Source: Bugula neritina (lineage: Eukaryota > Animalia > Bryozoa). From it: DNA of 64,000 nucleotides. Positions 1 through 64,000 of the stretch are shown piece by piece. The notes under the pieces are model-generated. The model was not told where the DNA came from, made no database searches, and was given only the letters and a program-made list of their open reading frames with translations. Every line of letters starts with the position of its first letter. The stretch's first letter is position 1. A program made the position numbers and the translations under genes. The stretch spans positions 2,822,741 to 2,886,740 of the forward strand of contig OZ037768.1 in the NCBI GenBank assembly GCA_964035545.1. The letters are read 5' to 3'.

Positions 1-3000
1 TATTATAAACTAAAACTGATTGGCAAATAAGTAAAAGCACAATTTATCTGTTGTTATAGATATTAATGATGATCGAAGTGGTGGCTTCAAAGTGGGACTA
101 AATCAAATGCTCGAAACTTGAACTTTTGTGGTTTTAGCTCGGTCTGCTGGCAATAAACACTGTTTTACTATAGTTTTAAAACAATATTGCATCGGCTAGT
201 ACAAGTTTTTTAACTTGTGCAGGTCACCGGTCATGCTATGTTGAACAGTTAAATGGCGGTTCAATTTTAACCACCTGGAAAATCAAAATCAAAACGATAT
301 GAAAAGCCGGTTTGTTTTAGCAATCAGTTTTATCTCTCATTATTTATGTTGGAACATTATACTAACCTGCAAATGCTCCTGAAACCTAATAGGTAGCAGT
401 TGGCTCATTTTTAATGGTGTGGTGGGCTGCACTGAAGATCAGCAGCACAGAATATCAAATAAATGAGATTAGGAAGAAAAATTGAAGAGACAACTAATCG
501 CTAAAATGGCGTATACCGGAAGAATATGTTGGATGCTGTAAAACTGCGCAAAGATCTTTTTGGTGTTATCTTTTAACACCTGTGATATTTCAACTGTTTT
601 AAATTGTTTAGTTGTTTTTGAAACAAAATTCAAATTTAAAAACGTAATATGATGCAAATAAATAAATAAATGTAAATTAATGTCGTGATGCGTAGTAATA
701 ACTTATTGACCAATTTTTCTAATGTCAAGGACAGTCTTAGGGGCGTTACAAAGCTCATAAGGTAAATAAAGGTCATAAAACTAGGCATATAGCAAATCCA
801 TGGATAGTGAGTTGGAAAGCCCAGACTGTTGGCTGATAAGACTATCGTATTATAGCTATTGGCCAAATTTGCAGTTGCAAAACATTAGATAACACCAGAA
901 CATTGATATGATTTATATATAGGGACTAGCTGCCAATAAGCCCATACACTAAAAAGACAATGTACTTATACATACTTCAAGAAATTATAACCAAGTAAAA
1001 ATAACAGTGCACAGCCATTGAAAACTTTTATATGATGCCCTAAACCTCAACAATGATCAATGTTGCTCATAAATAAGCATTCCAATCACCATCAGTAACC
1101 ATATGAAAAATCTAGCAGTCAGAAAACGCACTACCTATTCAGCATCTCACAATGAAGACACATGAGACTTACAGATGAAGTAAAATAGTTACACTTACGG
1201 TTATGTAAAACCATATAGTAACAAGGAGAGATAACTCTGAAAAATTTACCAAGACTTTTATACACAATTTATTTATATTGGGAGATTACCCATAATAAGC
1301 TATGAACCTGGTATTCATAGAACCTAGCCTACAAAACTATGAATCACATTTAGTATGAATGGCAACACAATGTACATATAGTTGTAAACTCAAATTATGC
1401 AATGCACATAGTATATAGAAGGAATGCATTATTTTGTTAAAATTTCCACAATGCTTTCAACTCTAAAATTTCCTGCTTGCACTCATATGGCCTTGGAAGT
1501 TTTTAGACAAAACCTATTATTAAGAAAACAACTCCTTCTGCAAATGTTGAACTGTAACATAATTATGCTTATTATATATTCACACATTAGAATAATTTTT
1601 TTGAGCTTTCATGAGGAGATGAAAATATAGAATGAATATTGTGATGCAGACAACAAGTAGTACAATATTATGGCTAAAAATTATATCTATTGCAATAATT
1701 GCAAGGTATGTAATGTTATATGCAATTTCTATAATTATTTGTACAAGCAGCTATACACGGTTTAAACAATGCAGATCTACCAGTTTTTCTCAGTGTAGTG
1801 CTAGGTACATGCAGAGTTTTGAAAAAAAAATTGTTTTAAACTTAAGGAGTACCTAACTTATAAAAGCAATGAAAAAATATTGTAAAGCTTTTATGCGCAT
1901 CACATATAGCCTATATTGCATTTTAGTTCATCGTCATCTATAGAATGTGTAGTGGAATTTATAAAATAATTGGCATATACCAATATATATTCATTACTCT
2001 TATTAAAGTATTAAATTATTAAATATATGATAGGCACTATATGATGTACAAGGTGCACATATAAAAATGTACTACTCATGATAATTGAAAAAAAATTATA
2101 AAATGCACATATTATACATAGAAGCTTTTGAAAAAGTAGGTATTGATTTTTAGCAATTATTTTATAGGTTCTGTGAGATAAATTATTGTACAGCGCATAT
2201 AATATATGCTACTCACTATGATCAAAGTAAAACTTGGTAATTCCCAATATTATAGAGTACACACAAAAAAGTACATTGAAACTAAAGATGCATATATAGA
2301 TTAAATGACGTTGAAAAAAAATGTAAAGGAGCAAAAAGTGTCAATTTATACACAACCATACAGTTTAGTTCTATAGGGCTAATTTACTCTATGTTGTAGA
2401 TCAAAGCATGTGCAACAGCATTTAATACAGTTTGATGGTCCAGGAAATATTTGAATTGGTCCTTTAATCTTTTTTGTACAAACTCAAGTTTTATTTACTA
2501 TCACACGAGTCACCAAACAGTACCGTTCTAGGCAAACAGTTACTCTTCATTCTAGAAACATATGACTGAATCAACATGGTTGTTGTTTTGTGAAATCAGG
2601 GACATGGTCCCACCACTTTATTTGGAAGATAGTTTAGAGACAATAATTTATGTTCATAATAATATTGCCCCAAATATGAATGCGATATTTTTAAGTGATC
2701 CACAGTTCACATTTATATAGCAAGGTAGTCAGCATTGGGTTTCAGTTCATTGGTGGTCAGTACTGCAGCACAGACTTACTTAGTTCTTTATTTTTCCACA
2801 CCCTTTTATGGAGTCTGTCAAATGCCCCTGTTGTTGAGATATAAAAAGGAGTTATCTTTTCGTTTCAAACTCACGGCAAAGCTGTTCGAAAACTTTTGTG
2901 GCACCAAGAAGCTCTAACTTCAATTTGCCATCAACAACGTAATCACTTTATACGAGAGCTCAGGTGTTTAAAGCTTCAGTGTTGTAATTAGAACAAACTA

Positions 3001-3139
3001 TATTAATATTTCATTAAAATACTTGTAGATTAACATTCAACATAAACATATTCTTATAGTTATAGTTATACTTATAATTTATAAATATAATATTTTTGTT
3101 GCTGTTGTTATCATTATTAAAGTTCCATGAGCCTAAGCA

Positions 3140-3346
3140 AAGCCATTAACTGCAAGTTCAAGTTCAACTTCAATTATTATAATTCTAATACTTTACTAAT
3201 ACTAATACTAATAGTAATACTAATACTAATACTAATACTAATAGTATTACTATTACCAATAGTAATTTATATATATATTTAATTATTATTTGTAATAGTT
3301 AAATTAGAATTATAATCGTTGAACTTAAACTTGCAGTTGATGGCTT
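3140..3346. repeat. Foldback element: ~29-bp plus 14-bp inverted arms around an (ACTAAT)n microsatellite
   Basis: aagccattaactgcaagttcaagttcaac (3140) versus gttgaacttaaacttgcagttgatggctt (ends 3346), 2 mismatches. Inner arms attataattctaat/attagaattataat. Followed by low-complexity ATT/ATC repeats to ~3830. Confidence 0.7.
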
Positions 3347-3957
3347 ATTGATATTTATATTTATATTGGTGTTGATAATCACTATCAGTAAATCACCATC
3401 ACTATAAGTATAACTATAAGTATAAGTATGACATTCACAATCAATGTGACATTGAGTTTGACTTTGAGTTTAACTATCAGTCTATCACTGTATAGGTATC
3501 AGACTGGGACTGACAGTGAATATCACTATGACTATGATATTGATAGTCACTCTGATTCTTCTTTTCAGACTGAAAATGAGAATATTCATAATGATAATGA
3601 TATTCAAAGTGAATTAAGTTTCATATTGATATTCATTGTCATTATGATTATTTCATATTCATATTGATATGCTTAAGTTATAGTCATGGTGCTATTCATA
3701 TTGATATTGATATCATCAGGAGTTTCCCATTGCCATACCCATTGGCCATTAGTATTATGATAATGGTTGTGATTATCATTATGATTATCATGATTATTAT
3801 AATAATTATAATTATTTTAATACTTATTAATATAGGATCTCACCCCCCCCCCCCCACAGAGTGTAGGTAGACATTACTCTATTTGTAAAAAACAATTAAG
3901 TAATTTCAAACCATCTCGGTGTTTACAAAGTGTGACTGTTTGATTTATACAGGATCC

Positions 3958-6900
3958 ATGGAGGTGGCAGCTAACCTTCAGGTTGGTTGTCGAGTTCAAG
4001 CCACCACCAAAGAAGATGTTAAAATCGGACGAGTTGCATTTATTGGTATAACCAGCTTTGCACCAGGTAAGTATTGAGTATTAATATGAATGGTGGCATG
4101 GGGTAAATTTTAATGTTGGCCTATATTATGTATCTTTTAATTTTAATGTGCTATTTATTTTTTGAATAATCTTCATTTTTTTTAAGATATTGTACATCAT
4201 GCAGTAAAATAACACAATTAATTTCACTTACAAATCTACTTGTGAGAAGTGAATTTAACAAGTCATCACAATTCTATTTCATAGTAAAATACCACACAGA
4301 GTAAATGATGTTGCATATGCAATAACTATGTATTTTGTGACTGTCATGCAAAGCTGTTGTGTAGTCCCTAACCGTCCCTAATAGTGATTGAGACTTTCTG
4401 CGTGACAAAACCTGATTATATTTCAGGTAAATGGGTGGGAGTGGTTCTTGATGATGATAGTGGAAAGAATAATGGAGAAGTTCAAGGAAAAAAGTACTTC
4501 TCATGTCCAGATAACCACGGCATATTTGTTCGTCCCAATCAGGTGGGCATTTGCAGAATAATAGACTATTTTATGAAGTTTATGCACTTTTAATACACCG
4601 CAGACTGTATTAAAATCAAACACACATGATATCAGTAGTTTCAGGTTAGTCGTTTGGAATCAATGTATAAAGTATAAATTTACTATTTAGGATGTTAAAC
4701 TAGTAGTTTTATTGAATGTGTAGGTGACAGTTCTTGAAGAACTGGAAACATCAGCTGCTAATGTTGAGGGTGGTGAGCCAGCCGCCCTCAAACCTAGACC
4801 TAGTGGCCTAAGGAAACCGTCTGGCCTCACTACTCCTTCCTCCAGCATCAGACCTCCCGGTTCTGGTCTCAGGATGCCCAGTGCTACTGGTGGAAAGGTT
4901 TGTATAGCTTGAACTCCTATTTCAGATTTTCTCATTAGCTGCCTTAAAACCTGTTTTCAAATGTTGGATGATCAGTTTTCATGACACAGTAAAGGGTTAG
5001 TTTCAGAGCGTAATGTTGAACATTTAGGGGAGTGGTTCTAACCTGACTGCGGCAGCCGGCAGTAAGGGCAGCTCCTCTAACCTCTCCTCCTCGGGCAGTA
5101 AAGGCAGCAGTCCAAACCTAGCTGCTGCCGGGGAGTCCAGACAGAAACCTCGTCAGAGTATTGGAGGCCCTTCAAAGCTGAAGTGTAAGTTGCTATACAG
5201 TATATACAACAGTGTGAGTGGTACAGAGGCTACACAGTGTGAGTGGTACAGAGGCTATACAGTGTGAGTGGTACATAGGCTATACATTGTGAGTGGTACA
5301 GAGGCTACACAGTGTGTGTGGTACAGAGGCTACACAACAGTGTGAGTGGTACAGAGGCTATACAGTGTGAGTGGTACAGAGGCTACACAGCGTGAGTGGT
5401 ACAGAGGCTACACAACAGTGTGAGTGGTACAGAGGCTATACAGTGTGAGTGGTACAGAGGCTACACAGTGTGAGTGTTACAGAGGCTACACAGTGTGAGT
5501 GGTACAGAGGCTATACAGTGTGTGTGGTACAGAGGCTACACAGTGTGTGTGGTACAGAGGCTACACAACAGTGTGAGTGGTACAGAGGCTATACAGTGTG
5601 AGTGGTACATAGGCTACACAGTGTATACAACAGTGCCTGTAACGTAGTAAGAGTGAGTAAGAGGTTGAGACGTGGTATTCTTTACTTGCAGTGTCTACAT
5701 CAGCTGACAAGAGAGTGGATAGTCCCTCACTTCAGTCTGTAGTGAATGAGCCTGTGGTTGAGTTGTCAACCCCACCCATCCTACCTTCCCTACCAGCTGT
5801 AGGTCTACTGGTTACGCATCTCTATTTAGTATCTCAATATTAGCAACTTACATGTTGTTGCTCCAAAAATCATTGAACTTCACTGAATTCCTTAATATTT
5901 TGCTATTCAAGCTGCCGAGTTATGTGTATCATTCAGAGTCCTAGAGTAGGTCTTTGTCATTACTAAGTGTTATGAAATGGTTTACAAACAGGCAATTGGC
6001 AACCCGGATGATTTGGAGAAGATCAGAGGACTGGAGGTGCAGGTCGTTGACCTTACTGAGAAGCTGGAGACTATCAAAGCCAAACGACTTGAGGATAGAA
6101 ATAAACTAAAAGATGCTGAAAAGATAAAGATTATGTATGATCAGGTACATTGTCTTGGAAAGGGAAGGGGTATCAGCAGTCCTAAACCTCTCTTTTGCTG
6201 TTTTATTTGTTGTCTATTGTCTTTTGATATGGAATTTAGTCTCGGCAATAAATTGCCGGTTTTTTTGGATCTAATTTTCGATAGACCTGCAGCTCCTCAA
6301 GTTTGTATATAAATCCTCTTGAATCTGCACCAATTGCAAGATATGTGTTTCAGCTGAAAGAGTACAAGAGTAAGGCACAGGAGATACACAAAGACTTACA
6401 GCAACAGTTGCTGGCTGCTAAGAAAGAGTCTAAAGACATACAAGAGCAGTATGATAGCTACAAAGATGAGATGAGCGAGATGCAGGAAACTATAGAGTTG
6501 TCTACCCTTGACAAGGAAATGGCTGAGGAGAGGGTGAGTGTCTTTACATTAGGCAGTATATAGCCACGTATGTTATACCTCATCATTATCCTGGTCACTA
6601 GATTCTCTTACTGCCAAAACTATTTGCAACTTTAATCTAAAAATGCTCACAACGCCAATTGTTTTGTTTATATTTACTTTTAAAATTTATTAAAAAATTT
6701 TTCTAAAAATATCTTACTAAATCTAATAGTTTTATTCTATAAAACTCAATCTGGTTTCTTGTTTGATATTTTTCATATTCAGTAAATAGTAATGTTGGCC
6801 TCTTCTATATAACTGCTGCCGCTGCTCTTTTTCACGTTGTTGAATGTCCGAGATTTGTTTGCCAGGCCGAGTCCCTCCAGGAGGAGCTGGACAGTCTAAA

Positions 6901-9900
6901 AGAGAAGCACGAGGAGTTGTCCACTTCTATGCAGCTCTTGCAGACAGAACTAGAGTCTGGTGCTGGGGGCAGTGCTCAAGGTGTGTCAAGTTATCAAGTC
7001 AAGCAACTTGAGCAACAGAATGAGAAACTCAAGGAGGCGCTAGTCAAGTGAGTGGGAAAATAATCTTTGAAAAAATTGTTTTAGTTTTATGTAAAACAAT
7101 AGTATATTTTAAGTAGCAGAAATTGGCTTTTGATTATTTTTTGTTTATTACATAACTTTAATATTTTCTGCAATTTGGTTGCTGTTGCCTTTTTATTGAC
7201 CAGAACAAAATTTGTTAGAGTTGCTCCCTCCTTTTTAACACGTTAATACAAGTTTTTTATTTTATTGATCAACGACAGCCTGTCATTCTATACTACGAGT
7301 TAACTTTAGTTAGACTGTGGCCCACTGATATTGTTTCTTACTTAGGATGAGGGACATGTCCAACAGTGACAAATCTGAAATCACAAGCTTGAAGAAGCAG
7401 AGCGACAAGTCTGCCCAGGAGTTGTCTCATCTTAAGAAGGACAGAGAGTCTCGTATTGAAGAGATAGAAATACTCAACTCTGAAATCCTGGATCTGAAGG
7501 ACCAGGTGAGACTTGGTTTATTTGCTGCTGAGTCAGTGTTGAAACTTGAACAGTTTAGGGAAGAACTTATGTATCTGCCCCTTATCACATGTATAAAGCT
7601 TGTGAATTCAAACTGAGGGCGGTAATTATTTAGTGGAGCTATGGAGGAATTTTACTAGCTTTTTATTTTATTTATGAATTTTCGTTGGTGTTTCTGGTCA
7701 AAATGCTCGTGAGAACATGGTTTCTTTTGCTACATTTTTTCTTCCAAAGTGTGATGTAATATCCTGCAGTCCCCCACTCTATGATGTAATATCCTGCAGT
7801 ACCTCACTCTGTGATGTAATACCCTGCAGTACCTCACTCTGTGATGTAATATCCTGCAGTACCTCACTCTGTGATGTAATATCCTGCAGGTTGACGCTTC
7901 TCTCGGCGCAGAGGAGATGGTGGAGAAGCTGACAGACAAGAACTTGGAGCTGGAGGAGAGGGTTGGAGTCCTGGAGGAGGAGAAAGCTGACTTGGAGGCA
8001 ATCAATGAGATGAATGAAGAGCTGCAGGAAAACGCCAGGGAAGTGGAACTCGACATGAGAGAACAGCTGGACATGTCCAAGTCAAGAGCCAATCAAGTGA
8101 GCTCTTAGTTTAGCTTCAACCAATCAAAGGATTGATTACATTAGAATAAGATTATTTTGAAGGATTACCAGACAACATAGTGCTATTAATGCGGTTGTCA
8201 CACTTCGCTAACTCCACTGTAATTATATTCCTGCTTATACACAAACTATAATCCTACAGTTTTATTCGTAAAACTTAGTGAAGCTACTTTTACTAGTGAA
8301 TTTAATTTACCCAACTTTAGAGTTTCCATTTTTCTTTATTAGCCAATAAAATATCTGCTTGCTTTTAGCTATTTCTATAAAAAATATCACTATTCATTGT
8401 ACAAACAATTTTTATTTGTTACAGTGTAATCTATATTTATTTCCTTGGTGTAATACTTTTTACATTTCGCTGTGATACTGTTACAGTGATAGTATGACTG
8501 TTTTAGTATCACTCTAGTACATTGTGTTGTAGCTGGAGCAGAGTATACAAGCCTCACAGCTGCAGATGGCAGACCTACAGGCTACTATTGGTAAATACAG
8601 AGAGCTGGTGCAGAACCTCCAGTACGAGAACGCCTCTCTTGCACAGAAGTCTAGTGACGGCAGTGTTACCGCCCCAACCATGCCTCCTGTTGATAATATA
8701 GAAATGAAGGCTAGACTTTCCGAGTCCAAAATTCAGTCTAAGGTTTGTGCTGCCCACTGCATGCTGGTCGCTGACTTTCTATTTATAACTGGCAGCATCA
8801 GCTGGATATCATGTTACACTTCGCTATGTTATGCACCGTTTTATAGACATTAGTATTTGAAAGATGCTGTAAAATAGTTTCAATTTATTTTAATTTAAGA
8901 GTTTAGTAAGAAAAAAAAATTAAACTCAAGTCTCTCCTTTCAGGTGATAGAGATGGAGCTCCTGCAACTGGATATTACTCACATCAAAGCTCAGCTCAAT
9001 CTTACCGGAAAGTTCTTGCCCGAGTCATTCTTCCAGCATGGTCAAGACGGGGACGGGGTGCAGGTTATGCTGCTATTTTCCAACCTGGTGCAGAAACTTA
9101 GTCTACTCGGCGCTCAGTTAAAGAGCAAAGTAAGTCGTGTAACTCATTATCACTCATTGATGGACTTACAAGGTTTTTACTTTTTGTTGTTGAATCAACA
9201 ACCTGGAGATATTTTTACCATAAATCTGACTTCAAATACGATATAAGATTATTTGTCACCCTGTTACATTATATAATAGACTAAACCTATTTGTTAGATG
9301 TTATTAGTAAATGTTTTGTTTATGTTCACAGTTTCCATGGATACCTAGTCTAAGTAAAGAGGATGTGGTGAAATCACAGAAGTCTGAGCAAGCTAGTTAT
9401 GGTGCCTACCTGCAGTGCTATATATCCCAGCTAGTCATGCAGTTCAATAAACTCTCTGAAGTCCTTAATGATGGCGACGTTGAGACATACAAGGTAGCTA
9501 CAGAATATGCCGGAAAATGTGTTCACACGACGCCATTATAGCAACTTTCTATTACTTGTTCTCTGCATAGAGTCTGATTGCAAACCTTTCTATGAGAAAA
9601 TTCAACTTGAGAATATGTAGCTTTTTTGTCACATTTGTTTACCTTCTGTCATGTGATCATCTCTCACCAACTGGTATACTAATTCTATTGTCATGTTTTG
9701 CAAGGTGTTTGCTGGTTTAGTGACAGAGTTTAAAGCATATGCAAAGCCGATCTCCCAGTATTTGGACCTCCTGCAGAAGGACCAGCTCTATGAGTCAGTG
9801 TCTGTTGAATCGTTGGCTAAATCGCTTCGTTACTTTCAGGTAACATTAACTAAATGACTTCGCTATTGTTAGGTAACATCAGCCATGTCCACTTGGCTAC

Positions 9901-12900
9901 TTTTAATGCTGTAATTTTGCTGTTGGCACTTGAGTTTATTCTACCTGCGCTGTGAGATAATTTAGTTTGTCTGAAAATACAAAATAGTCTAGAAATTTCT
10001 TGTCTTAGTCATGTGATACTTTTTACTCAATACTAATTTTATTTAAAAACAAAAGCTGATTGAAAGGGGAAGGCTGAATTAGCCAATCTCAGTGTAGAAT
10101 GTTGATGTTGCTAAAGTATTATTAAAGCCAATAGTCACCTTTTGTTATTTAAAACTTGCTGAGTCCAATACATGTTAAACATGTGTATAATCTAACCAAC
10201 ATGTGTATAATAATAAGTCTCTTTTCTCAGGACTACTGTGACAAGCAGCTGGAGACGTACCCATTCGAATCAACCAATCTGTTGAGAAATCAGGCTAAAG
10301 TTCTCATATCATTTGCTGAGTCACTCAACCTTGACCTCAAAAGACTGGAGATTATCCTTCAGGTGCGGACAACTCACGCATGACCTAACTATGTGGAATC
10401 TTTTATTCTCTCTCTCAGTGACTGTCTTGTATTCATCAACGTCAGTGTTTAGTGTTAATTCTGCTCCTTAAAAATTGTTCAGTTTTGACATGAATCTCTG
10501 ATTAAATTGTATTGGATTAGTTGTATGCAGGTTATGCTTAACTGTGTATACAACTTTCATCAGCTCAACCTTGGACAAAGTTCTTAAAGCTTCTATAAAT
10601 ACTCACACACCTTTAGTTCCTTCGCTGTAGGCGGGAGATAGTAAGGAGGTGACAACCCTCAACAAGATGGCTGAAAGTGTAGCAGAGCTCTTACTAACTA
10701 GTAAAAGGGTACGTGGAGTGTTAGTATAGCATGTAGAGAGTAGCTACTTGACTCAATTGCTTTCGGGAGATGGTATGCACATATTCAGTGGCTTTTTGAA
10801 AAGACAATATGTTATGTCTTGTTTAAAATTAGGATGATTGGTAATGTTACCATGAATATATATAACTCATAAATAGATTGATAATTTTGAAAACTTGACT
10901 ATATTTAGAGCTTTGAGCTTAGTTTCTCACCTGCCACAGGCACATGACTAATGTTCAGTGTTTTGGTATTACGATGAATCTATGTCACATTTCTCCAGAG
11001 TTTCTAATGTGAATACATTTCTGTTTTTAGCTGAAACATTGTCTTCCAAATCCAGCTTCTGGTACTCAAGTGACTGTCAGCACGGAGTTGGGGCAGCGTA
11101 TGGCAGCGTCTATCAAGTCTGTGTGCAGTGCCATGCAAGTGATACACAATGCTGCCACTCAGGCTGACCGGGCTTTAAACCTTCAACCTGGTTTGTATTT
11201 GGCGGGATATTAAGTTACATTGCATATGCCTGCTATCTCATAATCATATAGCTACTCTCTATACAGCCAGTTACTATAGTTAGCTAATGTCGTCTGCATG
11301 ACGTGTTACAGAAGTTGAGTCACTGCCCAGTCACCAGATACACCAGTATATACTGACAGCCAGTGAAGTGCTGGAAGATGATTCTACTGACCTCTACGAC
11401 TCTCTCCTAGCCTCAGTGTCCACACCCTTAGACAGAGTGAAAGTACTCGTTAGTCAGCTGGAAGGCGGGTCCTTAGACGCCCCACCCTCCAAAAAAGAAA
11501 AGGTATTGAGTTGTTTAACAATTAAAATTATCCAACGTTCAACACTCAATCTGTATTCAAAGTATTATATAACCAATGCATCAGCTATTGATGGGCAAGC
11601 CATAGGTACTGGGAAGTTGTCTCCTTTTCATATAAAAAAAACATTCCGGAATGTTCATTGCAGAAGGAGAGTGTAATAGAGCTGAGAGCTGAAGTTTTCC
11701 GAAGAGAAGGAGCAGACGGAGGCAGTACAAAGTCTAAACTAATTGCTAAGGAAGAGATGGTGAATCAACTGAAGTTTGAGTTGAGAAAGAAGGTGTGTTC
11801 TACATTACTATGTCACGTGTTCTACATTACTCGGTCATGTGTTGTACATTACTAGGTCACGTGTTGTACATTACTATGTCATATGTTCTACTATGTCACG
11901 TGTTCTACTTTACTATGTCACATATTCTACATTACTATGTCACGTGTTCTACTATGTCACATGTTCTACATTACTATGTCACATGTTCTACATTACTATG
12001 TCACGTGTTCTACTTTACTATGTCACGTGTTCTACTTTACTATGTCACATGTTCTACATTACTATGTCACATGCTCTACATTACTATGTCACATGTTGTA
12101 CTTTACTATGTCACATGTTGTACTATGTACTGGTATAGCCTGGTTGTAACATGCACTACTTTACAAAGCTGGTTACAAGATGATGAGCGATAAATTGCCT
12201 CATCTAATCTAAAGGCCAATGTAATCAGTTGTGCATATAGCTATTCCGTTCTTAAAGAACCAATCAGTTAACTTGTTACTTTCAGCAAGAGGAAGTGGAT
12301 GAGTTCAAGGTGAGAGCCAGCATGGCCGACAAGAAGATAGCCTCAGCCTCTAAGGAGAGAGAGGAACAAGTTCTCAAGCTACAGCGTAAACTGGAGGAAA
12401 GTCAAATCCAGCTGGCCAAGAAAGAAAAGTGAGATTTTCTAGTAACACCCAACTTTTTTGAAATTTCATAATTCTATGAGTGTTTCCTCTCTGTCGAGGT
12501 CTATTAAAGTTTAGTTTCACATTTGCAAATATGTTGATTGTGTCACTCGACACTAATTTTGATATCATATCAATACTATTTATTCTCACAAGCACTTCTT
12601 TCTAACAAACCAAGATACTCTTTTTGTGATCAAGTTCTAGAACATTCTAACCTGCATTCTAACATGTTGTGTTTCACCAGAGAGTTTGAGCAGACCATGG
12701 ACGCTCTGCAGGGTGATATTGATAGTCTGGAGGTAGAGAAGGCTGCAGCTCAGACTAAACTCAGCAATCTCTCCAAGAAGCAGATGTACGACAGCCTGGC
12801 TAAGAATTCTGCCGGCGGCATCGGTTCCGCTGTCGGTAAGGATGATATATACTCGGTATTATGGGTATTAAATTGAATTAAATCTGTAGTTGAGAAGTAG

Positions 12901-14260
12901 CGGAGTGAGTTGGTCATATATCCCTGTGTTGGTCACCTAATGGTGTTTGGTTTATTGGTAGCCCAAGGAATGGTTGCTAGTGGACTGGACTCTCCTTATC
13001 TCTTAGAGCAGATCAAGTCTCTAAAGTCAACTGTTGGCTGGCTGAAAGAAGAGAATCAGATGTTTAGAAGTAAAGAGATGAAGGTAAGACATCATTGTTA
13101 TAGTGTGTAGAGTAGACTTTGTATATGCAGCAATGTGTAACTAGATAGAAAATACCTTTATATATAATCATGTGATATTTCCCACTGCAGTTTGTGCACT
13201 TAAAGTGAATATGATTGGTCAGAGAGTGGATTTTTGTCTGTTTTATAAACAACTAGATATTTTACTTTAACCGTTATTAAATAATTGGTTTCTGCTAGGA
13301 GAAGTTGCTGCAGCTGAAACCTTTGACTCCAGTGGTTGGAGATGGACTGAGGTTGCCCTATATTGATAATGAAAAGAACAAGCAAGCTAGTCTAATGAGA
13401 CAGCAACAGACTGAACTAAAGGCTAGTTTGAACAGACTGCATCAGGTGAGGTCTCAGTGATACCCTCTATATCCGTGTTCATGTAGCTGGTGCTGAGGCT
13501 AGGTCATGTGACATGACATTGTTTTGTCGTTGCAGAACACTTGCAAAGTTGTTGGAAACAGGAAGGTGACCAATGTCAAGGTCTCAGCCAACAGCATTCT
13601 GGGATCAGAAGAGTTTAAAGTAACGGATCAGCTGCATACACTGTCCCGGGAGTTGGACAAGCTGAAGCAGCAGACGACAGCTTTCCTGGCTTCAAGCTCT
13701 TCCAGAGGGGTTCACACCCCCCTCCACTCCTTTCCTAAACCCCACTCTCAGCAGGTAAGTCACACTCTACTCCTTTTCTAAACCCCACTCTCAGCAGGCG
13801 AGTCTGTCATCATATCCTCTCTAGTGACAGTTATTTGCTATAACACAAGTAATAGTTGAATTACCTATAGTTCACTTATGTTACTGTAGCTTTGCATTAT
13901 ATTTTAACCAGAGCTTGTTTTAGGTTCATAAGAATTGAATATTTTAGTGAGACTGTAATGTTAGCTCAGGCAGTATAAGCTTTTTCAATTCTGAGAGTCA
14001 ATAGTTTGCTTTTACATGTAATGATTACTATTCAACATGTAATATAATGCATTGTACATATAACATGTAGTATTTAACTGGTTGCAATATTGTAATCAAA
14101 TTTTCACTTCGATTCCTGATACGTAACCCCTTTCACTCTGTAGGTGTCACAGTCAAGATATATTGGGAGAATCAGAGTTCCTACACCAGGAAAGTCTGAG
14201 AAAGTCAAGTTGTATGTAAATGATAGTCAGCTGAGGAACCTCCTACTACTCGTTAACTGA
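3958..14260 (+). CDS. DCTN1: Dynactin subunit 1 (p150Glued), multi-exon (~20+ exons)
   Basis: Exons 3958-4066 and 4427-4542 splice (GT-AG) to give the CAP-Gly domain ...[48 protein letters not shown]. Ser/Pro/basic exons follow (4724-4897, 5028-5184, 5692-5798). CC1 motifs [70 protein letters not shown] and CC2 motif [17 protein letters not shown] are present. Last exon 14144-14260 ends in TGA, with AATAAA at 14440. Confidence 0.96.
5209..5632. repeat. 25/28-bp minisatellite in DCTN1 intron (~16 units)
   Basis: Unit tacacagtgtgagtggtacagaggc, with a caa-insertion variant. Confidence 0.95.
7750..7889. repeat. 30-bp minisatellite ending in a DCTN1 splice acceptor
   Basis: tgtgatgtaatatcctgcagtacctcactc, ~4.7 copies; the last cctgcag is the acceptor for exon [10 protein letters not shown] (7890). 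Confidence 0.9.
11794..12125. repeat. ~22-bp minisatellite starting at a DCTN1 splice donor
   Basis: gtgttctacattactatgtcac repeated ~15 times; explains the three overlapping spurious ORFs. Confidence 0.92.
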
Positions 14261-15933
14261 TGTCATCACTTTGGTACCACTTAAGCCTATTTCTAGCAGT
14301 TTTCTATTCTGAGCCTAGATTATTATTTATGAAATTATAGTAACAGTAGCATGTTAGCAGGAGGCACATATATAACTCTTTTTACAAATCTTATTTCAGA
14401 AAATGAACATGAGAAAAAAAATAGAGAATTGTTTTTTATAATAAATTTTATTTGAAATAGAATATAAAAATATTTCTCTTGGCACTAAAACAGCAAGACA
14501 AATAGAGAAAAATTTTGGCGGTATTTAATTTCTAAAATTATTCTACAAAAAATTTTGTATTAAAAATGATATATTGCAACTCTTGTAAAAACAAAATACG
14601 TTTGAGAATCAACAGTTACTGAGCAAATTTGAGCAGATCTCAATTGACTAGGACTGAGTACTTAATGATGAGATTCAAAATAATCGCATGCCATTATAAT
14701 CATGTAGCTGTGCATTCAGATTTATAGGGGCCAACGGGTTTCTTCTCTGGTGAGGCTCGCGGTTATTTAAATTCTGGAACAGTAATAAATAATATAAGTT
14801 GCTGTGTTGAAGTTTAACACAAAAACTTATTGAAATTTAAATCACATTAAACACTAATAGATCAGATAAACTACTTTGAGAATGCAATTTTAATTATAAG
14901 TTTTACTTTTCTTAGGAATAACAGCCTGAAAGTGTGCCAAGTTAGAATTGAATAAATTCTCATGAAGTAAGATATTTCAACAACTAATGTTATACTTGCA
15001 TCTGTTCAATTACATTAACTTACACGCAAAATGGTGAAAATTCTAAAAACAGTTTAATTGAATTCGATTCTTGGATCTATTCCCGCTACCCGAACAGAAC
15101 AAAGCGGAGAGAGGTGAGAAAAAAATTACTTGGATTATATTCTGAATATTATGAAATGGACTCTCTTTGTAAAAGAAATTCTATGTTTATAAAAACACTT
15201 TAATTAATCATAAAACATTGGTTAGACACATGTTATACTACAACAGTGAATTTTCCCAACATTACAAGTCAAAGGATGTATTGTATACCTTAGAATGTGG
15301 GGGCATTCCTTTTTTCCTGCAGTTTTGATTTTCATCTCCACCTGTAAAGACCAGAAACCTGAAAACTCCAAATAGAAGAAATGACGTGCTTTAATTAAGT
15401 TCAAATGTTTCCTTTTCAATAAATTATTTGGGCAGCTATTCACATCAAACTTCGGTCCCTAGAGACTGTTGAGGGTCAATATAATTCATTAGCTAACACA
15501 ACTGGTTTTGCCCATAATCTCAAGTTCAATGTTGTGATAGTTTCTGCAACCAATATGAGCCAATATTAGCACATTTACATAATTATGCTAGAAATCTTCT
15601 CATGGCACACAGCTGGCCAACAGAAGAGCTGCTAAAGTTTGGGTTGAACTTTGAAAAGGTCAAGTCAACTAACAGTCGAACAAGACAGCTTTTAAATTTT
15701 TCCACTTCAAGAGAAACTAGACGAATTGAGCTGACTTTTCTTTAAAAATATTGATTAAAAAGCAATAATTAATTAACATCAAGTCTGAGCTTGCACAATC
15801 CAAGTCTATAATTCCGGTAACTTGTAATTAGAATAAAGATTGTGTGCTGATACACACTTTACAGACTCTCTATTACATATACTGCATACAATATAAACAT
15901 TATAAACACAGTTTTGCACTGGTGAAGTAGGGG

Positions 15934-18900
15934 TTAATTACCAAAATGATAAGGATTGGCCCTTCTCTCAACTCTACAATGGTTTCTGTTCTTCATTTTG
16001 AGCGAGCAGTTCCCGCCAGACCCGTAACGCCCTTCATGCCGGTGTTGGCCACCAAACGAGTTTGTTTGCTGCCTACCAGATGGGTTCATATTGTGCTGCC
16101 AGTTTTGGTGACCAGGCGGTATCATATGCTGCCAGTTTGAGTTGTTAAAAGGGTTTATTTGCCAGTTTTGGCTGTCAAATGGGTTTATATTGTGCTGCCA
16201 GTTTTGGTTGTCAAATGTGTTCATATTATGCTGCCAGTTTCGGCTATCAAAAGGGTTCCTATTATGCCAGTTTTGCCCATTAAATGGGTTCATATCATGC
16301 CAGTTTTGCCCATTAAATGGGTTCATATTATGCCAGTTTCGCCCATTAAATGGGTTCATATTATGCCAGTTTTGCCCATTAAATGGGTTCATATTATGCC
16401 AGTTTTGCCCATTAAATGGGTTTATGTTATGCCAGTTTTGCCCATTAAATGAGTTCATATTATGCTGCCAATTTTGGTTGCCGGAATTGTTTGCAGGATT
16501 GTTCCTCTGTGAAGAAGACAACCTACAAAGTACAAAAACAGCACATGTGTAATTTACAAACCAACCAATAATCTTCTCATAATAAATGATTCATGAAGCA
16601 TAGAACTTAAAGGTAACAGGCTAATTATACAATTGTATTCATGTAATAATAGTGTCTAGTCCCCCTTTTTAGTACTGCCTAGCTAACAGAATAACTTATG
16701 GTACACAGTCTACATGCAGATGTCAACTTCTGTTTTGTCTAATTAGCAATCAGTCTTTGAGTTCACATAAAACCAGAAGTTCCATCTAAAATATTTTACA
16801 CACCAATTGATGCTCTGATGGTCAACTTCTGCCTCTACCCACACGGCGTACTCCGGCTTTGCCACAATGTCGGTGACACCCCAGCAGCGGGACAGGTGGT
16901 GCATCAACATGAACGTCATGTTACGGTGTGCGCTGCTGTTCCAGTGGGCGCCGTCAGCCTTTCGGGCTATTTGGAATGCCCTACAGATTTATTACAAAAC
17001 ACAGGTTTCATGTTTCACAGTTTCACCCCACCATACTCATCTTGTGTTCACTGTTCTAGCATGTTCTATATCATTCCGTTGAGATAATAAGCTCGAATCA
17101 TTCAACTTATATTCTCAATTCCTATTCTTTTTACAAAATTGTCATACTTTTAACTATATACTCATATGTAGAAAATTTGTGAATAATTAAAAATAAAAAT
17201 GAGTTATAATATAGTTGGTAGTAATCTCTTATAAAACACAGCTGCAAGTTTCAGGCAAATTGAAGCCATAAAGTTTAAATTTCTCCATTACCAGTTTATG
17301 CTGACTTATAAAATTCTTGTGAGACCAGCTTCATAGAGTTAGAGCTGAGACAATATGTATGTAAGTAAATAGAAAGTATACCTATCTCCACTTACCTGAA
17401 GAAATAATGGAAATCTATAACATCAATATCATGCTTTGTCGCCAGTGCTGATGAAAAATAATTAGCTTCGAGTACGTCTCGACGGAGTGAGTTGTTACCA
17501 TTTCGCTCAGCTCCGTCCATGACTCCGCCTTTGATACTGTCACCTATCGGCATGCAGCACCCCCACAGCACAACGCTGTGTTGCGGCAGCACCTCGTGGA
17601 GTCTACATTTTATTATAGGAAACTGTTATCTTATTCAGCTGTTACTAGTTGCCTCTTAGTAAATATACTGATGCTGATTTCTAGATAAATATATAACGGC
17701 TAGTAACAATCATTGCATGCTTTTCGAATAAAAAGTAAAATAAATTACTATTATATATTAATATATTATTACACTTTATATTAGTAGACATACACACTGA
17801 CCTGGTAAAGAGTATTTCTAAGTTTGCTTTGTATTGACATAAAGTATTCTCCCCTGACTTTACCTCATCCTTCCACCTGCAGCCAAGTGAGAGAGTATGC
17901 ATGTACAGATATTGAATAGATTTAGTGCTGCAGTGCCACATGGGCAGTGAAATGTTGCACAATACATACCAACATTCAGCATATGGCAGGAGGGAAAATA
18001 ACAAAACTGTAAGTAACATATACTTGTTAACAATATTTGCAGGTGAAAAAATAGACATGAATAATTGGGGAGACAACTCATTATGAAGAAATAAATAAAT
18101 CAAATTTTAATGTACAAACTTCCAAACCTATAGAGCCACATACAAAAACACCATTTATAAAATACTATTTTATCAAAGCAGTAACTGGATCACACAGTTT
18201 AGCGAAATAGTAAGAATATCGGTTATATACAAGTCAGCACCTGTTCAAGTCCCAGCAGCATGAGCTAAGGTACACTACATCTGGGACAGGCTGTGACAGG
18301 AAGTCCATCAGAATGGTTTCAGAGTAGTCGTAATACGCTCGGGTTATGAAATAGAAACGAATGCAATAAACTTCAGTTCGGTATTCACGGACTTCAATAT
18401 ACGAGCTGCCTGCAACAAAAATATGCTTATTTTATATCAAAAACCAATCAAGCATCAAATAATATTTAGATATATTGCCAAATTAAATTATATATCAATT
18501 TTGTCTCCTGTTATGCTCAGTGATTTGAGTTAGATTAGAAAAAGAGAGTTAGTGAGATCTTCTCAATAAAATTGAAGCAGTAAATTCCAACAGTTGTGTA
18601 ACTACAGCCTAATGAGATGTTGAATAATGAAAAAATGTATTTGCAACCATTGGTTGCTTAAACAACATTAAGTGAGAATAATCATAAAAATTAAACAACT
18701 TCTTACAAAAAGCATGCCTTAAAACTGCATGTAACACTATTACTTGATAACTGAAATTATTTCAAACATGAGTTTTTTTTTAAAAAAAGCTAATACTTAG
18801 CAAATGAAAAAAAAAACATTAACTATTTCACAAAAAAAAAATTGTTAACTTCTATGGAATTATCAATTAGCTTACCATTAAAAAGTCCATCTTTCACTCC

Positions 18901-19841
18901 ACCCTCTATCAACTCATCTCCTCTAAAACTATTTTCACCCTATAAACAACACAACTTGAAAGTTGAAGTCAGCATAGCAAACACTTTCACTCCTAACTGA
19001 CTGCAAAGTGATCAAGATAGCCTCTAGTATTTGTTAGCTACAGCACTTGAAAATGGAATTAAAAAACATTTACAATCCAAGAAAGCAAGTTACCGCAAGT
19101 TATTAAATTTATGAAATATATCATCAAGAACCCAGACGCAGCACACATAACATTCAATAAAAGAAGACATCTTGAACTTAAAAAAGCAAGCTGACATTTT
19201 TATTTTAGAATTGTCTTGTTTACTTACCATCTTACACATAAATACAAATGGCTGTAATTTTAATCACAATGATATCGAGTAAATGAATAAATATAAGAAG
19301 TACCACACACCTTTACACAGGCACATAACCCTAGCTACCTAATATACTTATAAATTACCTTGCACTTTGCCTCCTTGTGCGAGAGTAATTGTCCATTCTC
19401 AATGAATGCAACAAGGTCTTTGTACATTGTACGAACAACTTGAAAATTAAAAAGTAATATTTAGACAAAACACATGCTGAAAATCATTGAAAAGCTACAG
19501 CAAATTCTTAAATCTTTAAATTTTCCATCAATAATTTCATCGATACACATACTAAGTGCAAAACTTTATTAACTGTATCCATTCATGGTATAAAAAATAA
19601 CTTTATTATGACTAATCATTTAGAGGATAATGCAATCGTAAACAATTAAAGTTGTGGTATCACCTATTAGCAAGTTTATTATGCACAAACACATAAACTA
19701 TGATGTAAAAATCTTGTAGTTAAATAACGGACCACTGTCTCCTACAAACACTATGAGTTTTCCAGCAAAAAGTTTCTTGGCCTGATTGTGTGAATACCCT
19801 TTAGTTTGGACTTTCCATGTGCCATTAGTTAGAGCAGTCAT
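15934..19841 (-). CDS. PCED1: PC-esterase domain-containing protein (PCED1/FAM113-like SGNH/GDSL-type hydrolase) with N/Q/W/H-repeat C-terminus
   Basis: Exons ~19733-19841 (MTALTNG...KLIVFVGDS), 19359-19438 (VRTMYKDLVAFIE...KCK), ~18877-18940 (GENSFRGDELIEGG), 18241-18409 (YIEVREYR...IRFYFITRAY...PDVVYLSSCCWDL), ~17802-17877, ~17396-17602 (SLRRDVLEANY...DVIDFHYFFR), ~16804-16980 (DGAHWNSSAHR...WGV) and 15934-16522. Colinear with FAM113 as I recall it; GDS and DGxH catalytic motifs intact. Confidence 0.9.
16070..16480 (-). repeat. Coding 33/36-bp tandem repeat (NPFNGQNWHNM) x12
   Basis: atgccagttttgcccattaaatgggttcatatt units; read on the minus strand as an 11-12 aa repeat in the last PCED1 exon. 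Confidence 0.9.
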
Positions 19842-20037
19842 CTCTGCCTAGTAACTGCACACCTACTAATAGAGCCAGTATTTGAGAGAAAATCTATCTC
19901 AGGTTTTTGGGTAATAAATATTCACCAATCAAGTATTGTAGTGACGGAATGCTAAACATTTTGAAACTGTTATATAGCAGATTTTGGGACAAATATATAT
20001 TTATAAATATAATTATATAAATCAGTCATCTGTATAT

Positions 20038-20424
20038 TGTGGTAAATTTATGTTGTGTGTGTGTGTCCTTTGTTGCCGAGATCGGCACTTCGGTCCTCCG
20101 AAACACCGACATGCCGATTTTCGGCATATCGGAATACCGAAGTGCCGAGATGCCAAATTCGGCATTTCGGATCCCGAGGTGCCGATATTCGGCATTTCGG
20201 GCCTCCGATCTCGGCAAACAAAGGAATGTCTTTGTCCTGCATGTATATAAAAGCCAGCGAGTTTCAGTGTAGATTCAGTCTACTACTGGAGCTCGCTGGA
20301 TACAGACTATTGGATCACTCGGACTACAATAAAGCTATCTTATATTCTACCTTATTTCTCGCCTTGTTTCTCATAACAAGCATGTAAAGCACTAGTTTCA
20401 TTCACAACCCACAAAACTATCACA
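20038..20424 (+). mobile_element. Solo LTR (Ty3/gypsy-like, 387 bp)
   Basis: TGTGGTA...TATCACA termini, 4-bp TSD ATAT (20034-37 / 20425-28), TATATAAAA at 20244, AATAAA at 20328. Confidence 0.8.
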
Positions 20425-20607
20425 ATATTCATGTTAATATTGACATTCATTGGTTTAATAATTATCACTTAATTATATTAATTATGATAACTAATGATTC
20501 ATAGTGAATTTAACTAAATTGATCAAAATTAAATAAATGACAAGTCAAACCTTTTTGTTTCTTTAAAAAAATGGCCAATAAGTGAATAACGGATAACCTA
20601 TAGCTAT

Positions 20608-21119
20608 TGTAGTAAATATCCAGATATCAAGTTATCCCCCTTGCCCCATTCCCATAACTAGTATTACAGTCACAGTCTCAGTTATTATAACACTTATGGT
20701 TTGCCCTTTTCTTTATTTTACAAACAATAACTTATTACAATACTCTTGGTTGATTCTTTTCTTTATACTTGTAAACCGACAGATGTACCGATGTCGGCAG
20801 GTGGATACAGGCAGACCGAATGTCGGTTGCCGACATGTCCAGTGTCGGTTACCGACATGACGAATGTCGGTGCCCCTGCCGAACATCGGCTCCGCTGTCG
20901 GTGGAATGTTCTGGAAGGCCCAAATCCCCGTCTTTTGTCAGTATAAAAGCACGCGTTTTTGCCCAGCTCAGCACTTCAAGACTGGAGTCCGAGCTGTATA
21001 CATCTTTGTTATAATAAAGATCACTATACACACACGAAGTCACCTCTCTCTTGTCTCTCCTATAGCAAGGAGTTATGTTCTCTGCCTGATTTCATTCTAT
21101 AACCCACAAAACTACTACA
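20608..21119 (+). mobile_element. Solo LTR (Ty3/gypsy-like, 512 bp), related family
   Basis: TGTAGTA...TACTACA perfect termini, 4-bp TSD CTAT (20604-07 / 21120-23), TATAAAA at 20942, AATAAA at 21013. Shares the 3' end tttcattc..aacccacaaaacta with the neighbouring LTR. Confidence 0.82.
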
Positions 21120-22380
21120 CTATTGAACCGACTTGCTTGTTTGGGCAACGTAAAATGCAATTAACCAAGGCTACCACTCTAATGGTCAAGTTTCAAATTC
21201 TCTTTTAGTTTTCGTATCAACTTTCATTCTGATTTTGGCATGGCTCAGCTTGCTCGAGGTAATTTAATTTTTATTTTATAGTAGTTAAAGTGATAATAAC
21301 TCAAACTATTATAGTAACTTAAAATAAATATAATAATTATAAATAATTATATCAATGATTATTATTTATATTAATTAAATTTAAAGATTATAATTATAAT
21401 ATTACTTATAATAACTAGTATTTACAAGTAACTGTTAGGGTTACTCGGTGGACTGCTTATCCTTATGATGAACAGTAAGTGTAACACTAACAGTAACTGT
21501 TAGTATATTTACTTTTAGTAGCTATAACATTAACTACTTTAATTCTCATCACAGCCGCAAATTTTATTGATTACAAAATGTTGAATAACGCAGGTTTTCT
21601 AAACTTACAATTGCTTCCAGAATCAACAAACCTGGGTGGAGGAAATACTTCAACGATCTTTGCAAGTTAGATTTCAAATCGTTAACCGTTAAAACCACTA
21701 GTCAGCACGTGCTGCTACGAGGTTTTCCATGTGATGTTGTTTGTAGTTTCGCTATTCACAATTGATAGGCTGCTCGACGTAAGCTTCCTTTTAAATTATC
21801 GAAATACTTTTATTCTTTGCACGTATTTAAAACGTACAACATTTTTAAAATAGTTTCATGGGGATACAGGAACAGACAACCCTAATAACAATACAACTGT
21901 AACATCGCAAATAATTATTATAAGAATATCGAAAATTACAGAAGTTAAAAAAGCAGTGCTTATTAGCTTATTAGTTTATTGCCTGTTCGTTGAAACACTA
22001 GCAATGAAAAAGCATACTAACAATCATTACTTATTTTGACTTACTCTATGGTAATTGCTGTTACTGTTTGTGCTGTACATCATATAAATTTCATGCAAGC
22101 GCAAGCAAACCAGTGTTTGATAATCTTTTTTAACCTATTGACTAATTGCGGTCTGGTGTATGAGCATTTGCTGTAATGATACATATTATTTGAAAGACAA
22201 ATATTATAAAATTATGTTCAATCATGCAGCATAATTCTGCTATACTTTTACCACAGAGGCTAGATTCACTATGTTATATTGAAGTCCTGCTGTTGAAGTA
22301 CTTTTGTGATACTACTTAAAAACAACCAACTTTCAATACATTAGTTAATACAAGAAACCACTACACTTCTCATGTACAGC

Positions 22381-23450
22381 CAGGGATGTAGTGGCAAAAA
22401 GATTCTGGGCCATACTCTCAGGGGGATCCAGGGGGGTCGCCTAGGCCTCCTGCGGAGTTCGGGGCAGCGCTCCAGCTGCCGAAGCCCTAAGAGCACTCCT
22501 GATGCAAATTTATGCAATTTAAAGCCACTGTCAATTTTAATTTTTCTAAAAGAATCTGTGTTGAAATGTGCACTTCCCTATTATTTTCATATCATATACC
22601 ATAATAAACTCTAATATACACAGGATAGATAAGGGCAACCTTTTAGCTGAGGCTGCATTATTAGTATATAAGAATTCAGCACCACCCCCCTCCCCCCAAC
22701 TAAAATTAACCTAACCCAATGGTGCTAGAATAAAAATTTAAAAACCATGTTGTAGATCTTCCTGTTCCCTAGAGCAACTTTTTTGAAATTTTCAATATTG
22801 ATTGTTTTTGCAAAGTCATTGACAAAAACTACCCATTTTTGGCCAATTTTACCTAAAAAGTTTATTTTTCAGTCCCTGCCAAATATCTCAGCAGGAAAGC
22901 ATGGTATTCGAATAGAACAAACACTGTTGGAATCCTGAGAAATTTTTGCAGAGCATATTTTTTTTATCTTTTCAATAGCTTTCATAGATTTTCTACAAAT
23001 TTCTACAATATTTTTTCCTAAGTAATCATCAATGCACAGCACTTCGTGCTTTAGTGAACACGTAGAGATGAGAAGATACTGATGCATACTTTACTAATCA
23101 CAGGTATGCTAGTTGACAGGCTAGTGAATAGCTTGATGTGTACTTTGTTTATGGGGCAGCTACAATGGAATGTTGATAGATGATGCAGCCCTTATTGGTC
23201 ATGGTGTAATCTCAGGCTAAACAATCACAAGTAGGCAACACGCATGCCACCCACATAGCATTAACATAGCAAGAACTTAAACTAGATTGTGAGCAAAATT
23301 TATGATATTCTCAGTGAGGATGCCTCAACTATCCTGTGCACTAATCATCTTTCAAAAATATTATGCCCATACGGGCGTATGGCCTAGGACAGTCTATTTT
23401 CTTCTAGACCATACAGCGTATGGGATCGTTTGGGTACCACTACATCCCTG
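22381..23450. mobile_element. Non-autonomous DNA transposon (hAT-like TIRs)
   Basis: Perfect 14-bp TIR CAGGGATGTAGTGG / CCACTACATCCCTG; no ORF; TSD only partly preserved (gtac..). Confidence 0.7.
22619..23338. mobile_element. Nested MITE-like element inside the hAT-like element
   Basis: cacaggatagataagggcaacct versus reverse complement cacaggatagttgaggcatcct (10 bp perfect, then imperfect). Confidence 0.5.
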
Positions 23451-24180
23451 GTACTAAGTTATCATAACAATATATAGCTTCATAAACATAGTATATAGCA
23501 TGATAGACAGTTTAACAGTAACGAAAATTGTGTTCCAATTAATATGCTATCAAATGCATTTTGCACACCACAATAATAACTATGATCTTATAAGTTATCT
23601 ATCCCGAAAGTAGTTGTAATATTTTTAATAACAACTCTCGTAGCGATTCGTTTAGAGAACTGTTGGACTGCGTTTCCGGTAGATGTTCCTTCACGTTACT
23701 AGTTTCGTTTCAGTTAGAAGTGAAGTGGTTAGTTATCAATTTTTCTGCAAAATTTAAGAAAGTTTGAAGCATTTATGCCACACCATAACTTGTGTATGCT
23801 ATAGTTTTTATTTTTAAGTCAATCTGTGGTAGATGAAGATAAAAATTATAAAAACTTTGTTAGTTTACACCTAATCTTATAACATAGAGTTAGACTAGTA
23901 GAGTAGTAGTAGTAGTACTAACTCTAAGTGTAGTAATACTACTACTAGTACTGTAGCTGAGTAGTACTAATAGTAATAGGCGTAGCTTACGCAATTTGCT
24001 CTCTATGTTTAACTTTAAGTTTTTAGTTTGCGATTTTATTTTTACTTCAAGTTTATGGATGACATCAGCTATAGCTCAGTCGACGATTACGAATGTATAA
24101 GTTTATGTTTTGATGAGTTGAAATTTTCATATTTTTGCAATTTTGATATTTCAATTTTTTTTAACTAGATATAATTCCAA

Positions 24181-27100
24181 ATGGCTAAAGCAGAACCCCT
24201 GGAGATAGAGTGTGGGTTTTGTTTGTTAAAGGGAGGTCTTGAGAACCCAAAGTCTCTACCATGTGGTCACATACACTGTTTAGTTTGTCTAACTAAAAAT
24301 TATGATGTTAATAACCTGATTAGATGTCCTTGGTGCAGGTAAGTTTTGTTCTTTAATACTGATATAAATATATTTACCTGCCAAATTTGTAATTGAATAG
24401 AGCTAAAAGCTACAAGTACTTGTTGATTAATTGATAATCAACTTGTGAGACATCAACCTGTATATATGAATTTTTCGTGAGCTAGCTTTGCTGATAAAAG
24501 TTTTACTCAATAGTTGTACTGTTTTTATCAACTGAGTCTGTGTCTTTATATGTTACAGAGAAGTGTTTGATGTGAGTACAGAGACTCTGCCTTCTGCTAA
24601 TGTAGAGGACAACTCCACATCATGCTCTGTCTGCACTAAGAAGGGGATAAAGAATATCCTAGCTGTGATATACTGTACTGTGTGCAGTAAACTCTTTTGT
24701 GGAAAACATAGAGAAGTACTTTAATGTTGATTATTCTTTCTGCGGAATTTAGCTGTGTAAAAAATGAATAAAGTGAAAAAGAACGTAGTGATTTCTGACA
24801 TGAAATATATTCCATAGTCACATGATGATACCAATGATGACCACCAGCAGATGACCGTTTCTGAATACAGAATACAAGCTAAGAGACTGGAAAGAAGAGT
24901 TTGTTCTAAACATACAGACTATCAAATCTCTCAGGGATGTAGACTCTGTGCTCAACTTTTTTGTGTGCAGTGTTTATCTCAGGCCGGCTCTTGTGTTAGA
25001 GGTAAAATTTGTTAAACAAAGATTGTTTAAATAATGCTAATACTATTTGTATATCAACCTGTGTAATAATTTAGCAGAAGAATATTTACTATACTATAAA
25101 ATGGCTGTAACACTCTATTCTGTTGACTGTTAACTAATTGATGACTCTACCTAGATATAAGGGAGGTTTGTTGGGTTGTTGGATTTTTTGTGTGAAATTA
25201 ATTGTAGTTTAGTAATACCTTTTCAGGCTCAACCCATCTCATGCTCAGTCTGGATGACCTCATCAAGGAACTGGTGAATGTAGAAGAACTGATTACTATG
25301 GAAGACAAAGTATCTTCTCTATTCAAACAACTTTCTAAAACTATATCTGACTTTGATACTGAAACAGGAGAGTTACTAGACATTCTCCATACACATCGTG
25401 ATGAACAGGTGTGATTGATATCACATTATTTTCTAGAATGTGTTTGTTTCCTGTCACACCATGTAAAGGTGTTAATGGTTTACTCGTATGTTTTAGTTGA
25501 CTGAGGTGAGATTAAAGTATGAGAAACTTGAAGAGGAGTTCTTAGCTAGTAGAAAGAAAACTAAAGATGCACTGGATGCATACATGGAGAGAGACGTTGG
25601 AACTGTTTTGTCTGAACTGAGTAAAAGTAGAATGAAGATAGAAGCTCAACTCAGACAAAGTAATCAGGTGTGTAGAGTTGAGTGTTTCTAGAGAGAATAT
25701 TTGTTGTTTTAATTGTTGTGTAGTTGATATTGTTTAGAACCTACCCTGTTATTCTGATAATAGTTGACCTCTATACACAGGTGGATCTAATTGAAGGATA
25801 TGCAGAGATTAAGGATAGAATACAGAGACTTGTATCTGTTGAGATACCTGAACTGGAACTGTGTGATGTCATGACTCTACAGGTCAAAGGTTAGTTAGTC
25901 TAGTAAACTATGACTATTTTGTATAGCAAGATTATACATAGACTAGATTGTCCTACAGTTTCTCTATCATAACTTACTTCTATCCTGTATTATTACACAC
26001 AATGTTATTATTCACTTCACTGTATAACTTATCTTTACAGGAGAGAAGAGAGACATAGAAATAGACTTGGTTTCTGCAGCAGACGTATCTATTAGTTTGG
26101 ATCAAGGAGTGACAACTTCTACTCTTCCTAATTCTATCAAACTCTTGCAGTCTGTTGATGTTTCTACTCTTTGTTGGCCAGTTTGTAGCTATAAGGGTAA
26201 CACTTATGTAGGACTGTGTGGTGGTAGAGTAGACAGAGTAGATGAGAACTATAATGTTACTCAGTCATTTGTTAGAGTCGGTGGTAATGTGTGTGGTCTT
26301 ACAGCATATAAAGATCAGCTGTATAGTTTAGTGGATGTTGGCAGTAGTTGGAAGGTAGAAGTGTATGACTTTAGTGGGAATCAGGTGACCAACTGGTCTC
26401 ATAGTGATAATTGTGAGTATAGCAATGCACTTGTTATTGTTGATGGTCAGGTTGTAGTCCCTGATAAACCAAACAAAAGACTCACAATCTACTCTCTTAC
26501 TGGGGAGGTAATTAAACAAGTGCCCTGCTCTCTACTTAGTAACAGTAATGCAGCTATATGTGCAGCAGACAGACATTGTGTAGTAGTTTCTGATAACAAT
26601 TCTTCTCAAGTATTTAAGTTAGACCTGACAACAGAGAAAGTCATCTGGACATGTAAGGATGTGACTGAGCCGCAAGGCGTGACCTGCTATAGAAATAAAT
26701 ATATTCTTGTAACTGAGCCCGGCAGTAAAACTACTATCTGGATACTGGATGTGAAGACAGGTTAGTTTGTGTTTATTCTAGTATATTCTACTACTTTCTT
26801 TTGTTAATCATTGTGTAGTTAGTCATACTTGAGTTTAGCATGGATTCTGGGGTCAGCATGAATACTGACACACTCTATTCTCAGCTTGTAAGCATGACAG
26901 CTGTCAGCAGTATTATATTTCGTTAATAAAATTAAGTTATTAAATACGCTGTATTTGTACATACATTGGAGTATAGAAGAATGTAACCTCCTCTTTTAAC
27001 ATGTGTGTAGCCTTGGCTCTAAGAAAGAGCTGCCACAATATACAACGAGTTAAGCTGAAGCTCTCACACGTAACTTATGTCTAAACACTCTTGTTACACT

Positions 27101-27515
27101 TACTACAGACATAGTGGTATACATGTTTTATTTAAAGTCCACATGTCCTTGCTTTGTATATGAAATGCGATTGGAACTTCTTTTTCATCCAGATTTTACC
27201 CAACTTTTCAGTAACAATATAAATAATACTAAAGCCATGGTGTTATAAATATAGCTCCTGTGTCATAGTCTCGTATCATGGTTGGGTGTTTGTCAGCTCA
27301 AATAAAATATCTTTACTACTAATTTGTTGTTTTACAGATTTTTAATGCCATTAGAAGTCATTACATCATTTCCTGTTACAGGTACACAGCTGGCTAAGAT
27401 AGAAGATCTAACTATTAGAAAGGATAGTAATGTATTTGGTCTCCATGTGTATAGAGACACTCTGATTGTATCCAGATGTGGTGACAGGAAAGTTCTGTTC
27501 TACCAGCTGAAATAA
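24181..27515 (+). CDS. TRIM-family E3 ligase-like protein (RING, two B-boxes, coiled coil, NHL/beta-propeller-like C-terminus)
   Basis: Eight in-phase GT-AG exons: 24181-24338 (RING CGFC..LPCGHIHCLVC..CPWC), 24559-24715 (B-box1 CSVC..YCTVC..FCGKH), 24818-25001 (B-box2 CSKH..CRLC..FCVQC), 25227-25408, 25497-25667, 25781-25889, 26041-26761 (beta-rich repeats, EPQGV) and 27382-27515 (TAA). Confidence 0.9.
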
Positions 27516-29001
27516 TCTACAGGTATTATAGTGCTCTATTTGCAAATGTTTTCCTAATGGTCTGATCATAAAATATAAACCCAAATATTCACGTTACAAT
27601 CACTATTATGTACTTTTTCATTAATATATTAGCACGGCTCTATATTTACAATTATGACTTGAGTAAGAAATGAGTAAGACTTGAACTTTTATTAAGTTTA
27701 GTTATAAGATGTGCTAAGGCTTCAAGTCCCACTATTTACTCTTATTGTACTCAAGTGTGACATTCAACTCAAAACAACATTTCTACTAACTGAAGGCTAT
27801 ATATTTATGATTCAATAAATATATATTTCAGATATTTAATAGAACTGAATTTAATAACCAAATTCCTTGAGTTACCTTTAAAGTCTATATATATTCTACT
27901 CTCTGCGTTATAGATGCGGAGTTAACTTAGCCTGAGTATCTACTAGTGAATCTACTAGTGATTTGTATGGGGCGTGCTTCTCTCCTGTCAATCTGTAAGA
28001 TCTCAAGAGAACTGACTTAATACTGATAACACTACTATACAGTATACTGTGTAACTATTTCATATTATATAATGCTACACCTTGTGAACATACCCTTGAA
28101 ATATGATTCTTATAGTTAATATCTACTAGTTGTGACTTTATTTCTATAAACTGAGTATATTTTGGTATCAATCAGTATAATGTACATTCTACAGAACTAT
28201 CTATACTTTATATATAACTATGTGTTGAGTTTATCTTCATACTTGTACGCATTATTGCACCATCAACTTGCAATGTCATTGAGTTGTGTATTTCTTGCAC
28301 AATATTTAATGGCAATATAATATATTGTTGTTTATTTATCATCTTGTTTTTTTATAGTAAAATATGCTGCTAACTTATTTGTTTATTACATATTTTATAA
28401 ATAAACAACATAGTATGTCCTATCCTGAAGAAGGAAGAGCTGGTATGGTTGTGTGTGCAACACGATATTATATAATATATACTCATAGCTAAATCTTCTT
28501 TCACCATGTGTTACAATAGCAATCACTTTTCTCTCTATAACAAGTGCCAGTAAATACTAAAGACACACTCTGTATTAACTAACAGTATAGCCCATACTAC
28601 AATACAGTACTTCCAACAGTAGATATAATGTATGTATTTCTAAGCTCTCAGTAATAAACACTAAAATATAATGTTTTGAGTAACCACTTTTTAGAAAGCA
28701 GAAATATTTTATATTGCAATAGAACATAATCATTATAGTAAACATAATAATAGTTAGTTTAAGAATGCTGTAAAAGCATCACTATTTGAAAGCTGCTCGA
28801 CTGCTTATTTCTTGCATCTTTCCATTTGAGTAGATATTCTGGTCTTGCTTCAGTAAAAGTCTTTCTAGTAATAATAAGATAGAGAAGAGTAAATAACAAT
28901 TTTCAACGAAAAAAGCTCAATTATGGTTTAACTGGAATCATCTACGAGTATTATTTGCAGTTTCTAAGCAGATTTCAATTATATTTTCATAGAAGATGTT
29001 T

Positions 29002-29340
29002 GACAATAATGATGTTATAGAAATCACAAACAGCTTTCTAAATATAAAAGAAGCATGTTGCCAATTTCTATAGAACCATAAAGTCTTATTAGGCATACTG
29101 TGCTTCAGCTTGTTTCTCTATCTTGTAGCTTCCTTCAACAAGCTGTGTGTGTGGTCCTAGTATCTGTGTGATGGTGTGGGTGGTCCTAGACTAGATGCGT
29201 GCTTTTGTGTGGCCCAGGACAGTGTCAGGAGTAATGTACTGGTAGCCATGTGCTCTCCTCATAAATAATGACTAGAACAGAATAGCTGGGTTGCAATAAC
29301 CAATAGAAAGTGGCTATTTCAATGCTGAAAGGGATTATTT
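29002..29340 (-). ncRNA. Older, inverted single-hairpin copy of the candidate miRNA unit with its promoter
   Basis: Minus strand reads gactttatggttctatagaaattggcaacatgcttcttttatatttagaaagctgtttgtgatttctataacatcattattgtc (29002-29085), preceded by CA-rich spacers and the conserved gccactttctattggtt promoter motif (~29297-29315). Confidence 0.5.
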
Positions 29341-32300
29341 TAGCGGTTTTTCTTTCCCAGAGACAGTTTCAAGCATCAGGAGGGCTACCATTAACTACCC
29401 AACCTACTTTTCTTTTGTTAAGCGAATTAAAATTTCCTCTGCATTCGACTATCAAGCCTTAAGCCTGTTAAGATCCTAAAGGCTACTAAATTAAAGACCT
29501 TAGAGCTTTGCTAAAACCAGATAGCCTGAAATAAAAGCTATTACCAATTGGGAAAAATTGCTTTTGTGCCAAATAAGAGCATTTGCTGCAACGTCAAATT
29601 TTAGTTGCTTAAATATATTTACATAGAACCTTCAGATAACTGGAGCTGGAGTACAGGTCACAACATGACGGTTTATTTTGTTATGCAAAATTAGGCTACC
29701 ACTTAAAAGAAGCACTTCTTTAAAGTACTGTGCATCTAATTTCTTCAGCTGACTTTCCCAGGAAGCTCAGCTAACAAATCCCATCATACTGGCGATTAGA
29801 ATTTCATTTGATTATATAACTTCTATTTGAATGTTTATGTTGAAGTTAAAGTGTTTATTTGAGCCTACTTTTACCACCGATAAGTTAGTTAGAGAAATGC
29901 ACCAAATTTTTATGTTAGCTTTCATTAAGGTTGTTTATTGTTCAGACTCCCTCTATTTAACTGCAATACACCATTCTACAGCTATTTGAAAGTTTTGGCG
30001 GCCTCTACTAGCTAGGTTGATGCTTAGCTTGGAAGGTGGAGTTAACCATATCAACAGGGCAATATTTCTAAAAGTGGCTAAAGTTGCAGGCATCTTTTTC
30101 TGTTAAAGATTGTAATCAAGCTTTCAAGCAAAACTTGGCTGTTGCAGCTTATTAAAAAAATTGAAAACTCTAGAAACTTATTCATCTTCTTATAGTTTTA
30201 TATTGTAATGTAGTAAATAGTCAGTGAAAACTCAATATTGTAATAGTTCAAACCTCTCTAATTGTAAGAAGTCTACGCATAAAACCAAAGTATAATATAT
30301 ATATATGGAAAAGATAATAATATATTACTAGCTATATTGAAACAAAATCAGCTTTTAGGACTGACTTGGCGTATGCTTTCCAGTACACCGTACACATTCT
30401 AGTCTACATTCTACACCATATAGTCTACATTCTACACATTATATAGTTTAAACTATACACATTCTACTCTAAACTCTACATATTATAGTCTAAACTCTAC
30501 ACATTCTAGTTTTCATTTTACATATAACCTTCCCTCTACAGTTTTCAGCTCACACTACATAATCTTCACTTTAAAGTCTTTATTTCACATTCTGCAGTTG
30601 ATTAAAAACCAGGCTGATTCAAATCAAAGTAGCCATAAACTCATTAGACGTTATGAGATCATCTACTCAGTCTGAGTCAGCATGGAGTCACATGCTGACT
30701 GCTATATGTGGCAGGCAGAGTAAATATAATTATGCATTATTATGTGCTACTTTTTGAGGTCTAAAACCAATATTATATATACTAATTTCTTACAGTAAAA
30801 ACTTATTATCTGTCCAACAGCAGAATTCGAAACTCTGCAGGCTTGAATTAGGAGAGGCAGGGTGACTAACCCAACCCTCAAATTGGGAATATTTTTGGTG
30901 AACAATCATAGTAAAGTAATAAAATGTTTGTATTATGGAAAAAAAACATAAAGTCTTAAGAATATTAAAATTAATATGCAGGCATTAAATATAGCTAGCT
31001 CTATTTTGTATAAATTATTTAAACCTGAATTTATTAAATTGTATTTTATCCATAGATATATTTTAACAGACCTAGTATAGTTTCTAAATTACAAAATTTA
31101 AAGGAGGGTAAAATATGCTTCAATTACAGCCTACAGCACAATCATTATAAAGGTTCCTAGAGGTGCACTAAAGACAATCCTGAGAAAATCCAGGTCTTTT
31201 TAGCATCTTAGTGCTAATATTTTAGACCACTCTGTTATTATATAAACAAGAATGGTGGGTTCCTGGAAAAGTCAACAAAAAGCTTTCTGGGCTGCATAAT
31301 AGCCAGTTAAATTACCATTGCTTTAGTATTAACATGTAATTTGCTATCATTATAATTTCAGTAATCCCTTTAGGTGCCTTTCCATTCTAACAGTTTCAGA
31401 ATAATTATTGTTTACTGCCAATTTCTACCAGAAGGAAACAGCAGCTCAGAAAACATTTGCTGGCTGTCTTTTGCTAAAATAGTTAATAGTTCATCCTTCT
31501 ATTTTGCTTTATTCAAGTTTCATTAAGTTTCTTATATTATTAAACAACTTTCTTTTTCGGAAATCTCACTTTCGTTGAAATGTTACTTATTGTACAAAGA
31601 AATATAAAATTCAGTTTAGATTTTAGAAAGCTGACTTGGCTAAAAGATTAGAATGCTGTTAAAGTAAAAAAATAGGTTTCATCCCAGATAGACCCTTCCC
31701 AAATATGTGCTATTTTTGTATTTTGGTGCAATATATATAGTAATATACTTATACGTATCTAATAGCTGCTATATTGATTGCTAAACATGACATAAAAAAA
31801 TGGATGTGTGAGACGAAATATAACAGTAATACATTAATAATAGACATTCACATTATCTTTAATAAATACTTATTAATTAAATGTTTTTTAAGCAACAAGA
31901 AGTATAGAAAATACAAAATAAATAAGTTAACGCATATCAAAAGAAAATTGCTAATGGCTTCTTTGCTTCTTATTATGTGCTAAATAACAAACAATTAATA
32001 CAAATTTATTTAAATATACATATATTTCAATAATATTTAAACAAATTGCACATAAAATACATATATTGTACCAAAATAAATACATAACATCTAACTGGGA
32101 AGCATCTATTTGGAATGACACTAAAAAGTATTAATAAATAGAGCATCATAATAATATGCTCTCACTTTAAAGTCAGAGATGGGTACTTCAATGATTGAGC
32201 ACTTCAACATTGCCACGAATTCAAGCAAAGGTTTTAAAGTCTAGACTTTAAAGTTATCTCAAGTACCCTGGCTAATTTATAATACTTAGTATTATAACTA

Positions 32301-32479
32301 TCAGCCCAAATACTTGCAAATTCATTTGAAAACTTTTATTAAGATTTTTATAATATTTATATTCTACCAAAAAATTATATTTGGTACTTCAGTCTACAAC
32401 AGCTTCAGCAGTACATCAATTTATTGTTGCATGGTAAACATAGCCATTATATTTTTCTGTTCTAGAACTTTCTTTCTGT

Positions 32480-32593
32480 GGGAAATGTCCCTCCCCTTCA
32501 GCATCCGAATGGCCACTTTCTATTGGTTCTTGCCCATGTCTCTTTGTTCTGGGTTACTATATAAGAGAAGTACATCGGCCTCTTCCAGCAGTT
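32480..32593 (+). promoter_or_regulatory. Pol II core promoter for hairpin array 1
   Basis: kappaB-like GGGAAATGTCCC at 32480, reverse CCAAT (ATTGG) at ~32522, TATATAAG at 32558, Inr-like GCAGTT with A at 32590 (32 nt from TATA). Confidence 0.55.
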
Positions 32594-32719
32594 GACCACA
32601 CATCACCACACAACGAGGGACCACACACCACTACTGCACACAGAGACTTGGACCACACACACAGATTGCTGAAAGAAACTGCAAGATGAAAATAGGAAAG
32701 CACACTGACTCAGCCAACA

Positions 32720-33660
32720 ATGCTCGATGGTGCTATAGAAATCATAAATATAAGCTTCTCTAATATTTAGAAAGCTGTTTGTGTTTTCTATAACACCATT
32801 ATTGTTAAACATCTTCTCTAACAGCATTGGGATGTCCATTTACAACACACCATCACAAAGTCTGAGGACACACACCATCACACCATCAAAGACCATACAC
32901 AGCACTTGGGAAAAAAAACTAGAAAGAGCAAGACATTATGGTTCTATAGAAATCATAAAACATGCTTCTTTTATATGTTGAAAGCTGTTTGTGTTTTCTA
33001 TAACATCATAACTGTCAAACATGGAAACTAGAAAATGCAAGACTTGATGGTGCTATAGATATCATAAACATAAGCTTCTTTTATATTTAGAAAGCTGTTT
33101 GTGTTTTCTATAGCACCATTATCGTCAAACATCTTCTCTAACAGCATTGAGATAGCTAATTACAGCACACCACCACAGAAGGTCTGGGGCCACACACCAT
33201 CACACCATCAAAGACCATACACAGCACTTGGGAAAAAAAACTAGAAAGAGCAAGACATTATGGTTCTATAGAAATCATAAAACATGCTTCTTTTATTTGT
33301 TGAAAGCTGTTTGTGTTTTCTATAACACCATACTTGTCAAACATGATCAATAAAATTCAGAAGAGAAAGGAATCTAGGCATTTAATTATAAACATGGCCA
33401 TTTACTATTGTTTACCTTTATTGTCACCCAACTATTTGTTTTGATGCTCTTCTCAAAATATTATTTTCTTTATTCTGAAGCTGACCACACACCATCACAG
33501 AAAGTCTGGGGCCACACACCATCACACAGAAACTTAGACCACACACAGGTTGGGGGAGAATGCTGGAAAGGGCAAGACTTTATTGGTTCTATAGATATCA
33601 TACAAGTGTTTCTTTTATATTTAGAAAACCTTTTGTGATATCTATAACATCATTACTGTC
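32720..33660 (+). ncRNA. Candidate pri-miRNA cluster 1 (5 hairpins)
   Basis: Hairpins ~32720-32806, 32932-33016, 33041-33126, 33254-33338 and 33576-33660, with long stems, separated by CA-rich spacers; no ORF conserved between copies. Confidence 0.6.
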
Positions 33661-33898
33661 AAACATCTTCTAAGCAAGTAAATATAAATCTTCATGGGAG
33701 AGATGCCAGAAGGTTTCAACACAATCCAAAGAGATGGCAACATTTGGGGAAGCAGCATTTCTAAATAATAATTTAAAGTTGTACTACTAGCAGTTTGGGC
33801 TTTCCTATTAGGGATCATTGTTAATATAAAAAAAGGGATCTATTAAATTTATAAATATGCATCCTTTTGTAAAATTACAATTTTATTTTTGATAATAG

Positions 33899-34206
33899 TG
33901 TGGTGGCTCGTGGAGCTACCAGCAGCACAATACGCAGGGTTGCTTAATTGACCCGGAACAATAGACAGCCAATTAGCGGCTTTCATAGTTAGTAGCAGTA
34001 GTTAGTTTTCAGCTGTTAGTCAGTCGAAGTTAGGGTGCTGAATAATCTAGATGTGTAGAATTATTGAATGCATTTGTATAGTTTTTGTAATGTGTTCTTG
34101 TGCCTAAAATATATACTCGTTCACTCGACTTATCCTGGTGAAGTTCCCTAGCAAGTAAATAGACTCTCTGGATTGCATATCAACCCTAATTCTGAAAATC
34201 ATAACA
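33899..34206. mobile_element. Solo-LTR-like insertion (308 bp) unique to unit 1
   Basis: TG...CA ends (TGTGGTG...CATAACA), near-TSD ATAG/ATAC; absent at the paralogous sites (~39575, ~44945). Confidence 0.65.
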
Positions 34207-34596
34207 ATACTTTATGATAATAAATTTATTTATGTTTTTGCTTATTTAACATTTACATATTAACTTTAAATAACAGCATAAGCAGTGCAAATATATGAAA
34301 TAAATTTTAAAACCAAAATGTGAAACAATCTTTTACACAAAAATTATACATGATAGCAAACTTATAGATATAATGCATAGACATGAAAAAATTCTAGAAA
34401 GATACAGGTTTATTATTTAAACTATGAAGATGTATAACTTGGTGAAATCAACCATTAACAAAATGTTTAAAAGCTGCATTACTGATGAATTTAAATGGGT
34501 GCACATAAATTTTAGGTTTTGTTTATTGACTTTAATAAGAATGAGCTGTAACATCAAGCGTTGTCTTTCCCCCTATGCAAATGGCAGCTAACTCAC

Positions 34597-35191
34597 TCTC
34601 CACAAGAGCGAGCCTGGTACTCATCATCAGTACCAGGTGGTGTGAATGTACTCAGCATCTCTGTTCTATCAGAATTGTCCACCCCTGCTATTAAAAAGCC
34701 CCTGTAGCCCTCTTTTTTCTTCTTATGCATTTCAATGGTTACTAAAGAATAAATAAATAACAGAATATAGTGAGTTTTCTAGAACAGTATCATAGCTAGC
34801 TGAGCACTGTTTGCAATGAAATATATACCCCAGAATTTGCATTTTAAATTTTTGCTATACCTACCAAATATAAATTGTTTGTCCTCTTTTTAAAAAATTG
34901 TGATGCATTATTTAAAAAAGCTTACCTAATTATACAAGAGTAACATGAATTTTTGAAGACAAACCAGTTTTATTTTATCAGTAAATGCTCACCAGTTATA
35001 GTGCTGTTTGTTATTTCACAGGTGGAGGTAATTTTATAAGAAGGGGTTGTAGACTGGGGTTCTACATTATGGAGAGGTTGAAGAAAGTTTGGCCCTGCGA
35101 AACAGACTATCTGAGGAGCACCAGTGCTTAGAGACTCAGCTAAGGTGGCAATACCAACCAGTAGTATCAGGGGAGTGAGTGGGTGGTTCAT
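34597..35191 (-). pseudogene. Reeler-domain gene copy 1, truncated
   Basis: Exon 1 (34993-35191) and exon 2 (34597-34741) present; the ~640 bp carrying exons 3-4 in the paralogues is deleted at ~34388. Confidence 0.8.
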
Positions 35192-35835
35192 GATTCTCAG
35201 TTACTATCTCCCTGTAAATACAACATGCATCTACCTGTAAGTGCAATGTGTATCAAATAATTATATTTATTATGAAGATAAACACCTGTGCACATAATAA
35301 TAACAAATGCTAGTATTATAATAGGAAGTTGTTAGTTTGATAATTTGTTATACATAGTTATAATACATTAGTTTTTTTTAAAATGTAATGTATCAATGTA
35401 TACTGAAACGATTTCAGTTAATAATGAATTTAGAAAACAACTTGTAACTTTATAGCAGCATTAAAACCTATTATTGATAATAAAGTTCTAAAATATTATG
35501 CAGATATTTTTGGAAGATTGAGAATAAAATCTTTTTTGTGAGTTGAGTTGAGAGCAAACTTTTCATCATTTTGGATGTTGTTGACTCAACTTAATAAACT
35601 GTATAACTTTCTGAGTCCTTTAGTGCTTTGTAAATTTACTAGAATCTAATTAGCCTACCAACTTCAACCTATAATTATCAGCTTACTAGTTCATAGTATG
35701 GTATGGCTACTTAGAAAACTGCACCTAAATTTATAATTCCAATAATTAAACTGCAGAGTCTACACATTCTATTCTAAACTCTACACATTATGGTCTATAA
35801 CTCTACACATTCTAGTTTTCATTTCACATATAACC

Positions 35836-36247
35836 TGTAGCGTTTTGATCATTTTTTTTATTGTAGTACTCACTACTGCATACCATTCACCCTTACATTC
35901 ACTAGCTACTCACATAGCCACAGCTTTTTCTTAAACCACAAATAGCTTTGTTTTCATTATTGCAATGCAATGATTTTGCTAACAGAATAGCTGTCAGCTT
36001 TTTATAGCTTGTAGCAAAGTTATAATAGCTAAGGTGTTTTATGCCTTCATTTCTCTACTGACTGTTGCAGTTCTAACTAGTCATTCTTTATTTGATTAAA
36101 CTTTCACCGTCACAATTTTATATACTTAATTCTAACTCTCCCCAGGAAGGGTAATAGAGTTTCACGTTGGTTACCAGTTAGTTAAATAAATATCAACAAA
36201 ACACCAGCAGTGCAACCTGTTATCAATAAACTGGGGTAGACGTTACA
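35836..36247 (-). mobile_element. Solo LTR (412 bp, 5-bp TSD)
   Basis: TGTAGCG...CGTTACA termini, TSD TAACC (35831-35 / 36248-52); empty site in the other units (~30525, ~41823); minus-strand TATAAA ~36001-36006 and AATAAA ~35857-35862. Confidence 0.8.
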
Positions 36248-38177
36248 TAACCTTCCCTCTACAGTTTTCAGCTCACACTACATAACCTTCACTTTAAAAT
36301 CTCTATTTCACGTTCTACAGTTGATTAAAGTCCAGGCAGATCCAAATCAAAAATAGCCATAAATACATCAGATGATATGAGATCCTCTACTCAGTCTCTG
36401 TCAGCATGGAGTCACATGCTGACTGTTATATGTAGCAGAGAGGTTAAATATGCAGTATTTAATACAATTCTTTGAGTTTCAAAACTAGTGTTATATATAT
36501 ATACTAATTTCTTACAGTGAGAACTTGTAATCTGTCCAACAGTAGAAATTGCAACTCTGTAGGTTTGATTTAGGAAAGGGAGGGTGACTAACCCAACCCT
36601 TGAGTTTGGAATATTTTTACTAAACAATCATTAAAGTAATAAAATGTTTGTATTCTAGAAAAAAAAGCCTAAAGTCTTAAAAGTATTGAAGTTAGTATGC
36701 AGGCATTAACCATAAATTTATATTGTAAAAATTATTTAAACCTGAATTCATTAAATTTTATTTTATTTATAGATATATTTTAACAGACCTAGTATAGTTT
36801 CCAAGTTACAAAATTCAAATGGAAGTAAAATATGCTTCAATTACAGCCTACAGCACAATCATTATAAAGGTTTATAGAGGTGCACGAAAGACAATCCTGA
36901 GAAAATCCAGGTCATTTTAGCATCTTAGTGCTAACATTTTAGACCACTCTGTTATTACGTAAAGGTTTATAGAGGGCTTTCTGGGCTGCATAATAGCCAG
37001 TTAAATTACCATTGCTTGGGTATTAACATGTAATTTGCTATCATTATAATTTCAGTAATCCCTTTAGGTGTCTTTCCATTCTAGCAGTTTCAGAATAATT
37101 ATTGTTTACCATCAACTTCTACCGGAAGCAAACAAAAGGTCAGAAAACCTTGGCTGGCTGTCTTCTGCTAAAATAGTTAATAATTCATTCTTCTATTTTG
37201 CTTTATTTAAGTTTTTTTAAGTTTCTTATATTATTAAACAACTTTCCAGAAATCTCACTTTCTTTGAAATGTTACGTATTGTACAAAGAAATATGAAACT
37301 CAGTTTAGATTTTAGAAAGCTGACTTGGCTAAAAGATTAGAATGCTGCTAGAATAAAAAAATATGTTTCATCCCAGATAGACCCTTCCCAGTTATGCGAT
37401 ATTTTTGTATTTTGGTGTAATATATATAGTAATATATCTACATATATGTATATAATAGCTGTTGTATTTATTGTTAAATTTGAAATAGTGGAAAATATGG
37501 ATGTGTGGGACAAAATAAAACAGTAATACATTATTAATAAACATTCACATTGTCTTTAATAAATACTTAATAATGAAATATTTTCTTAAGCAACAAGAAG
37601 TATAGAAAATACAAAATAAGTCAATTAATGCATGTCAAAAAAAATTGCTAATAGCTTCTTTGCTTCTTACTATGTGCTAAACAACAAACAATTGATACAA
37701 ATTTATTTAAATATACATATATTTCAATAATATTTAAACAAATTGCACATGAAATACATATATTGTACCAAAATTATTAAATATTATCTAACTGGGAGGC
37801 ATCTATCTGGAATGACACCAAAAAGTATTAATAAATAGAGCATCATAATAATATGCTCTCACTTTAAAGTCAGAGATGGGTACTTCAGGGATTGAGCTCT
37901 TCAACATTGCCAGGAATTCAAGCAAAGGTTTTAAAGTCTAGACTTTAAAGTTATCTCAAGTACCCTGGCTAAATTTACATACTTAGTATTATAACTATCA
38001 GCCCAAATGCTTGCAAATTCATTTGAAAACTTTTATTAAGATTTTTACAACATTTATATTCTACCAAATAATTATATTTGGTACTTCAGTCTAAAACAGC
38101 TTCAGCAGTACATCAATTTATTATTGCATGGTAAATATAGCCATTGTATTTTTCTCTTCTAGAACTTTCTTTCTGTG

Positions 38178-38290
38178 GTAAATGTCCCTCCCCTTCAGCA
38201 TCCGAATGGCCACTTTCTATTGGTTCTTGCCCCTGTCTCTTTGTTCTGGGTTACTATATAAGAGAAGTACATTGGCCTTTTCCAGCAGTT
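38178..38290 (+). promoter_or_regulatory. Pol II core promoter for hairpin array 2
   Basis: ATTGG at ~38219, TATATAAG at 38255, GCAGTT with A at 38287; kappaB-like site mutated (GGTAAATGTCCC). Confidence 0.5.
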
Positions 38291-38409
38291 GACCACACAC
38301 CATCACACAGACTGGGACCACATCATCATGAAGAGACTTGGACCACACACACAGATTGCTGAAAGAAACTGCAAGATGGAAGTAGGAAAGCACACTGACT
38401 CAGCCAACA

Positions 38410-39333
38410 ATGCTTGATGGTGCTATAGACATCATAAACATAGCTTCTTTTATATTTAGAAAGCTGTTTGTGTTTTCTATAACACCATTATTGTTACACA
38501 TCTTCTCTACTAGCATTGGGATGGCCATTTACAACACACCACCAGAGTCATCACACAGCTTAGGAAAGGAATCTGGAAAGGCAAGACTTTATGGTTCTAT
38601 AGAAATCATAAAATTGCTTCTCTCATATTTAGAAAGCTGTTTGTGTTTTCTATAACATCATAACTGTCAAACATGGAAACTAGAAAAGGCAAGACTTGAT
38701 GGTTGTAATAGAAATCATAACTGTGCTTCTTTTATATTCAGAAAGCCACTTGTGTTTTCTATAACACCATTAATTTTAAACATCTTCTCTAACAGCATTG
38801 AGATGGCCATTTACAGCACACCACCACAGAAAGCCTGGGGCCACACACTATCACACCGTCTAAGACCACACATAAGACTTGGGAAAGAAAACTAGAAAGA
38901 GCAAGACATTATGGTTCTATAGAAATCATAAAACATGCTTCTTTTATATGTAGAAAGCTGTTTGTGTTTTCTATAACACTATAATTGTCAAGTATCATCT
39001 ATAAAATTCAAAGAACAAAGAATCTAGACATATAATTATAACAGCATAAAAATAGCCATTTACTATTGTTGAACTTTATTTGTTTTGATGCTCTTCTTAA
39101 AATAATATTATTATTTTGAGAAGAGATTCAGATATTACTTTCTTTATTCTAAAGCTGACCACACACAATCACAGAGAGTCTGGGGCCACACACCACCACA
39201 CAGAAACTTAGACCACACACAGTTTGGGGGAGAATGCTAGAAAGGGCAAAACTTTATGGTTCTATAGATATCATACAAGTGTTTCTTTTATATTTAGAAA
39301 ACCTTTTGTGATTTCTATAACATCATTACTGCC
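38410..39333 (+). ncRNA. Candidate pri-miRNA cluster 2 (5 hairpins)
   Basis: Hairpins ~38410-38495, 38585-38668, 38693-38775, 38905-38989 and 39250-39333. Confidence 0.6.
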
Positions 39334-39967
39334 AATCATCTTCTAAGCAAGTAAATATAAATCTTCATAGAAGAACTGCCAGAAGATTTCAACACAATCC
39401 GAAGAGATAGCAACATTTGGAGAAGCAGCATTTCTAAAAAAAATATATATAGTTTAAAGTTATACTACTAGCAGTTTGGGCTTTCATATTTAATATTATT
39501 GTTGATAAATAAGAGAAATTTATTAAATTTATAAACATGCATATTTCTGTAAGATTGTAATTTTATTGTTGATATTCATAGTAAATTAATTTATGTTTCA
39601 TATCAACTCTATGTAACAACATAAGCAGTGCAAATATGAAATAAATTTTAAAATCAAAATGTGAAACAATCTTCTACACAAAAATCATACATGATAACAA
39701 ACTTATAGATATAATATATAGACATGAACAAGTATATCTAATATAAAACTAATTGTGTCATGTAAAACAGTCTGATACAATAACTCACTCCGTGGTAAAC
39801 CTAGCTTTGTTACATAAATTATAGAAGTAGTTGAATTACTAAAAAAAATTTCTTTTTTTATTATTTCTTCAAAACTTGACAATATATTACATGATAACTT
39901 ATGTCTAACTTTTTTGCTCCTAAATTTAGTTGCTAAGGCATATCTTGCTGCATTTTGAAACATTTCT

Positions 39968-41176
39968 TCAGCTGGATAATTTGTTTGGTATCTCACAGCA
40001 GGGTACTACATCCATGTTCCACCATTTGTCTTTTCTTTTCACTATCACAGTTCTAAAATTTGAAAAAAAAACAACAATCCTGCAAAAATCTGAAAGCTAA
40101 GTTGTATGAGTCAGATATTAAATAGCCGTACCTGAAACACACTTTCTTTCCAACTGCTTCCCTTGGAACTATCCAGTTTAGACTTAAATCATATTTTTTC
40201 TTTGAGTTATTTATGTGGGTGGCATAATCAGCCCTGCAACAAGCCAATAATTATTATAAAACTGTGCAATAAAATTTATTTGTATTGCATTACATAAATA
40301 CTTCTCAATACATTTAATGAAGTATTAAGTAAGAATAGGTTTTTCTACAGCAGTATACATGCACAAAGCAAAATTTTAAAAAGATACAGTTTATTATTTA
40401 GACTATGAAAATGTGTAATTTGGTAAAATCAACAATAAAAATCTTTTTAGAAACTACATTAATGATGAATCTAAATGAGTAAATTTCAGGTTTCATGTAT
40501 TTATAAAAAATTGATTTTAATAAGAATGAGCTGTAACATCAAGAGTTGTCTTTCCCCCTATGCAAATGGCAGCTAACTCACCCTCCACAAGAGCGAACCT
40601 GGTACTCATCATCAGTACCAGGTAGTGAATGTACCCAGCATCTCTGCTCTATCAGAATTGTCCACCCTTGCTATTAACAAGCCCCTGTAGCCTTCTTTTT
40701 TCTTTTTATGCATTTCAATGGTCACTAAAAAATAAATAAATAACAGAATATAGTGAGTTTTCTAGAACAGTATCATAGCTAGCTGAGCACTGTTAGCACT
40801 GAAATATATACCACAGAATTTGCATTTTAAATTTTTGCTATACCTACCAAATATAACTTTGTTGTCCTCTTTTTAAAAAATAGTGATGCATTATTTAGAA
40901 GAGCTGACCTAATTATACAAGAGTAACATGAATTTTTGAAGACAGTCAGTTTTATTTTATCAGTAAACGCTCACCAGTTATGGTGTTTTTTGTGATTTCA
41001 CAGGTGGAGGTAATTTTATAAGAAGGGTTTGTAGACTGGGGTTCTACATTATGGAGAAGTTGAAGAAAGTTTGGCCCTGAGAAACAGACTATCTGAGGAG
41101 CACCAGTGCTTAGAGACTCTGCTAAGGTGGCAATACCAACCAGTAGTATCAGGGGAGTGAGGAGTTGATTCATCAT
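39968..41176 (-). pseudogene. Reeler-domain gene copy 2, frameshifted
   Basis: All four exons present, but exon 2 has ggtagtgaatg where copies 1 and 3 have ggtggtgtgaatg (2-nt loss at ~40624), giving ...GTFTTWY* (TGA at 40612-14). Confidence 0.8.
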
Positions 41177-43734
41177 TCTCAATCACTATCTACCTGTAAG
41201 TACAACATGCATCTACCTGTCAGTGCAATGTTTATAAAATAATTATATTTATTATAAAGATAAACACCTGTGCACATAATAATAAACACTAGTATTATAA
41301 CAGGAAGTTGTTAGTTTTATAATTTGTTATAGTTTTAATACATTAGCTCTTTTTAAAAATGTAGTGTATGTATGTATTCTGAAAATTTTTAGTTAATAAT
41401 GAATTTAGAAAGCAAATTGTAGCTTTATAGCAGCATTGAAACCTATTATTGATAATAAAGTTCTAAAATATTATGCAGATATTTTTGGAAGATGGAGAAT
41501 AAAATCTTTTTTGTAAGTTGAGTTAGTAGCAAAATTTTAATCATTTTGGTTGTTGTTGACTCGACTTAATAAACTGTATAATTTTCTGAGTCCTTTAGTG
41601 CTTTATAAATTTACTAGAATCTAATTACCAACTTCAACATATAATTATCAGCTTATTGGTTCATAGTATGGTATGGCTACTTAGAAAACTGCACCTAAAG
41701 TTATAAGTCAAATAATTAAACTGCAGAGTCTACACATTCTACTCTAAACTCTACACATTATATAGTCTAAGCTATACACATTCTACTCTAAACTCTACAC
41801 ATTATAGTTTTCATTTTGCACATAACCTTCACTCTATAGTTTTCATCTCACTTTACATAATCTTCAATTTAAAGTCTCTATTTCACGTTCTACAGTTGAT
41901 CAAACTCCAGGCAGATCCAAATCAAAAATAGCCATAAACTCATTAGACGATATGAGATCATCTACTCAGTCTGAGTCAGCATGGAGTCACATGCTGACTG
42001 TAATATGCAGTATTTAGTACGATTCTTTGAGTTTCAAAACTAGTGTTGTATATATACTAATTTCTTACAGTGAGAACTTATAATCTGTCCAACAGCAGAA
42101 TTAGCAACTCTGTAGGCTTGATTTAGGAAAGGGAGGGTGACTAACCCAACCCTTGAGTTTGGAATATTTTTGCTAAACAATCATTAAAGTAATAAAATTT
42201 TTGTATTCTAGAAAAAAGCCTAAAGTTTTAAAAGTATTGAAATTAATATGCAGACGTTAAACATATATTTATATTGTAAAAATTATTTAAACCTGAATTT
42301 ATTCAATTTTATTTTATTCATAGATATATTTTAACAGACCTATAGTATAGTTTCTGATTTACAAAATTCAAAGGAAAGTAACATATGCACGAAAGACAAT
42401 CCTGAGAAAATCAGGTCATTTTAGCATCTTGGTGCTAACATTTTAGACCACTCTGTTATTATATAAACAAGAATGGCAGGTTCCTAGGAAAAGTCAACAA
42501 GAAGCTTTCTGGGCTGCATAATAGCCAGTTAAATTACCATTGCTTGGGTAATAACATGTAATTTGCTATCATTATAATTTCAGTAATCCCTTTAGGTGCC
42601 TTTCCATTCTAACAGTTTCAGAGCAATTATTGTTTAATGGCAACTTTTACTGAAAGCAAACGACAGGTCAGAAAACCTTGCCTGGCTGTCTTTTGCTAAA
42701 ATAGTTAATAATTCATCCTTCTATTTTGCTTTATTTAAGTTTCTTCAAGTTTCTTATATTATCAAACAACTTTCTAGAAATCTCACTTTCTTTGAAATGT
42801 TACTTATTGTACAAAGAAATATTATGATGCTCAGTTTAGATTTTAGAAAGCTGACTTGGCTAAAAGATTAGAATGTTGTTAGAGTAAAAAAATAGGTTTT
42901 ATCCCAGATAGACCCTTCCCAGTTATGCGATATTTTTGTATTTTGGTGCAATATATATAGTAATATATCTACATATATGTATATAATAGCTGTTGTATTA
43001 ATTGTTAAATTTGAAATAGTAGAAAATATGGATGTGTAGGACAAAATAAAACAGTAATGCATTATTAATAAACATTCACATTGTCTTTAACAAATACTTA
43101 ATAATGAAATATTTTCTTAAGCAACAAGAAGTATAGAAAATACAAAACAAGTCAGTTAATGCATGTCAAAAAAAATTGTTAATAGCTTCTTTGCTTCTTA
43201 TTATGTGCTAAACAACAAACAATTAATACAAATTTATTTAAATATACATATATTTCAATAATATTTAAATAAATTGCACATAAAATACATATATTGCACA
43301 AAAATGAATAAATAACATCTAACTGGGAAGCATCTATCTGGAATGACACTAAAAAGTATTAATAAATAAAGCATCATAATAATATGCTCTCACTTTAAAG
43401 TCAGAGATGGGTACTTCAGCAAATAAGCACTTCAATACAAATTCAAGCAAAGGTTTTAAAGTCTAGATTTGAAAGTTATCTCAAGTACTCTGGCTAAATT
43501 TACATACTTAGTATTATATCATATATCTAATTATAATCATCAGCCCATCTAGTGCTTGCAAATTCATTTGAAAACTTTTATTAAGATTTTTATAATATTT
43601 ATATTCTACCAAATAATTATACTTGCTACTTCAGTCTAAAACAGCTTCAGCAGTACATAGATTAGAAACACCGTTCTATTGTTGCATGGTAAGTATAGCC
43701 ATGATATTTTTCTGTTCTAGAACTTTCTTTCCGT

Positions 43735-43848
43735 GGGAAATGTCCCTCCTCTTCAGCATCGGAATGGCCACTTTCTATTGGTTCTTGCCCCTGTCTCTTT
43801 GTTCTGGGTTACTATATAAGAGAAGTGCATTGACCTTTTCCAGCAGTT
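43735..43848 (+). promoter_or_regulatory. Pol II core promoter for hairpin array 3
   Basis: GGGAAATGTCCC at 43735, ATTGG at ~43777, TATATAAG at 43813, GCAGTT with A at 43845. Confidence 0.55.
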
Positions 43849-43968
43849 GACCACACACCGTCACACAGCCTGGCACCACACCATCATGAAGAGACTTGGA
43901 CCACACACACAGATTGTTGAAAGAAACTGCAAGATGGAAATAGGAAAGCACACTGACTCAGCCAACAA

Positions 43969-44734
43969 AGCTTGATGGTGCTATAGAAATCATAAATATG
44001 AGCTTCTTTTGTATTTAGAAAGCTGTTTGTGTTTTCTATAACATCATAACTGTCACTGTCAAACATGGAAACTAGAAAGGGCAAGACTTGATGGTTGTAA
44101 TAGAAATCATAAATGTGCTTCTTTTATATTCAGAAAGCCACTTGTGTTTTCTATAACACCTTTATTGTCAAACACCTTCTCTAAAACTAAGTCTAATCTC
44201 TAACAGCATTGAGATGGCCATTTACAGCACACCATCACACAGTCTAAGGCAACACACAGGGCTTGGGAAAGAACTAGAAAGAGCAAGACATTATGGTTCT
44301 ATAGAAATCATAAAACATAAGCTTTTTTTATATGTAGAAAGCTGTTTGTGTTTTCTATAACAACCATAATTGTCAAGCATCATCTATAAATTTCAAAGAA
44401 CAAAGAAATCTAGACATATAATTATAACAGCATAAGAATGGCCATGGATTTACTATTGTTGAACTATATTGTGACCCGGCTATTTGTTTTGATGCTTTTT
44501 TCAAAATAATATATTATTTTGAGAAGAGAATCAGAATATTTTCTTTATTCTTAAGCTGACCACACACCATCACAGAAAGTCTTGGGCCACACACCATCAC
44601 ACAGAAACTTAGACCACACACAGTTTGGAGGAGAATGCTAGAAGGGGCAAGACTTTATGGTTCTATAGATATCATACAAGTGTTTCTTTTATATTCAGAA
44701 AACCTTTTGTGATTTCTATAACATCATTACTGTC
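43969..44734 (+). ncRNA. Candidate pri-miRNA cluster 3 (4 hairpins)
   Basis: Hairpins ~43969-44054, 44085-44169, 44287-44374 and 44651-44734. Confidence 0.6.
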
Positions 44735-45354
44735 ATTCATCTTCTGAGTAAATAAAGATAAATCTTCATGGGAGAGATGCCAGAAGATTTCAAAGAAATG
44801 GCAACATTTGGGGAAGCAGCATTTTTAAATAATAATTTAAAGTTGTACTACTAGCAGTTTGGGCTTTCATTGTTAATAATAAAAGGGATCTATTAAATTT
44901 ATAAACATGCATATTTCGGTTAAATTGCAATTTTATTGTTGATATTCATAGTAAATTTATTTGTTTCATATCAACTTTATATAGCAACATAAGCAGTGCA
45001 AATAAATTTTAAAACCAAATTGTGAAACAATCTTTTACACAAAAATTCTACATGTTAACAGCTTATAGATATAATATATAGACATGAACAAGTATATCTA
45101 ATATAAAACTAATTGTGTCATGTAAAACAGTCTGATACAATAACTCACTCTGTGGTAAACTTAGCTTTGTTACATAAATTATAGAAAGTTGATTTATACT
45201 AATACAATTCTCTTTTAGTCAAAGTGATTCTAGCTGGTAAATTTTTCTTATTTCTTCAAAACTTGACAATATATTACATAATAACTTAGATCTAGCTTTA
45301 TTGCTAGTAAGATTAGTTGCTAAGGCATATTTTCCTCCATTTTGAAATATTTTT

Positions 45355-46542
45355 TCAGCTGGATATTTCGTTTGGTATCTCACAGCAGGGCACTACATCC
45401 ATGTTCCACCATTTGTCTTTTCTTTTCACTATCACAGTTCTGAAATTTGACAAAAATACATGACAACAAATCTGTAGAATTAGAAATTTTATGCTGTAGG
45501 AGAGAAATATTGAATAACTGTACCTGAAGCACACTTTCTTTCCAAATGCTTCCCTTGGGACTTTCCAGTTTAGACTCAAATCATATTTTTTCTTTGAGTT
45601 ATTTATGTGGGTGGCGTAATCAGCTCTGCAACAAGCCAATAATTATTATAAAACTGTGCAATAAAATTTATTTATATTGTATTACATAAATACTTCTCAA
45701 TACATTTAATGAAGTCTTTAGTAAGAACAGGTTTTTCTAAAGCAGTATACATGCACAAAGCAAAATTTTAAAAAGATACAGTTTATTATTTAGACTATGA
45801 AAATGTGTAATTTAGTGAAACCAACCATTAAAAAAATGTTTAAAAACTACATTAATGATGAATCTAAATGAATAAATTTTAGGTTTCACGTATTTATAAA
45901 AAATTGATTTTAATGATAATGAGCTGTAACATCAAGAGTTGTCTTTCCCCCTATGCGAATAGCAGCTAACTCACCCTCCACAAGAGCGAACTTGGTACTC
46001 ATCATCAGTACCAGGTGGTGTGAATGTACCCAGCATCTCTACTCTATCAGAATTGTCCACCCCTGCTATTAAAAAGCCCCTGTAGCCTTCTTTTTTCTTC
46101 TTATGCATTTCAATGGTCACTAAAGAATAAATAAACAACACAATATAGTAAGGATAATAATATCTTAGTTTGTTTAACATGTCTTGTATTGAAATTTATA
46201 CCCCCAAATTGTTTTTTCTATTCTTACCACCAATGCCTGTTCTACTAAAAGGTAACACTTTTACACTATATAGAAGAGCTTACCCGAGTAACATGAATTT
46301 TTGAAGACAAATCAGTTTTATTTTACCAGTAAACGCTCACCAGTTATGGTGTTGTTTGTGATTTCACAGGGGGAGGTAATTTTATAAGAAGGGTTTGTAG
46401 ACTGGGGATCTACATTATGGAGAGGTTGAAGAAAGTTTGGCCCTGCGAAACAGACTATCTGAGGAGCACCAGTGCTTAGAGACTCTGCTAAGGTGGCAAT
46501 ACCAACCAGTAGTATCAGGGAAGGTAGTGGGTGGTTCATCAT
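45355..46542 (-). CDS. Secreted single reeler-domain protein (putative defence protein-like), 177 aa, intact copy 3
   Basis: Exons 46341-46542, 45975-46119, 45524-45625 and 45355-45439 in phase. Signal peptide, then STGAP..C..P.H..PQ..PSY.I, YRGFLI, G.F, C, TH.N..K..L.W..P and V.F.TV..W, the reeler signature. Confidence 0.88.
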
Positions 46543-49500
46543 TCTCAGTTACTATCTACCTGTAAATACAACATGCATCTACCTGTAAGTGCAATGTGTA
46601 TAAAATAATTATATTTATTATAAAGATAAACACCTGTGCACACAATAATAAACACTAGTATTATAATAGGAAGTTGTTAGTTTTATAAGTTGTTATAGTT
46701 TTAATATATTAACTCTTTTTAAAAATGTAATGTATATATTACGCATGCTGACAAAATTTCAGTTAATAATGAATTCAGAAAACAAATTGTAACTTTATAG
46801 CACCATTGAAGTCTATTATTGATAATAAAGTTCTAAAATATTATGCAAATATTTTTGGAAGATGGAGAATAAAATCTTTTTTGTAAGTTGAGTTGGGAGC
46901 AAAATTTAAATCATTTTGACTGTTGTTGACTCAACTTAATAAACTATATAATTTTCTGAGTCCTTTAGTGCTTTGTAAATTTCCTAAAATCTAATTACCT
47001 ACTTCAACCTATAATTATTGGCTTACTAGTTCATAGTATGGTATGGCTACTTAGAAAACTGCACCTAAAGTTATAAGTCTAGTCATGAAGCTGTACAATT
47101 AACTTGTAAGCTGTGAGAAGCATTGGACTATAACTATAGTTTCAGTTCAGTGGTGAGAAGACTGAAGAATATTGCCCAGATTCCCAGAACAACTTTAATG
47201 TAAAAGCTACAGTAATATCAGCCTCTACTTACCATTTGCTATCACTGAAGGTGGTAGTGCTTATCTATGCAGTGTACTGTAACTATAGACTGAGTAGTCA
47301 GTTAATGCTGTGTCTTATACCTACATTATCCTCCATTAACTCAATCTGTGTCTTTATTGACCATAGAAATTTATATATTCATATAAAATGAAATGGGCTT
47401 TTTTCTAGTTCCTTTCAATACAACATATATAATAATTCACCTTATAATGAACATAAATTATTTGGACATCTGGTAGTGTTTTGAAAGGAAAGATATATGC
47501 TATGAACTGTGGGTGAAAGTTCTATATGCAACATTGTGCCAGGGAGATAATCTTGGCTGTTTGCCAATATTTCACTAAAGTAGCCGTTAGCTTTTTGCAG
47601 TTTGTTCAGCCATTTTTTTTGGCTTTTTGTTATTTGTTTGTTGACTGGTACGTGAATTTCTTTAGTTTGTATTATGATTGTGAGTAGTTTCACTTGTCAG
47701 GAACAGGTTCAAAGTAGCTGATGTTTGTAAGTGTTATTATAATTTTGAAGTTTTTTGTTTTTGTTGATATTATTGAAAAGTTACTTATGTAAATGTTTTT
47801 GTACAGCATGTAACTATTTTTGATATTTTGATAGAGTACAAGACAAAGAGTGGACAATAAATTCAAAGATTAAAATTATTGTTCCATGCTTGTTGCTATC
47901 CAACTCAATAAGCCATTCCTGGCACAAACATTATTAAATATATTATAATTTATGGAATTGATGTGACTTTTGGTTAGATTATAAATTGCAGTTGAGTAAA
48001 CTATAAATAACAATTGAAAGGTTACTTGGTAGTTGGTAACTATTTTTTGTTTATTTCTTAGTTAATCAATTGTGTATGAATATTAATTTCAAGAAGAATT
48101 ATTAAATTCCTTTTTTACATATTTTAGAAATACCAGTAGACAATTAAAATATTTAAAACATTTTTAACAGTTGAATATTCACTTATGTTACAGTTATAGC
48201 TTATTTATTGTTGGATTATTTTTATTAAAGGATAAACGGCTGCAGCTAAATTTATGATATGATAGGCTAGCAGAAAAGTTTAAGTAAGGAACAATTCTAC
48301 AACAACTGAGGTGTACTGAGGGCTGATGAGTTGACAAATTACAGCTTCAAATCTCATCAACTGTGAGTCAGATTGGCTTTATTGGGTTTAAGTACATCTG
48401 TTACAGCCATTAGTGCTTTCTAATATATACTTTCTATTTCCAATAAAAGTTTACATACTAAATTAATGTGTGTGACAGCTGGCAATATGTCACATGATGA
48501 AAGTGTGACACGAGAACATTCTAGCTTAACATGAGAACTAAGACTCAAGTATATTTGTTCCCAACTGAGTAAAATAATATCAGGATCTCTTGTTTATGGT
48601 GTCCGATGCCATTTTTACCTAAAATCCTTGTTTACATGTACTTTTATTAGGTTTTGTACATTAAAAAGTGATTGTCATTTTAGTGTTGAAACTGTAGTAG
48701 GTGTTGTGTACAAGTGTAGGACATAAAAAAGTGTCTGGGATGTAAGCCAAGTGGAAATCCAACAAATTAATACACTAAACACCAAGCTAGTTCAATATTA
48801 TAAACATCACTAGTATCACTATTATGTGCCATTAGTGCTTATCAATGGTTTAGTTATACAAATTAAATAATCCCTGTTACATTTATGCAGAATGGATTGA
48901 AATATTCCTCTACAGAGCATTCTAGGGTTGCATACCACAACACTTTTAGTTTATAATAAAATCTGCCGATAAAACTAGATAGTAAATAAAAACACCCGTT
49001 GATAAGAAGACATTTGGCAAATTTGACCAATTAATAAACTCCATAATCTAAATATTATTGCACTTGTATTATAAGATTGGAAGCTGGTTAGTATAGAACA
49101 CTAATATGTAGTCTTTCTCTATAAACTTCTAGACTTATTTACAGCCAGCAAACTTACTGCCTGCTTATTTTAAAGTTGTAATATGCTAACAGTTGAATAA
49201 TATAAAGTACAAATGTAATGCAATAGCTTGGGGTGTAATACATTATACATTATTGATGAAATGTGATTTTATGAATTCAACATAGCTTCGTATTCTTATC
49301 TAATTTACAAATGAAATGTTGTTAATAGGCTTTGGTTTGTCAGTTCCATTAAGTTATGATAAAAGTTATAACAGAAACATTCCTTGAATTCTTTCATTTT
49401 TATTCCACCATTACAATTTTTCTGTGTAGTTGATTTGGCTGTGGTATAAGTAGAACAACAATTTTTATTATATAGTATATACTCTCTTGCATTAGGTATT

Positions 49501-49622
49501 ACATAATACTATTCTATAATAAAGTCTATGATTTATATTATAATGGAAAATGCCAGTTGAATAAAGTTGACTCAAGTAGCTACAACAAGAAGTTGTCTTC
49601 CTTTGCTGTATAGTTTGTATAG

Positions 49623-50765
49623 TTATCTCCCCCATCTAAACACACCTCCCCGCTTATCATTTTCCATTGGTACTTCATACTCAGCCTCTCTTTGGTAATG
49701 TGCTGGAACCTGTAATCGGGACTTCATTTGTAACTAGAAAAATAAAGAAAATCCTTATTAAATAATATTTTAGCATTATTAAGTTGAAATATTTTGCACC
49801 AACTTTCAATTATCACCAAATTTATTACACATAAAGCAGGGTGTATCATTTCAATTAGCTTTACTATTGAGTTCCTTTAAAGATGCCAGTCAGTAAAAAT
49901 TATCTTTCATATTAACAGTATTTGATTTCTTTTAATTAGTTTTACACCATGTTTCATGGCGTACTTTTTCAAGTTACATTACCTCCTCGATTTTAAACTT
50001 GAGGGCAGCTAACGCCTTGGCGTAGTCTATTTGGTCATCGATTGTGTCCCATCTTTCAAAATCTCTGCTATCATCGTTATACTCTATATGAATAAAAAAT
50101 GTTATATGCTAACATTTATTTAGCTATAGTGTAAAAGGATCTCTCATGCATACACAGCATTCAATGGACGTAACTATTATATAATTCATAGATGTCCAGG
50201 TGGGAAGCGTCTAACTGGGATGAAGCCATTTAGCAACGTTTCGATCATTTCAGAGTTCAAATATTTTTTTCAGCAACAACATTTATCATATTGGATTTAC
50301 TTGTAATAACTTTACTTTAAAGTCTTTATTTTATAAATAAAGAATATGGGAAAATAATGACAAGCAATTCACAATGATAATGTATATAGGTTCTTGTAGA
50401 TATACAACAGTTACTCTCTTTGTTAATGTCTAGATTTTTGTTATTATGTTACGCTGTGCTATACACCAAAGTTTTCGGTAATGTCTTTGCTTGTGACAAT
50501 GAATTAGTGACAGCAACACAAAATAGTGGTTGCCAATAAAATCAGCTTTCCTTGAGTTATATTAATTATAAGTAAAGACTGTGGCTTTAGGCTGTAATAC
50601 CAATTAGCCCATCTAAGTTTCATCTAACAGCAGCATTACTCATATCATAAGGTTTAAGTCACCTGGATGGAAAGGTCTTGGGTAGGCTGTTGTGGATTGG
50701 AATACTTTCGATGCTAGTACTAAAAGCATGCAGCAAGTAGGGAGGGTAATGAAAGTTAGCTTCAT
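49623..50765 (-). CDS. Neuropeptide precursor (104 aa) encoding GGVFRW-amide, sNPF/LFRFamide-like
   Basis: Exons 50663-50765, 49983-50083 and 49623-49733 splice in phase: MKLTFITLPTCCMLLVLASKVFQSTTA-YPRPFHPEYNDDSRDFERWDTIDDQIDYAKALAALKFKIEELQMKSRLQVPAHYQREAEYEVPMEND-KR-GGVFRW-G-R*. Signal peptide, dibasic site and amidation Gly are all present. Confidence 0.85.
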
Positions 50766-53385
50766 GATGCAAGGAACAAAGTCTACTCTTTCTATTAAAC
50801 TGAAAAATCAACATAATAATATAATAAATATACCAGTTTCTGCAGTGTTGGAGTATTTCTAATGAAAACTTTATAGCAAAATGTAATATTTATACGATAT
50901 GATTATATTGTTTTCTTTACTGATAACTTATACCCTGTACATGAACACGTATATTTCATATATGTATATATGCAATGTATATTCTATGTACTGAGTATAT
51001 TTGTAAGTCAGGATCTGGTACTCTATGACAAATAGAGGTTTTAATCTGAAGTTAAATCAGAATGTATAGTCACTGGAAAGGCTATAATTATATGCATTAC
51101 AAGTCTGCTTTAAAATTCAGTTTCCCATAAAATTTTAAACTTCGGTACACTCTTTACTGACTTACATAAAGCACTTCAAGAGCTAAACTAATAACATTTT
51201 CTGCAAACCCACGGCTGCACAATCTCAGGCTTAGCAAAGTTAATTATTGACTTGCAGGGTAGCTGTTTACTTTATGATACATTTTAGATCACCTTACATC
51301 TTTTCTACTGGCTTTATTATAATTGGTTAAAACTAAAGTTAACAAATTTAGATAATTGCCTCACTAAACCTAAAGCTAGGCAATTAGGTCACAATTGTTC
51401 ATATATGAGCCATAAGGATAGAACTACAATTTTTACCAAATTAAACGGGCCCTAATGGACTAGGACTTTTCATTTTGCTTATGTGTTTTATTTATGTCAT
51501 TTAAAATAGGGGGGGGGGGGGGGGTCTAGGGATTAGAGTACTGGTTTAGTAAACCCAAGGTCATGACCAGTAAAAGCTGTTGGCATATTAGGGAAAATAT
51601 TCAATCATAATTGCGCTTGAGCCAGATATAAATAATAAGTCCTTATATAAGGCTGTTATAAAAAACCCTTTCCGCCAGGGGTCTTTCTCACAGAGATAGT
51701 GACAATAGACTTGCCATAGTTTTCTTCTTTGTATCATTGTTTACAATATATCTATTCTGTATTGCAACATCTATAGTAAAATGGTGAGAAAATGATGTAC
51801 TGCAATACTAAAACTTTGTTGATGTTTGAATTGTTATTTTTGAAACAATTAGGAAACCTGAATCAAAGAAATATGCCCTAAAAGTTATCTTTGCTAAAAA
51901 CATAGATCACTACAGGCCTGGTTGAATCTTTGAAAATATTACCTTCACCTAATAGCTGAAAATAATTCATCAAGTATACTAAAAATATTTATTAAATTTT
52001 CAAAAAATTATTAAACAATGTAATATATTTTGTTGCTTTTATAGGCATCAGCTACTCAATCTAAACACTTTTCATATAACAAACAAACTTGCTAGTCAAA
52101 AACTAATTTATAGCTTTGCTGATAACAGCTTATGTACTGCATGTGTGGAGCAACATTAAAGTCCTATTAGATTACAAACATTGAGCTATGATTAAGAAGT
52201 TTAGAAATAGAAAATAGCTTATATGTATAATTAAAATATTAATATATCATATGCACTTCACTATATTTTCTAATTCTAATACATAAATGATGTTTATTCA
52301 AACTGAAAGGCAGCTATTAGCACTTGAAAACCCACTATAAATGCTTCCTTTAAGGACTTAAAACATTGCTTAGCACTTGAACACAGCGTAAAACAGCAAA
52401 TACAAGACACTTTGATGATATTGAAGTGTTTGATAAGCAAAATCTCTCGGATGCCAAAATAGGAACTAAGGCAGCAGCCAGCAGTATCACAATATGTAAC
52501 CCAGTGCCCCAGCATATATAGCATGATAAAATTTGATTAACACACCAGTTTTTTACAAAACATCTTGATTTTATTTTTCAATATAAAGAAAAATTTTATT
52601 TAAAGGCGTTTTAGGAAAATTGGCTATAAATACATAACCTAAAATTGTTTTCCCAAAGAATTTAACATGTTTAACTTGACTTAAAATTATATATTTAATA
52701 TGATATATTTATAGAAAATATAGCTATAGGCAGGATATATTTTTGGAATAATCAAATATAATTATGCAGTTCATATTATCAAGCTGATATTTCTTTGTTT
52801 AATAGGTATGTGATGGTTCTAATATTTTTTTTTCAAACTTAGGAATATTTCAATATGTTTAACATTTATGAGAATGATTTTACCATTATAGCTAGAAAAC
52901 TTAGAATTTAATGTTGGTGAATCTTTAGTTAGCCATGTTAGTGTAACATTAGTATTTAGCCAAAATTATCAATATTAGATAAAAAGCATCGAACATTATT
53001 AGATCTATTTGTTTAAAGAAAAAAGTCAGTTGAATAGAAAATTTTAGAAAACAAAACTGCTTGACTATCTTTTTATTTCTTTTATAGGGAAAGTCCACTT
53101 CCTTTAAATATAGGCTACTGGCTGTATTCCAGCGCCTTGTAGAATAACAAATTTATGGGTAATGAAACATATTCTTTCCACAAGTTCATGTTTTGTAGAA
53201 GTTGTATCAATTACTAACAGATGACATTTAATTTGAGTTGATTATTAACTTTTGATAAAAACACTCATTTTTGATTAAATTTAAAATAAAGGACTAAATC
53301 CAAATTCAAACCAAAACTGCTTTAATCTACTTTATATATCTAATTGGTATGCAAAATATATTCACAGAGAAGACTAACTACTCAC

Positions 53386-53454
53386 CACCACCTGGACTGA
53401 AGTCGACTTTGTTAAAGCAGTAAGATGAAAGCAGCTTATATAAGCGGAAACCCC
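53386..53454 (-). promoter_or_regulatory. Probable promoter and short non-coding first exon of the neuropeptide gene
   Basis: TATA in palindrome gcttatataagc (53434-45), TCAGTC Inr-like at ~53396-53401, gtgagt donor at 53380-85. Confidence 0.45.
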
Positions 53455-55919
53455 ATAGGCCAGTTAGCAAACATGGTTATGGCTGATCAAATAATAATTA
53501 GCTGTATAAACCAATTGTCGGCCTACGTAGCTGTCAATTGATTCTAATGAGTAAAATTGCAACATAATTGATAAGCTATGGTTACATAACTGGTAAAGGC
53601 AGCTAGCATAATTGAATGTATAAAATATAGGTGCCGAATGGTGAACTGCTAGTACAATTTAATCTCAATAATGATTTAATAAGTTTAGATCAAAAATGCA
53701 TTGTTCTATTTTAGGAACATTTTAGGCAACCATTATTGAAAGCAAAGATATAAACGCAATGCTAAACACTCAAGATAGTATTTTCTGTAGTACATAGACA
53801 CTTTGCTAAAAGCAGTAAATACATTTGGCAATAGATCAGTTAGCAAAGAAGCTGAATTGACAACATTGACCATATTGTAGGTTGAATTACAGGAATGTAG
53901 CTTACATCAGCATTTTATAGTAATTACTATACTCCTTATTATATTATCTGCATAGTTTCTAGGTGTTGGCGATTTTGTTGTTGTTATATTATTCTATTAC
54001 TCTATTATTGCATTTTGTGACATTTAATATCAATTTCATAATTATGCTGCATTCGTATGCTTTAACCCAGCATTTTTCTTTATACTTTTTTATCAACTAG
54101 CCCAAGGAAGCTCACATTTATATGGATACACACCCAGCAGAAGATGCATATTTGTAAAATTATATCAAACTTGAAAAGTAAAAGCTCCTATTAGTGCAGT
54201 TTGAAGGAAGCACTGTAAAGTTTATAAGCCTAAAGTTGAAGCATTACTTCCCTTTGCTTGTTTAATTGAAAGAAAAAAGCTAGATTATAACAGTTTCCAA
54301 GTAATAGCTGGTGGTCAGTTGGTGCAAGTAAAAACATTATCTTGCTATGAAAAAGCTCTGCTACAAGTTTGAAAGTTCCCTTTACGTTTTTAGAAAGAAT
54401 TTTTGATGGAATATCAACTTAAGATATATGACTAGAGTTGCCACGGAATCAGCGAAAGGATGACTCTAGGGTGTCATCTCAGAAAAACTGCTTTACAGTT
54501 AGAAGCTAAATTTTATTTTGGCACCATAATAATGTATATACCTATGGAACTGTTGTATTGATTGCTAAACAGCTCATATGCTAATAGCTATAATAGCTAA
54601 TATAAAGTATATATCTAAAATAATAGTCCGATTTCCAGGGAATTTTGTGAGGCAAAAAACAGCAATACATTATTTTTAATAAATACTTATTAATGAAATA
54701 TTTTTTCGCACAACTAGAAGTATAGAATATGCAAAATTAATAAGTTAATGCAGATTACAGGAATTTATTTATATGCTAGATAACAAACAATTGATCCAAG
54801 TTTATTTAAATATACATATATTTCAATAATATTTAAATAAATTGCACGTAAAATGCATATTGTACTAAAATAAATAAATAGCTTCCAACTGGGAAGTGCC
54901 CATGATGTGGGAAATTTGGCCTAGCGTCTCTCTGGGATGAAACCGATTCTAGAAGTTCAGCCATCAAATCTGAATCCACTTAATTGCTTTGGAGTTAGAA
55001 AGCACACAAACTGGAGATAATCACTTCGCTATAACATCATCAATATTGGCTAAGTCCAAGATGGCGTGTTATGAAACACCGATATTGCAAAAGAAATGAA
55101 ATTCTGGTAAGCTCTCGGTTTATGCATGTTAGTTAATTATCACTCAGATTGGGTCACTCACTTCTCAATGTTTGATTCTCACGGGTACAAATAGATAGTA
55201 AAGCTGATTAAAGGAGTTGAGGAAACAATATATTGTAATCACGCTGATGAAATGCTGCATTTGGTTAACAAACCAGGAATATATGTTTATATATGTTTTA
55301 TTGATTCTGTTTTAACATTGTAGAAAAAGCCATCTTATATCAGTGTGCAGATATAAAATGCATACTAAACCCCCAGTGGCAAAGAAAAATAAATTCACAT
55401 AGTTATTAATTAAAAGCTTGCAGTCAAACAAATTTAGGACACAATTCAAGGTGTTGCAATCTAAATTGTTATATTTACAAGAAAATCAATGTAGCTGAGA
55501 ATATTATTACATGTACAGATATGGTATAAAATTAACACCTTGTGGTGCATTAATATTGAATTTTAGACAAAGTACCATGTATTAAATTCAAATTACATTC
55601 CATAAATAATATGCTGTGGGAATGTAAACTAAGTTACATATCTATGCTAACCAGAGTACAGCACACTGCACACAACCTTATAAACTTGTTAGCCTCATAT
55701 TAGATGTACTTACAACATTTATACCGTTGTTTCACGGCTAAACTAGAATTCACTATAAGTGCTATTAAAGAGTTTTTATCTGTCACAAACCCCCTAAAGG
55801 GACACAAAACATTTCTTTTGTCATGATTATAGAAATCCTGCTAACAACCAGTAGAGTCATTAAACATTACAAGCAGAAGTGAATGTAGTCTCTTCATCTA
55901 CCTCTAAATTATATAATAA

Positions 55920-58900
55920 TCAGTGATCTGGACAATTCTTAACACCAGGAGTTGTCTCATCAACATCATCCCTGAAACAATATGTAGACACTGATAGCAC
56001 ACATGTGCATAGAACAATGTTAGCATATAGTGTATACATGCCAATACTTTAAGTGTAAATAATGAAACAATTGACACATTGCTACAAAAATAATAGTGTA
56101 TGTTATTTTTCCTTTTATAATAGCTATTTGTTAATATTGTGAAATAATTACAGGCTGATACAAAATATTCAAACTTCTACAAAAAATACTGATAAATGTA
56201 ATGAGGGTTATACTGCGTAGATATGAGGGTTATACTGCATGGGTATGAGGGTTATACTATGCAAGAAGGAGGAAGGGGGGGGGGGGGTAAACACTCACAT
56301 ATAATGAATGCCTTCCTCTAGTTTCTGGTAGAGTTTCACTTTATTGCTGGTGCTGTTGGCTCTTCCGGAGAACTCGGCATGTCGGTTGTTGTTTACTTGA
56401 TTCATTCTCTCAGTCCACAGAGAGAGCACAGATTTGTTACCTGCAGTATACAGTTCATTGACTAGAATATTACCTGCAGGCTGCAGTACATGGTATGGAC
56501 TATAATATTACTTGCAGTATAGTTACCTGCAGTAGACGGTTCATGAATTGTAATATGTGCAGCATGTAAAAATATGTACAGGTCATGGAATATAACGTAA
56601 AATATGCATAACTTAAAATTTTTATAACAAAATATACTACAATGTTTGTTTCTTGTTTATTAGCTATAGCACTCTTTATCTTAAATGCTTGAAATACAAA
56701 AATGAGTTGCAGTTTTATGAATTGTATGTAAAAGTAACAAACACTCAGTCCCCACCCTAGTTTAAACACCACTTCAGTTGTGAGAGGCAACAATGTGTTG
56801 AAATGGGTTCAACTTTCAATTGCGTTTGTAATATTTGCTCCAACAGTTAAGGTATTGGGCTACTATGCCAAGTAAAACATTACGAGCTGATGGGAAATTT
56901 TATCATTTTTTATCAGACCAAGTGCAATTAGGCCACTTTTTATTATAATTACATAATGGAGTTAAAGTTGATATTTTTAGAGCACTCGAAATATCACTTT
57001 TCTATTGCCTTTAAAGTGCATCTTATTTCTTCAAGACAATGCCATCAATTATCCTGACATGTATATTAGTGTCACACTCAGTTGAACTATACAGCAGATG
57101 GGAACTTATCTATTCTCCTTGTGCCTGCAGGTTTAGCTTGCATAGTGTTAGCTAATAATTGCTTAAATCATATCAATGTTAATACAATTGAATAAACTAA
57201 GTGTTACCCCACACCCTGCCACCTCCCACAATGCACTGTGTAATGCCAAGTACCTTCAGGGTGTTTCACATTTCACGATTGATAATGATAAAACACTGCA
57301 TAGAAAAGGTGTGCTATTTTTTAAAGATAATGACTCAGCCCTATTGACATTATAATAGTATTGTTTTCTAGCTGAATATCAAATAGCTGAAAAATTATTA
57401 TTTGTTAATAGTTGTCTTCTTTATTCAGAGTAAAGGAGCTGTCACAAAGCTAATAAGTTGAAGGTATGGGGCTGTAGTAATTATTATCTTTGGGTGTGTG
57501 TCTGTGTGTGTGTGTCTGTGTGTGTGTGTGTTTGTGTGTGTGTTGTGCAGGATGTGTGTGTGTGTGTTTGTGTGTGTGTGTTTGTGTGTGTGTTTGTGTG
57601 TGTGTTTGTGTGTGTTTGTGTGTTGTGCAGGATGTGTGTGTGTTGTGGTGTGTATGTGTGCACTGTGCGTATGTGTGCGTGTGTGTGCGTGTGTGTGTGC
57701 GTGTGTGTGTGTGTGTGTACACATACATTAGACAGACATAGTAAGAAGTTACTCACCCTTAAAGTCGAGGGTGATTCCTGCATACTTAGATTTCTTGGGG
57801 AGAGGAGAGTCAGACCTGGGCAGTGACTTGGCTCTGCCAGTCTCTGATAATCTGTATTATAATATAATAATATAACAGTATGTATAACAATATAATAATA
57901 ATATAACAGTATGTACAACAATATAATAATAATATAACAGTATGTACAACAATATAATAATAATATAACATTATGTATAACAATATAATAATAATATAAC
58001 AGTATGTATAACAATATAATAAAAATATAACAGTATGTATAACAATATAATAATAATATAACAGTATGTATAACAGTATAATAATAATATAACAGTATGT
58101 ATAACAGTATAATAATAATGTAATAGTGCAGTGTGTATAACAGTATAATGGTAATTTATCTTATCGCACAAGATAATATTGTAGACAGTTCGCTTTTGTG
58201 AGAACTGAAAAGAAAATTCATTACTGTTATATTATTATATTGCTATACATATTGTTATATTATTATATTGCTATACATACTGCTATATTATTATATTGTT
58301 GTACATATATTAATGATGTCATTTTATTCATTGTGACATTTATTAGCTCGCAAAAGCTTCTAGAAAACTAGAAGCTTCTAGAAGTTAAAATGCTGCAGGG
58401 TTTCTGTATACATTTTTTGTTACAGAAAGCTTTTGAATGACCCCAGAAGTTACGACAGACCACTGAGTAGACAAAGTAAAAGATATTCCATACTTACAGT
58501 TCACTGGACGGTGTACTCGGCTGGGAGTGGTCGGTTCTGCTGTCGCTGGTTCCTCTACGCTTCTTCATACCGGCAGCGGAATCTTCTAGACCGGCTGGCC
58601 GACAGTTTAGCAGGATCTCCAGGATGAGGGCGTGATGAGGGGAGGCGCTGGAATGAGCCCTCACTAGCAGCTCCAACTCACTCCACATCATACGGGAGTG
58701 CTCCTCTCTGTCAAGGTCAACGTTGTAATATGTCAAGGTCAGAAGTTATAAGATTTTAAATACTATAAAATTTTGTTAGTTTCTATCATCAAAGAGTTTT
58801 CAAAGTTGCCTTTACTTTGAAGGAAAAGGTATAAATTTTTTCAACATAATGAAAGGCCTATTTAATTAAACTTGGCATCTTTATGCTGCAGTTACGCTAC

Positions 58901-61900
58901 ATAACCAATTGATAAGAAAAGGGGTCAACAAATTTATGCTGTAACTATAAAATTACAATTTTTCAACATCCCTAACATTCTAATTGTTGTTATGTTATAT
59001 AATTGGCTAAATCCAATTCACAGCAGCGTTAGATATAGTTGGCTAATTATTTAAATACTGTTTCTGCTGTAATTTTTTAGTTTCCATGAATAAAGAAGAC
59101 AATTCCTGATAAATGTAGTAAAGCATAGCTGTATGTTAGACATTGTTGTAAAAACTTCAGCATCTCAACAAGAAAACTACAGGAAAAATTTAATCTAAAT
59201 GACAAGATACATTTTTACTACTTCTTGAATATGCAGAATTTTCTAATCTCCCAACCAGACATCTTTCGAATTTCATATAATAAAAACTAGAATAACATAT
59301 TATATGTGAAAATGTCTCTCAAATCCAAATGATAATCCATTTCAATAATTTTATAAACCTAGAACTAGTTATTCGTCCTGTTTTATTCAATTTGAATTAT
59401 AAGATATAATTATATAACAATTTTATATGTCACTTTTACATGTATCATCCTTCACTTTTATCATACCAATACAGTAACATCATGATTATAGTTATACCTA
59501 TCATTACTATTGTCATTATTATATATTATTACACATACTATTATAACTATAAAAATATATGACTAATCTTACTTCTTTTTCCCTTTATGTGCCGAGTAAG
59601 CACCGAGCAGGTTCTGAGACTCGAGAGTGATGAGACGGAAAATGGCTGATCGGCAATGCTCGACATCTTCCGCAGTTAGGTTGTCCTTCATCAGTAGTTC
59701 TGGTAGGGGATCTATATGCTGTAATATAGTACAGAGATGTTAGCTTAGTTGAGTCTATATGCTGTAATATAGTACAGATATGTTAGCTTAGTTGAGTCTA
59801 TATGCTGTAATATAGTAGAGAGATGTTAGCTTAGTTGAGTCTATATGCTGTAATATAGTATAGAGATCTTAATATGCTGTAATATAGTATAGAGGTGTTA
59901 TATTAGGGGATCTATATGCTGTAATATAGTACAGAGGTGTTAGTATGCTGTAATATAGTATAGAGGTGTTAATATGCTGTAATATAGTACAGTGTTGAAC
60001 AGTTTTATAAGTTCACAGAGTTGTCTTGCCATGTGCAGAGGCATCTCGGAAAAACTCTGTTTAGTATTGGTTATAGTAACAACTGTCGAAAGAATTTCGG
60101 CTGTAAAGTATTTTTGTTTTAACATGGTTGTACAGGGAAACTATGACCATATATCTTTCTTGGAATCACCAACACCAAACAAAAGTGACCTTTCCTGAGA
60201 CCATAGGGTGAACTGTTGCCATGGAATCCACTGGATGACAATGGCTACTCCTTCGCTATTCAGAGAAATAGTTTTATACAAGAATCAATACTTATAAATG
60301 AAAAACTGAAATTGAAGCAACACCCAATAATTATTTACTGGAAATAATTATAGCCCCAACTTACGGACTGCAGGTTGTATATCATAGTGTCACTGATAGT
60401 CAAAGGCCAGTGTCTTGTGTGTCTCTCTAGGCTAGACTCAGCTAAAATGTGTCATAAACATACAAATTACTGAAATATTTACAGTTGACTAAAACTGAAT
60501 AGAATTAAATTAAAACAGAATTGTAAAAAGATAGTCACACCGCAGCACAACAAACATGTTTTGCTTTTCATGAAGTTCACGATGCAATAGTTGACAGCAT
60601 TGAAAGAGAAATAAATAAATTTGTGGCACTACAATGCGCAAGCCATCTTTGTTCTGCTGACACTACCACAGAAGACAAGGTATCAACTGCTGACACTAAC
60701 ACAGAAGACAATGTATCAACTGCTGACACTAACATACCTCCGTCTATAGGAACTCTGTCAGCTGACGTCTGTGTAGATGGCTTCAGGGCGTGCTTTTTGA
60801 TGAGCTCACCAAAGTTCTGCAATCAGAAAGTTGGACTCTAACAATAGACTCAGATGCTGTGAGTATTTCACAAAGCAGATGTGGGGGGGAGGGTGGTGGT
60901 TAGGACAAAGAGAGATATTACTCAGGTTATGAATAGCAAACAGATGCTCGAATAAACATATTGGAAGTAAGAAAGCTTAAGAAAAACTGCTAAGAGTTCA
61001 GGTGAGACAACATGGCTGGTTTTATACTTCTAATTTAATTGTAAGTACAGGTAATAGGATATTAAAAAAATAATCCATCAACTAAAATAAATGTTACTTT
61101 ATTGAACCAGCTTCAGTAACCAAAGGTGATGAGATTATGCAGTGTGTGGATCACAGAAAACTTTACTTTCAAAGATCTGAAATTTATGTTTTGAAGGTTC
61201 CGGAATGTTTGCACCTGTTTACTCAACACAAACCAAACTCACCTGAATTCTGTAGTCCGTGACTCTACCCCCAACACCTTCGCTGATAGATGGGGGGTCG
61301 TCGAGTATGCTTCGACTAGTTGATAGCTGATGTATGTAGATCTGACCCCCATGACTGGTGAGCATGTGCGAGAGAACTTTAGCCCCAGATCTGCGAGGCT
61401 GCTCCAGCATCACCGACCTCCCGCTGAGCAGGAAATTGGTGAGACACAAGGAGGGACGACTGTTAGCATCTACGGGACTTATCGGATACGCCCCGACACA
61501 CAGTTGAATATCTACCAAAAAGTATATTGTGATACATTATATAATGTTGAAATTGAGCCACTGAAATCTACAAAAATAAAGAAATGTAGAAATAAAATCA
61601 AAGGTAAGATATCCACAAAAAACTGGATTTGAAGTTTCCAATAAAAATGACGTCTGCAGAGTTGAGTGTTTTGATGCCCCACAGTTTAATCAACTGCATA
61701 TACAGAGACAATTAGCCTAGGAACCTACCTGTGTTGCTTGAAGATTTAGGGGTACACCACTTCAGCGTCACACTCTCCACCCCTGAGATCTCCTGGGAAG
61801 GAGCCCGACAGCCGTCAGCTAGCTCTACACTCATTTCAGAGTGAGCTTCGTCCGAGTGTAACAACTCAACGTCATAACTTGCAGACGAATTGGCGTTCTG

Positions 61901-63487
61901 CTCTTCCTGTCAAACAATTAAGAGAATGAGAGAGTATTCGGAGTTGTGTACACAACATAGATGTGTTGTGCGCGTGTGCGTGTGTGTTGCAAAGTTGCAA
62001 AGTTGCCAATTGATTGTGATTGGGGAAAATATTTTAAGAATTTAACAATACGAATGAGACAAACAAATTGGTTAGAAGATTTGTATATAAAATTCCTTCA
62101 TAGATAAATTTTCTTTTAGAAAATCGATTGTTGCACCTAAAGGCTAGGAGTATACAAGTTAGTGATCAACTAAGCTTTACATAATATTTACTAAACTATA
62201 CATGGGCTGTATTAAAAACTATAACTATATTATAACGAAGATTGTATTTTTAACACTTCATTAACATGCTAGGCCTTCTACAGTGTAAATATAGAAATAG
62301 CCAATATACCATTTTGCTGTGTACCATATACACACATTAACCAGAATTCAAAACCTAAATTTAATCACAATAGAAAGACAACTGATAAATATGGCTAGTA
62401 AATACAAGCATTCATATATTCAACTGTATACACCCAGAGCATATATTATAATACAGCATGCTAACATAGCAGCTTAGACAATAAGTCACGTGTAATGAGT
62501 TAGCAGATCTTATAGCAAATTATAGTGTCAAATCTTATAAATATTGCACAAAACCAAAATAAATTAGTAGCCATTAAAGTTGTTGTTGACACAAAAACTA
62601 ATGAAACAAATGGGTTTCTTTAAGTATCTTGACTGGCATAGTGAAACTTTGAGTACATACATATAATGCATGGATAATAAATAGGCTTTGATATATGAAT
62701 GGAATTCTGCAAATCCAACAATGATATACCCCAATAAAATCATTGTTAAAAATTTCAGTTAATTATAATTATTATTCGAGCTGAATTTTCAACAATGCTG
62801 TGAAATAAATATTATTTTACAACATTTAAAAACTGCATATGTTTTAACTATGGTGCGCCTTGCGATTCTATGGATTAAATCAAAAGATATACTGCATGTT
62901 ATTCCTGAAATTCAGCCAACACATCACAACTGTCTCTTGTGGTATTTCCGCTTCTAAACTTACTCAGTTTACATCTAAACCTACACTCAGTACTTACCTT
63001 CATTGGTATTCCAGTTACACTGGTTATGACTAGATTAAAATAGTCCACAGCCAAAGCGACCATCCTGTTGGCTAGGTTACGCCCTGACTCTGTCACTATG
63101 ACTGTTACAGTGAGATTACTAGTCGCCTAAAGAACAGATAATCAGCAATAAAAAGACAACTCCAACATTTAATGTTATTATTAAAGCACTGTAATTGCGT
63201 TTGCTCAACTAATATGGAAATGCTGTGGTAATTATTCAAATTAAAACTATAACTGCTAATACAACAAACTCTATAGTTGAATAGATTAATTAAAATATTT
63301 CTTTATAATAGTATATGCATATGAAGCCTTAGTTCCCAACATTTAGAAACAGAATAGCAAAGACAGTAAATGTGAAGGAAGGACAACTCTACACACCATC
63401 CAAGAATCCTTAGGCAGGACTTTAGGAGTGGATCCCACAGGATGTATGAGGACCAGCACTAACTCACAGTTGGTTATTGGGATACAC
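55920..63487 (-). CDS. INTS13: Integrator complex subunit 13 (Asunder), 3' portion; 5' exons lie beyond the window
   Basis: Exons give [19 protein letters not shown]|[108 protein letters not shown] and [19 protein letters not shown]; terminal TGA at 55920-22. Confidence 0.95.
57494..57718. repeat. (TG)n compound microsatellite
   Basis: Long imperfect TG run in an INTS13 intron. Confidence 0.95.
57856..58145. repeat. ~31-bp AT-rich minisatellite abutting an INTS13 acceptor
   Basis: atataacagtatgtataacaatataataata units. Confidence 0.9.
59710..59992. repeat. 43/29-bp minisatellite containing copies of an INTS13 acceptor
   Basis: tatgctgtaatatagta occurs ~8 times. Confidence 0.9.
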
Positions 63488-63504
63488 CTGCACACCAGAC
63501 AAGA

Positions 63505-63775
63505 ATATAATATGTAATATGTATAACATAATATATAATAGGTATGGCATAATATGTAATATGTATAACATGATATATAATATGTATGGCCTAATATGTA
63601 ATACATATAACATAATATGTATAACATAAAATATAATATGTATAACATAATATATGATAGGTATGGCATAATATGTAATATGTATAATATAATATATAAT
63701 ATGTATGGCCTAATATGTAATACATATAACATAATATGTATAACATAAAATATAATATGTATAACATGATATATA
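63505..63775. repeat. AT-rich ~21-bp minisatellite in INTS13 intron
   Basis: atatgtataacataatatata units with a larger duplicated block. Confidence 0.85.
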
Positions 63776-63779
63776 AATA

Positions 63780-64000
63780 GGGAGCAGCCGTGGTCTAGGA
63801 GGTTAGAGTTTTTGCTTTGTGAACACGAAGTCATGGGTTGGAGCCCGGACAAAGGCCATTGGTGATGTTAGGAAGAGCATCCAGTCATAATTGCTCCTGT
63901 GCCTCATCTTAATAAGTCCTTAGCCCGATTTAACAAAAAACCTCTTTCATCAGGGGTTTCCCACAGGGATAGCGACTATAAACTTGCGTGAGTGTGAGAT
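63780..64000 (+). mobile_element. tRNA-derived SINE (runs off the window)
   Basis: A-box TGGTCTAGGAGG at 63791, GTG anticodon-like loop (His-like), B-box-like GGTTGGAGCCC at 63836, then an aggaagagcatccagtcataa core. No complete cloverleaf. Confidence 0.75.

Follow-up and report, generated by a model that had tools for sequence, protein, structure and literature searches.

The plus strand of one locus in the bryozoan Bugula neritina carries clustered foldbacks that a preliminary description presented as a candidate lineage-specific microRNA cluster, and the question is whether these are microRNA precursors, RNA structures of another kind or merely repeated DNA. There are 15 related hairpins in the locus, 14 on the plus strand and one on the minus strand. 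They look like an undescribed, bryozoan-specific candidate microRNA family, and we consider it probable, at roughly 70%, that the locus comprises four microRNA genes transcribed by RNA polymerase II, all from a family specific to this lineage in which the 3p arm is functional and comes in three seed variants. What the sequence shows is the hairpins themselves, their restriction to a single locus, the strand bias, and selection on both the 3' arm and the promoter-like core; that the hairpins are transcribed and processed, in which register, and against which targets, is what we infer.

Architecture of the locus

Self-BLAST and a MAFFT alignment of the units identify three plus-strand tandem copies of a ~5.5-kb unit (A, B and C; Table 1), which show 85-95% mutual identity and contain five, five and four hairpins, respectively. 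Unit A is flanked by 21-nt tandem repeats, and the unit contains no ORF longer than 93 aa. All 14 foldbacks previously reported on the plus strand are found at the positions given for them. The unit alignment shows that one of these, C1, is not an ordinary copy: a deletion fused the 5' half of hairpin 1 to the 3' base of hairpin 2. Hairpin A3 is type-1-like following a 322-bp internal duplication; an A1-like sequence has overwritten it. The 15th copy, hairpin M, lies beyond the range covered by the preliminary description and is ~76% identical to 32596-32817. A search with the 23-nt core of the 3' arm yields 12 matches with three or fewer mismatches, compared to none in 100 shuffles.

Table 1. 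Features of the locus, in positions of the window (the whole 64-kb stretch of DNA analysed). CM, covariance-model score in bits; MFE in kcal/mol; z, relative to dinucleotide shuffles.
Feature	Position	Strand	Details
Triplication unit A	30431-35814	+	self-BLAST, MAFFT
Triplication unit B	36245-41785	+	self-BLAST, MAFFT
Triplication unit C	41820-47093	+	self-BLAST, MAFFT
Hairpin M, type 1, solitary, older, inverted	28996-29089	-	CM 91.7; MFE -22.8 (antisense -17.4); z -3.9
Hairpin A1, type 1	32717-32812	+	CM 95.3; MFE -30.3; z -7.2
Hairpin A2, type 2/4	32928-33022	+	CM 113.7; MFE -26.0; z -5.0
Hairpin A3, type-1-like	33037-33132	+	CM 101.1; MFE -37.7; z -8.5
Hairpin A4, type 2/4	33250-33344	+	CM 109.4; MFE -27.4; z -5.7
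Hairpin A5, type 5, variant 3' arm	33572-33666	+	CM 93.5; MFE -26.2; z -6.0
Hairpin B1, type 1	38407-38501	+	CM 99.1; MFE -27.2; z -4.1
Hairpin B2, type 2/4	38581-38674	+	CM 105.8; MFE -24.1; z -4.2
Hairpin B3, type 3 (two neighbouring pairs flipped)	38689-38783	+	CM 89.5; MFE -24.8; z -4.7
Hairpin B4, type 2/4	38901-38995	+	CM 111.6; MFE -27.4; z -5.2
Hairpin B5, type 5	39246-39339	+	CM 90.4; MFE -23.0; z -5.0
Hairpin C1, fusion	43965-44060	+	CM 88.1; MFE -24.1; z -3.3
Hairpin C3, type 3	44081-44175	+	CM 92.4; MFE -23.3; z -3.5
Hairpin C4, type 2/4	44283-44380	+	CM 102.3; MFE -30.5; z -6.5
Hairpin C5, type 5	44647-44740	+	CM 95.7; MFE -21.3; z -3.5
M-unit promoter-like block	29258-29330	-	inverted CCAAT, TATA-like TATTTATG; aligned to the three array promoters
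Unit A promoter-like core	32496-32592	+	CTATTGGTT (inverted CCAAT) at 32520; TATATAAG at 32558; CAGT at ~32589-32592
Unit B promoter-like core	38193-38289	+	exact CCAAT...TATA pattern at 38217-38264
Unit C promoter-like core	43751-43847	+	exact CCAAT...TATA pattern at 43775-43822
ATTAAA poly(A)-signal hexamer, array A	33842-33847	+	~180 nt past hairpin 5
ATTAAA hexamer downstream of array B	39522-39527	+	
ATTAAA hexamer downstream of array C	44892-44897	+	

Folding, covariation and selection on the 3' arm

Each of the 15 copies folds into a single hairpin with ~33-38 stem positions (~35 bp) and a loop of 9-11 nt, with a mean MFE of -26.4 kcal/mol (range -21 to -38) and a mean z-score of -5.1 (-3.3 to -8.5) against dinucleotide shuffles. 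When whole arrays are folded, 12 of the 14 array hairpins appear as separate local modules, with pairing probabilities of 0.72-0.75 in the hairpins vs 0.43-0.53 in the spacers. The fold check proposed in the preliminary description gave a favourable result: the hairpins fold well, and the sense fold is the more stable one in 15 of 15 copies (-26.4 vs -21.9).

The alignment of the 15 hairpins contains 35 G:U cells vs five A.C cells, and 90.8% of the cells in the 32 model pairs are paired (25-33 pairs per copy), compared to at most 50% once the partners are slid. Two-sided compensatory changes affect five base pairs. The compensatory changes reported previously are all present, including the CA/UG to UG/CA replacement in B3 and C3, the A-U to G-C change accompanied by C-G to U-A in A5, B5 and C5, and the repair of a C.A mismatch to C-G in A3. 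Furthermore, pair 26/73 is U-A in A5 only, where a recent U-to-A change restores pairing. The bulged U, supposedly always kept, is retained in types 2-4 only. Covariation is present but modest: because the copies are paralogues, the number of independent events is ~5-6 rather than 14, and inheritance accounts for most of the G:U and CNNC counts.

As originally claimed, conservation within the hairpin is highest in the 3' arm (pairwise diversity of 0.094 vs 0.16-0.22 in the other parts), and purifying selection acts specifically on a block of ~23 nt within it. In the upper 3' arm (23 nt), one substitution has accumulated since the unit was triplicated, vs 12.8 expected (P=3.8e-5; ratio 0.08). 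The remaining parts evolved at the background rate, with 11 events vs 13.6 expected in the 5' upper arm, 10 vs 6.1 in the loop, and 5 vs 7.4 and 8 vs 7.4 in the basal stem. In the comparison of units B and C, the 3' arm shows 0/92 differences vs a background of 7.4% (P=0.0017); divergence of the whole hairpin is not significantly below that background (5.2%, P=0.16), so that only one arm is slower. Despite 20-25% divergence of their spacers, old paralogues have retained the same 25-nt 3' arm without any difference. Elsewhere in the unit, there are also invariant runs of 40-49 nt that arose by chance.

The upstream block and predicted processing

A feature that goes beyond the preliminary description and is newly recognised here is a conserved block that precedes each array, and likewise hairpin M, by 130-200 nt in the matching orientation. 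Within the block, a TATA box follows an inverted CCAAT box and is itself followed by a CAGT start-like motif, with conserved spacing in the four units; the block is restricted to these four places genome-wide. In the M unit, the 26-nt CCAAT block (29318-29293) fits the degenerate pattern with zero mismatches. The core is under selection, with two substitution events since the triplication vs 9.8 expected (P=0.003). The block is a candidate conserved promoter of the Pol II TATA type, in which a TATA box lies ~30 nt 5' of an initiator-like site and a CCAAT box lies further upstream. On the other side of the arrays, the ATTAAA listed in Table 1 is the first poly(A)-signal hexamer common to all three units; within the arrays, sense poly(A) hexamers are depleted (1, 0 and 0 vs ~3 expected), with 5, 2 and 2 in antisense.

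If the hairpins are microRNA precursors, RNA polymerase II would start ~30 nt past the TATA box, itself located 3' of the inverted CCAAT box, and produce a polycistronic primary transcript in which a CA-rich, weakly structured leader precedes the hairpins. Drosha/DGCR8 would then cleave each ~35-bp stem ~13 bp above the basal junction, aided in most copies by the CNNC motif 4-7 nt past the stem, whereupon Dicer would take off the 9-11 nt loop and Argonaute would be loaded with a ~22-nt 3'-arm product near AAGCUGUUUGUGUUUUCUAUAA (+/-2 nt). At predicted positions 3-7, the 3' arm comes in three variants, GCUGU, GCCAC and ACCUU, with 5'-arm partners changed to match, so that three seeds would be available from the family. 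The pattern of conservation after the triplication favours 3p as the dominant product. Counted against this assignment are the location of the predicted 3p seed in the part that differs between types and the thermodynamic asymmetry, which would favour 5p given its A/U-rich, mismatched 5' end that begins with U. The 5p strand may be used as well: a weakly paired, U-initial predicted 5p 5' end and a nearly invariant 5p seed would allow such a product.

Criteria of the MirGeneDB type call for an imperfect hairpin whose duplex arms pair at 16 or more positions, a terminal loop no shorter than 8 nt and a pre-miRNA of ~55-65 nt, along with 20-26 nt reads that derive from both arms, have uniform 5' ends and leave 2-nt 3' overhangs. 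The hairpins of this locus have 25-33 pairs, loops of mostly 9-11 nt in single-sequence folds and a predicted pre-hairpin of ~58-62 nt. The optimal pri-miRNA stem reportedly spans ~35 bp from a single-stranded basal junction to the apical loop, with a CNNC motif 16-18 nt 3' of the 3p Drosha cut; a basal UG and an apical UGU/GUG also belong to it, as enhancers of processing that a substrate can lack. Here, the stems, measured between the GAC/GUC base and the loop, extend over 33-38 positions, and the flanks are less paired. The CNNC motif (CATC or CTTC), which was reported 3' of most stems, is indeed found in 11 of the 15 copies, at +4 and/or +7 past the last basal pair, and is missing from A2, B2, A4 and C1; it would lie ~17 nt from the Drosha cut if that cut is placed 13 bp up the stem, and is inherited among the paralogues. 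There is no basal UG at the junction in the 15 hairpins, where the 5' flank reads GCAAGAC, and no apical UGU: the loops are U/A-rich, and where UGU does occur, in some of the copies, it is confined to the 3' side. In the same genome, let-7 is followed 140 nt downstream by a mir-125 seed, and there is a Drosha-like RNase III exon; bryozoans possess DICER1 and a miRNA-type Argonaute (PMC11114477).

Alternative explanations and comparison with known clusters

The original proposal of a lineage-specific miRNA family is supported in part, by the tests run at the sequence level (fold, strand, covariation, dispersed copies and Rfam). The strongest competitor, which we regard as unlikely, is that the hairpins are functional RNA structures other than miRNA precursors, such as protein-binding stem-loops in a repeated lncRNA or precursors of other small RNAs; what is recognised or released would then be the conserved 23 nt of the 3' arm. 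A transcribed, sequence-constrained RNA is all that the strand bias, selection on one arm and the promoter-like block require, and the missing basal UG and apical UGU are compatible with this explanation, as is the outcome of the Rfam 15 search, which returned no matches in the window at the gathering score. The best sub-threshold hit is mir-1422, with 29.9 bits vs a cut-off of 60; mir-1422, mir-556 and mir-633 share with the hairpins the generic pre-miRNA shape, but the scores of 20-30 bits compared to gathering cut-offs of 60-90 indicate that the locus does not belong to any of these families. However, the hairpins match Microprocessor substrates in how long their stems and how large their loops are, in having no large internal loops, in being clustered on one strand and, given the predicted cut, in the position of CNNC; they contain no snoRNA boxes or pocket, and neither a snoRNA nor another Rfam family scores above the threshold. 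Furthermore, bryozoans lack DICER2 (PMC11114477).

Less likely still is a neutral tandem repeat with a monomer that is palindromic as DNA, carried along in the 5.5-kb triplication and giving rise to no functional RNA. Given that the whole units are 85-95% identical, much of the similarity reflects recent duplication, and both the unexceptional divergence of the complete hairpin and the long invariant runs elsewhere in the unit fit this explanation. A decaying DNA palindrome, however, is expected to show G:U and A.C in equal numbers, in contrast to the 35 and five cells observed, and equal rates in both arms, in contrast to one upper-arm event in 3' and 11 in 5'. The better sense fold in every copy, the 3' arm shared by old paralogues and the conservation of the adjacent promoter core, even in the old inverted copy M, also argue against neutrality. 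The remaining candidate is that the foldbacks derive from a palindromic MITE or some other transposon. In its favour, a true MITE, ~455 bp long and bearing terminal inverted repeats of 64 nt, is located ~900 bp upstream in every unit. This explanation is effectively refuted: the hairpins share no sequence with this MITE, their flanks are conserved spacers rather than target-site duplications, with no TIR/TSD structure found, and BLAST (the dispersed-copy check suggested originally), a covariance model and a 22-mer pattern detect only the 15 copies in the 216-Mb genome, all within 16 kb, a confinement to one locus that is not expected of a MITE. Searches with the spacers and the promoter-like block of this locus produce no match elsewhere in the genome, and two metagenome scans yielded nothing relevant.

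With respect to organization, the candidate microRNA family can be compared with known multicopy clusters, described here from general knowledge. Zebrafish miR-430 and Xenopus miR-427 are expressed in the embryo and have a role in clearing maternal mRNA. As in this locus, several hairpins of one family occur per tandemly amplified unit, on one strand and with sequence variants between hairpin positions; unlike those clusters, with which there is no sequence or seed similarity, the locus has only 15 hairpins in four units. Primate C19MC, Caenorhabditis elegans mir-35-41 and the Drosophila mir-310 cluster show no homology to the hairpins either, but resemble the locus as young one-locus families that arose by local duplication, and C19MC and other lineage-specific clusters also include a transposon-derived piece inside the repeat unit. 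In contrast to the C19MC-type clusters, which reside in introns of one long host transcript, each unit of this locus has its own CCAAT/TATA block right upstream of the hairpins.

Hairpin copies, covariation and alternative origins

Allowing up to 3 mismatches, a pattern search with the 23-nt core of the 3' arm yields 12 matches, compared to none in 100 shuffled sequences; with a looser search and a covariance model (R1, from alignment A1) the family grows to 15 copies scoring 88-114 bits. The arrays noticed in the preliminary description, with their 14 plus-strand hairpins, are fully recovered by the core search and the covariance model; the fifteenth copy, the solitary minus-strand hairpin M, lies beyond the range given there. 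When folded alone, each copy forms a single hairpin with about 33-38 stem positions and a loop of 9-11 nt, with a minimum free energy of -21 to -38 kcal/mol and z-scores of -3.3 to -8.5 (mean -5.1) against dinucleotide shuffles. Folds of the whole arrays, each about 1 kb, keep the local hairpin modules in 10 of 10 copies of arrays A and B and in two of four of array C. In these folds, the CA-rich spacers, previously called unstructured, are less paired than the hairpins (pairing probability of 0.43-0.53 versus 0.72-0.75).

Coordinates of the features in the window
Feature	Position	Strand	Remarks
Array A	32717-33666	+	five hairpins (A1-A5)
Array B	38407-39339	+	five hairpins (B1-B5)
Array C	43965-44740	+	four hairpins (C1, C3, C4, C5)
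Hairpin M	28996-29089	-	fifteenth copy
Promoter-like block, unit A	32520-32592	+	upstream alignment
Promoter-like block, unit B	38217-38289	+	upstream alignment
Promoter-like block, unit C	43775-43847	+	upstream alignment
Promoter-like block of M	29318-29293	- (M's own strand)	TATA-like TATTTATG
Triplication unit A	30431-35814		21-nt tandem repeat at bounds
Triplication unit B	36245-41785		21-nt tandem repeat at bounds
Triplication unit C	41820-47093		21-nt tandem repeat at bounds
Junction tandem repeat, 21-22 nt	30391-30510, 35759-35816, 41729-41803		3-6 copies at each junction
Segment downstream of array	A 33894-34388; B 39574-40370; C 44944-45762		A differs from B and C
MITE, ~455 bp	37365-37821; ~31668-32124; ~42896-43352		partial copy 54667-54896
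Short tandem repeats	5203-5624, 11796-12128, 16077-16477		periods ~30-150 bp
Beta-propeller ORF	26067-26765	+	single exon, 232 aa

In the model-guided alignment A3, standard pairs account for 90.8% of the pair cells, compared to at most 50% with slid partners. Two-sided changes occur at five pairs, namely 10/88 (G:U to U-A), 26/73 (A-U to U-A, in A5 only), 36/64 (C-G to U-A, in B3 and C3), 37/63 (A-U to G-C, in B3 and C3 and also in A5, B5 and C5) and 42/61 (C-G to U-A, in A5, B5 and C5). The compensatory pairs reported earlier are present, but because the copies are paralogues they represent only about 5-6 independent events, so that the covariation signal is genuine but modest.

A BLAST search with one hairpin and a covariance model search, both over the whole genome (a 216-Mb assembly), detect no further copies; when up to 3 mismatches are allowed, the 22-nt pattern of the 3' arm matches 12 places outside the locus, and none of these exceeds 12.7 bits under the covariance model. 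The CA-rich spacer motif is likewise found at this locus only, and the locus shares no detectable sequence with anything beyond its own 16 kb. A MITE origin of the hairpins, for which the preliminary description anticipated dispersed copies, is ruled out because these searches place every member of the family at this single locus. The hairpins might also be viewed as a neutrally decaying DNA palindrome, but such decay predicts no bias between strands, whereas there are 35 G:U cells to 5 A.C cells and each of the 15 copies folds more stably in sense than in antisense (mean -26.4 versus -21.9), a bias that is partly inherited from one ancestral U:G pair. An H/ACA snoRNA is suggested by an ACA just past the stem, but the hairpins lack a pseudouridylation pocket and have no Rfam match above threshold, and this candidate was rejected.

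At gathering thresholds, Rfam yields no match in the window, and in E-value mode it returns only sub-threshold generic miRNA matches there. The Rfam models of mir-10, let-7 and mir-1 find nothing above cut-off in this genome; the search is insensitive here, as a plain pattern did detect let-7. Sub-threshold mir-1 matches (39-43 bits) at G000:C5:7700266-7701159 and G000:C4:9168651-9168874 are hairpin pairs 150-800 bp apart in which the mature mir-1 sequence is missing; they may represent other hairpin clusters that are not annotated. A miR-29-like seed in A3 is taken as a coincidence, being present in one copy only and in the basal stem. Among metagenome contigs, the two-arm pattern has 0 matches and the 3'-arm 20-mer matches 2 contigs by chance, neither with a hairpin according to the covariance model. 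Six short ORFs over the array are absent from transcript-derived contigs by exact look-up, and the searchable papers contain no description of Bugula or bryozoan microRNAs or of the arm sequences.

Arm-specific constraint since the triplication

Events were counted within positional ortholog sets and compared with a background of well-aligned non-hairpin columns (7.4-9.3% pairwise). The 23-nt 3' upper arm shows 1 event against 12.8 expected (ratio 0.08, P=3.8e-5), and this sole event is a compensatory change in A5. The remaining parts show 11 events against 13.6 expected (5' upper arm), 10 against 6.1 (loop), 5 against 7.4 (5' basal stem) and 8 against 7.4 (3' basal stem). Diversity across the 15 copies is also lowest in the 3' upper arm (0.094 versus 0.16-0.22), which is identical in eight copies despite 20-25% divergence of the spacers; both measures bear out the earlier remark that the 3' arm is the most conserved part. 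The arm-specific counts point to constraint on the sequence of one arm and not on the whole hairpin, which is the pattern predicted for a mature small RNA. Since the divergence of the whole hairpin is not significantly under background and invariant 40-nt runs also arise by chance elsewhere in the unit, the selection signal rests on the pooled contrast between arms.

Candidate promoters and predicted processing

Upstream of the three arrays, the alignment reveals a conserved block in which the inverted CCAAT box CTATTGGTT comes first, with TATATAAG 38 nt downstream and then CAGT about 31 nt past the start of the TATA box; 130-200 nt separate the block from the first hairpin. In the M copy, this block is the best-conserved part apart from the hairpin. 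Genome-wide, the 26-nt block is found four times, once ahead of each array and once in M. In the promoter-like core, 2 events have accumulated where 9.8 were expected (P=0.003), whereas rates of change in the leader and in the sequence farther upstream equal or exceed the background. Sense AATAAA/ATTAAA hexamers number 1, 0 and 0 within the three arrays, against about 3 expected in each, compared to 5, 2 and 2 in antisense; about 180 nt past hairpin 5 lies the first hexamer common to all units, an ATTAAA. Every hairpin contains T4 runs, which argue against transcription by RNA polymerase III. Taken together, the promoter-like block, the hexamer pattern and the T4 runs suggest that the locus consists of four Pol II genes, each composed of a candidate promoter and a CA-rich leader followed by one to five hairpins.

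Given what is known of Microprocessor, the expected Drosha cut in the 35-bp stem lies about 13 bp up from the GAC/GUC base and would release a pre-hairpin of about 60 nt with a predicted 3p product near AAGCUGUUUGUGUUUUCUAUAA. The CNNC motif reported 3' of most stems is present in 11 of the 15 copies, as CATC/CTTC at +4 and/or +7 past the last basal pair (about 17 nt from the inferred cut), and missing from the other four; the hairpins have neither the basal UG nor the apical UGU motif. The three hairpin types differ precisely in the predicted 3p seed (GCUGU, GCCAC and ACCUU at positions 3-7), whereas the predicted 5p product has a U as its first nucleotide, at an end that pairs weakly, and a seed that hardly varies (AUAGAAA in 10 copies). 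The conservation seen after the triplication speaks for the 3p product; it may be that both arms give products, or that the types have come to differ in function.

As for the machinery, an RNase III-domain exon at about 1498-1614 (+) of locus L068 (G000:C3:1379969-1383097) has human Drosha as its best solved relative (63.8 bits, E ~3e-17, versus 35 bits for Dicer) and probably belongs to the Drosha gene of this genome. Bryozoans are also reported to have DICER1 and a miRNA-type Argonaute (PMC11114477). A let-7 with one mismatch to the canonical sequence and a good hairpin is located at position 1501-1521 of locus L062 (G000:C2:4918550-4921570), with a mir-125 seed 140 nt downstream, preserving the ancient linkage of let-7 and mir-125; this 3-kb locus shows no mir-100 seed.

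Reading of the locus and its surroundings

These observations are best compatible with a microRNA family, as proposed in the preliminary description; judged from sequence, this explanation is the best supported, at a probability of about 0.7, but unproven. Considerably more speculative, and unlikely as a whole, is a bugulid-specific, promoter-bearing multicopy family in which three seeds arose via compensatory changes in both arms and amplification served dosage in the manner of miR-430, e.g., in a burst in the embryo or larva; such a family would be among the first bryozoan-specific microRNA families described. In architecture, the present locus is similar to tandemly amplified clusters such as miR-430. 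Young tandemly amplified microRNA clusters are common in animals, so that this locus, a well-known kind of gene if the reading is correct, would not alter the view of microRNA biogenesis. Should small RNAs confirm it, Bryozoa would gain a lineage-specific family with a clear gene model comprising promoter, leader, hairpins and poly(A) signal, and the locus would also be a compact natural case of new seeds arising in a duplicated cluster via wobble intermediates with the hairpin retained. The lophotrochozoan coverage of MirGeneDB 2022, as listed in PMC11114477, does not include Bryozoa.

The arrays belong to a 5.4-6.0-kb unit that is present three times in tandem; the units are 85-95% identical and contain no ORF longer than 93 aa. 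The unit is genome-unique except for one MITE, about 455 bp long, whose terminal inverted repeats measure 64 nt (75% complementary). This element has at least 40 copies genome-wide, and its insertion in the unit, at a site about 400 bp upstream of the promoter-like block, predates the triplication. The unequal crossing-over behind the triplication probably used the tandem repeat at the unit junctions as its substrate. Downstream of the array, the segment of unit A is shorter than its counterparts in B and C and shows only about 50% apparent identity to them, representing an insertion or replacement. Elsewhere in the window, some of the short tandem repeats (83-96% identity) fall within the longest ORFs. 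The beta-propeller (NHL/PQQ-like) ORF next to the arrays has about 60 relatives among metagenome contigs of JGI and ENA (37-90% identity), while its only named relatives are two from Watersipora subatra, a bryozoan; the ORF appears to belong to a family of small propeller proteins that has expanded in bryozoans.
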